In this document: in pieces, positions 1 to 64,000 of the stretch
Numbering within the stretch: position 1 is the first letter of the stretch
How the letters are laid out: every line of letters starts with the position of its first letter
DNA from: Pseudovirgaria hyperparasitica
Taxonomy: Eukaryota
Length of the DNA: 64,000 bases
Direction: 5' to 3' (one strand)
NCBI GenBank assembly: GCA_010093815.1
Contig: ML996577.1
The notes under the pieces: generated by a model
The model's database searches: none
What the model was told of the DNA's origin: nothing
The model's input: the letters and a program-made list of their open reading frames with translations, nothing else
Made by a program: the position numbers and the translations under genes

Positions 1-2516
1 TCTGGAGTGTAGAGATACCCATCTTACTCATGACCTTCAGGATCCCACCGTCACACGAGTGTTTGTAATTCTCAACGAGCTGCTCTGGTTCGAGCTTCTT
101 GCGGATGAGGCCTTCTCGGTGCATCTTCAAAATACATTCGATGGCAAGATATGGACAGACAGCATCAGCTCCGTACCCAATAAGGACACACATGTGATGC
201 ACCTCACGAGCTTCGGCAGTCTCGATAATGAGGGCTGCTTGAGATCGCCACCTGTTGCGCACGAGGTGATGGTGTACCATACCAGTAGCGAGAAGAGCGG
301 AGACTGCCACACGATCGACAGAGGTGGCACGGTCAGAGAGCACGATAATACTCTTGTGGCTGTTGATGGCGTCAGTCACTCGGTCGCAGATGGTATCCAA
401 GGCATCCATATATCCTTGTACACCCTGCTCTTTGGGGAATGTGATATCGATAGTCTGGACAGACCAGGCCGACTGGACCTTGGAGATGTTCGTGAGTGCA
501 TTGAACTCTTCAAGTGAAAGCACAGGAGATGGCAACAGAAGACGCGAGCACTGGCTCTCGTTCATCTCAAGCAGATTGCCCTGAGGGCCGACGTATGCCT
601 CTAGAGACATGACAATGGCTTCACGAATGGGATCGATAGGAGGGTTGGTGACCTGTGCGAATAGCTGACGGAAGTATTCGTAGAGAAGACGTGGCTGCGC
701 AGCAAGGCAGGCCAAGGGGGCGTCATTACCCATAGAACCCAGAGCTTCCTTGGAGTCAGCAGCCATTGGACCAAGCAACAAACTGATCTGTTCAAGGGAG
801 TAACCGAAAGCTCTTAGTCTCGGGTCTTCTTGGAGCTTGGTTTCAGTGATCTTGTGAGCAATAGATGTGCCGGATTTTGTGATGTCTGCAACTACGCCAT
901 CCATTGAGATCAAGTTCTTTTCAACCCACGCACCAAAATTCTGGCGATTTGCAACAGATTCTTTCAGTTCAGCATCATCGACGATACGGCCAGCAACAGT
1001 ATCTACAAGCAACATCCTTCCAGGCTGAAGTCTGCCCTTCTGTACGATGCGTTCGGGGTCGACGGCGATTGTACCTACTTCAGAGGCACAAATGATGCGA
1101 TCATCATCAGTAACGTAGTAACGGCATGGACGTAGACCATTTCGATCAAGGTTAGCACCGCAGTAACGACCATCTGCAAAGGTGAACAGGGCAGGGCCAT
1201 CCCATGGCTCCATCATACACGAAGCCCACTCGTAGAAAGCTTGCTTAGCAGGGTCAATAGAATCATTACCTTGCCAGGCTTCTGGAACCATGAGCATGAC
1301 TGCTTCGGGTAGGGAAAGGACACCATTAATAACGAGGAGTTCGAGGACATTGTCGAAGGCGGCCGAATCAGAGCCACCGTCTTCAATGATAGGATAGAGG
1401 AGATCGAGCTCATCACCAAAGAGATCAGATTTCATGACACCTTCTCTTGCACGCATCCAATTCTTGTTACCTCGCAGGGTGTTGATCTCACCGTTGTGGG
1501 CCGCCCACCGGAGCGGTTGCGCTCTGTCCCAGCTAGGGAACGTGTTGGTGGAGAATCGGGAATGTACCAAGGCGAAGTGACCTTCATAATCTACGTTTAC
1601 CAAATCATGGTAATACTCGTAGACTTGCACGGGAGCCAGTTGGCCCTTGTAAACGATGTTCTTATTGCTCAAAGAACACAAGTAAAACCAGTTGTGCAGA
1701 CCAATGACATGCGTCGCCCGCTTTCGTAGAACGTACAGTTGCCTCTCAAAGTACGGCTCGTCATACTTTTCTTCAAAGCTCTCCAGTGGCGATTTTCCCT
1801 CGCCATAAGCAGTCTTGAGGACCACAAAAGGCTGCAGAACAATAGGCTCACGCGACAGAGCTGCCGGCCCCAGTAGCGTTGAGTCTCGTGGCACTTCTCG
1901 CCATCCTAGCACACGCAGATCTAGCGAGTCGGCCACATCCTCAAATGTAGCGATTGTGTCTTTCAGTATCTCTGTGTCCGGTTTGAAGAATAGATTGCCG
2001 GCGGCATACTGGCCTTGTTTGGGCAGCTTGATGCCCTGCTCGCGCTCGAAATTCTTCACGAAGAACTTGTGAGGGATCGACGTCATGACTCCAGCGCCGT
2101 CGCCATCTCTAGCGTCAGAGCCGACAGCGCCACGATGGGTCATGTTGCAAAGTAAACTGCGAGCTGCACAGGAAGATCAGCACGTGAGTGCGAACCGTTT
2201 ACGAAAGGGTAGACGCGGAATGTATCTTACCATCACTGACAATCTTGTGGCTCGCTTTACCCTTGATATGGCTGTGATCAGTGTCAGGGATCTGTGAAGA
2301 CTACTACTGGAAGACATGGCTGAGAACTCACGCAGCAAAGCCTACTCCACAAGCATCTTTCTCAAGATCTGGATCATAGAGACCCTGCTTCAAGGGCAAT
2401 GTTCCAGCCCATGATTTGTTCTCTGGAGTATCCTGGTACTCGTACACCTTCGAAGGTTCCTCCTCAATTTCAGAAGCGCATATTTTTGGTTCTTCTTTGA
2501 ATGAAACTCGACCCAT
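1..2516 (-). CDS. GLT1: Glutamate synthase [NADH], N-terminal part; continues beyond window start
   Basis: ATG 2516; introns 2331-2272 and 2230-2164 join EKDACGVGFAA|HIKGKASHKIVSDA|RSLLCNMTHRGA. Further GOGAT motifs STNTFPSWDRAQP and MEPWDGPALFTF. Frame stays open to position 1. Confidence 0.96.
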
Positions 2517-2794
2517 ACTTCCGGCGAATAGGCCGAACGATCAGATTGGGTGACGGTGGCGAGCAACTGAGAAGAGAGAATGTATGAGGAGATGGCCGCG
2601 GATGGCCAATAGGTTGGGGGTGTTCGTCTGGCTTGAGAGTGTATTGATGTTGTAGCTGTGCAGAGAATTCTTGGTCAGATACCGGGTATTACAAAGGTTT
2701 GCAGAGAGAGAGAGAGTGAGCAGGGAGGAAAAAATGGCAGACTGGTGCCGAGAGTAGTGGAAAGGGAAGTATGGCAAGCGGGGAATTGTTGATG

Positions 2795-2814
2795 AATAGC
2801 TTGACGCGGATTGG
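2795..2814 (-). promoter_or_regulatory. Candidate CBC:HapX bipartite site (CCAAT-N12-ATT) upstream of GLT1
   Basis: Minus strand reads CCAAT CCGCGTCAAGCT ATT, about 280 nt upstream of the ATG of an Fe-S enzyme. The motif is short and degenerate. Confidence 0.35.
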
Positions 2815-5800
2815 TTGGGAGCGGGAGCGGTAGCGGAGAGCAAGCATCTACGCCCACCATGCCCGCCCTTCTCAAGCGCGCCCAGACCAGAGTCGGAGGC
2901 TCCATCCATTGACCATTAGTTGAGAGTCTGTCGGTGATAGCCTGTCCCTGTCCTGTCTTGTCGCAACGTAGGCACCGCTTTTATTTTGCTGGCAGCCGGT
3001 GTGCAGATCCGCGGACATGCGATGTATGCGATCGCTGCAGCAGATGCATATGACGCTGGCCCCAAGAGCATCTACCAATATTATTTGTTGGCGTACGACC
3101 TTTGGAGCTCTTATCGGTTTGAGAGCTTCGGCGAATGACATGTAGCCGGGTTTGTCGATACAGCGCCGTGCCGACCACGCCATGCACTGCACTGCATGCT
3201 TGCATCATGTCTGGCTGCCCTGCTGCTGCTGCTGCTGCTACTACTGACGGACGATGGGTTTTGGCATGGCAAAAGTGACATTGTGTGTGCTCTTCTTGAT
3301 CTCTCATCTTGGGCGGTCTTTCACGGACGGATGCCGGGCGGGGAAAGGAAGGGGAATGTCACACTTACTGTCTGTCGTGACTTCGTGGCCGTTCAATAGG
3401 CTCGCGACGGGGTCGTAGTGGTGGAAGGGCACGAAATCTAGGTGATAGGGTAAATAGTCTCGGAGACGTGGTGCGTGATGAGAAAAGCAGCGGAAAGAGG
3501 GAGATGTTTGTGGGGGGGATGTGGTAGAATTTATGTGCCGGCAGGCCACACCTAGCAGTAGTAACAGTAGTAGGAGTATCGTGTCCACAGACCGTTGCAT
3601 AGCCAAAACTCCAGTCTCCAGCAAAACTGCCACCATCCATGTCTCTGATGGATTGTGTACAATGGGTGATCTGGTTTAGGCGATATTTCATCTAGTTCTA
3701 GCGATCCCAAGATACACACCATCGGCTGGCCCCCCTCCCCCCCCCCTTCCCCGCGCCTCGAAGCAGATAATACTCCATAACAGTACATGGCTCCACTCGC
3801 AGTAGGCATAATTGATACAATTACTCATAACATCTTGGAGGTCGACACAGATTCGCAGATGTGCAACAGCTATCGCCCACGTCTTCTTCCCTCAAGATCA
3901 TCAGGTCTTGGCCACGACGCCGACAGCGGACAGCGGACAGCGGACGGAAGAATCTGGCTAGGAGGAGGGAGTGGGGAGGACCCAGTGGAACATGGTCGTC
4001 GTTGGTGGCAAGTACAAGTGAAAGGATGGATGGCGGACGAATAATTAATGGTAATGGTCAACGTCAATGATGGGCACAACCATACTAATATGTCAAGATT
4101 GTGTGTCTTGACGAGCCGCGGCCAAACTCGATGAGGAGCAGTGCAGTACCCCACGGTTCGTAGGGACGTGCACTGGTACTACTTGGGTTGGACTGCATGT
4201 TTTTCACGATCCGAGACCCACCCAGACCCCACTTATATTCAATGCCCCCAGTCGACGCACCAACACACACACGCACACCTCACGCACGCAAAAATATTTA
4301 GTACTGCTGTGGATGTGCATGTGCATGTGCATAGTAATTAGTACTCTTATGTATGTGATTTGACCTAGTACCAAGGGTAGGTAGGACGATTAAAGCCTTC
4401 TTCTTCATCTGTCGACGAATCAGCCCACGCCCGTTTCCTAATCCGCTTCTGTTTCCCGCAATTGGCTATAATTGATTTCCCTAGCTAATTCGGTACAGTC
4501 ATCTATTGACATTTGACCTATGATGCTTATCGCTGCTAGTCAATTACTACTCCCTCTCTCAACCTCCTCCGGGACTGCTACAAATACATGCCAAATCATT
4601 CTTATATCTTGGTCGTCGCCCGCAACCAAAACGACTGCTTGGTTGGTCTTCTGTAGTCACATTGAATCCATAGCTCGACTATGAACACGCGCCTCCGAGT
4701 CTATCTCACGTTTACTGTGGGCTCATAATAACGTGCACGTAATTACATCTTGCATGCAATCGGCGACTCGGACATCCACAGTCGAGTGTGGAGTGTGTGT
4801 GGACGAGGATATCTCGGAGTCGGAGCCCGCCGCGCCGCGCGCTTCGTCTTTGCTGCCAACTGCAGTGCCTCTCGGGCGTTTACGGAACTTACTCATCATT
4901 TTTCGAATTTTTGTGAGTCACGAGAACTGCTTTCCAGTGCCATCCAGGCCCCTCCACTCTCCGACATCGCTTGTGTGTGGACCCCTTTTGTGCCTTAAAA
5001 TCAATGGATGCTCCTTTCATCAACGTGCCGAGAATGTTGAGTTTCAAGTGAGCGACGGCACAACATAGGACCATCCCCAATCATCTCATGTCTGCCACGG
5101 ACCGAGAACATGGCTGTGGGAATGGCGTACGTCAGATCTGATGGGACCAACATCGGGCCCTACCCGCCTGGCACCTGTTGCGCAGCCTAGATTCAACCGT
5201 GATACAATGTTGCAGCCCGAGTTTAGGTATAATTACATATTCTCGGTCTCTCCTCTTGCTCTGGAGGGCAAGTTCACGGTCTTGTGTTATTAGCGGTACC
5301 TGCCAGCACTCCAAGCTCGTGGCTCGTAGAGTTCCCCGCATTGCCACACGTTCATTTGCCATGTACGCAATCCGCGACACGTGCTTAGAAGGCTTGCTCG
5401 ACAGCGTTGCTCGCTCACTTGCATCTCTTGAACATGCCTCATCGGGAGAAATACGCCTGCGCCGACGTACAAGTTGGCACCAGCCTCATGTGGGGGAGAG
5501 ATCGACCCTGTAAGGCGTTTGCACTGAAAACATGACTCTGATTCATTCAAACTCAGCAATTGTATTCAGATCTGGTAGGTATGCAGTTTTTATTTTGTAT
5601 ATGAGATGCCTCTCTCTGCATCTTGATGAATGATGGATGTCGGTTATTGCGAGCCCAAACAGGGTCAGCTGTCTAAAGAGTCGATGAATGACATGAATGA
5701 CTAAACTCCAATTCCTGCCCTGGTACCATGCGCGTGTCTTTTCTACCCAGAAGCCGGTAAAATAGCACATACCCGATATGTAAGTTTTGACAATAGTCCG

Positions 5801-5922
5801 GTAGGCAGAGCGCAACTGCAATATGTCAACAATCTGGTCGGCCCAAGTATGCATTCTCAGCTTCCTCCAAAGTCTGTAGAGACTGCTGCAAATCACTTAC
5901 ATTTTGACGTCTTCCACACTTA

Positions 5923-6383
5923 TTAGTGCTCCATGGCGTCATCCTCCTGGGGCTCTTCAAAGTCGTCATCGTCGTCCTCATCGTCGTCCAGACCCTCTGC
6001 ATTCTGGGCGGCGGTTGCGAAGTCAATGTTCTTGCCACGCGTACGTCGGCCGCTGCCGATGATGTTATTTGTGTCAATCTCCTCCATGTTGTCCTCATCT
6101 TCCTCTTCGGCTGTACGATGTGTCAGTATTGTGTGCTTGATGAATCGTCTTCGTTCAGAGTATTGCCACATACGCTCTTCGGCCTGTCTCTACGTTAACG
6201 GATGCTGCACTCGTACAAGAGCAGCTGGTGGCATACCTCAGCCTCAACTCCCGACTCCTCATCAGAGCCATCATCGTCCTCGTCCATACTCATGTCTTGA
6301 GCTGTATCGGCAGCTTTTCCTTTGCCTTTGTTTTCAGTGGCCGCTGAGTCGCCAGAGGCTGCTTCGTTGGAGTAGTCTGCCAT
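5923..6383 (-). CDS. CHZ1: Histone H2A.Z chaperone Chz1
   Basis: Acidic protein with CHZ motif EEDEDNMEEIDTNNIIGSGRRTRGKNIDFA. Exons 6383-6237, 6183-6174 (10 nt) and 6110-5923, with GT-AG introns. Confidence 0.88.
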
Positions 6384-7062
6384 GCTTGCGTCCAATGGAT
6401 CAGATCAGTGCGTGTTTTGTTGATTTGGTGCGGTATGAGAGGCAATGCAAAAGAGATTCTGGCGGTGTGCGGGACAGTTCATGAATTGAAGGTGAGGAAA
6501 TCGCGCGCAAGGGGGGTGATCCGTGGACGCGCCCCTCCAAACACACTAATGTTTTTCTGGCTTAGTGTTGGCGGGGTCAACACAGGTACTGTAGGTAATT
6601 AGGTCAAGGCATCACCCATGGATGCCCAGCCCTGGAGGTGCTCAGCTTGCTCATTTAGGTCTACCATCTACTCAATCACTTTCTCGAATACCTCAAGTCT
6701 CCCCTTAAACATCATTCATCTCTGCTGGAATGATCTGGGACGGGAGTGCTTATTGGTATCATGGCGACGAGGGCAGTCTTCTTAAAGCAAGACGAGGACT
6801 ACAAAAGGAGAGTGCGGGATTATGAGAACAGATTGCCGTCATCTGGAGATCACTGCACAGAGATGTGATGAGTTGTATCGTTTTTGCTATATCAACGACA
6901 GTCTTCGGCAAGCCCAACGCGCAGCTTAGTTTTCAGTCAATAAAATGTAAGTCGTGAGATTCGCTATGTGGGATAAGCTAATGGATCAAACCGCATAAAA
7001 GAATTACAGACGCCACTGACGGAGGAGTTGCATCGCAGATTGAGAGGGTGGAATGTGTTGCA

Positions 7063-9300
7063 CTACCAGTCCTTCTTGAGATCAAAGGACCACTCGAGCT
7101 TCAAATGAGTAACATTGTCGTCGTCGATGAACTTGGAGACAGCATTGTAATGACCACGTGCCATCATACCAGAAGGAGCAGTCTCGGCTTCGACTAGGCA
7201 TTTGTTAGAGGATTTGTAGGCACGGCAAGGAGTGTAATGACATACACTTCTTCTCATAGCTTGGCTTATCAGTCGTGTTGGGGCTGTACGATCCCTAGAG
7301 CAGCACATTAGCGAGAAGTCGATGAGCGATGAAAAGACCGAGTATACAATCATCTCTTGGGCCTTGTTACTGATGATACCACGCTTGACCACTTGAACGT
7401 ATTTCAAGCCTGACAGAATCTGATGCTGAACCTTGAACTGCGCCTTCATACGAAACTTTGCGCCTTCTTTGATGGTGAAGGGCTTCTCCTTGAGATGCTC
7501 AACTGCGCCCGGTGACTTCAGGTCGATGATGATGTCGTCGCGTCCTTCGACCTAGGACTGATTAGTCTTGAGTCATGTGCGCCTCGATCTTTGATGGCTT
7601 GCCTCCAGCCCAAGGGACTCGATTATGACCTTACGCGGATCATTGGGATCAGAGATGGTGTTACCCGCTCCTAGGCCGAGACTCTCCTTCCACTTCCTAA
7701 GAGATTCGTCGTTTTGGTCTAAGGGATCTGGTTAGTCGTCTCCATTTGTTGCGATAATAAGGAATCCTGTTCTGGTAGGGCTTTGGACCAAGCAATACAA
7801 GGTGCATGGGCGGGACGCTGCTGATGAATCTCCTGGCCGGTTTCTCGATATACCCTTCACGACGGTAACCTGCAAAGTCGGCCCAGTGGCTTTCACACAC
7901 AAGGAGGTGGTACACGCATCCATATCCCCACCACCTGCCACCCAAGTCGACCACGTCAAGAGCTTCAGGCATACAGCATTCTGGACAGTTACCAAGGATT
8001 ATCCTGATCGTTCCGTCGGCGGACTTCTCGAAGACATGATGCCCAAAGACGGGCGCATCGACTTCAGGTGCGGGTCGAAGAAATGCGACTGTCGGAACTG
8101 CCAAGATGACGGTTGCGGTGAAAATGATAGTTTTGGCATGCTCGACAGTTATCATAGCCTTCCCCTTTCGAAAAGCATCCCAGCCAGATCTGCAGGTGGG
8201 CTGCACGAGGTCCTTGATTAGCGGTGACATTCGGTGAGCAAGGAGTCGACGTGTCGGATACATCCAGGGTTTCATGCGATTCTCTATGTATTTCATGGGA
8301 ATGCTGGACCAGTCTTCAGTCCAAGCTATGTAATGACCAACAGAACAATGCTGATAGTCTGTATCTTTTGGCTTCGGGATAGAAGGCAATGCTATTGGAT
8401 GGTATGCAAACAGTTGTCTAAGTGTGCGAACATGATCCATTCCAATCGGATCTAAGTCTGTCGCAGATGCACTTTCAAGGTTTGGCTCGGGCGGAGATGT
8501 TTGGATCTCGTCGATCTGCTCCTCCCTGGAGCCCACGGGTGGAGACGAAAGGCTGGAGGGTTCGCCGGCGATGCGAGCGGTATGGGATAGAGTGTCATCG
8601 ATACCGAAGCTGCCTTGTTTGGAAGCATCCAAACTGTGTCCTCGAGTGTAGGCACTGTCCCTATGATGTGACGGACTAGGATAGTCTGCCATATGGAAGC
8701 GAGTGGGATGGATGTTTGTAGCAAGTATTGTATTATTGTGAAAAGAATATAGGTGCTCTCTGGTCTCAAGTCGGCTGAAGCGATATGATGGAGGTAGATG
8801 TGATCCAAATCGATGAAGTGAAGGATGTTCTCTAAGAATGGATCTCACGGGCGGAACGAAGCAGAGAGATGCGAACAGTGGCGGGCGCGAGATACGCAGT
8901 AGGCAAGGTAGTCGCGAGCCATGGCGAGTGATGTTGAGCGCGACTTGCTACCTCTTACTTTGTTGGATCTTTTGTTTTTGTTGTAAGGTAGGTATGGATC
9001 GCGTTATATGCAGGTGGGTTGCTGAGGCGTCCAAGTAGCAGATTCCCCAAAGATTGATCTTTAGCCGGTAACACTGGACGGACCTCAGGCGCGGGGCGAT
9101 GGCGTGGTGGAAATAGGACAAGGGTTGATTGTATCGCGGGAGTTGTAGTTTGGTAAGGGGAAAGAAGAGTGGAAGAAGTGGAAGTGGATTGGGAAGAGCT
9201 TACCTAGTTGTTTGTACTCGTCGATGGTCTTTGATTCGCCGACCTTGAAGCCGGCAGTCTGCTCGGGGACAAGCTCGTCGTCGTGATGAGCGGCGGACAT
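7063..9300 (-). CDS. RDI1: Rho GDP-dissociation inhibitor
   Basis: Exons 9300-9204, 7718-7603, 7551-7348, 7294-7246 and 7193-7063 give GFKVGESKTIDEYKQL|DQNDESLRKWKESLGL...GSYSPNT...APSGMMARGHY...EWSFDLKKDW. Intron 1 is 1485 nt; intron 2 is GC-AG. Confidence 0.93.
7697..8692 (-). CDS. Unknown 331-aa ORF nested in RDI1 intron 1 (separate gene or alternative first exon)
   Basis: Uninterrupted frame from ATG 8692 (MADYPSP...) to TAG 7697, preceded by a UTR-like CA/CT-rich leader. One hydrophobic stretch; no recognisable domain. Confidence 0.45.
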   Translation of the reverse strand: MADYPSPSHHRDSAYTRGHSLDASKQGSFGIDDTLSHTARIAGEPSSLSSPPVGSREEQIDEIQTSPPEPNLESASATDLDPIGMDHVRTLRQLFAYHPIALPSIPKPKDTDYQHCSVGHYIAWTEDWSSIPMKYIENRMKPWMYPTRRLLAHRMSPLIKDLVQPTCRSGWDAFRKGKAMITVEHAKTIIFTATVILAVPTVAFLRPAPEVDAPVFGHHVFEKSADGTIRIILGNCPECCMPEALDVVDLGGRWWGYGCVYHLLVCESHWADFAGYRREGYIEKPARRFISSVPPMHLVLLGPKPYQNRIPYYRNKWRRLTRSLRPKRRIS

Positions 9301-9704
9301 GTCGACAGCAGGACGTAGGGAAGAATTGGCAGGGTGGAGGAGTGGGAAGAGGTGGTGGAAAGTGGAAGAAGGGCAAGAATAGAATGAAGGAAGAAAATTG
9401 GAGGATGGAGGTTGAGGCGGCGTAGGAGCACGACACTGAGCAGCACAACGAGTGAGGTGGAGGATGGATTGGATGTTGTGGATGGCGGGGCACTGGCAGA
9501 GGTGGGATGGATCCATCCATGCATGACATGAGCAACGTTAATCACCTACTAATTATTGATGATGGTGCGTAACCCTATAGTGGGCACACCACACGGAGGT
9601 CTCACCGCCTCTACTCAAGGCTGGATGCATGAGAATGAGAGTCTGTTACTGTGCAATATGTGTTTCTTGAGTATGGTGATGTGATGTGCGTGGGAGGTGT
9701 GGAA

Positions 9705-9980
9705 GTGGCTGGTGGCTGGTGGCTGGTGGCTGGTGGCTGGGGCTAACAAATAGCAGCCAATACCTACTACGGCATAATGGCGGGCCTAGAGGGGGGAGAA
9801 TTCAGGGGAAGAAGGCGAAGTAGGGGCGTTTTGTTGTTTGGGCAGAGGGCAGAGGGCAGAGGGCGGAGGGCACTAATCAATCGCTGGTGGCCATAATTAC
9901 TGCCTCGGACTCTTGGAGGGAGGCTAATTTAGCTGGGGAGGCAGCTAATTAGTGGGGGAGGCAGCTAATTAGCTGGGGAG
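9705..9980 (+). repeat. Cluster of short tandem repeats: (GGTGGCT)x~5, (GGCAGAG)x~4 and a 20-bp unit x3
   Basis: Arrays at 9705-9744, 9841-9871 and 9921-9980 (GCAGCTAATTAGCTGGGGAG-like units). Confidence 0.85.
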
Positions 9981-10304
9981 GTGCCTGGGGAGGTGCCCAC
10001 GCAGCTGGTCGAGGTCGCTACTACAGTCAGTACATACCAGGTAATGAAGGCAGAGAGGTCAGGTACCATAGCTATTAACTGTTGTTAGCTGGCTATTAAT
10101 TAGTTAAACTATTAAGGAATACCTACACCTACCTATTAATGTCCCTACCCTCCATACCTCAATAGGCAAGGTACAGTACGTACTGGATGGATGCATCACT
10201 TGGCGCAGTCTGGCTGAGCTGCCCTCCAGACTTTGAGCTGTCCGTCCCCCCCAAATCGCCTAGCCTGAGCCTGAAGCCGCCCTCGCATCCGCACCCGCAC
10301 CCGC

Positions 10305-10370
10305 ACCAGTCTGTCTGTCTGTCTCTGTCTGCTTGTTTGTCTCTCCCTCTCTCTCTCTCTCTCTCTCTCC
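10305..10370 (+). repeat. (CTGT)n/(CT)n microsatellite upstream of the Bqt4-like gene
   Basis: Visible runs ctgtctgtctgt and ctctctctctctctctctctc. Confidence 0.85.
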
Positions 10371-10614
10371 AGCCCAACCTTCCATCCTTCCCTCATCTAC
10401 GCCTCTCCTCTGCCTCAAACTCTGTATTCATCATCACGAGCACACGCCGGTTCGCGATCGTCGCATCGCTTGCTTCCTCCAACCAGCCTATTATTTGCAT
10501 CAAGGACCCTCGCCTCTACCCGCTTTGTCCTTTGCGCGCCGGCGTCGCATTCTCCAACTCTAATCCGCTGCACCGCCTACCACGTCCATTATCACCACCA
10601 TCCATTGTTCAACA

Positions 10615-12012
10615 ATGCCTGCAACACGCGTGCTGCCAAAGGCTTTCAACCCGTTGGTAGATCAGAGTCATGCGCCCACACGTATGTCAATGTCCCTGTC
10701 GCGCCGCCTATTGCTCCATTGCGTTCGGCCTGCGTTTTCTTTTTTTGCGAAAACCGCGCTAACACCTCGTTCATAGTCGAACAACTCATCGAGAGGCGTC
10801 GTCTTGGCCGAACCAATCTCTCTGCCAAACCAGGTCAGGTCGGTGTCGCAAATGCTTCAAAACAAGAGAATCTCGGTCCTTTTGACTACGCCCATCTGCG
10901 TGTGCCGCTTCCCAAGGACCTGAAAGGCTCCGGTATCTTCTCGATAGGAAAGAGCAACAACCTCTGGCCTGAATCATACTTCTTGATGGTACGTTATTCC
11001 TATCGGCAATCCGCCTGTTTGATGCACAGGGACGCTTATACTATAGCAGCGACGCAGCAGTGATGGATACGTTAGTGCTACAGGCATGTTCAAAGCCGCT
11101 TTCCCATGGGCAAAGGTTGAGGAAGAGGAGGCAGAACGGGCATACCACAAGACACTAGGCTCTGCCGGCCACGAGGAGGTGGCAGGGAACGTATGGATCC
11201 ATCCTGAGGATGCCTTCGAGCTTTCCAAAGAGTACAACATGACAAACTGGGTCCTCGCACTCCTTGACCCTGAACCGATAGAAAAGGGTACCAAATCTCC
11301 TGAACGGGATGAGATTGCAACTCCCCCGCGCTTCATTCTCAAGGACGTCAAGCTTCCTCCCCCAGCTTCAAGCACTCGTGGCTCAACTCGCAAGCGGTCC
11401 ACGCGTTCCGCGTCTCCCTCAAAAATTGCCACTCCAGTACGCAAGATGGCCTCACCACGCAAGCCGCGCACATCCCGTCGGAAGAAGGCCGAAGACGACG
11501 CCGCCAGCGTAGCGAGCTCTGTTCTGCAAAGCGCCATCGAAAATGGCACTTCTGCCACCGACTCAGTCGACGGCGGCCCTGTCAATGGCGTCGCTGAATC
11601 CGTAAAAGTCAACATCGACGAAGTCGTGACCAAAGAAGGCGACAAGGAAATCACAAAGACCTCTGTCGTAATTGACATGCCCGCCGGCCACCCAGACCTG
11701 CCACTGCCCGAAAACACCGAAGACATGATGGCAGCTGCAAAAGCAATCGTTGAGAAAGCCACCGCAGAAGACGCTAAATCTGCTGCTACAAACGGCATCA
11801 AACCTACGCGGAAGCGCAAGGCCACGGAGGTCGAGGCCGACGACCAGCTCGCCGAAGCATCTGGCGCCGCAAAGCCCAGCGAGCCGTCCACACAGGGCGC
11901 TACCAAGAAGAGCAAGACACAGCCGACGAAACGCGAGACAGTGCGGACCAGAGCACTCATCGGAGCCGGGTTGACACTTGCCATCGGCGCCGCAATTCCA
12001 TATTTCCTGTAG
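10615..12012 (+). CDS. APSES/KilA-N domain protein with C-terminal membrane anchor (Bqt4-like)
   Basis: Exons 10615-10681, 10777-10988 and 11050-12012. Motifs [37 protein letters not shown] and GNVWIHPEDA; hydrophobic tail RALIGAGLTLAIGAAIPYFL. Confidence 0.87.
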
Positions 12013-12552
12013 TTTGCGCCGACGCGGACGACCAGCGCGATTTTTTTTTAAAGAGACACTTTCACTCCCCCTTGTTCCGCACCCCCTCCCTCGCACGAGC
12101 ACCACAGCCCCGACATCACTACTAACACACGCACTAATCACTTCATACTTACTACACCGCACCATAACCCCCATCGTTCCGCTAATGCACCAAGATACCA
12201 CTCCGTTCGTTGCATTCTCATCTCCCCTTTTTTTGCTCGTCCACTTCGTCTTATGCTTCATTTTTTTTCTCAATTCATGTATTCCCCAAGTACTTTGCGT
12301 CTTGATGATCCCCTTTTCCCTCTTCTTTTTTTTGTTGGGGGGTTGGCGTCTTTTGATTCTTCTTTTTGCTTTTTTTTTATTCACGCTCCGATGGGCCCCT
12401 TCATATCGTCTGACATTAGGCGGTCTATCTGCTTCCGGCAGACCTTGGGAAACTGTCGTTCGGATCATATATGTGCTTGGTTGGATGTCATGACCGCATT
12501 GGTTGGAGTAGGCTTTGGAGATGTGGTGGCTGGGTCAGGCCATGTGAGATGG

Positions 12553-12677
12553 TACTAGAGAGGGAGGACACAATAGTACTAGAGAGACAGAGGTCACAAC
12601 AGTGCGACAGAGACAGAGGACACAATAGTACTGAAGAGACCGAGGACACAATAGTACTGGAGAAACCGACGACACAA
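12553..12677 (+). repeat. 26-bp minisatellite, about 4.5 copies
   Basis: Units related to GAGGACACAATAGTACTAGAGAGACA start at 12564, 12590, 12616, 12642 and 12668. Confidence 0.9.
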
Positions 12678-12991
12678 GTTGAGTCTTCAGGGTTCCAAAG
12701 TGCTAGAATGAGGATGGGCGGGAGAGAGGTTAGAAAACGTTGTAATAGACAAGTCAGAAAAATTATTTAAATCAGACGGCTTGTGTGCTTCAAGGCTAAT
12801 GTGTCCTGATGCTATTCTTGTCCGAGTCTCGCCCAAACACTCCTGTGTAGTCGTCATTTCTGGTATCATTAAACTGGTATCAAACATTTACTCGCTCCGT
12901 GAACTTCCTGGAAAATATGCGCCTGCGCATATCTCTTTCACCCAGAACTCCCCCAGCCAGACCCCACCTCGTTCGTTCACAATACGCATAA

Positions 12992-14201
12992 TCATGTCAC
13001 CATAGCATCCCCATCACCTGCCCCATTCATCGATTCATCCTCGTCCCCATTTTCGGCATCTTCCGTATCGAGGCCCAACGGGATGCGTGAGGGAATCTCC
13101 TTCTTCTCTTCACGGGCAGTAGTTTCAGCCCATGCTCGGAGTTTTACTAGGTTCCTAATCCGCGCCTCCCGTCTTGCGCCATGAGACGCAAGTATGGCCT
13201 CGTTCACCATCGTAGCAACGTCCTGTCGCATGCCGGGTTCGAGAAGCCGATTGAGTTCCTCTGAGAGATCACCCTTCGGGAAAATCAGGAGCGCCATGGT
13301 CTGCTCAAGATCATCGAGGAACTCGCTCTTTGTGGGTGCTCGAGGGGCAAGCTCACTGGATGCAAACTCTATGGCAGGCATGATATCGGCGTTTGGTGTG
13401 GCCGTACATGTGCGAATCAGCCCGATAAGTTGTAGGCGGAGAAGTGCAAAGTGGAGGGCGGGATCTTTGTCCAGGATCTGGTGAGTCTCACATATTAGAC
13501 TGCTGGTAATGACATGTATACGAGGAAAGATAGTGATAGGTCATTGAGCTCATATTGAGAACTGAAGTATAGGTGTTGTATATCATCAAAGCCGAAGCTA
13601 TGAGTGGTGCATGAAAACAAATAATCATATCGAGAAGTGAAGAAAACGGTTGTATACACATACCTCAGTATTGAATTCGTTGATCTTCTTGATAGCCGAT
13701 TCTATATCACCATGATATATAGCATAGCGTATTTCAACGCGTGCCCGTAGTGAGTCTTCCTCGGTTGGTGGCTGAGTGTTGGCTTCTTGGATATTGGCCT
13801 CCTTGGCAAAATTTTCGGCTGCTGACGGGTAGCCTTCGTTGATTAGGTAGTCCAGGATAACATGGTTGATATCTCTACGACAAACCAGTCAGCTACTATG
13901 CGTCAGATACTGCTCAGCAAAGAATGAAGAGTTCAAGCAACAAGTGTTGGTCAGAGGTAAGTTTGTTCAAGTCTCCACATGGAATTTTCGGAGAGATTCC
14001 CAACTTTTGAGTACATCATATGAAATGCGAAGGGAAGAGAGATAGCGACAAAGTGGCACTTACGTCTTCGATGGCTTCACATTCTCAACCCGCGTCTCAA
14101 ATGGATGTCGAACATGGTCGCCGCCTGACACAGTTGAGGAGCTCTGAGCAGCGTTAACGAATTGCTGCTGACCACGCGAAGGCAAAACAAGAGTGTACCA
14201 T
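12992..14201 (-). CDS. GID8: GID/CTLH E3 ligase subunit Gid8/Twa1 (LisH-CTLH-CRA)
   Basis: Exons 14201-14199 (ATG only), 14143-14064, 13874-13664 and 13477-12992 stay in frame. LisH DINHVILDYLINEGYPSAAENFAKEA; ILDKDPALHFALLRLQLI; LEQTMALLIF. Confidence 0.88.
13541..13632 (-). ncRNA. Candidate intronic box C/D snoRNA with 18S rRNA guide (snR40/U32-like)
   Basis: In GID8 intron 3: C-like ATGATTA, guide CATGCACCAC (complement of conserved 18S GUGGUGCAUG), C'-like TGATGA, D-like ATGA. Confidence 0.6.
13947..14024 (-). ncRNA. Candidate intronic box C/D snoRNA with LSU rRNA guide
   Basis: In GID8 intron 2: C ATGATGT, guide TGGGAATCTC (complement of LSU GAGAUUCCCA), D' CCGA, C'-like ATGTGGA, D CTGA. 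Confidence 0.68.
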
Positions 14202-14642
14202 GGTGAAGGCGTAAGGTAGAGCCAGCTGCCTCACATTGGTGGAGCTTCAACGTTGCAAAAAGGAACCCAAGTTGTTATGGACGTGGGACGCGATGGTGAA
14301 AAATGGGATACGGACGTGTGTGGGCAGAAGCTGTAGCTGCGAAGGGACTTATGTATCGCCGAAGCCCGTCCGCTAATACCTAATTAGCCCTCGAGCTAAT
14401 CATCCGTGCTAGGACGTATGAGCATAAGTGTCTTGGCATCTCAATTCCATCCCCGTGCGTCTTTTATGGAACCACAAACGATGTTCGAGAATTTTACGGT
14501 AAGGATAATTACATAATGATCCTTTCGCTGCTCATTCATCTGAAGTATCAATCTCCTCTGTACATATAGAGATATCCTTGTAGTCATGATTTGATCTCTT
14601 ACTACGTTCATTCTATCATTCCTCCACTCGCATGTTTCCAGT

Positions 14643-16207
14643 ATGCCATCAGAGAAATACAGCCCACCATGGGAGAACACAAGCATTATAGGCGTAGCGG
14701 GCAGTTCAGGTTCTGGGAAAACATCTCTTGCATTAGCAATCAGAGAGGCATTGAATCTGCCATGGGTCATCATCATCTCCATGGTACACAACAGGGTCCA
14801 CATCCGATTCAGGAACAGCAAATAACTTTGGGCAGGATTCATTTTACAAGCCTTTGACGAAAGATCAATCGGTACTAGCATTCAAGAACGAATATGACTT
14901 TGACTCGCCGGAAGCCATAGATTTTGATATTTTGGTTGAGAAATTGCAGGATTTGAAGACTGGGTAGGTTGGATGCTTCACTAACTCCATTTGTTATCTT
15001 AACAAGATACAGGAAGAAGGCTGAGATGCCAATTTACTCCTTCGCGAAACATAATCGCGAGCCTGAGACGAACACGATATATTCTCCATCTGTACTGATT
15101 CTCGAAGGTATATTCGCCCTACACGACCAGCGGGTACTGGACATGCTGGACATGAAAGTTTTCGCAGAGGCTGACGCTGACCTCTGTCTTTCACGGCGTC
15201 GTAAGTCTTGAGCTGAAGATCTTCACTGAGTTAGTAAGTCCACACTACTGATAGTAGGACTAGTGGTCCGAGATGTAAAGGAACGTGGACGAGATATCGA
15301 AGGCTGTATCAAACAATGGTTCAAATGGGTCAAGCCCAACTTCTACAAATACGTGCAACCGCAGCGAGAAATTGCCGATCTAATCGTACCCCGAGGTATC
15401 GAGAATACGGTAGCAATAGGTATGGTTTTTCCCTCCTCAGCCTTGACGGTCTATCACACGTGACTCTCAATCTGACAACACGCAGGCATGATGACCGACC
15501 GCATCAACAAGATACTGCTCCAGAAATCTCGTGAGCACCAAGTCGAGCTGCGCAGGTTGGGTGTGGTGGCTCAGCTAACACCACTTTCGCCAAACGTCAT
15601 TGTTTTGCCAGATACGAACCAGATCCGTGCGATCAATACGCTATTACTAGATCCGAACACCGATGCAGAAGACTATATTTTTTACTTCGACCGGCTTTCG
15701 TCAATTCTCATCGAGCGTGCCGTCTCTCTCCAGCCGTACGACCCCATCACGATTCTCACGCCCCAAGGAAACAAATACTCCGGCCTGACAACGTCCGGTC
15801 ACGGCTCAGTATCAGCCGTCGCAATTCTCCGGGGTGGCAGCATTCTTGAGCCTGGTTTACGGCGGATTTTACCCGAATGTAAGACTGGGCGTCTTCTAAT
15901 CCAAACGAATCCTCGGACTGGCGAGCCAGAACTGCATTACCTACAACTTGCTCCTGACGTGGAGAAGCACTCACTGGTTATGTTACTTGATCCTCAAATG
16001 AGCTCAGGCGGGGCAGCACTGATGGCAGTGAGGGTGCTGGTAGATCATGGTGTGAGCGAGGATCGGATTGTGTTCGTAACATATATGGCGGGAAGGACGG
16101 GTCTCCAGAGAATGATGAGCGTCTTTCCGAATCTGAGGGTAGTCCTGTGCAGGGTTGTCGATGATATGGAGGTGAGGTGGGTGGAAAAACGGTACCTGGG
16201 ATGCTGA
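14643..16207 (+). CDS. URK1: Uridine kinase with C-terminal UPRTase-like domain
   Basis: P-loop IIGVAGSSGSGKTS, then MDSFYK, ILEGIFALHD and RDVKERGRDIEG. Introns 14784-14835, 14964-15012, 15201-15263 and 15420-15485 keep the frame. The start could lie further upstream. Confidence 0.92.
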
Positions 16208-18167
16208 GTCTTAAATTTGGCCGTGCAATGATGACATTAGGTCCTCTAGCTGAGGTTCACGTGCTTTGAGCCAAGTGTTTGCGGGCCGGGTGCTATTTTA
16301 GATGTCCAGACAGATACGCACAGTTCCAGATACTCACGTAATGGAGGATCAGACCGCATCTCCATGTGGCTGCATGAACCGACGTGAGAGGGTAAGCTTA
16401 GCATGGTATAGATTGAAAGGTCGGCCGGTCAGCATGTAGATGGGAATTGAATGTGCTCGAAGACTCAAAAGAGCCAGGAGAGGCCTCCAACTTAGTGTGC
16501 ACGACTTCATTACTATTTCACTCGAGGTGAGCAGTAGAATCGTCGCTAATTTCTGTATATGTGTGCTCATTCACGATGTGGAACACAGACAGCACAATTG
16601 CTGATTAAGATAAACAGCAGGCTCAAGGTCCTTTACAAGCTGTAGCATAGGACTATGTTCTGGTAATTGAACGAGGATTTAGATTGGTGGTATAGATCAG
16701 CTCTTCTCTGCTAGTCTAGTCATGGAGTGGAAGTTGTTGGTCTATTTTAATATAATATAGTACTGTGACGTGATATGCTGTGCAAGTCTGTCATACGAAA
16801 TGACGTATATTATCTTTAGATGCTTGGAGATGCAACGCCTTAATACGCCTATTTGATAACATTGGATCGTTGGCTTGTATATCTGGTTATCGCCATCCAA
16901 ATATATCGTCGCGCACAGCGTCTCTCACTGTATCTCTCAGGTCTACACTATAGAGCATACTCGTTGAGGACATAAATACTTTATTTGGATTACTCCATGA
17001 CCCATCTTGCCGTACCTTGTCACAAAACTAGCGACTAAATACTCCAGGTGGTACACGTGACACATTTGGCGCCTAAAGCAATCGCTGTCCCTTTACGTCT
17101 GTCTTGCTTTCGTAAAACACAAAATGTAAGCCTCACACATTCATAGTATTACATCCTAAGATTTGAACAGGTGTACTCCTCAAATATGGACCTTCATCAC
17201 AATCATCGACGATGTCCAGGTGCGCAGACAGGTTGAGATCGGATTGAACGATTGTGGTAGTACGACGTGTTCAACATCTCGTAATTATCAATTACCAACA
17301 AGCGGTTCATCCAGCGGCAGCTAGAACTGCAAGGTGTGGATTAAATAGCACATAAGCTACGACGCCAAGAAGCGCGGGAGACAGAGTCGCTTCCTCACAG
17401 CTATCTTGTGTTAAAAGTGTTTCCTATCAGAAGTGACATTGGTGAAAGTCTTTTATGAGTAATTCAGGACTTCTCTACCAACCAAGCTGAAAGCCTGTCG
17501 AAAGCACATTCATCATTTGGGGTGACGGAAATAGACCAGCCATTCTCTTCTGTCCACTCAGGCGTGCACGCTGAAAGCAGTTTCACCTTATAGGCTGGCA
17601 TGATCTGAAGTCAACAATGACAGGCAGTGTCTTGGAATTTTCTGCGCCTCATTATGATGTTCGACGGATTCAGATCATTATATGCGAGTCCAAGTGAATA
17701 TATGTAATTGACAGCCGAGGCAACACTGTCAATGCACATGTCTCTATCGAATGGTGCCACGACGCCTCGGGGTTTTTGTCCTGATCAGGGATAAGTTCCA
17801 GGCACTCGTTGGCTCTCTCAGTTGTCAGATTCCACTTCCCAAAGGTCTCTTGGCCGAAGTACGTAGATAGCTCCAAGGTTGTCAGTGACAGTTGCAGGGC
17901 CGAGGGCAATTGGCAGCGAGCTTGAGGAAGTGCACAATGGCATCGACAGTGAGTCCCATGGTGTGCCACAAGCGGGACCTGAAGAGGCTACAGAAGCGAT
18001 AATCAGCCTTAAAGAGCAATCAACAGATGAGGTAATGAAAGTCTATGGAATCGTGTCGATATGGAGGATTGAAAGCAATGAACCGCTCACACACAGCTAT
18101 CGGAAGAATATCGGCTTGTGGCACAATACTCTTATATTACATTACCCCCTCTTTTTAAAAGTTTATA

Positions 18168-18306
18168 TGTACTCAGATCTTAGTTAACTAATAATCTCAT
18201 AGTAGAATAAGATATAGAGATAGTTATAAATAAGATATAAATAGTATTTATATTACTAGTACTATTAAAGTATATACATATCATACACTATACTCTAATT
18301 GGTACA
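18168..18306. mobile_element. Possible RIP-mutated solo LTR
   Basis: TA-rich 139-bp island bounded by TGTAC...GTACA, flanked by TATA and TATG. Confidence 0.35.
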
Positions 18307-19425
18307 TATGCTAATAAGTAATGAAGACTAAGCATTAACATGGAAGACTGGCGCCAAAAAAAATGACAGGCGGATGGTGGAGTTATTTCCTGGGGTACAG
18401 CTCTAGCGTGCCAAAACATGAGGTGTGTGCAGTGTTCTCGTCCTTGGCCCCGGAGCTTGCTCCACACAACCTTCAACCCCGCAAACCCATGGTCGACGCT
18501 ACACGACGCCCTAGTTATCCCTCATTCTCAACCTGTTTGTGCAGACATGGACAAATGTCGACGAGGCCAATCGGGCACACGGAGCGGATGCAGAATTGTG
18601 GAACCAGTCGAGGATTTCCTTGGAATGCCCAGTCACTCAACTGGGCTTGACCAGAGTCTCGACACCAGTACAGTGGATCATACGCGTGGTGTGGAGATAG
18701 TTTGCTCCTGGTTTCCGAGGGCTGAGCTGAGGGGTAGAAGTCGACTGAAGGCAACTGCACGGCACGTTGGTCGAGCCACTGGGGTGTGGCGGTCGTCTGT
18801 CGAACCGGAACGAACTTGGGAGGTGATTGAAGGAAAAAAGAAGGGAAGAGTTAGAAAATATGGTCAGCTCTTCCACATGCTTTCTAGTGACTTGACCATT
18901 TGAGTACTAATATTGACCACCACGGTGCTGAAGCTGATCTATAAGAGAGAGCGAAAGGACCAGAGCCAGCCTTTCCACCTTCTCGCACACATGGATGACG
19001 GACCGTTGGTGAGAGACAAGCTGCATCTTCAGCATCAGGTGAGAATGGAAAGGCTGCTCGACCTTCACAAGCTACTCCTTCAAGCCAACCTGCCCCTGCA
19101 CGCCTCCAACCTCTTTGCTAGCGTTCCTTGCTTCCAGTCGGCCGCCTCATCCAACAGCTGAGCATGATGATGCGACTTCATAATGTCCATTCTCCGCAGG
19201 TCCGGCGAGGTCTAGAACTCGTATGCCTCTGTCATCTCTGAGTGGTCACACAAAGATGACACCGGCCCAAGACAAGTCGCCGCGATACGTCGATCCCTGC
19301 AACAGCGCGATGTATCGTCACTACATCGACATGCCCAGAAGATGGGCGGGAGGGGTAATTGAGCTACGTAGACGCCGAAGTTGTGTCTGATCGACCCTCA
19401 GCGCCGTTGTTAACATCAATTGATC

Positions 19426-19433
19426 TATATAAG
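19426..19433 (+). promoter_or_regulatory. TATA box of the alcohol dehydrogenase gene
   Basis: TATATAAG about 125 nt upstream of ATG 19554. Confidence 0.55.
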
Positions 19434-19553
19434 GACGTACCTACCCTCCCAACCACTGTTATTGTTGTATCATTCTCCCTTCAAACTTGAGATCCTACCA
19501 ATTTAGACCAATTGCAAGACATAAAGAGAATCTACGTACGATAAATTTCCAAC

Positions 19554-20661
19554 ATGGCACAAGTCCCCAAGCGACAGATGGCGCAGATCATCTATAACGT
19601 TGGAGGTCCGGTCAAGTACGAGGAGATCGATGTTCAGGAGCCTGCCGCCGATGAAGTCCTTGTGAACATCAAATTCTCTGGTGTATGTCACACGGATCTG
19701 CACGCTGTGAATGGCGACTGGCCTCTTCCTACCAAGCTACCATTGGTCGGTGGCCATGAGGGTGCTGGTGTAGTCGTAGCTCGCGGTGAGCTCGTCAAAG
19801 ATGTAGAAATCGGTGATCACGTCGGTGTAAAGGTTAGCTCCACATTATTTCGTCATGTATAGTATCACTAACCGGCTCATGTAGTGGATCAATGGTTCTT
19901 GTCTGTCTTGCGATTTCTGCCAGCGCTCGGACGAGCCTCTCTGCTCCAAGGCCCTTCTATCAGGTTACACAGTGGACGGATCCTTCCAGCAATACTGTAT
20001 TGCCAAAGCCGCTCATGTGGCTCGTCTTCACAAGGACATACCACTTGACGCAGTTTCCCCTGTTCTCTGCGCTGGTATCACTGTCTACAAGGGCTTGAAG
20101 GAGTCTGGTGCCCGTCCGGGCCAGACTGTCGCCATCGTCGGTGCTGGCGGTGGTCTCGGCTCCTTGGCTCAGCAATACGCCAGGGCTATGGGTCTGAAGA
20201 CTATTGCTATTGACACTGGTGATGCCAAAGCAGCCATGTGCAAAGAGCTTGGATCCTACGCCTTTGTCGATTTTGCTAAGAGCAAAGATGTGGTCAAAGA
20301 TGTCCAGGCCGCCACACCAGATGGTCTAGGCCCTCATGCTGTCATTCTCGTTGCTGTTAATGAGAAGCCATTCCAACAAGCTGCCGAGTATGTTCGTCCA
20401 CGAGGAACTGTCGTCTGCATTGGTCTTCCAGCAGGTGCATACCTCCGCGCTCCTGTCTTCGACTCTGTCATCAGGATGATCACCATCAAGGGTTCATACG
20501 TCGGTAATCGTCATGACACTTCTGAGGCTCTTGAGTTTTACCGCCAGGGCTTGATTAAAGCTCCCTATAAGGTTGTTGGTCTCAGTGAGCTCCAAATGGT
20601 GTACGACAAAATGGTTGCGGGTGATATCGCTGGCCGATACGTTCTCGACACCAGCAGATAA
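19554..20661 (+). CDS. ADH1: Zinc-dependent alcohol dehydrogenase (ADH1-type)
   Basis: [23 protein letters not shown]...C and GAGGGLG motifs; intron 19833-19884. Confidence 0.95.
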
Positions 20662-20877
20662 GAGGGAATGACCATGAGTGCAGCTTTGTATGCGAATGGG
20701 TTCTTATAGTCGAGTCAGCATGCCACTATAGGAAACAATGAAAATGCAGGGACTGTATTAAGATCGGTCGCAACTGTAAATAGTTTTCACGCCGTATGCT
20801 AATATTTTCTTGTCGTACACTCTTTCTCGAACAAAGTTGTGTGAGAATGCTAATAATACAGCTATTCAAGAATGGAC

Positions 20878-21612
20878 TCATTCAGAGACGATGCTCTTGG
20901 GCTTTTTCGTCCCATACTTCGATCTCGACGTGACACGATTACCTACACCACCCTACACAAGATTAGCACCCGCAATAGAGTATCCTACCTGACATGTACA
21001 TACCAAGTCTAGCGCTCCTCTGACAACATGATATTTCACACCAGGGCAATCTTGCGACCGCCCTCCTCTAATCATCACCACAGAATGCTGCTGCAAATTA
21101 TGTCCTATAATTTCTGTTAGTATTTTATGTTTTCCATGCATTATTCCTCCATGACCACCCCTTCTCCCACCTCACAATGAACACTAACCTTCCCCTGGAA
21201 TATACGCCATAACAACCTCGCCACTACTCAACCTCACTCTTGCAAACTTGCGCTCTCCTGAATTAGGCTTCTTCGGCGTAATGACACCGACACGTACACA
21301 CACTCCTTTCATCTCACAGCGGCCGCGCACAGCAGGTGATTCGGCGCGTCGTTTAGGTTGGGGCTTGCGGCATCCGCGGAGGACTTGCATGAGGGTTGCG
21401 CGAGGGATTGGGGTGGAGGAAAACGGGCGGCGGGAGGGCACAGTTCGTGAGGTACATAGTCGGGGTATCGACGAGGGTCGTATAATTTGTGGATTGAGTG
21501 CTATTTTCGGATTGAGCGTGAGCCGCTCGAGGCGACGCAGGCATTGGAGCGACATCATAATGCGAGTAAGCAATTGCAATTGGCGATGGACTTTCGGAAG
21601 TGAGGTCTTCAT
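20878..21612 (-). CDS. MRPS12: Mitochondrial ribosomal protein S12 (uS12m)
   Basis: [56 protein letters not shown] and RSKYGTKKP. Introns 21188-21105 and 21003-20953. Start is 21612 or 21558; Arg/Ser-rich presequence. Confidence 0.93.
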
Positions 21613-21862
21613 TCCATGATACTTCGCGCGGGAAATCTTCGGCGGTATAGCCGTTCAAGTGCAAGGGTGGTGGGGGTCTGGGACCTATCCATTTTATATG
21701 CTTGGGGACATGACTCCTAAGCTACGGAACGTTTGAAAAGCAATACAGGTATGTACCAGTAGGTTCATGCTCATGCTAGATCATTCACTGACTGCAGTAA
21801 GTCAAGGCTGCTCCGCTTCGACCTTTGGAGCTTCACGTTTCTCTACCTCAATTCAACCCTGA

Positions 21863-21994
21863 TGTGGGATTCCTATTAGGTAATCCCCGTTACTCAGATC
21901 TTATTCAGCGTTAGGCTAGTATATATAGCACTTAGATAGACTTAGTAGACACGTTAATTAATTTTACCACGTCTAATTTACTAAAGTTCCTATA
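21863..21994 (+). repeat. 5' LTR (132 bp), followed by PBS-like T[A/G]GTAGC at 21997-22003
   Basis: Begins TGTGGGA; 122/132 identical to 36111-36242. Confidence 0.93.
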
Positions 21995-24900
21995 TCTAGT
22001 AGCTAAAATCTAGTTTTTATCCTCCTAGGGAGGCTATCGCTTTAGCGATACCTTCTAAGGGGTAGTTATCTTACCCCTTATATAAGGGAACTCGTTAAAA
22101 ATATTTAACGCTTATAATAAACTATATAACTTACTAGATAATAATAAGAACGAACCTAGAGTCTAATACGAAAACCCTTCTCTAAAGCGATATATCCTAA
22201 TTTTAGAGATAGAAATTACGGTAATAAAGCTTAACGACTAAATTTAATAGTCCTAGTAGATAGTAATATATTATAAAATAAGCTAAAAGAGTCATATAAG
22301 AAAAATATATATTAACTCCCTCTATATCTATAATAGATATTCTAGCTACTTATTAATATAAATTAACGCTATAATTCTAACTCGGAAGATAATTATTACC
22401 CTAGGAAACGCCTTCCTTACCTAAGCTATATTAAGATATCTTCCTTATAGAACCCTAATTATAATAGCGACGTCCCTATAGAAGAAGCTAATACTCCCTA
22501 AAATATAGAACGCGCCCGTAATAAGCCGTTAAATACTATTAACGCGCTTACCGCGCTCCTTAATACTAACCCGGCTATAAGAAACCTTACTAGAGACGCT
22601 CGTACGTTAGTACTAATTAATATATATACTAATTAACTCGAGTTATAAATAAGGAATAACTATATTACTCGAGAAGAACTAGTAAGAGACTTTAATAACC
22701 TCCTTCTTAATAACCCTAACTAGGCGAGCCTAGCTATACTAGTAAGAAGAGGCCGTATTCTACTCCGAGTACCTAATATATACTTAGGAGAAACTAGAGA
22801 TAATACCTACGAGGAATAGTACTTATTAATCTAGAAATAGATTTATACTATAGAATTAATAGAGCGCTAGTAGGAAGCTATACCTAAGTTCGAGAAACTA
22901 TAAATCTATAGAATATATATATTAAAGTATATCTATACCCTTTAGCGTAGTCTTATAGAAGCCTATAGACGTAATAACCTAGATAGTCCTTAAATACTAG
23001 ATAGCTTTCTAGACGTTATACGTTAAACGTATATCTCTACTAATTACTCTAAATAGCGTAGAAAGGAATAGGAGAACCTTACTTAATATTATTTTAGATC
23101 TACCTCGAAGCTTATTAACGCTATTATTAAAAAGGTATAACTTCTATAATCTATACCTTCTAAATATAAGATATAGCGTAGAATTCTAGGCGCCCTTAAG
23201 TCTAAGGTTTAATATAAGATTAAAAAGTAGCTCTTTCCTCCTATAGAATTAGAAGAGTAGTATCTATAGGTAAAGAGGCTAGAGAAAGCCTTATATATCT
23301 ACTCTAGAAACGAATACTATAGGCGGGAGGCTACTTATTATATTAATACTATATATTACTAAGACGAAGAGAAGAAACTAGAAGAATTTAAACCTTCTAA
23401 GGACTTATATATACACGAAGATAAATTAGGTAACTACTCTAGAGATAAGGGTAAGCTCTACGTATTTATAAAGCGTTAATAGAGTAACTAAGGCCGCGGT
23501 AGAGGCTAGAACTAAGGCTAAGGCCGTGGTAAATACTAAGGAGGCTTATTAAGAGCTCTTAACGAAACCTAAGAATGCTTTAACTATAAGAAGTTAGAAT
23601 ATATCTTAAGATTCTACCCTAAAAATCCGACTCTAGATAAGCTAGTCTATATTACTATTAAGGATAATACGTTAAGCGTCTTTAACGAAGAGGCCCTAAA
23701 AGCTAGTCGCCCGTAGTAGATATAGAAGATACTATAAGCGACTATAAGAGCTTCTATACTAATAATACTAATAAAAATAAGATAAATATATAGGACTATA
23801 AATATATTAACGCGCTTTATAAATCGCTAGAGAGTACCTACTATTATTAAGAGGAGTTAACGGACGTTATTAACGATCGTCTCTATTAACTAAACTCTAT
23901 TAGTAGATAGTTACTAGAACTTAAGGCTTACGTAGGGAAAGTCCACCCCTAGAGAGTTTTAGTCCTTATTAACTATAGGGCTAATAGAATATATACGTTA
24001 ACGAAGGTTACTAGACGTCTAAAGCTAGTACCGTAATCTACCCCTATAATACGTGTTAAGCTTCCGTTAGGAGCTCTAATAATAAGTTAAGAAGTTATAA
24101 AAATCCCTCTTTATATAGAAAGCTTTACTTACGAAGTCTCCGCGAGAGTACTTAACCTTAAGGGCTATAATCTAATTCTAGGTTATAAATAGCTTTATAA
24201 ATAGAATCCCGATATATTATAGAGATTCTATTCCCTAGTAATTAGAAGGCTAGTAGCTCGAGGAAGGACTAAGGAGTATCTCCTTAAGAGGATTCCCGTG
24301 TTAATTAATATTAACTTATAAGGAGAATAAGTACTAAATATCCTTACCGCTAGCTAAGCACGGAAATAATATCTAAACGGCTATAAGTAAGGTATAATAT
24401 AGTTTATTAGAAAAGATAACCCTCCTATACTATAGGCACCCGATCTAATACTATAAACGGTTTTAATAGAGTACTAGGACATCTTTAAAGAGAAGCTATC
24501 TAAAGGACTACTACCTTCGAGATAATAGGACTATAAGATAGATATAGGAGACGGCTGACCCGTTAATAACGCCGTCTACTACCTCTCCCTAGAATAAATC
24601 GCTAAATAGTAGAAGTAGATATAGAAGCTTATCGAGCGAGGGCTTATCTAAGAATTAGAAAGTGCCTAGGGTAGCCTAGTACTTTTCGTACCTAAACCCG
24701 GAGGTAAATAGCGAATATATATTAATTATTAAGTACTTAATATACTTACATATAAGGATACGACCCCTCTTCCGTGTATAGATAAATATCTACGTGCCTT
24801 CGGCTAGTTAATAGTATTTAGTAAGATAGACTTAACCTTAGGGTTTTAGTAAGTACGAGTAGCCGACGAAGACGTCTCTAAGACTACCTTTAATATAATT

Positions 24901-25008
24901 TATAGTAAATATAAGTTTAAGATAATACCGTTTAGTCTATTAAACGCACCTACTACATTCTAAAAGATAATAAATCGAGTCCTTTAACCCCTACTATATA
25001 AATCCGTG

Positions 25009-28000
25009 ACCATTAAAAACTTCTTACACCCTAACGGACTAAACTAGTTAATTTAGGGCAAAACAGCGATTTACATACATTAAACAATAGAGTATACCAA
25101 GTATAACAACCTCCGACACACGTGCGTACGTATAGTATATAATACGCGACGATACTAACGTATAGAGATACTATATATATACACTTAAAGACTCTTCGAT
25201 AATACGAGCATAGACTATATCTAATAAACGCCGATACGCCGACCCCCTTTTATTAGTTAAGGGCTACCCTTAACTAATAACCATGGCGGCCTTAGGCATT
25301 ATAATACCCTAGTATACACCGGATATACCCCTACTAGTACGGTAGAAACGGCTATATAGCGATATTAATATGGATAGCTAGACACCTATCTAAAATATAG
25401 GAACTAACTAAGGGTGCGAAGCGCTATAGATAACCTAGACTAAGGGGACCCCGAGAGGGGAGACCCTCCTAGATAAAATTAAATACTAGGTAACACGTGT
25501 AGAGAGGGACGCCGAGGAGGGAAAGAAGACCCTCCTTCATATATTCTAGGAACTTATCTAGAATCTAAGAGGAATCATAGAGGAAGAGAGGAAGTCGCCA
25601 TGAGAGGAACCTAGTAGTAGGCTTAACTAAATAGAAGCTAGTCTACGGAGAATCTAGGAAGAGCTATCCTAAGGTAAGCGCCCTAACATGTAGGCTTAGA
25701 TTATAGTAATACCCGGAGCCACCGTACTAAGGACTACTAGGACTATAGATAGAGTATATAGTATACGTATTATAATCTAGAATAAGGACACGCTAGCGTA
25801 GGTCTAATAGGTATCTCTAAAGGAAATTATAAATAAGATTAATAAATAGAAAGGAATGTAGTCGAGCGTCGTGGCTACTAAAGTTACGCTAGGTAGGGTA
25901 GTACTTACTACTATAACGAATACTATATAGTAAAACATCTCGCGAGATCTAAACGTAATAGATAGTATCTTCCCCGGCGCGTCTATTAGAGTAGCTATAT
26001 ACCCGATTATAGTACACGTAGTACCCGTGCGGGGATAGGCTATCGGAGCAGAGGATATTACGCGTATAGAATAATCCAACACGCGAAAATACCTAGGGAT
26101 TAAGATCGTGAAAGCGTAGTAGAAGAACCTATAGGCGATTAAGATAACGGCGAAAAAACACTCTACTATAATTATAGAGCTCCGAGACCCCGCCCTCGTA
26201 TAATATATTATATAGAAGGGATTCCTAGTAGAAGGAGAGCTCCTTATGGCCGAGCCATAGAATAGGGTATAGGTAATAATATAGTGCTTTAACTATTAAG
26301 GGTATAGATATACTATATAAAGATACTTATAGAAGACTAAGTGCGGATAGTACCGTGGGGACCACGCTACCTAGGAGTACCCTTATAAACCGCGAGGAGA
26401 CGGGCTAAGAAATAGGGATATAGTATAGTATTTAAACTACGACGGGAAACACCCGTTATAGTCGTTAACGTATATAAAATATAAATAGGTTATAGAATAT
26501 ATTCGCACGATAAAAGCGAGAGGCGCGAGATAGTTATAGAATATAATACCTACTACGGGCCCTTCCTTTATAATACCCCTAACCTCCCCTCCGGAAGATA
26601 GTTAGGTAGGGTAGTAGATTATTCTAAAGATAATAGGACGACTAAAAGGTATAGTTAAAGCCGCTACCGCGCGAGGATAGTCGCGCCTCCGAGGAATAAG
26701 TATATAGATATATATACTCTCTAGTATCTAATAAGGGACTAGAATATACTCCGAATTATATAGATAAATATATAATATAAAAGAGAGAACTAGGCGACGC
26801 TCCTCGAAGAGACCGGGGCTATAATACTCGCTATCTAGAAACTCTATAAATACTACTAGACGAGTAAACTAACCATACACCCCGGATACTATACTATACA
26901 CCCTCTAGGACTAGAAAGACGAGTCCTCTTCTATATTTATAGGTTAATACTACTCTTATTATAGTCGTATACCGAGCGCGATAACCTTAGGATAATACTA
27001 CACCTATAAATAGATATAGGCCCCCTATATATATATAACATATATAACTAATAACGTGTACTTATACTAGACGAGATGCTCGAGGGTACTACGGAACTAG
27101 GGTAATATATCCTTCTAGGAGACTTTAACCTCCACTACTAATAGTAGGGAGGCCTAGCCGTGGTTAGAGAAGAACTTAGAGTAAGGGAACTACACACCCG
27201 CTGCCACGACTTTCTATACCTACTTACATCTATAGAATAAGTTATATAGAAAAAATATAAATAGGACGAAGACGGGTCCACGCTTAACCTTACCTTCGCC
27301 ACGGAGTATATTAGTTACTAGATCTAATACTACCGCCTAGGCTAGGTATAGACGGATTCCGACTATAAATATATAGAAACCATAATAAACGTATATACCC
27401 CGAATAAATAACGGGGATAATAGATATAGAAGGACACCGACTAGGAAAAGTACCTAAAGGACCTAGAATCGGCGATCCTAGATCCCTCTATAGTCGATAT
27501 ATCTAATAACCTAGCTATAGACTAGGCCGTATAGATACTCCTATAAATATACTAGAATACGAGAAATAAACACGTACTATACTAAATATACCGGCCCCCG
27601 GAAGCAAAGGGGATTCCTCGAGTACGGGAAAGTAGATAAGACGCCCGAAGACTATATAGACGCGTATACTATACGAGAACACCCGAGTCGTAGGAAGAAT
27701 AGAAGGAAGCGATATAATAACGCGATAAAGTTCTCTATAACGAAAGGCGTAAATAGTAGCGTATAATTACTAGTTAATAGATACGACACGTAATAGGGCT
27801 ATAGCGTATAGCGAAATGGGCTAAGGGCGTAGACACTCTAACACCCCCGCTACTTATACCTCCCCTAATATATTAGGGGAGAACATACTCTACGAGCCTT
27901 AAGAAAACTAAGGCTCTATAGAAGGCCATGTTCCCTCTCCCGGAACTAGTAGACCTATTAGACGTTTATAACGCCGAATACCTATATACGGTAGATATCC

Positions 28001-30295
28001 CTAAAGAAGTTACGGAGAAGGACATACTTAATATTATTAAGATACTCCTAAATGATAAAGTACCCGGACCAGATGGAATTCTAAATCGATACCTAAAAAG
28101 AACTATAAAAGCGACCCTACCGCTTATTACTTATATATTCTAAGTATACGTTACGTAGGGGTACCACCCCTAGTACTTCCGAGTCGCCTATACTATTATA
28201 CTCCCGAAACTAGGAAAGAGCCCTAACTCCCTAAAGGGATAGAGACTAATCGCCCTTCTCTCCTACCTAGGTAAGATACTAGAGGCTATGATAGCGAAGA
28301 AGATAAGTACCGCGGTATAGGAATATAATCTCCTCCCTCCGAACTAGAAGGTAAAGATAGATAGCTCTCTAATAATAGCTATCTAATATATTATCGAAGT
28401 CGTCTAGGCCGTATAGAAGTAGGGACGGGTAGTATTACTCCTCTCTCTCGATATAGCCGGAGCGTTTAATAAGGTAAACTATATAAGACTTATTTATAAC
28501 CTCTAGATAAGACGAATACTAGAATGGATTATACGCTTTATATAGTTATTCCTTATAGAAAGAATAACTTAGATATATATCTCTAGGTACTAGAGCGAAT
28601 ATAAAGAGACGGTATACGGCATCCTATAAGGGAGCACCATCTCTCTAATTCTATTCCTCTTCTTTATAGTAGACCTTCTTTAAGGAATAAAGTATATAGA
28701 GGTAGTCGGATACGCCGATAATATATACCTCCTAGCTATTAATAATAATACTAACCGAATGTATAGACAACTAGAATAGGACTATGAGAGATACCTCTAG
28801 TAGATAAAACGCTACGGAGTAAAGTTCGCCCCGGAGAAATACTAGCTTATATACTTTATTAATCGTTAAGGGAAATAGGTAACTAGGGAAGGCGAACGAC
28901 GCCCCCGAATCGACGCATTTAACGAACTACTAGTATAAAGTATACGCGCGCTCGGAGTTATACTAGATAGTAAGCTTAAATAGGGACCATAAGTAGTATA
29001 CGCCGTCTCTAGGGCCCTTTAGATAGAAGCCGCTATACGACGGATTATAGCCTCTATATAGGGAACCGCCCGGGATAAGGCACGCCAGCTATATATATCT
29101 ATAGTACGACCCGCCTTCATGTACGGACACGAGTACTAGTATACGGCCCTTATATAGACTAGGCGAATAAAGCTCGAATCTATATAGAACCGTATACTCC
29201 GTCTTATATTAGGCGTATATAAAGCTACTAACACGGTGCTACTACGACGCGAGATAGACGTTATAAGTATATATAACTTCTACTAGATATAGAGGGTGGT
29301 ATACTTTACTAAATAATAAGTATAGGAACGTATAGGAAACGTAGAATATACTTTCGCCGCGCTACATACACGAATTAGTATATATTACCGCGCACTCCTA
29401 TATATAGGCCAGAATCGAATACGGTATAGGTGCTTAATAGAAGCCGACTCTAGCTAAGTAGTATAAGAAGTCCGAGATAACCCGGACGCTCTCCTAGACC
29501 GGTAGAGCCTTTAAGAACTCGTGAAAAACATACGGTCGTGGACTTAAGATAAGTAGAAAGAGATACTCCGTGCCTACTAGGCCTCCTAGTAGGATAGGTA
29601 CCTAGAGTAGATTTAAGGGCCATAGAAGGAACCGAGTAAATAGATATATAAAGGGCTAACGAAAGCCTAAGTATCTATACTTATCTAAGCCCGAACGGGC
29701 GCTATGGGACTCCTATACTATATCTATAAGAGAGGCGTTCCTAATACCTCTCTATGGTATAAGGCGTACGGCCGGAGAGGTATAATACGCTACTATCTAG
29801 CTATATACCCTAACCTCTATATATAACGGTAATAGCTTATCCACGTCACGAAGACTTTAGATATTGTATAATAGCTTAATAAGTACCCTAAGGACGTCTC
29901 CCGATAGATACTTATATATCTACTACTTCTCTAGTACTAGTGGACCTAGAAATATATACTAGAAGAGACCCGGTATACGCTGGCCGCAACCCGATATATA
30001 CCGATAGAACCCCGGGAGAACCCCGATTATTAGTTAAGGGCTACCCTTAACTAATAACCTCCGCACCTATACGTACTACCTAAGGGCGAAATAACGGTAA
30101 TATAGACTATAGGCTAATAGGCGTACCCTATAGCTATATACTTAAGACGAAATAGAGGTTTAACGAGATATAGTTATAGATATAAGGAAGTTTTTCCCTA
30201 TGGGGTTTCTTCTTATATAGTAGCTTAGACTAGAGGAGGCATAGGCCTATAGAGTACTACTCTACCTAGTTATATAATATTATTATTATTATTAT
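25009..30295 (+). mobile_element. Non-LTR retrotransposon (LINE, Tad-like), RIP-mutated, inserted in the Gypsy RT
   Basis: 14-bp TSD TATATAAATCCGTG (24995-25008 and 30296-30309) and a 3' (TAT)n tail. ORF1 CCHC knuckles (~26282, QCFNCQGYGH after reversion). ORF2 endonuclease (~26770) and RT motifs VPGPDGILN (28058), LDIAGAF, GIPQGS and GYAD, plus a C-terminal CCHC (~29755-29810). Confidence 0.93.
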
Positions 30296-33200
30296 TATAT
30301 AAATCCGTGGTTATATACCTTAATAATATTATTATCTTTTCCGAAGATATAGAAGAACACGCTAGAGTACTATTAAAAGTACTTACCCTACTCCGTAAAT
30401 ACCGCTTACTTACTAATCTAGAGAAATATAGTTTTAGCTAGACCGAAGTTAACTTCTATAGATACCACGTCTTATAAGGATAACTTCGCCCGATAAAGGA
30501 TAAGATTAAGGTAATTCGCGAATAGCTAGAGCCTATAAACGTTAGCGAAGTCTAATAGTTCCTTAGTCTAGCGAATTATTATTAGAGATATATCTAGGGA
30601 TTCGTAAGTATTACCGTACCTCTAATAGACCTCCTTAAGGAAGTAGACCCTCTTATCTATAAATAGAAATATAGACCTATTCGATAGACGCTATTAATAG
30701 CGTTTACCTTTAAGACCCTAAAGAATACCCTATATTCCGAACCGGTTCTAGCTTAATCTAATAAGACTAAGCCCTTCTATATTAAAACGGATATAAGTAA
30801 CTATATAATTGGTATAGTAATCTACTAGAAGGATTCTAGTAAGTAGTATTAGCTAATCGCGTTTAACGGACGAAAGCTTAATGGCGCTAAGCTTAACTAT
30901 CCGGTTTACGAAAAAGAACTCCTTACTATTAAATACACTCTATATACTTAGAGATACCTACTAGAAATGAAGAAGACGATAATTCTAACTAATTACTATA
31001 GTCTATAGTTCCTTAAGTCTATAAAGGAATAAGGAGGCTATATAGATAGATAGATTAATAAGTTCGGAAGCTTCGATCTCGATATAAAATATCGCCTAGA
31101 ATCTAAGGCGGTAGTACCTAACGCCATTAGTAGAAGGCTAGACTTCTAAGGCGAGATCTCTATAATACTATTAAGTAAAGTTAATAAATACGTTCTTATA
31201 GTCTAAATTATTAAGTTTCTAAAAGGAGCTAACCCGATAGAGTATATACTAAAAGTCTCTCCCGAAATTCTATCTTAACTATACCTTAACGCCGAGAGTA
31301 AACTTCGATATAAGCTATAGGATTTTAATAATAGTTAAGAAGATTTAGCGGAAAATTTAGCGTCTTATATCCCGGAATAATACCGTAAGTCGCTAGTAGA
31401 AACTATATATTAATAATTCGGTTACTTTATATGGCCCGGACTACTAGGAGCCCTAGAAAAATAAGGCTAGTAGTTTAAAATAAAGAAAGACGTAGAGGTA
31501 GTCGCTTATAATTACTATTAATACTAATTAGCGTAACGAGTACTACTAAATCTATAACACGAGAGATAGTTTTATAGAGTTATACGCCGAGCATCCTTTA
31601 AAGAATAGAGTATCGACTTTATAGGCGTACTTCCTACTATATATAATAGTAATAGTTAGATAATAATAGTAATTAACTATATAACGGGATGGCCTATTAT
31701 ATAGATAGTCCCTAAGGCGACCGTAGAGTCTATTACGAGGTTCATTTATGAATAAATCTTTATAGATTTTAGACCCCCCGCCGCACTAACCTTAGATAAT
31801 AGTTAATAGTTTCTATTAAGAGTAGTTAACGCACTACTACGCATCCTTAAGACGGAATATAAACTTACTACGCCTTATTACCCTCATATAAACGGAAAGG
31901 TTAAATACCTTAATAGAACCTTAGGAGATATCCTTACCTATATATATATAGGCGAACTAGTAACTAACTAGAATATATACTTACTAGCCGCTATTTTTAC
32001 TATAAGGATCCGACGATATAGAAGTATAGAAGTTAGTCTATATTATCTAGTATATAGATAGTACCCTAACTTACTAGGGAATATTCCTAGAGAAAAGGCT
32101 AAGTTAATATCCTTTAACGAACTTATTAAGCGAGTTAAGAAAGTATAATACGCTAGGACGCTAGCGCTAAATAAACTACTTATAGAAGCCGCTTACCGAG
32201 ACCTTATAGATCCGACTTAGCTTAAACCTAAAGACTAGACGCGACTATCTATTAGTTAAATTATTTTACTAAAGAATAAATAGAAAACGAAGTTTAAAAC
32301 GAACTACTTAGGTCCCTATAAGGTTCATATATAACACCCCTTAGATATATACGCGCTAGAAACACCTAATAGACGTATCCTACGACACCTTATATATAGT
32401 AATAGGCTAATTATAGTAAGAGATATTAATAAGCTAGATAACTTCTAGACGAGATAGAAGATTAACTTATAAATATCTAAGGAAATTAGAAATTAAGTAG
32501 TACCTTACTTACTAGATATTAAGAAGGTTTTAGAGAAAGAGAAACCTACCCTATATTAGATAACTCTATCCTCCCTTCCTAAGAAGGAGTAGAACCGGCT
32601 ATAGTAGCTATAAAGTTAACGAGAGTTAATATATAAGGGCGTACGTTTATTCTTAGTAGGGGAGAGCTCGATAGACGTAGATATTACGCGTTAAATTAGA
32701 CTTACTAATATAAGAAATCGACGTAAACGGAGAGCTACTATAACTACGTTAATTACACTAGTACTAATCATTATTAATAAACTAAGAAATATACTAGAAG
32801 AATAACACGAGAATAGCGGAGCGATATAACCGCCGATAATAAATATTAAAGAGAGCTATAATACTCTAAGGGTAGAGGAAGCCTAAATAATAACTAAGAA
32901 ACTAATAGATAACCTATTAAACGAGATTAACACGGTAGAGAAAGCCACGATAGAAGCGAGATAGAAAGAATTACCTAAAGAAATAAGCTTAGGAGACGAG
33001 TTTAATAATACACGAATAGACTTAGATAAGAATATCTAACTAGAATATAAGAATCCTATAAGTATAGATATAGACTCGGATATAGAAGAAGTATTAAAGG
33101 AGGTTAACGAAGCGAATAAATAACCCCTAACCGACTTAGACGTCCCTATATAGAATCTTATAGAAAGCGAACCTTATACGCGAAAGAGAAAGCGATTCTA

Positions 33201-33329
33201 TATAGATAAACGTAGTAGAGAAACCTAAGCGGCTATAGCTAGCGTGTTAAGATAAGTTAATAGATTAGAGGGAGAGAGATACTCTCTACGGAAAAAGATA
33301 TTACCTTTAAAGCTATTATAGAAAAGCTT

Positions 33330-35670
33330 AGAATATAACTAACTTTAGTCTTTCCCTAATTATCTCCTTTATATATAGTACTACTAACCCCCTATTTACT
33401 TATTTAGAATATATATAGCCGTTAAAGAAGATTAACGAGCCTTAGAAATTACTAGAAGGTTAAAGAAAGAAGACGTGGACTTATAATAATATTATATAAG
33501 TCTAAAATTACTATTTAAGAACCGTAAGACTAAATAGAGATAAAAGAAAGCCGTTAACGCCTTTTAACGCTTAATAAGATAGGGTATCATTATAAAATAG
33601 AAGCCGTCTACTTAGTCCTAGACCTTACGAGTAGAATTTAGTAGATTCTTCGTAAATTATACTAATACCTTCTCGCCCTCCTCGGGCATGCTATTATTAA
33701 TTAAGAACTTATATAGTAGCCCTTAAGGTATATAGCTAATCTCGCTAAACGCGTTTATCGGATGACTAAACTAATCTTTAACGGCTTCGTTAAGCGGAAG
33801 TCCTTTATCTTTAAGGTTCTATATAGAATAAATAGAGATGATACTTAGGTTAAGAGATATAGTATTATTAAAGCTAGGAACGAGGACCTCTAGACCGCCG
33901 TAATACATCTATTCTATTATAGCTATAACCTTTTAATTAGCTAGAGATTATATAAGATATAAATCTAACTCACGAGCGAAGGACTAGCCTTAGAGTTTAA
34001 TCTAGTCTTCTTAAGACCTAATAACTTCTTTTAATAAAGTTTAGTAGCCGAATATTTTCTAGTAGCCTTAGTTATCTCTATAAATAAAGACTACTCGGTA
34101 TATTAGTACTTTTTAATAATATTACGCTTACTACGGTATACTTTAGGAACGTGTTAAATCTATTAAAAGTCTTTAACGATATAAAGGAATAACTTATAAC
34201 GCGATATACTATAGAATTTCCTATTCCCTTAGTAGAAATAGTTTAAATAGGTACCTTTAAATAGTAGGAACCCGTTAGAAAAAAGCTATATATACTCCCT
34301 AAAGATGCCTTTACTAGTAGAATAAGAACTATAGGCGCTATCGCTAAAGTACTAGTATACGCCACGAGCTATTATACCTAGAATAGCTAGAATAGTATAG
34401 GGATATAATCTATCTAGACGTTTCGAAGGATCCTAAAAGATCCCTTCTTCTATTATAATATTCTAAGGATAATAGTAGTTACTAAACTTATTTATTATAT
34501 AGAACGGAAGTAGATTCTTTAGAATTAAGGCGTGCTAACCGCTAGTATACGCCTTAATAAGGCTATTAATAAATTTCTTATAGAGCGCTCCGTTAATAGA
34601 AGGGTCCGAGAATAGCTACCCTAGAATAAGTTAGCTAACCGTTAAAGATAATTAATAAGATAAGAACTTACTCTAGTAAGCTAACTACTATATAAACTTA
34701 ATAGACTTCCCTAAAAAGAAGTAGTAATTAGATTAAACTCGGAGGTCTATATAACCTACCACTTCGATCTCGGTATTACTATAGCTATTAAGTTTATTTA
34801 CCGTAGGTTATGCTATCGTACTAACCTTATAAGAAGCTATAGACCCCTTTTACTTTATAGAAGTCTTCTTAATAACCTTATTAGAACTTTTAAGGTCTAT
34901 AATAGCTAGCTTAGAAGTTATAGAGCGAGTTTTAGGGCTATTAAATATCTTTAATAGAGTCCTTACGGTACTATAGATCTTTACTAGAGTCCTAGATATT
35001 CTAGGACGAGAGCCTAGATAAAAATTAGGAACTAGAATCTTAATATAAGACTTAGCGACTTACCTTTCTTAGTTACCTTAGAAGTAACTATATTACTAAG
35101 CTTATTAACTTTAATTAACGTATTACTATTAAGGTCTAATAACCTAGAGCTTTCTCTATCTTTATTTTTAGAATAGAAAATATTATTAGAGTCTTCTAAT
35201 AGATTTATAAACTAACTAGCTTTTATAGAGGCTTCGAAGAGCTTATTAAGGGTAATTAATATAGACTCCGGATCTATAACTTTACCTAGAAGATCTATAT
35301 AGATTAGCGGGATTCTTATAGAAGGGTATATTAAACGAATTATCTTCTACCTTAGGAAGAGGCTTATTAATAGCTATTACTAATCCTTAAGAGGCTAGAG
35401 CCTTAACTTTAGTCTTAGAGACCTTAGGTTTAAGGCTCTAACCGCCTTCTTCGATTAACTAAGCTAAAGCTTTATCTTCTAGGTCTAGTTCTTAAAAGAA
35501 TAGCGAACCCTAAGGCCCGTTTAGATATAGATAGCTATAGACTATCTTTAAGTAACTCTTATAAACTATATAGTTAATCTATACTTAAGAAATAAGGTAA
35601 CTTAACCTACTATCTAGAGTACCTTTATTTACTACTAATACTTTATTAAGTAATAACTAATTAGGATTTC
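33330..35670 (-). pseudogene. Putative antisense, intron-containing extra gene inside the Gypsy 3' region (RIP-destroyed)
   Basis: Minus-strand introns 35063-35014 (GTAAGT..CCTAAT..TAG) and 34671-34621 (GTAAGT..GCTAAC..TAG). Flanking frames read as protein with only TAA/TAG stops. Boundaries are approximate. Confidence 0.55.
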
Positions 35671-36110
35671 TATACGGAGGACCTAAGAAAGTATAATAAA
35701 GATCCTTATTTATAACTATATCTACTATAGAAAGTTTAAGTTAGAAGGGAAAAAGGTAAAGTTAAAGTTTATATATATAAAATTATAGTATTAATTAGAG
35801 TGATTTCTAAGTTCGTAGGAGTTTTAGCTATATTATTAGATATTATTAAAAGGATTTAGCGCTAGAAAAACTAAGGAAAAGATTAAATTAGTTAAGAAAT
35901 ATAAGGTTAAAGGATAGTAGAATATAGAAATAGTAAAGGTAACTATTTAGTACTAAAATAAGCTTAGACCACCGCCCTTACACGACGTGTTACTAATATG
36001 GCCTAGCGCTAAAGAGATTTTATATACCTACCTCCCTATATTATATATTCTAACTCTATTAATTATCTTTAACGGTCTTATAGGAGCTTATATAATTAGA
36101 AGAGGGAAGA

Positions 36111-36242
36111 TATAGGATTCCTATTAGGTAATCCCCGTTACTTAGATCTTATTTAGCGTTAGGCTGGTATATATAGCACTTAGATAGACTTAGTAGACAC
36201 GTCAATTAATTTTGCCACGTCTAATTTACCAAAGTTCCCACA
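36111..36242 (+). repeat. 3' LTR (132 bp), preceded by polypurine tract AGAAGAGGGAAGA (36098-36110)
   Basis: Ends TCCCACA; direct repeat of the 5' LTR. Confidence 0.93.
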
Positions 36243-36394
36243 CTGAGCTTGGCTATACAGCAGGACGTAAAACTACGTTCTCTATACAATTGGAAACCCG
36301 GAGTTTTGCACAGATATACAACAAACTGGGACAAATCAGCAAACAAGTGGTTCACAATCTTATCCATATCGTTCAGCGGGCCCTCTAAGAAACA

Positions 36395-37578
36395 ATGGCG
36401 ACCCCAACATCCTCACAAATCCTGCCCCCAAAGCCCTCTTCCTCCGACTTTGACATCGTCGCCACCTACCGACGCCTCCTCGCCTCTGATCCAGACCTTA
36501 CAATGCCCATTGCTGCTATAGAGGCTCTTGTCGAAGCTCTCTCACATTCCAGCGCAACTACTATCTCTGAAACCCTCACCCTTCTCGAGCACCACACCGC
36601 GAACCTGAAGCGCTCCATCTCAAACCCCATCTCCCTGTCCGCAGGTACAGACCTCTTCCGGCGATACCTATACACCACTGTCCAAAAACCGGGCGCCACG
36701 GGCGACTTCCAGGCAATCCGTAACCATCTGTTGAGCAATGGGCGACAATTCGTAGAACGTACGAAAGCAGCAAGAGACCAAATAGCATCTTTCGGACGGC
36801 ATTTTGTGCGTGATGGAACGACAGTGCTGACGAATGGCGGGAGCAGAGTTGTGGGCGCATTACTACGCTCCGCTGCAGATGCGTCTGGAGGCCGCACCAG
36901 TATTCGCTTCCGCGTCATCTACGTGCTCTCGCCTAGTACCTCCTCATCTTCGTCCTCAGACAAAGCATCCACACTTGAAGGTGAAGGTGCCGCAATTGTC
37001 TCCATGCTACGAAGTCGCGGTGTGCCTGTGGCCACAATCCCCGAATCGGCAGTCGCATACTCTCTCCCACAAGTTAGCATGGTGATCGTAGGCGCTGAAG
37101 GCGTTGTCGAAAGTGGTGGAATTATATCAAGACTAGGGACATACCAGATGGGCATGCTGGCGCGCGCGGCGGGAAAGCCATTGTATGTTGTTGCTGAGAG
37201 CCATAAATTCGTGCGGTTGTACCCGTTGGGGCAGTATGACCTAGGGATCGAGCAGAAGGTGATTGAGTTCAAGGTCATTGAAAACGGCAAGGAAGAAGTT
37301 GTGGAAACGGAGAGAGGGACACCGCTTGTAGGTGGGAGCGCGAGGATGTTGGATGAAGGTGTTGGTATGGAGGACGAAGTTGGCAAGGAGGAAATGGAAG
37401 GGGTTGACGAGGCTGTTGATTTCACAGTATGTCTCGAGCTGCCTCAAACAGAAGGTCCAGACGTTCCATCATGCTAACATGCACTTAGCCACCCGAGCTT
37501 ATCTCTGGCATCATCACCGAATCCGGCGTGTTGACACCGAGTGCAGTCAGCGAAGAGCTCATCAAGATCTGGTTTTGA
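36395..37578 (+). CDS. GCN3: Translation initiation factor eIF2B alpha subunit
   Basis: MPIAAIEAL, ISLSAGTDLF, VIVGAEGVVESGGIISRLGT and AESHKFVRLYPL. Intron 37427-37488 gives VDFT|PPELISGIITESGVLTPSAVSEELIKIWF. Confidence 0.95.
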
Positions 37579-38691
37579 CGTAAGCATGTGGCCGCATAGT
37601 CCAGTCGACATAGCAATCAAGACATATCGGTGGAAAACCGAAACGGGAGCTGCCGAAAGATCTGTTAGGACAATCTCAGCTTGATTGTTTGGTCACACAA
37701 AGCCGCGAATCCTGCCTCACGAGAGCAATATCCAGTCAGACCGCAGCGGTAACGTACGATCTTTGCACATAGCACATTTACAACGTCCCTCATGCGACGA
37801 ATATCTGCGACACAGGACTCGACCAAACGCCTTACCCACTCCAACTCGTGAAAAGGAATCTATCTGAGCCTGCCTACAGACCAAGAGAGGTTATACCTAG
37901 CTACGTGTATCTGGTAGGCAGATAGGGGCGTGCATTATAGAAGCATGGTTTCTGACCAGCCTACGAAAGGCGCGGCTGCACGAAGAAACACGCCCGAAGT
38001 CCAACAACCTCCTAGACAACACTGTGACATGTATCTAATACTATATAAACATCAACTTAAGCCCGAAAAATACATGCTGTGTATTGTGTCCGACTCCTGC
38101 ATTGCTCCCACATGACGCCACAACACGCCACGCCACTTCACTCGTCTTGCAGAGAACTCCTTACTCCTAACCAGAACGCAAACCTTGCAGTTGCTCCTCG
38201 CTACCACAGTCCGTCAATAAGCTTATTGATATTTATATATCTCCTATAGTTGCATTGATGAATGTGAGATGCTTATAGCATTAATCCTGAACGACAGTTG
38301 CGTTCCAGTCAAGAACCACGGCATCGAGTTGACAGATACACAGCCTTCGCGCTCATGTACGCGTGCAAATACAGAGCATGTTGTAGGAAGATAAGTTTGA
38401 AACTGGGCATTTACCAATAAATGTCACTTTCGACGTAATAAGCTGATGCGCGCGTGTGATGTGTGATGTGTGACGTGTGCTGGTGCTCTGATTTCTGCGT
38501 TCTGGCAGGAGCGATACCTCCAACTTCCTGCTCTATACAGGAGTGTAACTTATTTGCTAATACATACAACACCCCACTGAGGCATTCCCCAGATTCGCAT
38601 TTGTGGACCTCTAGTATGGCGTTTCGTGGTCGCATCAGGCGCATAGAGGCATTCATCCATTCATTCATAAAGCCTACAACTCCCTAACAGC

Positions 38692-40473
38692 CTACTCTTC
38701 CAGCTCTTCCATCTCCTCCCGCACCACTCTCATGCGCTCCTCCAACGCCCTCCTCTCAGCTTCCAATCGTGCTCTTTTCTCGGCTTTTCTCGTTCCTTGT
38801 TGCGCAGCACCTAAGCTGGGATCGATCTCGCCTTCCGGATTCAGCAAATTTGAAATCCCACTCGCTGGTCTTGTCGGTATCGATGTCGTGTTCGCCACCA
38901 CAGAAGTCGTCGGCTTGTCCATGTTTGATCGCGTCTCGTCTGCATCGCTCGCTCGTGTACGTTTCGTGCCTTGTGCACCACCTTGAGGCTGAGCTTGCCA
39001 GTCGGCCGTGTGCACTGCCGACGAAGGTCTATAATTCGTAAAGTCCGCCGGGGGAGGGTACTTTCGCGTAACTGAGGCATCGGCATCGCGCATTTGTAGA
39101 TCTGGATCGATGTAAGCCGTTGATGATGGGACCGGGGAGTCCGATGATGTGGATGGGGAAGTGGCATCGACTGGCTGCGTTTGCGAGTACATGTGCAGGG
39201 TGTCGGGCCCGACAGGAACAACACGTTTGCGGCGCTTTATTTCTTGCTTCTTCATCGTCATTGGGCGGTGGACACCATGAAGTTTGTGGTAAAGGCCTAT
39301 ACAGTGTCAGTATCACGGTACGACAGGCATAGTGCAAGCAGTGTGAAGAGGGACGGACGTACCACATGCATTGCAGATAGTATGGCCGGACTCGTCACGG
39401 CGCCAGAGGGGTGTAATTGTGGTGCCGCAGTTCTGACAGGCTGGAACGAGGTTCGTTGGCCCGTTGACAGATGGAGATTGAGTGGATGATGTAGGGGTGT
39501 CATCAGGCCTGGGTGTATCCATCGCGTCTGAGATGCCTTGTTGAGCTTGTTTCAGGGCTATGGCGGCTGTTTTCGAGACGCGGTTGTTGTATGCGGGACA
39601 GCCATTACACCCTGCGTGTCCACCTGTACCATTGCATCGCCCTCCGCCAGGACAAGTTCCGGTGACCTGTTCGGCTGAGACGTAGGTGGATCGGGGAACA
39701 AATTTCGAGGGCGACGTGCTTCGCTCATTAGGTTGGCTGGGGCCTGGCGTGGATTGAAGACTTCGAGGCTGGGTATGGGGCTGTCGTTTTGTGTTCGTCG
39801 GGCGAGGTTCATTTCGTGCCTTCTGGTAAAGACCACAGGCGTTGCATATTGTCGATCCGTTAGGAGCGCGACGCCAAAGAGGTGTTTGTGTAGTACCGCA
39901 ATTGCTGGTTCAAGTTAGTCGTGTTGTAGCATGTGTACATAGTCTTTTGTCATGGTGTGATAGACGGACAATGAGCAAGTCCAATGTAAACCCACAATTC
40001 ACATCTGTCGCGAAACTGATATCATCAGATACGTACCTGCAAACTTGGCCGGATGGTGAGGTGGTCGTAGAAGATATCACATTGCCTGTCGCACTTGTAG
40101 TCCTCTCATTGGTAGGCCGGATAGGAACACCAGGCGAAAGACCTCTAGATTCTTCCCTCGTGCCCTCTTTCCTCGGGCGTTGAAATTGCATGGTGTCTGC
40201 TAGAGAGTGATATTCAGAGACAGAGCTTGGACGTCTTCTCTCGCCGGACCCTTGGGAAGTGCGGTCACTGTTCAAACTCTCAGCTTTCGATTCTTCGTTC
40301 CTAGCGTTTCCAGATGTCTGTGACTGAGTTTGTCTGTCATGAGATTGGGTCAACGAGCTGAGACTTTCCGCCATCTCCAAGTCCTCTCGTGACGGTTGGC
40401 GCAATAGGTGATGCGGATGTGTTGGCATGGGAGCTAGTGATGTCCCTCCTCTTGACAGATACGAGATGGACAT
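38692..40473 (-). CDS. sreA: Iron-responsive GATA repressor SreA/Sre1
   Basis: Two GATA fingers ([14 protein letters not shown]...CNACG and [33 protein letters not shown]) flank a Cys-rich [26 protein letters not shown] segment; C-terminal coiled coil. Introns 40036-39905 and 39362-39297. Confidence 0.95.
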
Positions 40474-41008
40474 TCTGCAGCCACTGTCACAAGCCCATGG
40501 ATCAAGAAGTCCCCAGGACCGCCAGTAGAAGCGAGAGTGAACAATAAAGATCGTGCAACAGGATCCGCAGTGCTTGAACGTATGTCCGATCAGGATTTAC
40601 CCGATCAGTGCGATCCGTCCAAGTATAACGGATGTCAAGCAGGGAAAAGGAGGAAGCAATGGATGTCCTGGAAAGACGGTGAGGATTGTAATCTTCGCGA
40701 TGAACCCCGACGACGAGGGGACGACAAAGCACGAAGTCTGGGGCAATGTCTGGGGTTCACAACAGCAGGGATGCTGAGCCGGCAAACAGAATCCGAGGAG
40801 AGAGCCAGGTTGGATGTAAACGCAGTCCTGTGTAGGGGACTCAGTGGTTGCAGTAAGCGAGCGAGAAGTGGTTGGTCAGGAGAAACTCGTGATAGACGTT
40901 CTTGGAGGTATGATGTAGGCTGTTTGGCCCGCTGCTGCATCTTGGCCGTGCATATGTTGACTTGCCCAATGCGCCGCTTCCGGAAAGGGAGTCGCGTGTT
41001 TTGTACAG

Positions 41009-41033
41009 CCAATCACACACATTCTGATTGTCA
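41009..41033 (+). promoter_or_regulatory. CBC:HapX bipartite motif in the sreA promoter
   Basis: CCAAT-CACACACATTCT-GAT-TGTCA matches CSAAT-N12-RWT, about 540 nt upstream of the sreA ATG. Confidence 0.6.
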
Positions 41034-41473
41034 TCTTCACCAGCCTTACCAACGCCGTGGACACGTCGCCGCGACTCCACGTGCAACCGCGTCATTCACA
41101 GAATCCCACGTTTGGCTGGCGAGCAAGATGCGGCTACTCACGCTTGAGTTTCGAGTAGATAGCGGCTTACTAGTGATATGAGGAGAAAACGTTGAACGAT
41201 CATTGCAATGATGCGACCACAACCCGTGGAGGAACAGATTTTTTGTCTTATTAGTTTGCACTTATTACTTGACGATATGGCTCGATGGCCCGTCACGGAA
41301 ACACTATGGAAATGAAAAGACCCCGTTGCCATGTGGTATCATTTGAAAGCAATTGTCGTCATAACGAAAGTTTGACACTTTCACGCACACCTCGCCTCGT
41401 TCAATACTCCTTTCCATCGTTCAGTATAATCCATATCCAGACTTCTGCGACACTCTGTCAAAAGCCCTAAGAT

Positions 41474-44359
41474 CTAGTAATAGATCTTCTCCTCGTGAAT
41501 AGGAGCCACACCTTCATTAGCGTCCGCATCCCAGACAATCTTATTCTTGTCGTCTAGATGAGCAGCTTCGTCGGTAATGGGGATTACTTTGCTGGTGTCT
41601 GCAATCTCCTGCTTACTGACACCACAGGGATCCCGAGGAATCCAAATGAGCATAGGCTCCGACCTGATCGCTGGGTGAAAGAACGCATCGCGTTCAATTT
41701 GGGGCTCATATTCGACATTGACAAAGCTACGCGGAACCATGCGACGCATGGTCTGGTAGTCATTGTAGATGTGTGGCTTGAGAAATTTGGTAAGCATGTT
41801 CGGCTTGGGATGTGGCGCCGGTGATTGCTTCTCAGAATTGTATTCACCGCCGTTCTTATCGGGTACAGCAGAAGAAGATTCGCCTGTGCCATTGAGGCCA
41901 GTCTCAAGAGACATGAGGTGCTGCTCCTCAGCCTGGAGAGACTTCGGAAGATAGGTGAGGAGCGGGCCGAGAGCGTTGCTAAGAGATATGTGGTACAACG
42001 CAGTGAATATGATGAAGATGATCATCAGAATGAGCGAAATGAGTGCGCCAATGCTGTTACCTGAGTTAATCGCGAAAAGACCGATGAGGCAAATCTCTGC
42101 AACGTAAAGGCCGACGAAGAGATGTTGAAGTGCTCGAGGATACACAAGACCTTGGGTGTCAACATTGATGTCGTACACATACAGCAGATTGTATCTGTAT
42201 GCGAGGTAGAAAAGGAAGAAGCCGACAGCCGCAAAGAACAAGACGAGGGGAGCAATACATGAATAAATGATGGCTAGTTGTCGTAAGCTAGGATCACACA
42301 CGAATGAGGGGCAACATACCAATGACCAACAAATTGGTGTAGACAGGGAATACAGTACCCCAGCCAAGGCCCATGAAAGATGTCCACCGCTTGTAGATCT
42401 TACGAGGCGTAGTGTCAAGGATCTTGCTGAGAATGATGCTGATGAATACACCAATGAGACCGACTAAGATACTATTGATGCCCTGGAGGCCCTGTAACGT
42501 GAAATAACTGAGGTAGAAGTTGGAAGCCTTCGGGATGTTTTCCGATAGAAGGGACGTGACGGAACCAGGGTCATCTAGGATATCCGTCACGGAGCTAGCA
42601 ACGGCAGAAGCGACGGTTGCGACGAAGAATACTTGGACAACCTGGAATGCAAAATAATAATTCTGCATAGAGAGCTCAACAGCAGAGAGCGTTGGGTCAC
42701 CGGACACTTTAGCCATAACTGAAAGAGCGTCAGTAAGACTCCTGAAAAGATTTAAGCGGGGACTCACATCGTAAGAAAGGAGGAAGGAGAGCCATGAGTA
42801 CAGCCAAGTAGATGACAGGCAGCAAGCCCGTGATGACACCGCGTATAGCACCGGGGATGCTGTTGATGAAAGACAGCCAGCTGAATGCAGGGATCGCGAT
42901 CAAGTTGTCGATGTTTGACACAAAACCAGAGAAAGAGACGGGAATGGACCAGAAAATCACAAGGGCGGTCACAACAGCAGTGGCAAGGAAGCCACGCATG
43001 ACACGCTCCCACCACTTGATTTTAAGATTGGACCAGATAACTTGCTCTGGGTTAATGCCAGTGTATCGCGGAGACATGTGGAGCACCTAAAGCAATGTGA
43101 GGACAAGAAATGCATGTCAGACACGATTCAGCGTACTTGGTGATGGGTCAAGCTCTGGAATGCGGCCTGAGCTTCATTGACACTGTCAAACTCGACAAAT
43201 ACCGAGTTGATCTTCTTGACGTCAGTAGCAGCCCGATGCTTCTGCTGCTCTGCAGCGACCTGGGGTATTAATTTTGCTAATTCATCGCGAGCCCAGTTGA
43301 TTGTGTCGACCTTTTTACCAATGAGAGGCTTCAGACGATGGGTTGGGCGCTGCTTGGGGGCAATCCACCGAGATGCAACATGGCCAGACTCCTCCTGGCC
43401 TGTAAGAGCCGTATCTTCGTGTTCAGACTTCCCGCCCTTCTTGATTGCCTTGAGGCGAGCAGCATTCGCGAGTTTTCCAAGCTTAGTCTCGGCGCCTTCG
43501 AGTTTGAGGGTGGCCTTGTCACGCTGGGACACAAGGTCTTCAAGCTCTGTGGTATCTGTCGGAAGCCAAATTTGGCGAACACTTGGACCTAACATTTCTC
43601 GCATTTTGCCTTCGTCCAGGTAGTAGTCCGGAACGGAGGTGTAAAGAACGGTACGTGAGGACATTCGTTGGGCATACATTGGAGACATCAAGAAAGCTTG
43701 ACGAAGGTTGATATAGAATATGCTTTCACGCGTAATCATGAAAAGGACAAAGCCTGTGAGCACGTTTAGCTGTCTAGCAGTAGCATTAAAAGACGTCAGG
43801 ACTAACCAAAGAAGATGTAGGCGCATCCAGCGTGAGCCAAAAGACGATAGTAATTGTTGCTAATATTGCCGAGAGTGATGATATCGAGCTGCTTGTTGGT
43901 TCCACCTCCAGTAGCATCGACTGGAAAGAGGACTGGAAAGGTGATGACGCATCCAACAAGACAGATTACGATTGCGATCTTGAGAAACCTGAGGAAGAAA
44001 TAACCATCGAGCGAAGAATGCTGTAGAACATGGGAGTCAGGGAGCGACCAGAAAGCTCCAAACCAGTTGGTGACACCATTTGGAGGAGCTGGAGTGCGTT
44101 CGCTGGGCAGTAGGTTAGAGGTAAACAGACATTCTGGCATGGATTGGACTTACTGTGGACGAAGCGACTTGACAAATGTGCGTGGAAGATATCTACGTGG
44201 GAACTTTGTCCGAATCAATAGGAAGACGGACAGCCAAACCAGGGCTACAGCTCCAACAGTGACGAGAACTGTGGTGAAGCCTTGGACTGAATTGGAGTTC
44301 TCTTTCGCGGTTTGAGCCGACTGGCGCGGGTACAGTGGGTGTGTCGCAGTTCCGTCCAT
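41474..44359 (-). CDS. CSC1/OSCA/TMEM63 family (Phm7/Rsn1-like) cation channel
   Basis: SLDGYFFLRFLK, SRTVLYTSVP, RPTHRLKPLIGKKVDTI, P..VIWSNL, YFAFQVVQVF, LPKASNF-like and YRYNLLYVY motifs; five GT-AG introns. Confidence 0.92.
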
Positions 44360-46779
44360 GGCGAGGATGAGACGACGCGTCAATGCAGTAGTGCAGACGG
44401 TCTTTGCAAACGGTGGTTGTTGTTGTGAAGAATATTATCAAAGTTTGAGAAGAAGAGAAAATGTAGCAGAGGGCGCCAAACGAACAGGTTATGAGGAAAT
44501 TGGATAGGACCCTAGGCGCGGGAAGGTGGGTAGTGGCCGAGCTTGGACTGTGATTGTAGCTGGAGGCACTACCTAATTAGTGCATGTGTATTGTATTGCG
44601 CTTTCCCAAATCAACTTGGAAGGGAGGAGGAGAGTGATTCGCGGGTTAGGAGTCGTCATTCACACTGGTAAGTACACTGGACTGGGCTGGACTTGACTGG
44701 AGTGTGTTGACTGACTTGACGGCGAAACCTTGAAGTGTACACTGCCCGGTAGAGGGCATCTCCCATGGCAATCTTTGACTTGGGCAGTTCTGTGAGTGGG
44801 CACTTGGCACTGCAAGCTGTTACTGCTACGGGATGGAGCCAGCTGCCTGGGGAGGGGGACCCCCCGAAAAATGGTTCCAATACACGCACGATCTTTGTTG
44901 AACGATAATGATATTCTATCGTCTCGTCCAATAACATGCGCTGAATCTTCCAAGGATGTCTTTTTAGTGCGTGTCCATGCCCAAACTCCGTTCGTCGATG
45001 ATCTCTATCTGTGATGAATGTGAGGTGTTCTGTTGCCCCTTCTGTAGAGGATCAGCAGATTCCACCCAAGATGGCGATCGTGATGGATCAATGATCTCGA
45101 GACACCGCTTCAACAACAAGCAACTTACGACTGGCTCACTATCGAGGGCTCTTTCTTTGGTCTTTGGCAGTGACTTCTGTAACGCTCAGAGTCTCATCTC
45201 CTGGCCATGCTGAGGCCCCTGAACCTATGCGGTGGCATCTCTTGAGCGCCAGCGCCTAACCCGAAACGCGGTGCGCCACAGATGCAAGTGCAAGTGGCTC
45301 TGCAAAGATGCAAACGCTCCCGGGCTAGCTGAAAGCCGCGCGGTGGCTATTGTGGCGCGTGCAGGCATCGACAGAGCACTGTCAGGACTCTGTTTGTTCT
45401 AGATTCTCATCGACCATGAGCCTTGCAAACTTGATCCATCTTCAACACCATGACGCGTAATTGTCGTTCTGTACGTTTCGCGAAGACTGCAGGCATATGT
45501 GGCTTGCTTGACGGAGCCCGCGAAGAGTCCAGAGATGCTCAGCCTCAGCACTTCAGTCTTCGTGCGATGCAAACAAACCTCGTTGGCGGACTGTCGATCC
45601 AGCGCGCGCTAACTATTCATGACCCTTCTCCAAGACTCAAGTCCGCGAAAGGCACATTTACCACATGCACATGCACTCGCTTGGTCTGCCGGTCCAAGTC
45701 AACGTCATTGTTTACCAATTCTGCTTGCGCATCGTCAGCTGTACTTCCCACAAACATTCTCTTCTTGCTCTCGAGTCCCGACCATGTCGACAACGGACCG
45801 ACGCGCTCTAGCCGCTTTCAGAGCCCCAGGTACGTTGCTGGACGGTGGGAAATTGTGCAGAGCAATCGGTCCCAACTGCGTGCTGCCAGCGGAAAACACT
45901 GGTAGCTTAGCCTGAGGCTTCAAAGGCCTACGCGGCAATGATCGACACGTCAATGTAGTGACAGCGGAACGCCGCCAATAGTCTGTCACGTTCTCCGGCA
46001 TGATGTTGTGATATTGCATCTCTGATATTGTGCCACTGCTATTGCATGGTGGAGATGACCCCGCCAGGCGCAGATCCAATGTCTAAATATCTAATCAAGC
46101 CGAATCCGACGGTACTAGATACCTCTCTGATTATGCTCTGGTCGATGCGTCGGAAGAATGGCGCATTGTCTTTCAATGCACGCACCGCCCTCTGCGCCAA
46201 ACCAGACAGCACTACATCGCAGCATTCTAGCGTCTTCATATCCCAAATCAACACTAATTGTACCACTCACTTCCTTTGCCTCGATCAGTTCCAAGGCCAT
46301 GGTCGCGTTCTATAGGCCTGTAGACGTTATTCTCTGCTGAAGATGTTTCGTCCTGGTGCTCTCGGCATTTTCATCAACGCAGTCGCGATGCTCCCGTTGT
46401 ATGTCACATGCTAGCATCACGTACACAACCATGGTTCAATATCTCCAGAACATACATTGCAGCACGAAATATATACCTAGCCAGACTACTATGATGTAAT
46501 CGGATCATCTTGATGTGTTTCCGATGCGAGATCATCCGGTGGCTCCTCCGGGATGGATACAAAGCTAGGCTAAATCAGGCATGAATATAGCTATCCATGG
46601 ACGGATTCGTAGCGCACGAGCGAGACCAAATCTACCTACAGTGGGCACGATCCTAAGCTCCAAAATCAAGCACTGAATTTTTTCCTGCGACTCATTTCAC
46701 GCACAAGAACATACATATTCTCACATCTCGTACATCTAAAACCGCTCACTATCCCTCTACTCCGTTCCCGCTGCTCAAA

Positions 46780-47564
46780 ATGGCGAACCCTCACCCCGCT
46801 GCGTCCCTCCTGCTTCGCGCCCACTCCCCAACCACCGCGCAAGCCCTCTTCACCGACAAAATACAGCACAAGCCGCTGCTACTGCGCAAGCCCTCTCCCC
46901 CGCCTTCCACAACTGCGCGCATTGTGCGACGCCAGGCCCGCCTCCAAAAGCTTCACAGTACCACGAAGCGGCGGAACAAGAGCAAACCGAAACCGCTGTC
47001 GGCGCGTGAACGCCGTGCGTTGTGCCTGGACGATATACCCAAGAGTGAGGCAAAATGGGCGCTGTTTGAGGGCTTGAGAGAGTTGTGGGTCGGTTATGTG
47101 AGGGAGATTTTAGGGCTAGCGGGAGATATGGAGGGAGATTGCGAGGGCGCGAATAACAGCAGAGGGAGCTATGTCAGTGCACAAAGCGCGGGGAGTGTGT
47201 TGAGTAGTGCGGATATGCATGGTGCCGTGATAGAGGTGGTCAAGAGCCGCTGTGTGAGTAGAGTCGGGGTGCGTGGGACGGTGGTGCAAGATCGAAAGTT
47301 TGTGTTTGTGGTTGTCACGGAGGGCAATGAGGCTAAGAGTGAGTTTTAAGCTACAGAATTGGATAGAGTGCCGGAGGCTAATACTGTGCAGCGCTGCCAA
47401 AAGAGTACAGTGTTTTCAAGCTTGAGATACCATTATTGAAGAGAGAGGGCGAGGAGGCGGAGCCCAGGCCATTGGTATTTGAGTTGCATGGAGAGCAATT
47501 CCAAAACAGAGCGCCGGAGAGGGCAAAGAAGCAGCTCAAGATGCACTACCAACCAGATCTTTGA
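46780..47564 (+). CDS. POP4: RNase P/MRP subunit Pop4/Rpp29
   Basis: KPKPLSARERRAL, LW..YVREIL, ADMHGAVIEVVKSRCVSRVGVRG and ELHGEQFQNR; intron 47339-47391. Confidence 0.9.
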
Positions 47565-47693
47565 ACGATTCCGGTCATAGAGAATATCAAGAGAGACGCT
47601 TCAGCTTTCGAAATCGGCTAAGATATAAATGGAGAGCATGAATATTGGAAGGCAATCGAGTATCCCTGCCTAAACCACCTAAAGAGATTCGCA

Positions 47694-48825
47694 TCAAGCC
47701 CTGGGTGGCAGCAGTATGTTATCGATCAGTCTCACTGGAACTTTACCATCACCCTGACCCTTTTCCTCCCTAGGCTGCGGGTCCTCAATCGGAAGCATCT
47801 TTATTGCACCACTTAGCACTGCGCCTTTCGTTTCGTCCACAACGTCAATCTCCTCGAGCGTATCCGGGTCGGCAAGCGACACATATATGACCTCAAACAG
47901 CGCCCGCTGAGAGGGCTGTAGCTTTTTTTGTCGCTTCAGGGTATCCATCCATATTGCCTCTGCAGCGCCTAGAACTTCGGACCTACTTGTGTGGCCTTTA
48001 AGGTATGCTGACTCGGCGGCCATCAGAGTCTGGCTCAGAACGGTACCCACAGCGCGCCGGCGAGCTCCCAAATATACGTTACGTGAACTGAGCGCGAGGC
48101 CATCCTCTTCTCTTTTCGTTGCACCTATGCGGACTTCGGTTCCGATGTGAAAGTCCTTCACCATGCGGCGAATGATAATCGTTTGTTGAACGTCTTTCTG
48201 CCCAAAGTACACTCGATCCGGTGTACATATATTGAAGAGCTTTGTGCACACTGTCGCCACTCCTCGAAAGAACACTGGTCTGGTAGCACCTTCAAGAAGC
48301 GTTGCAAGGGGTGTAATGGTAACGAAGCTGCCCTGGCCGTCTATCTCGCTGCTCGGAAGAAGTGTCGGGTACATAGTCTTTCCATTGGGTGCGAATATTG
48401 CAGAGATTCTTCCACTTCCACGCGTACTTGCCAGTTCCCTGTCAATCGTCTGTAGCATCTTTAAGTCTGATTCAAGCGTCTGTGGGTAGCTAGCAAAGTC
48501 CTCGTTTACGCCGAATTGTGTCGGGTTTACATAGATCGATACAAAAACATCGGTATTTTCTGCAGCTGCCATGCGCACTAGCGATGTGTGCCCTTCATGT
48601 AGGGCACCCATGGTTGGTACAAGACCGACTGTGCGGTCCTGTTTGAGGAGCTCATTGCGGTATGCTCGGAGGGGGGGAACATCTTTGAAGACGGTCGTGT
48701 TCGACGCAAAAGCAGAGTACCCTCTAACGGATCTGGAGAGGCATTGTGAGCCTATAGTGCATTAGTAGAGCTTCGCCAGGACTGGAACGTCGCATACCCG
48801 ATAAGACGCGAGCCCTGAAAGCCAT
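47694..48825 (-). CDS. PAN6: Pantoate-beta-alanine ligase
   Basis: VPTMGALHEGH, SIYVNPTQF, YFGQKDVQQ, DGLALSSRN and RLIDN; short first exon 48825-48798, intron 48797-48752. Confidence 0.95.
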
Positions 48826-49171
48826 GATCACATACAATGCAGAGCTTCGAGACAGCTCCAAGCAAGCGAAGACCGAGTTATAAACGCGATGGGACGTTTA
48901 CTCAGTAAGGCGAGACGATGAAAAATCGCAACCCAGTGCGAAAAAGGTGTCGGCCATTGCTCCCGTGCTGACAGCCCAAACAAAAGAAGTTGTGATGTAG
49001 TCCGCTATGCAGAATGGAAAGACGCCCGCACCGCTGCGGCTGTGGGGTTGTGAGGAGCGCCAAGGGGACTGTTGAAGCTAATGAAGTTCTCCACAGAAAA
49101 TATTCTAAAACTTCCATCCAACACCATTCTACAATCGCGACAAGGTCAGCCAAGGCCACAAAACTTACGAT

Positions 49172-51598
49172 ATGGCTGATGATGGTATGCTTCTCAATTT
49201 CGACATCGGGGACGGCATCATTGCTGCCAAGTCGACCTTCAAGGGTGGACGATGGAAAGACAGGATGTCCGCGAAACGCTCAGCCGGATATCGCAGACGC
49301 CTGGAGAACACCCCGGCGACTGGCGTGAATGCTGCACGAAAACCAAATCGAGAATCTGAGCACTCAGACTCGGAGACAGGCGCCAGGAGTGCGAAAAGAC
49401 AAAGATTGGATGGCAACATCGGTGGCTCGAACGGCCTGCCCTCCTCTAAGACCAACAGCAAAGGCCCGCAGAGAGAGGTCATATCGTCACTTTTCACGTA
49501 TAATCCAAAGTCGACAACCACTTCTACCGCTCAGACGCATGAAGAAGCACATGTCGAACCTTCGAATGCCCCTCTCAATTCAGAACTCGACACTTTTACC
49601 TCACTTGGTCTGACAGCTAGTCTCGCCAGCCACCTACTGAGCAAGATGAATATCAAGGCTCCTACAGCTATACAGAAGGCTGCTATCACTCAACTGCTCA
49701 AGGAAGACTCTGATGCTTTCATACAAGCCGAGACTGGTTCCGGAAAGACTCTGGCTTACTTACTGCCTATCGTGCAACGGATCATGAAGATATCTACAGA
49801 AATGAAAGAGGTGGATGGTGCCCCTAAAGATGCTATAAACAGAAAGACAGGGCTATTTGCGATCATCCTAGCTCCAACTCGTGAACTGAGTAAGCAGATC
49901 CAAGTTGTGCTCGACAGCCTACTACGTTGCGCTCATTGGATCGTCAGTGGCATCGTCATTGGTGGAGAAAACAAACAGTCGGAGAAAGCAAGGCTACGTA
50001 AAGGTGTCAATATACTTGTTGCAACGCCGGGTCGCCTAGCAGATCATCTACAGCATACAGAGGCTTTGGACGCCAGCTGTGTACGATGGCTCGTCCTGGA
50101 TGAAGGAGATCGGCTAATGGAGCTCGGTTTCGAGAACGATATCCAGAAGATAGTTGGGGTGCTGAACCTACGCCTTAAAGCTGCTGCGGACAGGGTGAAG
50201 CTGCCAGGGCTGCCAGCGAAGAGGACCACAGTTTTATGTTCTGCGACCATGAAGGTCAACGTGCAAAGACTTGGAGAGATAAGCCTGAGAGAAGCCATAC
50301 ATATCCAGAAAGATCCAGGAGACAAAGATGCAGATCAAGAAGCAGCCAAACATGCGAAAGAGGACGAGTTTTCTGCACCAGCTCAATTGAAGCAGTCGTA
50401 TGCTATTGTACCGGCAAAGCTTCGTCTAGTCAGCTTAATTGCATATCTAAAGAGAGCCTTCGAGCGCCGTGGCTCAGTCATGAAAGCCATAGTGTTCATG
50501 TCCTGCGCTGATTCCGTGGATTTCCATTTCAATATTGTTACACAGCTTGAGAAGGCCAAACAAGAACACAGACCCCCGGAGAAGGTCACGAAAGAGCAAG
50601 TGTTGGGGGAGCAGAAAGATGCTGCCGGCGAAGCAGATGCAGCGCAAGCACTAGACTCAGAGAAAACAACAGAGAAGACACCAAAACATAATCCTTTCGC
50701 CAAATTCGTCCAAGGCAAAACCGTTGATCTTACTATTACACATGCTCTCTCAACCCTAGTATCTTCCCAAGACAATCCAGTCACCGCATATCGCCTTCAT
50801 GGGTCTCTCCCACAAGCCCTTCGTACGAGCACTATCTCGCGCTTCTCCAAATCGTCCACAGCTTCCGTGCTCATCGCTACCGACGTTGCCTCTCGAGGTC
50901 TTGACGTGCCTAACGTCGATCTTGTTCTTGAATACGACCCGGCCTTCGCTCGCGATGACCATCTTCATCGTATCGGTCGTACGGCCCGTGCTGGACGCGA
51001 CGGTCGCGCCTGTGTCTTCCTCATGCCTGGGTGTGAAGAGAAGTATGTAGAGACGTTAGTCCGAGATCGACGAGACACAGACGGCGCGTCACATCTACTT
51101 CGACAGACGAGCGAGGATATCCTCAAGCGAGCATTCACGCCGAACAAACCACAAACAAAAGTCAAAGGTCAACTGGAGGCATGGGACGCGCGAGCGACAG
51201 AGCTACAGCTGAAAATCGAGCGATGGATACTAGATGCGGGCGACGAGCGACGCTTGGAGGGAGCCAAACGAGCATTTCAAGGACACGTGCGGGCGTACGC
51301 GACGCACGTTGCTGCTGAGCGCGATTGCTTCGATATCAAGGAATTGCATTTGGGACATCTTGCAAAAGCGTTCGCGTTGAGAGATAAACCGAGCGGACTC
51401 GGTGCACTGGAAAGAAGGGTTGGCGCCGGATCCGCGGCTGGGAAGAAAGGAAATAGGGCAGGTTCAAGGGCCGGTGATGAGAGCAGAACGAAGGCGGACA
51501 AGGGCGATGAGGCGGAGCAGGCAGCGCGTAAGATGAGGGAGAAGATCAAAATGCAGAAGATGATGGGGACAGGGGCTGATGAGTTTAATCTTGGTTGA
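49172..51598 (+). CDS. DBP7: DEAD-box RNA helicase Dbp7
   Basis: MADDGMLLNF N-terminus, AETGSGKT, PTRELS, DEGD, SAT and HRIGRTARAG; LHLGHLAKAFALR; C-terminal ADEFNLG. Intronless, 808 aa. Confidence 0.95.
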   Translation: MADDGMLLNFDIGDGIIAAKSTFKGGRWKDRMSAKRSAGYRRRLENTPATGVNAARKPNRESEHSDSETGARSAKRQRLDGNIGGSNGLPSSKTNSKGPQREVISSLFTYNPKSTTTSTAQTHEEAHVEPSNAPLNSELDTFTSLGLTASLASHLLSKMNIKAPTAIQKAAITQLLKEDSDAFIQAETGSGKTLAYLLPIVQRIMKISTEMKEVDGAPKDAINRKTGLFAIILAPTRELSKQIQVVLDSLLRCAHWIVSGIVIGGENKQSEKARLRKGVNILVATPGRLADHLQHTEALDASCVRWLVLDEGDRLMELGFENDIQKIVGVLNLRLKAAADRVKLPGLPAKRTTVLCSATMKVNVQRLGEISLREAIHIQKDPGDKDADQEAAKHAKEDEFSAPAQLKQSYAIVPAKLRLVSLIAYLKRAFERRGSVMKAIVFMSCADSVDFHFNIVTQLEKAKQEHRPPEKVTKEQVLGEQKDAAGEADAAQALDSEKTTEKTPKHNPFAKFVQGKTVDLTITHALSTLVSSQDNPVTAYRLHGSLPQALRTSTISRFSKSSTASVLIATDVASRGLDVPNVDLVLEYDPAFARDDHLHRIGRTARAGRDGRACVFLMPGCEEKYVETLVRDRRDTDGASHLLRQTSEDILKRAFTPNKPQTKVKGQLEAWDARATELQLKIERWILDAGDERRLEGAKRAFQGHVRAYATHVAAERDCFDIKELHLGHLAKAFALRDKPSGLGALERRVGAGSAAGKKGNRAGSRAGDESRTKADKGDEAEQAARKMREKIKMQKMMGTGADEFNLG

Positions 51599-52606
51599 AA
51601 AGGTCCTATAATCGAACATGAAACATGAATAGCCATCAAACATTAAATAGTCACTAGAAGCTGACGGAACCGCCCAAAAGAAGATATTTTCAGATTAGCA
51701 CAGCCTATACAAAACTCATCAGCAATTCTGAAGCCTATGTCTGCTTGCGACTTGGGCAATCATATCCTCTTGGCAGCATGCCCATTCCGACTAATATAAT
51801 GCCCAGTCCTGTCCCTCCAATTGTTAGCTGTGTGCGTACAGCAATGCATGTAGTGACCTTAGAAGAGCAAGGTGTTGATTATTATCACAGTATAACACAC
51901 TGCCGGGAAGAGACAGCATCACTACGCGGCAGGTTATAAGCTGACTGTGAAAAGGCACATCTCCAACCGTGCGCCCACGAATCCGTAGTCGTTCTCGAAA
52001 CAAACGATCACGAAACTATGCAATTGGCGCCCCCGGCCCATGACACACTCGTATTGTGATTCGCGACAAGAAATAGTCTAATGGCCTCCGCCCCATCCCA
52101 ATCGTGCGGCTCTGTTGGTGGCATCGGCAAATCTGTATGATCATTTGCACTATGCCTCTCTGGGAAAAGACTTGGGGCTAGGCAAGTCTATATATGGAAC
52201 GCACGTGGGTGGATCATGGTGCAGATGGATGCATGAGGCTGTTCATCGCCAGGGCCAGGAACAAAGTTGCAGATTTTCTGCCTGAACTGGCATTTTGGAA
52301 TGGTAGTGGCCCCAGAAGTTATTTTAAACTATTGTAATATGAGAATGAGTGGAGTGGAATCAGTGGAGATGCAGGCTTTGGTGTCTAGACGTTGGCAGTT
52401 GGCGGATGTAAGCGACAGCGACAATGAGAGTTGAGACTGAGGGATAGAGGGAAGATATAAAAGCGCTGTGAATTCCATATTTGACTGATTCATCCAGAGC
52501 ATCGAAAAGCAGACCATTCCTTTCTCGCAGCCTTTGTAGACTGCCTGGTCTAGTATCACTTCATCAATACTTCCCACATCCTTATACCATCAAGCAGGAC
52601 CACAAG

Positions 52607-53563
52607 ATGTTTGGCAGTTTCCCAACCTCGCTAGCCATTCTCGGCCTCGCAGTCGTCCTTGGAAATGCCCTTCCCGGGAAAGAAGAAGACCTAATCAACC
52701 TTGGTCTTCCCGAAGGCATGAGCGTCGAGGACTATCTGAACGCCAAGCGCGAAATCAGCAAACGATTCGACCAGAATGCCTTTAAAGATGCCATTCCAGG
52801 CTGCCGTAGCGAGGACGATCCATCCTACGCTACCGGGCCATCCAAGTTCAAGGACGGCGAGGGTGTTGCTGTGGGCAGCCATTGTGACAACGGCCTGTAC
52901 ACACCTGCTGTCAATCGCTTCCACTGCTGGACTGACGTATATCTTGTCAACTACCAAGTCGAGTATCAAGACTGGCTGAACACAGGCCTCGTTATCGACT
53001 GTGCAACAACATCTTCTTGCAATCAGCAAGTTATCAATATGAACCAATCATGCACTACAAACACAGCCTCCTGGGACAACGCCATCCAGACCCAGATTGA
53101 GGGCAAGATCACATTGATCAAGGACAAAGTCGACGCCGGCGCGTCTGTCAGCTACACGCACAACTTCGGCGGCAGCCAGGCCTTCAGCACCTGCAGCACC
53201 GTCTCGAATACTGGAACCTGTACTTGGGAAGATAAAGTAAGAAGCATCGAACATCTTTGTCTCTCCCCTCAACCTGTGCTAACATGACTTTTGAAGGGAT
53301 GTCACGCCATCTGGAAAGCGAAGCGCAACAAGCGCATCTTCGGTTACATGCGTCGCTCATGCAACACACCGCGTGATGGAACCAACATGCCGAACACAGA
53401 GAAGCGCGAGGATGGGTATTACACGGTGGGCATGCTCGACTTCAGCGTTGTGGTGCCTGATAATCAGATCATTGGGTGTGCGGCCAAGTGTTCGGACTTA
53501 AAGTACCCTGACGAAGCCCCTGGCGGTCTTGGAGAGCTAATTCCAGTGCCTGCGGGTATATAG
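52607..53563 (+). CDS. Secreted cysteine-rich protein (~298 aa) of unknown function
   Basis: Signal peptide MFGSFPTSLAILGLAVVLGNA, dibasic KR sites and 12 Cys. Intron 53237-53296 joins two ORFs in frame. TATAAAA about 150 nt upstream. Confidence 0.85.
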
Positions 53564-54318
53564 ACGATGGATAGTATGGACGATTTGGTTTAGCGGTATA
53601 GATGCCGTTTGTGGTGCTGGCCAAGGACTGGCTGTTTCGGTTGGCGTAGTCGTATTCTGTAATCATATTGTCAGAGTATCTCGCTAGGTTCATGTCCAAA
53701 TCATTGATTCGGATATATCAGTACAATGATATAGATCTCCCCAAATGAGGCTTTGTCTGGTGCATCCCTTCTCCACGTATGCTAGCTGCCTACGCCTTTC
53801 GTATGCTTCTCGGGGGGACCTTACCATCCCAGAGGAAACGTCAATGATGCTGAAGCTCATCTTGAAACTATCACCGATGTACACCGCACTCAGTATTGAG
53901 AGGAGACTCATTGACCAAATCGTTGCAGCAATGCTGCTGCCTCTGGAGTGTCGTCAGGCCATCGCATTCCAGTAAGTAGTGGCTCCCATTCGGGCGCAGG
54001 ATTGTGGTCCGTGCGGTCACGTCAGGAAGAAGCCTTGCCTAAGCCTCATGTTTCCCACGTCCAAACGTTTCAACTCGACGACACACGCGTTTTACTATAT
54101 CGGCCATCTTGCCTGAAGTACCATCCTGAGCTCTACCATATTTCGACATCTTGCAACCACAGCTACTTGTGGCGGAAAGAGAAGACTGAGTACAGCTGGA
54201 AAGGAGAAAGCTTCAGAGCTTAAGAAGACTTGATTGCGAGTCCAAAGCACAATAAGGTTACGCATACTCGAATCTACCGACCCACCAGCACAGAGAAATA
54301 TTCAGTGATACATCTATA

Positions 54319-54986
54319 ATGGACTTTTCGGACATCTTGTATGTCTTACCGGAGACGCGCATACATGCGACATGTTGCGAGGAAAGCTGATGATCGATAG
54401 TCGTATTGTCAATCTCGCTGTGGGCGTGTTCATGATCCTTGGTGGCATCGCACAATTCTTCCCTGTTGGATTGTAAGTCTCCCGACTCGTTGCATTACCG
54501 TTTGGGACCAGCAGTGCTTGGTCATGGATGGAACGTGGAAGAGCTCAAGGCGATCAATGTTACGATGCTCAACCACACTGCTATATGCGCCCAGGAGATA
54601 TGTCGTATCAGTCGCTGACTACTGCACAGTGCCGACATCATCAAAGGATGCTATGTTATCCTCTTCGGTCTCGCGACCGGGCTGTTGGAGTTTCAAATCC
54701 CACCTCAGATCGCTAAACATGCCTCATTCATGTTCTCCTTCGTTGGTCGCGGAGTCTGTAAGTGCCAACTTCCCTGGAGCAGAGCCAGATAAACATGATT
54801 GACACATTCATAGTTTACATCTTCATCGGCTCCGTTGTTGTCGGTGAGGGCTGGTGGAAGTATGTAGTCGGTGCCATCATTGGCCTTATTGGCATTGGCT
54901 ACGTTGCCCTCGAATACGTTCCCTCCATCGAACCGCCAGCGAACATGAGGGATGCAGACGCTGGTTGGGGCGCTGAGCAAGTCTAA
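54319..54986 (+). CDS. TVP15: Golgi membrane protein Tvp15 (COPI-associated)
   Basis: MDFSDIF|RIVNLAVG..., ASFMFSFVGRGVFYIFIG and LEYVPSIEPPANMRDADAGWGAEQV; three GT-AG introns. Confidence 0.88.
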
Positions 54987-55753
54987 GTTAGAAACTTAAC
55001 ACTCTGCTGAAAATACCCGATATACAAGCTCAGCTCGGACTCTGTTACCCTCGACAGACTAAGCTTATGAATAGTTGCTGCATTGTCTGCAAGATAAGAA
55101 CATATCAGGAGTGTATTATATATGGAAGTCCCACTGGGACAAGGTCTGTACATGGATTTTGGAACCTCATTGTAGCGAACTAGCCAACGATGCATACTCT
55201 AAACAGTCTGGCTGTCAAACATGCCTTGAGAGCACGGGGTCCAACATCAAGACCTCGTGACAATCAACTACTCTCTTCTGGTTGATTAGAAGTGGCAGAC
55301 GAGGTTATTTGGCAGAATTCTATCTAAGTGATTGTACAACAGTGTACTGCGCCACGATGTGGCAATTGGTACTGCTGATCTTGGACATTTGTGGCTCTAC
55401 CGGGAACTTGTGTCGACCATCTCACCTCGCCCATAATTAGAAGCTTGATCGGCATCAACAACCAGCAAAACGGCATGCGCTTGTCCAACCCGGTGGCAAA
55501 CTTGCTGCTTAATAGTGATAGTCAAGGAGACTGCCATCCTGCGGCATGATGAGTGGTAAGTGGTCTACATCGCAGGCTACCATGGCTGGTGCCTAGTGCT
55601 TAGTATACACTCGCATATCATACCTGGTTCTGCGTATAAAGGTTGAGTATTCACTGTATCTGCCTTCGATTCAAATGCCTGGTCTTCTTTCTGGTCATTC
55701 ACACTCCGCTCCGGTTTCTCGTTCCTTCTACACACAATAGCAACTCTTCCATC

Positions 55754-57283
55754 ATGGCGTCATCAAAGCCCGATAATGCCTTCACAGACTTGCAAAACCA
55801 CTGTGATGGCAACAGGACTGCCACAGACATAACATTTCTCAACATCCTCAAGAATCGCCATCCTAACCATCACATCACCTCGTACACCCCAGCCAACTGC
55901 GACCTTCATGGCTACGCTGCCGCTGGCTTTGCTAAGTCTACTCTTATCGACGACGACGAATCTTTCGCCTTGACCACAAGCTACCATGCTCCGGCCCTAC
56001 GGCTCGAGCGCCAGCACCATCCGGGCGATCTCAAAGACACGATGCTTCTCGCATGCTGGAGATATGAGTGGACGACCACTGAGTTCTTAGTCTACAACCT
56101 GCAGCTTCGTAGCGTTTTCCGTGGCGGACCCGAAATTTATGCTTTTGTCCTCGCACCGCGCAGCGATGGCGCTGTATCGAAGGGCCATAGCACCGCTACT
56201 GATAAGTTGATGTTGGCAGCTGGACAGTGGAGTCAGGATCTACACGAGGAAGTATATGTCTTCGATGGCGGAAGCTGGGTCAAGAACAAAGACCTGCATG
56301 CGAGCATCCAGACAAGCACCTGGGACGACGTAATCCTTGATGCCTCAACTAAGACCGCGCTCATCGACGACGTAGAAGGCTTCTTCGACTCGCGCGACCT
56401 GTACGCCGAGTTCGCCGTCCCGTGGAAACGCGGTATCATCTTCCACGGCCTGCCCGGTAACGGCAAGACAATCAGCATCAAGGCGCTCATGGCCGTCCTC
56501 GCTCGCCGTGAAGAACCTGTGCCTTCGCTCTACGTGAAGAGCTTCGAGGGATGTGCGGGCCAACAGATGAATATCCGAAACATATTTGCACGGGCGCGGA
56601 TCATGGCGCCGTGTCTGCTGATCTTCGAGGACCTGGACTCGCTCATCACAGATGCGACGCGAAGCTACTTTTTAAACGAAGTCGATGGGCTGGAGAAGAA
56701 CGACGGGATCCTAATGATTGGAAGCACGAATCATCTGGATGCGCTGGATCCGGCGATCAGGGACCGGCCGAGCCGATTCGATCGCAAGTATCATTATCGC
56801 CTGCCTGGGTTTGGAGAGAGAGTTGAGTACGCGCGGTATTGGCAGAAGAAACTGGAGAGGAACCCGAGGGTAGACTTCCCAGAAGGTGCATGCGGCGTCA
56901 TTGCGAGTCTGACCGATGGCTTTTCCTTTGCATATCTCAAGGAGCTCTTCGTAGCTGTTCTCCTTGTCATTGCTCGTGGTGGGACAGGCGAGGGAAAAAT
57001 TCCAGATACAGTGTCGCCAAACAGTAATGTCCTGGTCAATGAGACTAAGGAAGGAGAACAAGAATCTCCGGCGAACGAGGCTGTCGAGCTCGACGAGAAG
57101 CAGGAAGCTGCACGCCTGCGCCGACAAGCATTCTCAAGTGTATCCATCCCGGAAGAACTACAAAACAGCATCCTAGTCAAGGTCATGCGACAGCAGATAT
57201 ACACATTGCTGGAGGAAATGGACAACAATGCGGCGCCAGCTCGGGTCAATAAATCCTCCATGATCTATGTCATAAACAGATAA
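55754..57283 (+). CDS. AAA+ ATPase with uncharacterised N-terminal region
   Basis: Walker A GLPGNGKT, Walker B LLIFEDLD, FLNEVDG, STNH and RPSRFDRKY; intronless. Confidence 0.9.
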   Translation: MASSKPDNAFTDLQNHCDGNRTATDITFLNILKNRHPNHHITSYTPANCDLHGYAAAGFAKSTLIDDDESFALTTSYHAPALRLERQHHPGDLKDTMLLACWRYEWTTTEFLVYNLQLRSVFRGGPEIYAFVLAPRSDGAVSKGHSTATDKLMLAAGQWSQDLHEEVYVFDGGSWVKNKDLHASIQTSTWDDVILDASTKTALIDDVEGFFDSRDLYAEFAVPWKRGIIFHGLPGNGKTISIKALMAVLARREEPVPSLYVKSFEGCAGQQMNIRNIFARARIMAPCLLIFEDLDSLITDATRSYFLNEVDGLEKNDGILMIGSTNHLDALDPAIRDRPSRFDRKYHYRLPGFGERVEYARYWQKKLERNPRVDFPEGACGVIASLTDGFSFAYLKELFVAVLLVIARGGTGEGKIPDTVSPNSNVLVNETKEGEQESPANEAVELDEKQEAARLRRQAFSSVSIPEELQNSILVKVMRQQIYTLLEEMDNNAAPARVNKSSMIYVINR

Positions 57284-58654
57284 GCTGACAAGCCACTAGG
57301 ACCGTATTCCGAGGAAACCAAAACCCACCGCTGCGATCAAAAAGTAAGATCTAGCTTGTATGTAAATCCTCTAGATGTCCATATCAATCCATGGGTACAT
57401 AGCTTGGCACAACAAGGAAGTGGTAAGCATCTCAATCAAACAGCACACGTCCATTCATTGAGGATGAAAACTACGCCAAATACAGCCACTACTACCCTTC
57501 CTACCTCCGAGACTGCCTTTCGATCTATTTATCTATCTAGGTCTGAGAATATAGCTATAGTATACCTAAATGATCTTTTATAGTCAAGCGAAATGAGCAA
57601 TAACATATACACAACTTTAGTCAAATATGTCTTAACCCAAGATCGAAGAAGCTGTAGTCTAGAGACTAGGACTCTGAAAATTTATGGCACTTCATACTAG
57701 ACTACTAGCACAACTGTCTGACCGTCAAGCAATGCTCTTCAAAGTGTAACCTATACGAGACCATCAAGAACATCCTGTGATTTCACTTCTCGCAGTACAT
57801 ATACAACCCGCAGTACTACAAACTTCGCCCATGAAAGTCAATAATGCAAACCCGGATAAATATACACGCCCCAAAGATACGCACAGGAAGAGGCGAGACG
57901 CACAAGGGGAGCGCGGAAACGGATCCATTATGACACTATTTTTCCGAAACATGAAATCCAGAAGAACGCCATCTGTCTCGAAAACGACAATCGACAAAAC
58001 GCCAACAGAATAAAGCTTCATTCAAAACCCCTCTGTTCTCACCTGTCTTTGAGGAGAAGAATAAAAGATAAAGAACAAGTCTCGTCTGACCTCGACAGTG
58101 CGCTACGACGACACCATTCTGCGCAGAGGCTACGAGGACTTACATGCATCGATCTGCTATCCTGAATCGGCATGTCCTGCGTACGTGCGTGCATATACCT
58201 GTATCTGTCTTGGCGTGTGCCTTCCCTACCACCCTGATGACTGACCTGTAAACGGAAGAACCCCCCATGCGCGCGTATGTCGATTGACATGACCGGCTCG
58301 GCCACACAGTCTTCAACTAATCTCATGATCTATTCGAACTCTATACTGGACGCGAATGTGTCTTCTTGAACTCGTTTGCTTATTCGTAAGGTAGTGATGT
58401 CTTGAGATGTAGTGTGTGTGAATTGTACACGTTCGACACGTTTTGGGTTGAGGTCTCCATTTATGGTGCGTTTTGATGTCATCCAGTCTAGTTCCAATTC
58501 ATCGTCGTTCGATTATAGCAACGCACATGTGTGCTCCATGGACGGAAATGTGTAACGAGGAACTTCATCTCTCCATGCCTTTCCACAACTGCATTACACT
58601 GCTTGTAAAAAATCCGTTTTAAGATATGATCTAACGAAAAGGGTATTATACAAA

Positions 58655-61600
58655 CTACATTTCCGCACTCTTTGGATCCCGATTTAGATAGAAATCCGGC
58701 ACCTTTGGCACCTGTGGACTCATCTCCTGAGCCTCCCTGCGCACCATCTCCTTACTCCGTTCTCTCTCCTTGGCTTCCGCGTTACCTCCTGTCAACCTCC
58801 TTATACCCCTGTTGAATCCTGACCTTGCGCCAGCAGCCATAGGTCTGATCATAGTCTCCAAGAAAAACGGCTTGTCAGGCCCGCCCGGCCGCGCGACGAG
58901 CGTCTCATCATCCGAGAACAACTCTTCTGTTTCATCAAGGAATGTACCACCACCGGGAGGTGTACGTTGTGGGAGCGTGCTTGCGGGTGATGTGATGGAG
59001 CGCGAGTGCAGACCTGGGCGCGGAGCAGGCGGGCCAACCTGCAGAGCGGCAGCGGTGGAGGAAAAAGCAGTGGGAGTCATGATGGCGGGATCGCGTGGGC
59101 CGCGATGGTCAGCAAAGCCCGATTGGAAGGAGGAAACACTTGCGTTGCGCTCGAGGGATTTGTGAAGGATGGGAAGAGTCTGCTGATCGTAAATATTTTC
59201 GCGAACGTCAAGCGCGCTATGTGAGAAGGTTGTCACAGGCGAGTGGCCTGGAATGTTGGGCGTGAGATCACCTCCGTCATCATCGTCATCGCCGAAGAAG
59301 TCATCTAGACTGTCGAGTTTGAGGACTAGCTCACCCATGTGGCCATCGTCGGGGTGGTGCTCGGAGGTCATTGTTGCGGTGCGTGACTCGGCAGCGAAAG
59401 CTGGGCTGAAAGGAGATTCTTCATTGCGGAACTCGATTTTCGGAGTGATAACATGTGCTTCCTCTGAGTTGTCTGCCGGTGCACAAGTCGCCCATACAGC
59501 TGAAACATTAGCGCGTGTCTCTAACGAGCGAACAGCAGGCATTGGTATTGACCAGCCGGTTTCCTCTGGAATTCCATATAAGCTGGCTGTCTTCTCGTAC
59601 TCTTTGCGGAATTCTCTGGTGGTATGCGAGCCAGCCATACTCATTCTCATATGCGCTTTATCGAGTGGTGTCGTCGTACCCGAAATATCCATGACGAGGT
59701 CTAAGACTTCCAAGGCGTTGGGGCAGTATTCTGTTTGCAATAGTCGCAGCAGCGGAGAAATAAGATCCGGGCCCTTCGAAACAATTTCAGCTCGACGCAT
59801 ATCAATGTGCGGTATGAGCATACAGAGAAGCTGCATTGTGTTGATTTTGACCCAAGTTAGCTTGGACGCCAGCAGGCTGATGAGCAAAGTCAATACACGG
59901 AACTCGAGTTCGGGAAAGAAGGCTGTGCTGAGAGCAGAGACTGCTTGGGCTAGAAAATCGTGCTCGTTGCGGTACCGCTGCGCGGCAAAATGCTCAAGTA
60001 TAGCGCACAAGTTCGAGTGCCCCTGGGTATTGGCCACTGTGGCTAGCTGCTCGGCAACGAGGGAGGTTGTGTGATATATTTCCCCTGCGTCGAAAACTTG
60101 AAGGAATCGAGGAAGATTTGCAAAGATGACAAATGCAAGGCGACTATCGTCCCCAACAAGTTCGTTAGACGGCAAGGTAACAAGACGTTGCAGAAGTCTC
60201 AATGTCCGATCGAGACAGACGCTGGACCTTACGCCTTTGTACAACAGCGAGGACAGCCCATCAAACATCCCCTCCCACTTCTCTGGCTTTGCATCGAGTA
60301 GAGTTTGCACAGTAGCGGGATCGCTGAGATCCATTTTGTCAAGCAGCTTGTCTAGCATTAACATGCTTTCCATGAATTCGCTCTCGTGGACCGTATTGAG
60401 GCATGCACAGGCTGTCCAAAATAGCTGTGGATAGCGGATCAAATCATCCTTCTGCAAATATTCTATTATTTTTCGTATGGTGATAAGGATCTCCATCGTG
60501 AAGATTTGGAGCTCGTTGGCATCGTCAGAGATTGTGTTTGATAAGCGGGCGAATATATCGGCAAGCATTCCCTGATCAAGGAAGCTGAGAATTGAGCGGA
60601 AAGCCTGTATGGATCGGCAGGCCAGGTGACGAACATGACAGGAAGTCGCCCAGTTCAGAGTGACTTTACCCCATTCTTCTTGGATGCCTGGGTACTTGAT
60701 ATCGAAGACCCTGACTACTTCATTCGTGACATAATTCATGCCTTCGGGTATCCGATCATGAGCATTGTCTTCTTCACTTTTCCCGTTATTCGCTTCGTAA
60801 GCCCATATCAGACTGGCGTCGCTTCTGCGGATTGCTTCAATGAAGTCTTCAATAGGCCTTTTATCGACATACTCGTCACCATCTTCGATCTTTGAAAGCA
60901 CCTGTTCGTGAATGAGGTGAATCAACATCTCGCGGGCTTGATCTTGAACGAGTGGGATATGGTAGTCCCAAAGAATGATGATTACCTCCAGGAGAAGCGG
61001 TATGTGCTCCCGAGCAATCTGAACAGGTGGAACTACAAGATCTACCAGCAGAATGAGGCACAACATACCGAGAGTGAAATTGTACTGCTTGCTGCTACTC
61101 GGTAGTACAGCTGAAAGATCGGCCATATAAGGTAACGGAGTGATCTCAAACGGCGGGGGCATTGCTTCTTTCTTCTCGAATAGCATAGCTCTGGGGTTTA
61201 TTTGGAGCAGCAGAAATTCTACGACCTTCGAGCCTGCCGGCGTGCTGGAAAGATAGACCACGATTTGCCTTGCATAGTCTACAAAGTTCTGCTCTCTCTT
61301 TTCAAGGCACAGAAAGATGAAGAAGTCGAGAATGAGTTGAACGTTGCCGGCATGCGGTCCGGTCGCAAGCGCTTGCCACAATGCCTGGATCTCGTTGTGG
61401 AGAGCATTACCAGAACGTACAGTGATCTCAAACATATTTGATAAAATCATGTAAGAGCCGACAGCAGGACCGCCACTAGGGTCTAACTGTAGCTCGATAG
61501 TCTGAATCCAGGGTAACATAGCGGCTACCATGTTGCGCTGGTGGTCTGGTAATAGCGAATTGAAATGACTGGAAAATTCCGAAAACACATGAAATGCGAG

Positions 61601-64000
61601 ATCCGGATGCGTCAGTGCAAGCCTCCTCGATGCCTGGAACTGAGCGTCTTTGTACACTGCGATCGTTTTGTCGGAAATGCTGATGTCGAGTTCTTGTAAC
61701 TTGGAGTTCCTCCCGTGCCGCTCCTCCATTATCCGCAATAAGCGTAAAGACTTGGCACGAAGATGATTATTCTCGTGGCCTAGAGTATGAAGACCGGCAC
61801 TCAAGACTTTCCAGAACGGGAGCGAGATAGTATCGTTCTCAAACAGGACTTGGGTTACAACCTCGAAGTAGCTCTCCAGTGCTTTCGAGGAAGTAGCCAT
61901 GTAGCACTTGTCTATCATCAGGGACACCAGTCGGGGATGATCAGCATTATGTATGATTAGATTGTTCAGAGCTTTCCGTCCCGTCGCTCTGGTTCTATCG
62001 CTTGCATCATTGAATATCATCTCAATCCAGGAAAGTATTCGCGCAAAGTCGAAGGTGAGTGTGACTTTACTGTCAGTCGTGATGCTGAGAGGACCTCCAC
62101 ATAGCGCTGCCATGGCACTTAAGGCTGCAGTGCGGAGATTCCGCTTCTCGATTTCCATGGCCGCCGTTGCAATTCCCTTGTTCGTCAAGTCGTCTCGATC
62201 AAGTACAGAACGCCTCATCTGGTCCTCGCGCTGTCGTACTTGTGATGGGTTGGGTGAGAAACCACACCAATCCTCCATCAAGGAGAACGCAGCTTTGCGA
62301 GCTTGAAAGGGCATCCAAGATAGTGGATCCGCAGTCTTGTTGATGCCTTCAAAGAGCTCCTCCATCAGTCCACAATAGTGAGTCCGTAGCTTCTGGAATT
62401 CCCACTCAGCCTGGACTTCAGCATCATTAAGGAATAGTCGTAGGTCCTTCGCGTATGTGACGAGATTGACCAAGATGTCTGGGTCGTTGCGGATGCTCGG
62501 CTCTTCTAGAAACCGAGCTGTAAGTTTGTAGACATGAGTAATTTCTGTACGAAGGTGATCCGTTCGTCGACTTCGGCGTGGGCTACTCATTGTACGTTGA
62601 TGCGGTGCCAAGCGTAATTTCGCCTCTTCACTGCAAGTTGTAACGTGACCAGCGAGACATTCGAGCAGAGTGCGGTAGATCTGGACGTTTATTGAGCCAA
62701 GGCCGATGACAGCAGCTTCTCGAATAGATGGATTAGAGGCTGATAAGAACGGAAGCACTCGAGCAAACAGTTCATCTGCAGTCTGAACCTTGTTGGAGCT
62801 CTTTTGGGACGATCTCGAACTCTTCCTAGTATGCTGAGACACCAGAACAACAGTGTTCTGAGGGCCACCGATGCTCATCATGGTCGTGCACGCAAATATG
62901 AGGTATAATTTCCATTGCTCGATCACCAATTCCGGAGAGGTACTGGCCAGCCTATTGACGCTCCTATTGGCCCCAGGCTCGAAGCCAGGATATGGACTCG
63001 CTCTTTGGCCGTCCGCTAGAGTTGCAATCGTGCGCTGCAGCTGAATCAGTCTTCCACATACAATGTCTCTCGTCAGGGCAGCTGTAATTTGAGATAGCTC
63101 GAAGCACATCTTGGCCAGATTTGGGAAGACTTTGAACCATAGAGTGAAATCATAAGTCGTCTCGCTGGTACAAAGCTCGATTAGGGTGCTGTGCGAGTTG
63201 CTCTTTCTCATGCCCCTCTGTAAGCGACTCCTCTCTGCCAATGACAACTTCTCATCGTGGACATTGAGAACTTTGTCGGGACTTCCTTCCATGAGGAGGA
63301 TTATCCTGGCAGTGTTGCTGAAATTGAGTGCCGTATCGAACTCTGTCACAAGTCTCAATACTTTGATAGCGTATGATCGTACTCTTCTCGCAGGCGAACA
63401 GAGAAAGAAAAGTCCATGTGACTCCACTTCATCCGCATGATGACTGAGTGCTGTCTGGTCTAGTCCAGCACCACGTTTGCTAGCGACAAAATCGTCGACG
63501 GATGCGTTGGCGACTTTTTTCTTTTTCGAACGAATGTCTTCGATCCAGATCTCTAGTAGCTCTACATACAGCTTTAGGGTATTCTCAATGTGAGCAGGGC
63601 CAAGCATGCCACCGTCGGACATGGTCGAATACCTGTCATCGAAGTTGAAGATGAATCTGGCGAAGCCAAGTGTCACAAGCTGAGCGTACGACAAATGGTG
63701 CGGATGAGCTTGACGAGCGATCGCTTTAAGTGATTGTGCTGACGATTGTGCAATGTCTTTCCGGACATGAGCGGTCCCGGTGCACAGTAGGTTCAATACA
63801 ACGCTGAATTGAGTTTGGGACGGAAGGCAGCGCGGCAAAGCCTGGACAGATACATGTAGTAGATCGTAGAACCCTGCGCGGAAGTCAGGAGAGTTTTGAT
63901 ATTCATCGCGGCGCGTAAAGTTAAACGCTTCTGCCATAGGCGTCTTTGGAGTCGGTACTGCAAACTTTTCGTCTAAAACAGCTTGACCTCCAAACGTGAC
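58655..64000 (-). CDS. TAO3: RAM/MOR network scaffold Tao3/Pag1 (Furry-like); 5' part beyond the window
   Basis: More than 1760 codons of open, HEAT-like helical sequence: IEQWKLYLIFAC, WATSCHVRHLACRSIQAFR, YPQLFW and DLISPLLRLLQTEYC. Confidence 0.93.
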   Translation of the reverse strand, partial: VTFGGQAVLDEKFAVPTPKTPMAEAFNFTRRDEYQNSPDFRAGFYDLLHVSVQALPRCLPSQTQFSVVLNLLCTGTAHVRKDIAQSSAQSLKAIARQAHPHHLSYAQLVTLGFARFIFNFDDRYSTMSDGGMLGPAHIENTLKLYVELLEIWIEDIRSKKKKVANASVDDFVASKRGAGLDQTALSHHADEVESHGLFFLCSPARRVRSYAIKVLRLVTEFDTALNFSNTARIILLMEGSPDKVLNVHDEKLSLAERSRLQRGMRKSNSHSTLIELCTSETTYDFTLWFKVFPNLAKMCFELSQITAALTRDIVCGRLIQLQRTIATLADGQRASPYPGFEPGANRSVNRLASTSPELVIEQWKLYLIFACTTMMSIGGPQNTVVLVSQHTRKSSRSSQKSSNKVQTADELFARVLPFLSASNPSIREAAVIGLGSINVQIYRTLLECLAGHVTTCSEEAKLRLAPHQRTMSSPRRSRRTDHLRTEITHVYKLTARFLEEPSIRNDPDILVNLVTYAKDLRLFLNDAEVQAEWEFQKLRTHYCGLMEELFEGINKTADPLSWMPFQARKAAFSLMEDWCGFSPNPSQVRQREDQMRRSVLDRDDLTNKGIATAAMEIEKRNLRTAALSAMAALCGGPLSITTDSKVTLTFDFARILSWIEMIFNDASDRTRATGRKALNNLIIHNADHPRLVSLMIDKCYMATSSKALESYFEVVTQVLFENDTISLPFWKVLSAGLHTLGHENNHLRAKSLRLLRIMEERHGRNSKLQELDISISDKTIAVYKDAQFQASRRLALTHPDLAFHVFSEFSSHFNSLLPDHQRNMVAAMLPWIQTIELQLDPSGGPAVGSYMILSNMFEITVRSGNALHNEIQALWQALATGPHAGNVQLILDFFIFLCLEKREQNFVDYARQIVVYLSSTPAGSKVVEFLLLQINPRAMLFEKKEAMPPPFEITPLPYMADLSAVLPSSSKQYNFTLGMLCLILLVDLVVPPVQIAREHIPLLLEVIIILWDYHIPLVQDQAREMLIHLIHEQVLSKIEDGDEYVDKRPIEDFIEAIRRSDASLIWAYEANNGKSEEDNAHDRIPEGMNYVTNEVVRVFDIKYPGIQEEWGKVTLNWATSCHVRHLACRSIQAFRSILSFLDQGMLADIFARLSNTISDDANELQIFTMEILITIRKIIEYLQKDDLIRYPQLFWTACACLNTVHESEFMESMLMLDKLLDKMDLSDPATVQTLLDAKPEKWEGMFDGLSSLLYKGVRSSVCLDRTLRLLQRLVTLPSNELVGDDSRLAFVIFANLPRFLQVFDAGEIYHTTSLVAEQLATVANTQGHSNLCAILEHFAAQRYRNEHDFLAQAVSALSTAFFPELEFRVLTLLISLLASKLTWVKINTMQLLCMLIPHIDMRRAEIVSKGPDLISPLLRLLQTEYCPNALEVLDLVMDISGTTTPLDKAHMRMSMAGSHTTREFRKEYEKTASLYGIPEETGWSIPMPAVRSLETRANVSAVWATCAPADNSEEAHVITPKIEFRNEESPFSPAFAAESRTATMTSEHHPDDGHMGELVLKLDSLDDFFGDDDDDGGDLTPNIPGHSPVTTFSHSALDVRENIYDQQTLPILHKSLERNASVSSFQSGFADHRGPRDPAIMTPTAFSSTAAALQVGPPAPRPGLHSRSITSPASTLPQRTPPGGGTFLDETEELFSDDETLVARPGGPDKPFFLETMIRPMAAGARSGFNRGIRRLTGGNAEAKERERSKEMVRREAQEMSPQVPKVPDFYLNRDPKSAEM

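What the first reader, a model, noticed from the sequence alone, without database searches (positions are those of the whole stretch)
7697..8692. Long ORF inside the 1.5-kb first intron of Rho-GDI: nested gene or alternative N-terminal exon
Seen: RDI1 intron 1 (9203-7719) is 1485 nt, while other introns here are 45-190 nt. It contains a same-strand 331-codon ORF with a TATA-like CATATAA (~9005) and a UTR-like leader. The ORF ends inside RDI1 exon 2 in a different frame. A phase-1 donor G|GTAACT at 7992 matches the phase of the exon-2 acceptor at 7719. Splicing there would fuse 233 new residues, including hydrophobic TIIFTATVILAVPTVAFL, onto DQNDESLRKWK.... Inference: an internal promoter could yield either a membrane-tethered RhoGDI isoform lacking part of the normal regulatory arm, or an independent protein.
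Basis: partly seen in the sequence, partly recalled or inferred. Interest (0 to 1): 0.72.

Follow-up and report, generated by a model that had tools for sequence, protein, structure and literature searches.

The report
Orphan ORF inside RhoGDI's first intron
A fungal RhoGDI gene carries an unusually long first intron that is almost entirely filled by an open reading frame with no known relatives, and other fungi of the same class carry different, unrelated reading frames in that intron, so the intron seems to be a repeated home for new coding sequence.

Summary
RDI1 intron 1 is 1485 nt (9203-7719). The public RhoGDI protein of Pseudovirgaria hyperparasitica (P0027), whose sequence matches the window's RDI1 exons, joins exon 1 to exon 2 across it. 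The intron holds a same-strand 331-codon ORF (416 codons stop to stop).

- **Not chance:** P is about 1e-6 to 2e-7.
- **No relatives:** no Pfam family, 0 hits in 1.84 billion proteins, and absent from 80 related RDI1 loci.
- **Weak coding signal:** codon usage is only weakly gene-like.
- **Weak splice sites:** two phase-1 donors (7992 GTAACT, 7974 GTATGC) would fuse it in frame to RhoGDI, but both score poorly, and the frame stays open 92-98 codons past them.

New here: 9 of 79 related loci also carry an open frame of at least 150 codons in this intron.
- Aureobasidium has a conserved 424-442 aa ORF with its own stop (dN/dS 0.11).
- One locus (L034) has a 245-codon frame running in frame into exon 2.
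- None resembles the window's ORF.

No RNA data could be obtained, so a stand-alone nested ORF (favoured, 0.42), a fused RhoGDI isoform, and a silent relic all remain open.

The parts
9204..9300 (-). RDI1 (RhoGDI) exon 1: 32 codons plus 1 nt, ending in phase 1
   Evidence: Read. Its translation MSAAHH...EYKQL equals the N-terminus of the public protein P0027. Exon 1 was found upstream of exon 2 in 70 of 80 related loci.
7719..9203 (-). RDI1 intron 1, 1485 nt: donor GTAAGC at 9203, branch point CTAAC at 7735-7731, acceptor AG at 7720-7719
   Evidence: The junction is confirmed by P0027. The donor scores 10.3, the top of 59 GT sites in the intron. The orthologous intron has a median of 108 nt.
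7697..8692 (-). 331-codon ORF (P0001) with its stop codon. It overlaps RDI1 exon 2 by 22 nt in a different frame.
   Evidence: It has no Pfam family. It has no homolog. The codon score is weakly positive.
8693..8947 (-). 85 further open codons upstream of the ATG in the same frame. There is no in-frame ATG and the coding score is negative.
   Evidence: One search gives 416 codons stop to stop. One search scores this stretch at -0.112, and the sliding scores agree. P(85 codons open) is 0.04-0.06.
9004..9010 (-). TATA-like CATATAA, 312 nt upstream of the ORF's ATG
   Evidence: Read. It is a motif only; no function was tested.
8845..8922 (-). The only upstream ATG between the exon-1 donor and the ORF start: a 25-codon uORF plus its stop
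   Evidence: One ATG was seen in 511 nt, against 4.3-4.8 expected from the local composition (P 0.04-0.07).
7987..7992 (-). It would join 233 residues to D-QNDESL.
   Evidence: The PWM score is 5.5, near the 10th percentile (5.7) of true donors. The hexamer occurs in 0 of 56 unique donors.
7969..7974 (-). Second candidate phase-1 donor T|GTATGC. It would join 239 residues to Y-QNDESL.
   Evidence: Read. The PWM score is 3.2, at the minimum of true donors (3.1). The hexamer occurs in 1 of 56 unique donors.
8078..8134 (-). Hydrophobic stretch KTIIFTATVILAVPTVAFL (residues 187-205)
   Evidence: The Kyte-Doolittle 19-residue mean is 1.92. It is reached by 2.87% of 20000 shuffles.
7063..7718 (-). 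RDI1 exons 2-5: 7718-7603, 7551-7348, 7294-7246 and 7193-7063, separated by introns of 51 (GC-AG), 53 and 52 nt
   Evidence: Pfam Rho_GDI PF02115 matches at E 1.8e-35. Exon 3 is 100% identical to P0027, and the rest of P0027 matches my reading.

Best explanation
The intron is long because a lineage-specific coding sequence sits inside it. The ORF's open frame takes up 1251 of the 1485 nt. The most likely reading is a stand-alone, fast-evolving orphan ORF nested on the RDI1 strand.

It would be read from a transcript that starts inside intron 1, or from an RDI1 transcript that retains the intron. Translation would start at ATG 8692 and stop 22 nt inside exon 2, giving a 331-aa protein. That protein has a Ser/Pro-rich acidic N-terminus, one hydrophobic helix and a Cys/His/Trp-rich tail. 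RhoGDI itself is made by splicing the whole ORF out (9204 joined to 7718).

Shown: the intron, the ORF, its non-random length, the absence of relatives, and unrelated ORFs in the same intron of other Dothideomycetes, one of them under strong purifying selection.

Inferred: that the window's ORF is transcribed and translated, and that its product is separate from RhoGDI.
For: - Open-frame length: P is 1.5e-6 to 1.9e-7. The ORF frame has 2 stops, against 17 and 15 in the other frames.
- The intron is about 14 times the median length of its orthologs, 108 nt in 60 loci, and the ORF accounts for the excess.
- The in-frame codon score is the best of the six frames: 0.08 bits per codon against -0.11 to -0.30. 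Normalised for stops it is 0.007 against -0.04 to -0.14. The score turns positive at the ATG.
- The frame stays open 92-98 codons beyond both candidate donors (P 0.025-0.049).
- Precedent: Aureobasidium and close relatives (7 of 80 loci) carry a same-strand 424-442 aa ORF in this intron. It has its own stop about 94 nt before exon 2. Identity between clades is 70% and dN/dS is 0.11 (0.06 in the core). L023 carries a further ORF of at least 188 codons with its own stop.
- There are no transposon ends, repeats or RNA families in or around the intron.
- The public gene model splices the ORF out, so RhoGDI does not need it.
Against: - No relative was found anywhere. There were 0 hits in 1.84e9 representatives and 0 of 991 candidates passed in the search of 5.8e9 proteins. 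Metagenome and viral contigs gave none. None of the 80 RDI1 loci had a hit (best E 7.0). Constraint therefore cannot be measured. Few Acrospermales genomes seem to be public (recalled, not tested), which weakens this as negative evidence.
- With the stop effect removed, the codon score is 0.007. That is below all 11 Pfam-supported coding stretches (0.077-0.197) and inside the range of non-coding open frames.
- The last 98 codons score -0.108.
- The protein-atlas recognition value is 1940, below the 2300 that 91 in 100 proteins of known families reach. The AF2 model has mean pLDDT 34.
- The public protein set searched contains no model of this ORF.
- The stop lies inside exon 2, so the ORF is not wholly intronic.
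- ATG depletion of the leader is only marginal (P 0.04-0.07).
Confidence: 0.42

Rival explanations
1. Alternative first exon. A promoter inside intron 1 gives an mRNA that is translated from ATG 8692 and spliced from a phase-1 donor (7992 or 7974) to the normal exon-2 acceptor. The product is a RhoGDI whose first 32 residues are replaced by 233-239 new ones that include the hydrophobic stretch.
For: - Both donors are in phase 1, like the exon-1 donor.
- The in-frame coding score is positive from the ATG to about 8000 (0.055 over 233 codons) and negative after that (-0.108).
- In L034 a 245-codon frame runs without a stop straight into exon 2 in the RhoGDI frame. The median such run in 79 loci is 27 codons and the 90th percentile is 82.
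- Public gene models of Trypethelium (228 aa), Bogoriella (627 aa), Elsinoe batatas (315 aa), Neofusicoccum (about 100 aa) and Dothideomycetes sp. NU459 (107 aa) carry unrelated N-terminal parts joined exactly before QNDESL.
Against: - The donors are weak. They score 5.5 and 3.2, against 10.3 for the real donor and a median of 8.2 for 56 unique true donors. GTAACT occurs in 0 of 56 and GTATGC in 1 of 56.
- One GT in three is phase 1 by chance.
- The frame stays open 92-98 codons past the donors (P 0.025-0.049), which a fusion would not need.
- In the window only 5 codons are open upstream of exon 2 in the RhoGDI frame.
- The named gene models are predictions that I could not check against DNA or RNA. 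In Aureobasidium such fusions rely on non-consensus donors, and the one consensus donor there is out of frame.
- The fusion would delete the exon-1 part of the regulatory arm, and exon 1 was found in 70 of 80 loci.
Confidence: 0.2
2. Silent relic or accident. The insert is a stretch of formerly coding DNA, or a fortuitous open frame in stop-poor DNA. It is removed with the intron and makes no protein. The intron is simply long.
For: - It has no relatives at all.
- Its stop-normalised codon score is indistinguishable from that of non-coding open frames.
- An antisense frame of 161 codons scores the same, 0.012.
- All three sense frames of the intron have fewer stops than the window-wide rate predicts: 17, 2 and 15 against about 26 expected (my arithmetic from the 0.0525 rate).
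- The open frame extends 85 codons above the ATG with a negative score.
- The protein has low language-model recognition and low fold confidence.
Against: - The open frame is far longer than chance allows, even at the intron's own low stop rate.
- A dead coding fragment would collect stops. The ORF frame has 2 in 495 codons, and both lie outside the ORF.
- The region is not AT-rich or degraded like the block at 22-36 kb in the same window.
- No source gene or transposon signature was found.
- The same intron holds a clearly selected ORF in Aureobasidium.
Confidence: 0.3

Closest known systems
The ORF in RDI1 intron 1 of Aureobasidium spp. It is uncharacterised. NCBI models file it inside 'E set domain-containing protein' of 557-644 aa carrying PF02115.
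   Same: It lies in the same host gene, the same intron (between ...YxQL and DQNDESL) and on the same strand. It fills most of a 1.57-1.59 kb intron, has no Pfam family, and has a disordered N-terminus.
   Different: - There is no detectable sequence similarity: BLASTP best E 2.6, hhalign probability 0.11% with E 0.52, and HMM scores no better than shuffles.
- The Aureobasidium ORF is conserved (dN/dS 0.11) and ends about 94 nt before exon 2. Its stop lies inside an invariant donor-like CG|GTGAGC site.
- The window's ORF has no known relative and runs into exon 2.
- Aureobasidium is a Dothideales genus in a different subclass (recalled). A passage of PMC7082219 places P. hyperparasitica within Pleosporomycetidae.
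In-frame N-terminal extensions of RhoGDI encoded in intron 1: locus L034, and the gene models P0059, P0057, P0031, P0075, P0079, P0035 and P0036.
   Same: Each is a long, lineage-specific, low-complexity coding stretch directly upstream of exon 2, on the same strand, and unrelated between lineages.
   Different: In L034 the frame is continuous with exon 2 and needs no splice. In the window the ORF meets exon 2 out of frame and would need a weak internal donor to fuse. Apart from L034 these are gene predictions whose DNA I could not see.
Nested (intron-hosted) protein-coding genes of animals, for example in Drosophila and mammals.
   Same: One gene lies within an intron of another. The abstracts of PMC3814207 and PMC11694760 were seen in the listing.
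   Different: Such pairs are described as non-overlapping in coding sequence (abstract of PMC3814207). Here the ORF's last 22 nt overlap the host's exon 2, both genes are on the same strand, and the host is a compact fungal gene whose other introns are about 50 nt. That nested genes are rare in fungi is my recollection. Searches found no fungal RDI1 case.

Membership tests
Rho_GDI (PF02115), the host gene | Match to the Pfam model, and identity to an annotated RhoGDI | tested here: met
   E 1.8e-35 on the open frame 7066-7551, which holds exons 3-5. Exon 3 is 100% identical to P0027, and all exons match its sequence.
Nested intronic protein-coding gene | The coding sequence lies wholly inside an intron of the host | tested here: not met
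   The start and 974 of the 996 nt are intronic, but the last 22 nt including the stop lie in RDI1 exon 2.
Nested intronic protein-coding gene | Its own transcript (promoter, start site, polyadenylation) and its own product | not testable with these tools
   Only a TATA-like motif and a leader poor in ATGs were seen.
Nested intronic protein-coding gene | A coding sequence maintained by selection | tested here: inconclusive
   The open frame is non-random, but the codon score is borderline and there is no relative for a dN/dS estimate.
Alternative first exon of RhoGDI (N-terminal isoform) | A donor in the phase of the exon-2 acceptor | tested here: met
   The sites at 7992 and 7974 are both phase 1. 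Both are weak, at 5.5 and 3.2 against 10.3 for the real donor.
Alternative first exon of RhoGDI (N-terminal isoform) | A splice junction seen in RNA | not testable with these tools
Aureobasidium RDI1-intron ORF family (alignment A1) | Sequence homology to the family profile | tested here: not met
   hhalign gave probability 0.11% and E 0.52. The core HMM scored -1.9, and 1510 of the 2525 scored decoys (of 5000) did as well or better. The repeat HMM gave no score for the real protein.
Aureobasidium RDI1-intron ORF family (alignment A1) | The same position and strand in the orthologous intron | tested here: met
   The conserved divergent upstream neighbour shows the loci are orthologous.
Transposable element or other mobile insert | Terminal repeats or target duplications, a transposase or RT domain, or further copies | tested here: not met
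   No flanking inverted or direct repeats beyond chance matches of 12-29 nt. No Pfam family. No second copy in the 64-kb window. The whole genome was not available.
Intron-hosted non-coding RNA (for example a snoRNA) | Match to an Rfam model | tested here: not met
   0 matches at E up to 1 in 7000-9800 on both strands.

The most novel reading that the evidence does not exclude
RDI1 intron 1 carries an internal transcription start that is widespread in Dothideomycetes, and the leader of that transcript is a place where new coding sequence repeatedly arises or is captured.

This would explain why at least four unrelated long ORFs sit in the same intron: the window's, the Aureobasidium type, L023 and L034. 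Two or more further ORFs are implied by gene models of Trypetheliales and Elsinoe.

Some of these ORFs became independent proteins (Aureobasidium, under strong selection). Others became N-terminal extensions of RhoGDI (L034). The window's ORF would be a young member of this series.

A variant of this reading is a single ancient nested gene that evolves too fast for homology to survive between orders.
Probability: 0.25. Interest if true: 0.75.

Novelty: new variant of a known kind. Interest (0 to 1): 0.55.

Why it matters
Fungal genes are compact, and a 1.5-kb intron filled by an ORF is unusual. If the ORF is expressed, one locus makes two unrelated proteins, or a RhoGDI with a swapped regulatory arm. 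That would bear on how Rho GTPase cycling is controlled in this mycoparasite.

The wider point is comparative. The same intron of the same housekeeping gene holds different long ORFs in several Dothideomycete lineages, and the Aureobasidium one is clearly under selection. Annotation pipelines treat that ORF inconsistently: some fuse it to RhoGDI, and P0045 leaves it out.

This gives a concrete, testable case of recurrent gain of coding sequence at one intron. Aureobasidium, which is easy to grow, would be a suitable system to test it. It also flags public RhoGDI gene models in this class that are probably wrong.

Tried and rejected
- **RNA evidence.** No RNA holder was listed for 7600-9350. 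Two runs of one study hold the DNA, and their kind is unknown.
- **Whole genome.** None is held for this window.
- **Homology of P0001.**
  - Pfam: 0 families.
  - Search of 5.8e9 proteins at near length: 0 of 991 candidates passed.
  - Full HMMER scan of 1.84e9 representatives: 0 hits.
  - ESM Atlas: best score 0.82, recognition 1940.
  - PDB sequences: 0 hits.
  - Metagenome contigs: 0 of 73 pattern matches confirmed.
  - Viral contigs: 0 of 6 confirmed.
  - The window itself: no paralog.
  - The 80 RDI1 loci: none by protein or by DNA.
- **Structure.** The single-sequence AF2 model of P0001 has pLDDT 34 and was not used for fold search.
- **Link to the Aureobasidium ORF.** I noticed a V.xG.WW...VY....E..W motif shared with it. 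hhalign and two HMM tests against 5000 shuffles give it no support, so I dropped it.
- **Fold of the Aureobasidium ORF.** The AF2 model has pLDDT 48 and a core of two helix plus three-strand units. The best structural matches are cystatin-like at Z 5.2, which is below a meaningful level. This is inconclusive.
- **Cassette-exon reading (exon 1 + ORF + exon 2).** The only in-phase AG sites upstream of the ATG (8945/8944 and 8759/8758) lack pyrimidine tracts, by my reading, and that stretch scores as non-coding.
- **Automated short-intron finder for a genome-specific donor model.** Its output was noise: 15 sites, mostly implausible. I built the donor matrix from RDI1 introns of relatives instead. 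Its exon-side columns are biased because they come from only three intron positions.
- **ATG depletion of the 511-nt leader.** It looked strong against the window-wide rate (1 seen, 10.1 expected). It shrank to P 0.04-0.07 once the local G-poor composition was used.
- **Other checks.** Transposon ends and Rfam gave nothing. The N-terminal parts of the long gene models are not found in the 80 loci.
- **Earlier scan notes.** Nothing relevant.
- **Literature.** There was no paper for Aureobasidium plus 'Rho GDP dissociation inhibitor'. The listings for nested genes in fungi held no RDI1 case.
Full report
**What is there**

On the minus strand the window carries a five-exon RhoGDI gene.

| Feature | Coordinates | Note |
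|---|---|---|
| Exon 1 | 9300-9204 | ends in phase 1 |
| Intron 1 | 9203-7719 | 1485 nt; donor GTAAGC, branch point CTAAC at 7735-7731, acceptor AG at 7720-7719 |
| Exon 2 | 7718-7603 | |
| Exon 3 | 7551-7348 | |
| Exon 4 | 7294-7246 | |
| Exon 5 | 7193-7063 | |
| Introns 2-4 | | 51, 53 and 52 nt |

The open frame that holds exons 3-5 matches Pfam Rho_GDI at E 1.8e-35. Exon 3 is 100% identical to a 189-aa protein named for Pseudovirgaria hyperparasitica (P0027). That protein reads ...EYKQL|DQNDESL..., so the public model uses exactly this long intron. NCBI taxonomy places the species in Acrospermales, Dothideomycetes. Passages of PMC7082219 describe it as a mycoparasite within Pleosporomycetidae.

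Inside the intron, on the same strand, lies the 331-codon ORF at 7697-8692 (P0001). It is 416 codons from stop to stop. Its stop lies 22 nt inside exon 2, in a different frame.

**Is it more than chance?**

Yes.
- The ORF frame of the intron has 2 stops, against 17 and 15 in the other two sense frames.
- At the stop rate of those frames, or of the GC-normal part of the window, a 409-codon run has P of 1.5e-6 or 1.9e-7.
- The run exceeds the 99.9th percentile of 3000 Markov simulations trained on the intron itself, although one simulation reached 434.
- I fetched 80 fungal RDI1 loci from metagenomes with exon 3 as the query. Exon 1 and exon 2 were both found in 70 of them. Four of those are cDNA-like with no intron, 60 have an intron of 40-300 nt (median 108), and 6 are longer.

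So the window's intron is about 14 times the usual length, and the ORF accounts for the excess.

**Does it look like a gene?**

Only weakly.
- A codon model trained on Pfam-supported coding stretches of the window gives 0.08 bits per codon in frame. That is the best of the six frames, but known genes average 0.187 with SD 0.042.
- With the stop-codon effect removed, the score is 0.007. Coding stretches score 0.077-0.197, and non-coding open frames mostly score below zero. An antisense frame of 161 codons scores 0.012.
- Along the ORF the signal turns positive at the ATG. It is 0.055 over the first 233 codons and -0.108 over the last 98.
- The 511 nt between the exon-1 donor and the ATG hold one ATG (a 25-codon uORF at 8922). 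The local composition predicts 4.3-4.8, giving P of 0.04-0.07.
- The hydrophobic stretch at residues 187-205 has a Kyte-Doolittle mean of 1.92, reached by 2.9% of shuffles.

**Relatives**

None was found. The individual searches are listed under Tried and rejected. The AF2 model is unusable at pLDDT 34. There are no transposon-like ends and no Rfam match. My recollection, untested here, is that few Acrospermales genomes are public, so the blank is weaker than it looks.

**The unexpected part: the same intron elsewhere**

Five of the six long introns (L003, L005, L006, L008, L009; 1566-1591 nt) hold a same-strand ORF of 426-429 aa. Two further loci cut by contig ends (L004, L007) hold the same ORF, so it is present in 7 of 80 loci.

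- The two clades are 70% identical in protein.
- dN/dS is 0.11 overall and 0.06 in the core, with pS 0.67 near saturation.
- A database search with this ORF found 23 proteins. All 11 that carry an organism name are from Aureobasidium species, and all 11 also carry PF02115. That is, gene callers fused the ORF to RhoGDI.
- The fusions are built in mutually inconsistent ways. Some run ORF to exon 2, and others run exon 1 to ORF to exon 2.
- In the DNA the ORF ends with its own stop about 94 nt before exon 2. The stop sits inside an invariant CG|GTGAGCGGC site. Splicing there would be out of the RhoGDI frame and would add only RPKR and a stop (and my reading).

This looks like a real, selected protein that is independent of RhoGDI. 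It has no Pfam family. Its model has a core of two helix plus three-strand units, and the best structural matches are cystatin-like at Z 5.2, which is inconclusive.

Two more loci whose exon 1 lies beyond the contig edge also carry long frames.
- L023 has an ORF of at least 188 codons that ends about 145 nt before exon 2.
- L034 has a 245-codon frame that runs without a stop into exon 2 in the RhoGDI frame.

In 79 loci the median in-frame run upstream of exon 2 is 27 codons, and the 90th percentile is 82. In total, 9 of 79 loci have a same-strand open frame of at least 150 codons in this interval.

Public RhoGDI models of Trypethelium, Bogoriella, Elsinoe batatas, Neofusicoccum and Dothideomycetes sp. 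NU459 also have long N-terminal parts joined exactly before QNDESL. Only the two Trypetheliales models resemble each other, at E 8e-6.

None of these ORFs resembles P0001. The loci are orthologous, because the divergent upstream neighbour is conserved beside RDI1.

**Fusion or separate product in the window?**

I built a donor matrix from 138 RDI1 intron donors of the relatives, 56 of them unique.
- The two sites score 5.5 and 3.2.
- The real intron-1 donor scores 10.3, and the median true donor scores 8.2.
- The hexamers occur in 0 and 1 of the 56 unique donors.

The frame stays open 92-98 codons past these donors (P 0.025-0.049). A fusion would not require that. The drop in coding score after about 8000 points the other way. 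I favour a separate product, with modest confidence.

**Verdict**

My confidences are:
- stand-alone orphan ORF nested in the intron, 0.42;
- in-frame alternative first exon, 0.20;
- silent relic or accident, 0.30.

No expression data could be obtained. What raises the interest is the recurrence of long, mutually unrelated ORFs in this one intron across Dothideomycetes. Searches found nothing in print on this.

Noticed in passing
window 7552-7602 (-): RDI1 intron 2 appears to be a GC-AG intron (GGAG|GCAAGC ... CCTAG|G). The public model P0027 instead uses a GT nine codons upstream and so lacks VIIESLGLE. Those residues lie within the exon-2 peptide that aligns over its full or nearly full length in the 79 of 80 related loci where exon 2 was located. 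The public protein (189 aa) is probably 9 residues short of the true 198.
   Followed up: partly
window about 22000-36000: A 14-kb AT-rich block has GC of 0.30-0.40, against about 0.50 elsewhere. It holds only one open frame of at least 150 codons (25804-26292), which scores -0.363. It looks like degraded repeat DNA.
   Followed up: no
L003 4445-5731; L006 2271-3548 (also L004, L005, L007, L008, L009): Aureobasidium-type loci carry a conserved 426-429 aa ORF in RDI1 intron 1, with dN/dS of 0.11. Its stop codon lies inside an invariant GGTGAGCGGC donor-like site. NCBI gene models fuse it to RhoGDI in several mutually inconsistent ways.
   Followed up: partly
L034 115-873: A 253-codon open frame (ATG at 217) runs through the branch point and acceptor of intron 1 straight into RhoGDI exon 2, in frame. 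That would give a RhoGDI with an N-terminal extension of about 211 aa.
   Followed up: partly
L023 2-565: A same-strand ORF of at least 188 codons, acidic and Ser/Pro/Gly-rich and cut by the contig start, ends about 145 nt before RDI1 exon 2. It is unrelated to the other intron ORFs.
   Followed up: no
window 10166-12534: The divergent upstream neighbour of RDI1 has several overlapping long open frames on both strands. Only 11047-12009(+) scores as coding (0.236). It has no Pfam family but is conserved beside RDI1 in many of the related loci.
   Followed up: no
window 40300-40530 (-): Residues 222-300 of the Aureobasidium intron ORF give a weak tblastn match (26% identity, E 0.088) in the open frame just upstream of the GATA zinc-finger exons. 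It is probably chance.
   Followed up: no
P0035 and P0036 (Neofusicoccum parvum gene models): The N-terminal part joined to RhoGDI exon 2 is made of tandem repeats of a 12-residue unit (…HNLREVHHIRKI…). This suggests coding sequence created by repeat expansion inside the intron.
   Followed up: no

Follow-up and report, generated by a model that had tools for sequence, protein, structure and literature searches.

A candidate spliced antisense gene between pol and the 3' LTR of a RIP-saturated Ty3/gypsy element in Pseudovirgaria hyperparasitica

The Ty3/gypsy element and its mutational state

The DNA analysed here, referred to as the window, is a stretch of 64,000 nt from Pseudovirgaria hyperparasitica (contig ML996577.1), in which positions 21863-36242 are occupied by a RIP-saturated Ty3/gypsy element of 14.4 kb. 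The element is flanked by the target-site duplication CTGA, read directly at 21859-21862 and again at 36243-36246, and the loose ends of other genomic copies begin at 36242-36246. Its 5' LTR (21863-21994) and 3' LTR (36111-36242), both on the plus strand and each 132 nt long, were delimited by alignment of a 130-nt direct repeat with 94% identity. The LTR ends are TGTGGG..CCCACA, a TG..CA configuration in the same orientation, and each end has been altered by RIP in one of the two copies: the 5' LTR starts with TGTGGG and now closes with CCTATA, while the 3' LTR now starts with TATAGG and ends in CCCACA. A polypurine tract, AGAAGAGGGAAGA, was read directly on the plus strand at 36098-36110, where it abuts the 3' LTR. 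The sequence after the 5' LTR (TCTAGTAGC..), read by eye, could be a RIP-changed PBS of the TGGTAGC type.

The coding part, gag-pol, extends over 21995-33300 on the plus strand, is riddled with RIP-derived stops and interrupted by a LINE, and was assigned from Pfam matches, stop densities and alignment to the protein P0002. Its frame corresponds to coordinate mod 3 = 1 from about 23650; every 50 codons contain 2-3 stops as far as about 33300 and 6 from there on. Within pol, Pfam matched RT_RNaseH_2 (6.9e-21) and RT_RNaseH (1.2e-17) at 30706-31044, and the translation of 30700-32400 was 43% identical to P0002, with 100% of its length aligned. P0002 carries PF00078, PF17917/19, PF00665 and PF17921, so that the Pfam matches and the full-length alignment together give the Ty3/gypsy order of RT, RNase H and integrase. 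P0002 and a second intact relative, P0018, are encoded on metagenome contigs of 7.9-8.1 kb; a search of genome and viral contig collections with P0002 returned no match. No chromodomain was detected in the gypsy element.

A LINE-like non-LTR element is nested within the gypsy RT at 25241-30059 on the plus strand, delimited by a 42-nt direct repeat (25241-25282 and 30018-30059). It measures 4.8 kb and has a contig depth 40-100 times that of the gypsy bins; its sequence matches RVT_1 at 28231-28893 (2.4e-13) and, weakly, Exo_endo_phos_2 (E 0.031). The LINE is also less mutated than the gypsy part. Because it is nested inside the element, the window copy measures 14.4 kb, and the length of the gypsy family itself is most likely 9.6 kb.

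The RIP block, 21991-36108, stands out from its flanks in TpA/ApT (1.7-1.8 vs 0.66-0.70), in (CpA+TpG)/(ApC+GpT) (0.08-0.2 vs 1.26-1.28) and in GC content (0.30-0.40 vs 0.50). TGA has nearly disappeared from it: one strand retains 3 copies and the other 2. An earlier note on this DNA had cautioned that RIP-mutated sequence is depleted in this codon. The window copy of the gypsy element is dead through saturating RIP.

The spacer between pol and the 3' LTR

Judged by stop densities and the position of the polypurine-like run, the spacer spans 33301-36097, a distance of ~2.77 kb that accords with the roughly 2.7 kb first estimated. All six of its frames are closed in 33300-33900 and in 35560-36100, and its AT skew is near zero rather than reversed. 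A near-palindromic motif, TTAAAG..CTTTAA, recurs in it four times directly and twice inverted. The spacer also contains one arm of an inverted repeat at 34638-34666 (plus strand) and the other at 36048-36076 (minus strand), 21 nt upstream of the polypurine tract; the arms are 29 nt long and 86% complementary, and their outer 20 nt are perfect. The perfect 20-nt arm has two matches in the window, against none expected from 100 shuffles.

In other genomic copies, pieces of the region occur in the same order, and their summed contig depth resembles that of pol (2889-4700 vs 2080-4607 in run X1), a measure that is not a copy count and that derives from patchy alignments. Individual contigs connect 32286-33368 with 33872, and 33960-34032 with 34914-34968 and further with 36082. 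These pieces and the pol-like depth argue against a separate insertion absent from the other copies, and the 2.8-kb spacer is most likely an integral part of the gypsy family.

Two sequencing runs, X3 and X4, are RNA-like, as judged by a 62-nt GT..AG skip in a flanking gene. Their contigs are unstranded and cover just a 55-nt piece of the spacer (34914-34968, X4) and do not reach the candidate intron at 35063-35014, which is uninformative on expression of the antisense ORF. Abutting 34914, run X4 also contains a GC-rich homologue with little or no RIP, represented by a 30-nt consensus. Compared with 34884-34913, this 30-mer shows 14 identities, 12 transitions and 4 transversions, the last confined to two codons and including one I/L exchange in frame -1. 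It carries two stops in plus frame +2, TAA and TGA within 9 codons, and none in minus frame -1. A GC-rich member of the family appears to be transcribed in P. hyperparasitica.

Further afield, the RIP-damaged pol used as a query matched seven metagenome loci. Two of them (L001 and L002) are gypsy elements of 8.2 kb, themselves degraded, with a long 3' region and LTRs in the range of about 135-190 nt; their pol is only about 65% like that of the window element, and their 3' region is unalignable with it. When the six frames of the spacer were searched against the seven loci by tblastn, no match was obtained at E <=1.

The antisense reading frame and its competing readings

The earlier note had placed an antisense accessory gene in the spacer, citing two intron motifs on the minus strand, a possible third and a long reading frame; all three motifs are present. 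The intron motifs as such occur at about the chance rate on this strand. A strict motif scan of the minus strand of the 14.1-kb RIP block found four, two of them antisense inside gag-pol or the LINE (24132 and 27227). GTAAGT itself has 14 occurrences in the minus strand of the block against 4 in the plus strand; 7 of the 14 lie antisense to pol (30060-33329) and only 2 of the 14 in the spacer region. Composition-matched simulations of the region (2000 Markov-1 and 2000 Markov-2) yielded a mean of 0.48-0.50 strict candidates per region, with a probability of 0.08-0.09 for two or more.

Motif 2 (34671-34621, minus strand, 51 nt, GTAAGT..GCTAAC..TTCTAG) has the sequence and position ascribed to it, but nothing is gained by splicing it. 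Its removal, which is in frame, leaves the 150 codons around it with 10 stops, a value that ranks at the 66th percentile of the background, and 29 of its 51 nt form the left arm of the inverted repeat; it is probably not an intron. The third motif (35610-35566, minus strand, 45 nt, GTAGGT..TTAAC..TATAG) was likewise read in the sequence, where all six surrounding frames are closed. Both motifs probably reflect chance.

Motif 1 lies on the minus strand at 35063-35014 exactly as described (50 nt, GTAAGT..CTAAT..CTAG). It has GT..AG ends, the branch-point motif CCTAAT and a fungal length; for comparison, a host intron at 37427-37488 measures 62 nt and reads GTATGT..GCTAAC..TTAG. As a phase 1 intron, it would separate a putative exon A (35346-35064, frame -0, 94 codons plus one base, with a single TAG at 35214-35212) from a putative exon B' (35013-34853, frame -1, 53 stop-free codons followed by TAA at 34852-34850). 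Its removal fuses the two into 148 codons with one stop. This is the only candidate intron with real support, because its removal brings two unusually open stretches into a common frame. The open frame -1 run of 35062-34852 spans exon B', and the last frame -1 stop is the TAA within the GTAAGT donor (35062), whereas the first frame -0 stop, at 35034, lies inside the intron. With a 1-nt indel in these 28 nt of overlap, no intron would be needed to account for the frame switch.

Exon A lies in a run of 104 codons (35346-35034), and no longer minus-strand run with at most one stop occurs in the gypsy part, where RIP has been heavy. Unspliced runs of at least 104 codons arose in 2-3% of the simulations. 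Spliced runs of at least 148 codons arose in 0 of 2000 under either model, and those of at least 100 codons in at most 0.1%. With the intron cut out at 35063/35014, the 75+75 codons on its two sides contain 1+2 stops. Of ~10,500 virtual introns of 50 nt placed on each strand in the rest of the RIP block, 0.9% (minus) and 0.45% (plus) perform equally well. Splicing at the other loose intron candidates of the gypsy part, 12 in number, gave ORFs of 0-79 codons; the donor at 25908 gave 143 codons, but within an unspliced 171-codon run of the LINE.

The distribution of stops among partner frames also bears on the coding strand. Stops in exon A number 1/78 in the sense frame, 2/77 in the offset antisense partner and 7/78 in the codon-aligned partner, and in exon B' 0/53, 1/53 and 4/53; the corresponding values per 50 codons of pol are 2-3, 0-3 and 3-6. 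With the minus strand as sense, both exons therefore share the order of stop density seen in pol, whereas taking plus frame +2 as sense would make the stops of the aligned partner drop abruptly from 20/77 to 0/53. Two strand models gave no decision. A codon-usage model trained on the element's pol did not tell the strands apart, its power being too low, and a RIP-invariant purine/pyrimidine Markov model based on 15 host ORFs did not separate them, with 31 of 60 windows correct on leave-one-out.

These results alter the frames first proposed. A single frame of 145 codons from 35500 to 35064 does not hold, because the open reading passes to another frame near 35300. Frame -1 contains 5 stops among the 87 codons of 35560-35299 but 20 among the 77 of 35298-35065; next to intron 1 it is frame -0 that is clean (1 stop in 78 codons). 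The single frame shift claimed between motifs 1 and 2 is also absent, frame -1 continuing throughout with 6 stops in 113 codons, the first 53 of them clean. The antisense accessory gene thus stands in a smaller and less certain form with one intron, the second and third introns being motifs only.

Homology searches returned no credible relative of the product. Pfam matched nothing in the six frames and sub-frames of the spacer, a blank that carries little weight, because a control search with Pfam also missed the RIP-damaged integrase, gag and protease of the same element. For the large library, the minus-strand query was 33960-35011 in frame -1, in which 53 of 350 residues come from the supported ORF, all of them from exon B'. 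Its sole match among 1.84 billion representatives, a tandem-repeat protein, was judged spurious. Word-indexed searches yielded no relative for the minus strand of 33960-35011 or for plus frame +2 (34082-35482), and a PDB search of exon A gave nothing below E 0.46.

We consider the spacer segment 35346-34853 to hold a real ancestral antisense spliced gene, now wrecked, with a probability of about 0.5. The gene would be a small accessory one of at least 148 codons on the minus strand, with one 50-nt intron, ending at the stop 34852-34850; the 1.5 kb that separate it from pol (33300-34850) would fall outside it. Its start codon cannot be named, because RIP erased nearly every TpG. In intact copies, transcription would run against gag-pol and presumably start at an internal promoter within the ~750 nt that separate the ORF from the polypurine tract. 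The spliceosome would not recognise the intron in the sense-strand genomic RNA, so that it would persist through retrotransposition. The product may be a small protein without a recognisable domain, and by analogy with other such ORFs either the protein or the antisense RNA itself might modulate the expression or replication of the element.

The spacer may instead be non-coding, a long 3' untranslated or regulatory region in which open frames and motifs emerge from RIP-skewed composition and the number of frames viewed. The chance rate of the intron motifs, the failure of the Pfam, PDB and library searches to find a homologue or domain and of the RNA-like contigs to show a transcript of the gene, the undecided strand models and the closure of all six frames at both ends of the spacer are in keeping with this. 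The ORF also has fewer stops than saturating RIP should have left in a gene. CAA, CAG and TGG codons would all be expected to read as stops by now, yet stops make up 0.7% (1/148) of the spliced ORF against 4-5% of pol, so that the protein would be almost without Gln and Trp, which is unusual. However, no simulated region among the 4000 reproduced the spliced run, the partner-frame pattern resembles the surroundings of pol and the frame switch falls exactly within a canonical intron, and we regard the absence of a gene as unlikely. A sense-strand third ORF after pol, in plus frame +2 (~34082-35300 or 35480), would make the open minus frames by-products, and open antisense runs do arise as by-products of sense coding, with 96 codons (33173-32885) against pol and 171 in the LINE. 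In the pol control an antisense partner frame can equal the sense frame in openness. Such an ORF needs neither intron nor indel, its single frame has 24 stops in 409 codons over regions A, B and C, similar to pol, and the codon model slightly favours +2 in 33960-34620. We nevertheless rate it as improbable, since the GC-rich 30-mer is closed in this frame, 4 stops crowd into 16 codons at 34621-34671, and the stop density of the aligned partner would fall from 26% at 35065-35298 to 0% next door; the segment 35065-35298 would be ~30% Leu and contain neither Tyr nor His, and neither the word-indexed search nor Pfam found a relative. A sense product could perhaps be env-like, with 35065-35298 as a leucine-rich hydrophobic segment.

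Two further readings retain an antisense gene and differ over its extent or origin. If the stop at 34852 were a RIP-hit Trp, the gene could be much longer, from ~35560 to 33420, with 550-650 codons in several exons. Its frames would be -1 to 34370, -0 over 34368-34080 and -2 over 33910-33420. Densities of 5-7%, like those of pol, are found in frame -1 at 34620-33960 (14/219 stops) and frame -2 at 33450-33900 (8/150), frame -0 offers a 96-codon run with at most one stop at 34368-34080, and another copy has one extra base at 33960, the site of a would-be frame change. Against this, no canonical intron of the right phase occurs near 34365 for the change from -1 to -0, where the only GT..AG pair is 51 nt long and in phase, and intron 2 is without support. 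Other copies read C at 34851 (plus strand), giving TGA, still a stop, and its derivation from TGG requires mutation of the disfavoured CpC rather than CpA. The 350-residue query, which covers part of the longer gene, was also fruitless, and we hold this extension to be very improbable. The 1.44-kb interval 34638-36076, bounded by the inverted repeat, may be a separate mobile or duplicated cassette, DNA-transposon or MITE-like, that was inserted into an ancestral element and co-amplified with it; this concerns origin and is compatible with a real ORF. The arms exceed shuffle expectation, they are most alike at their outer ends, as terminal inverted repeats are, and they bracket the ORF and the presumed promoter. 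No target-site duplication of 2-9 bp was visible at the arms, however, Pfam gave no transposase-like match, contig depth takes no step at 34638 or 36076, and the arms contain the near-palindrome that recurs in the spacer, which leaves a cassette origin rather doubtful. At similarly long odds, the interval could be a fixed 1.4-kb passenger cassette with its own promoter and an antisense gene, its intron kept through reverse transcription, for a small Gln/Trp-poor protein of no known family that acts on the silencing or expression of the element.

Antisense genes in other LTR retrotransposons

An antisense extra ORF between pol and the 3' LTR is not a new architecture, having already been published for the fungal Boty element and for plant families. 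In Boty of Botrytis and Sclerotinia, the antisense extra gene brtn occupies this position, and antisense ORFs lie there in the plant elements Grande, RIRE2 and Retand (PMC7264820, PMC8365987). The original description of brtn (Zhao et al. 2011, Virology 417:248) is given here as cited in PMC8365987, PMC7264820, PMC4227169 and PMC5987419. As portrayed there, Boty shares with the window element its placement among ascomycete Ty3/gypsy elements and a reverse-orientation extra gene between pol and the 3' LTR without known function. The likeness is one of layout. Boty-like elements are credited with a CHROMO domain (PMC4227169); in the window element, whose LTRs measure 132 nt, no chromodomain was detected.

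The plant ORFs agree with the candidate gene in position and orientation. They are reported from most copies of a family, with no protein similarity and an unknown origin, and a regulatory role is proposed for the protein or the antisense RNA; introns go unmentioned in the passages that describe them. The plant families, as characterized there, consist of much larger elements, whereas the evidence from the window comes from a single RIP-destroyed copy. Among complex retroviruses, HTLV has a spliced antisense gene, HBZ; both HBZ and ASP of HIV-1 belong to animal retroviruses, are transcribed from the 3' LTR and have no sequence relation to the window element. Like HBZ, ASP (PMC8156140) is an antisense-transcribed accessory ORF close to the 3' end of its element, and the analogy is one of layout only.

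Antisense extra genes of LTR retrotransposons are recurrent and functionally unexplained, and brtn in Boty is the one fungal example that we found described in the literature. The RIP-wrecked copy in the window serves as a pointer to intact, transcribed relatives in P. hyperparasitica rather than as evidence in itself. If the candidate gene is real, a second, unrelated fungal family would carry an antisense gene, making the layout recurrent in fungi, and, given a demonstrable intron, it would show that antisense cargo can retain introns through retrotransposition.

The host element and its nested insertion

GC content is ~50% across the window and 29–42% in 22000–36200, where TpA/ApT is 1.7–1.8 (0.66–0.70 in the flanks) and (CpA+TpG)/(ApC+GpT) is 0.08–0.2 (1.26–1.28 in the flanks). 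This low-GC block is ascomycete DNA with RIP near saturation, and it is one LTR retrotransposon. A direct repeat of 130 nt with 94% identity (21861–21990 and 36109–36238) was resolved by base-by-base reading into 132-nt LTRs at 21863–21994 and 36111–36242, which have the ends TGTGGG..CCCACA, carry RIP transitions in one copy each, and are bordered by CTGA on both sides of the pair. A polypurine run (PPT, 36098–36110) abuts the 3′ LTR, and the loose ends of other copies begin at 36242–36246, consistent with the LTR end at 36242. In plus frame 1, Pfam RT_RNaseH_2 (6.9e-21) and RT_RNaseH (1.2e-17) match at 30706–31044, and the translation of 30700–32400 aligns at full length, with 43% identity and an E-value of 1e-141, to P0002, an intact RT–RNaseH–integrase protein of 1119 residues; these matches assign the element to Ty3/gypsy.

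The gypsy element measures 9.6 kb once a nested LINE-like element (25241–30059, 4.8 kb) is subtracted. The latter lies inside the gypsy RT, yields an RVT_1 match (2.4e-13) and a weak endonuclease match, and is bounded by 42-nt direct repeats (25241–25282 and 30018–30059) that include a 31-nt palindrome. Its GC is 0.40, its RIP is lighter than that of the host element, and its summed contig depth, which is not a copy number, is 40–100 times that of the gypsy bins. In the RNA-like sequencing runs X3 and X4, LINE contigs of 4.0–4.4 kb with ~85% identity differ mostly by T>C and A>G, suggesting that non-RIP LINE copies are transcribed. These runs were treated as RNA because their contigs skip a 62-nt GT..AG intron (37427–37488), retained in the DNA runs X1 and X2, of the element's right-hand neighbour, an eIF2B-alpha-like gene (36389–37600, plus strand; Atlas score 0.93, PF01008; nearest Atlas clusters in Ascomycota). 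The longest open run of the entire RIP block (25779–26292, minus strand, 162–171 codons almost without stops) is antisense to the LINE 5′ part; it may be either a by-product of the sense ORF or an ORF that the LINE encodes in antisense.

The spacer and its intron-like motifs

Stops in the pol frame number 2–3 per 50 codons up to ~33300 and 6 per 50 thereafter, which places a spacer of ~2.77 kb between pol and the PPT, as the earlier note had proposed. Its two "textbook introns" (intron 1, 35063–35014; intron 2, 34671–34621) and a third motif (35610–35566) are likewise present on the minus strand. The note's observation is confirmed in part; the single 145-codon frame it had read there did not hold: frame −1 has 5 stops in 87 codons at 35560–35299 and then 20 in 77, and the open frame beside intron 1 is frame −0 (1 stop in 78 codons).

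Taken as motifs, the intron-like sequences are unremarkable, occurring at chance level. On its minus strand, the 14.1-kb block contains the strict pattern GTAAGT..CTAA[CT]..YAG four times, in two cases antisense within gag-pol or the LINE; composition-matched simulations average 0.5 strict candidates per region, and 8–9% of them contain at least two. GTAAGT alone occurs 14 times on this strand: 7 occurrences lie antisense to pol and 2 in the region under study. Within 21991–36108 it is three times commoner antisense to gag-pol than sense (14 versus 4); simple arithmetic from base composition predicts ~4.6 for either strand.

Intron 2 gains nothing for an antisense gene: its removal (51 nt) leaves the frame unchanged, and the 150 flanking codons contain 10 stops, an average value. 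It may fall past the ORF end, since a stop at 34852–34850 precedes it and is kept as TGA, also a stop, in other copies. Moreover, 29 of its 51 nt form the left arm of an inverted repeat (34638–34666 and 36048–36076; 29 nt, 86%), whose outer 20 nt are perfect (34638–34657 and 36057–36076) and match twice in the window versus zero expected from 100 shuffles. The arms enclose 1.44 kb comprising the putative ORF and the promoter presumed for it; the arms show no target duplication, and contig depth shows no step across them. Additionally, a near-palindromic motif of ~18–26 nt (..CTATTAA...TCTTTAA..) occupies six positions in the spacer (direct at 34159, 34937, 35534 and 36055; inverted at 34642 and 35180), translating as L-K-x-F-N on both strands.

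A candidate antisense ORF with one putative intron

The note's interpretation is supported in part: we give about even odds that an antisense gene with a single intron truly existed at 35346–34853 in the ancestral element. Frame −0 is open at 35346–35034 with one TAG, and frame −1 at 35062–34852 with no stops; the last frame −1 stop is a TAA within the GTAAGT donor, and the first frame −0 stop lies within intron 1. Excising this 50-nt, phase 1 intron fuses putative exons A (35346–35064, frame −0) and B′ (35013–34853, frame −1) into 148 codons with one stop. When 50-nt introns were placed virtually at ~10,500 other positions on each strand of the block, 0.9% of those on the minus strand and 0.45% of those on the plus strand performed equally well. 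Splicing at the other loose intron candidates of the gypsy part yields no more than 79 codons. In 4000 Markov simulations, 148 codons were never reached, and 100 codons in at most 0.1%.

Openness alone cannot assign the strand, because the offset antisense frame of pol is as open as its sense frame: around pol, stops per 50 codons are 2–3 in sense, 0–3 in offset antisense and 3–6 in codon-aligned antisense. If the minus strand is sense, this order recurs in both putative exons, with 1/78, 2/77 and 7/78 stops (sense, offset, aligned) in exon A and 0/53, 1/53 and 4/53 in exon B′. The sense strand could instead be the uninterrupted plus frame +2, but the stop frequency of its aligned partner would then change from 26% to 0% between neighbouring stretches. 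An X4 contig carries, immediately before 34914, a GC-rich 30-nt homologue of 34884–34913 (14 identities, 12 transitions, 4 transversions), and within nine codons of it plus frame +2 meets TAA and TGA, whereas minus frame −1 is open; this comparison carries modest weight because it spans 30 nt and 24–25 of 30 purine/pyrimidine-class matches arise by chance at other offsets. Two strand-discriminating models had no power to separate the strands.

Other considerations weigh against the antisense gene. A one-base indel, rather than an intron, could lie behind the frame switch, and by-product antisense open runs exist in the block (96 codons antisense to pol, 171 in the LINE). Under RIP saturation every Gln and Trp codon is expected to be a stop now; stop frequency is 4–5% in pol versus 0.7% in the 148-codon ORF, so an ancestral product would have contained hardly any of either residue. 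Searches found no homologue, domain or RNA for the ORF, a weak negative since Pfam misses the element's own integrase, gag and protease and the large-library queries covered just 53 residues of the supported ORF, those of exon B′. Elsewhere in the spacer, pol-like openness occurs at 34620–33960 (−1), 34368–34080 (−0) and 33900–33450 (−2), and no canonical introns can join the open frames of 34620–33450.

Other copies and known antisense ORFs

Summed contig depth, which does not equal copy number, is 2889–4700 (X1) and 1159–2737 (X2) in the spacer bins, 2080–4607 and 1482–2277 in pol and gag, and 317 and 275 in the single-copy flank. Single contigs from other copies connect 32286–33368 to 33872, and 33960–34032 to 34914–34968 to 36082. 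The pol/gag-like depth and these links argue against an insertion private to the present copy. In X3 and X4, short gypsy pieces (22344–22393 and 34914–34968) align to contigs with GC-rich adjoining letters, which indicates a family member that RIP has affected little or not at all and that is represented in these RNA-like runs.

Additional ORFs lying in antisense between pol and the 3′ LTR are described in passages of PMC7264820 and PMC8365987 for maize Grande, rice RIRE2, Silene Retand and Phaseolus PvRetro13 and, outside plants, for the Boty elements (gene brtn) of Botrytis cinerea and Sclerotinia sclerotiorum; there, such ORFs are without similarity to known proteins and without known function. 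BRTN is also mentioned in passages of PMC4227169 and PMC5987419. Unlike the described Boty-like elements, the present element has short LTRs (132 nt) and no detected chromodomain, although RIP may mask one. Two metagenome loci retrieved with the RIP-damaged pol, L001 (6947–15109) and L002 (6924–15087), are degraded 8.2-kb gypsy elements on large contigs from a single JGI record, with LTRs of ~135–190 nt, 2.2 kb from pol to the 3′ LTR and the same general layout. Their pol regions are only ~65% alike, and L002 carries a low-complexity 160-codon ORF on the minus strand (13812–14294).

The layout of an antisense ORF between pol and the 3′ LTR is thus already known, and the present case has about even odds of being a further example. 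Its value lies in pointing to intact, apparently transcribed relatives within the same organism.
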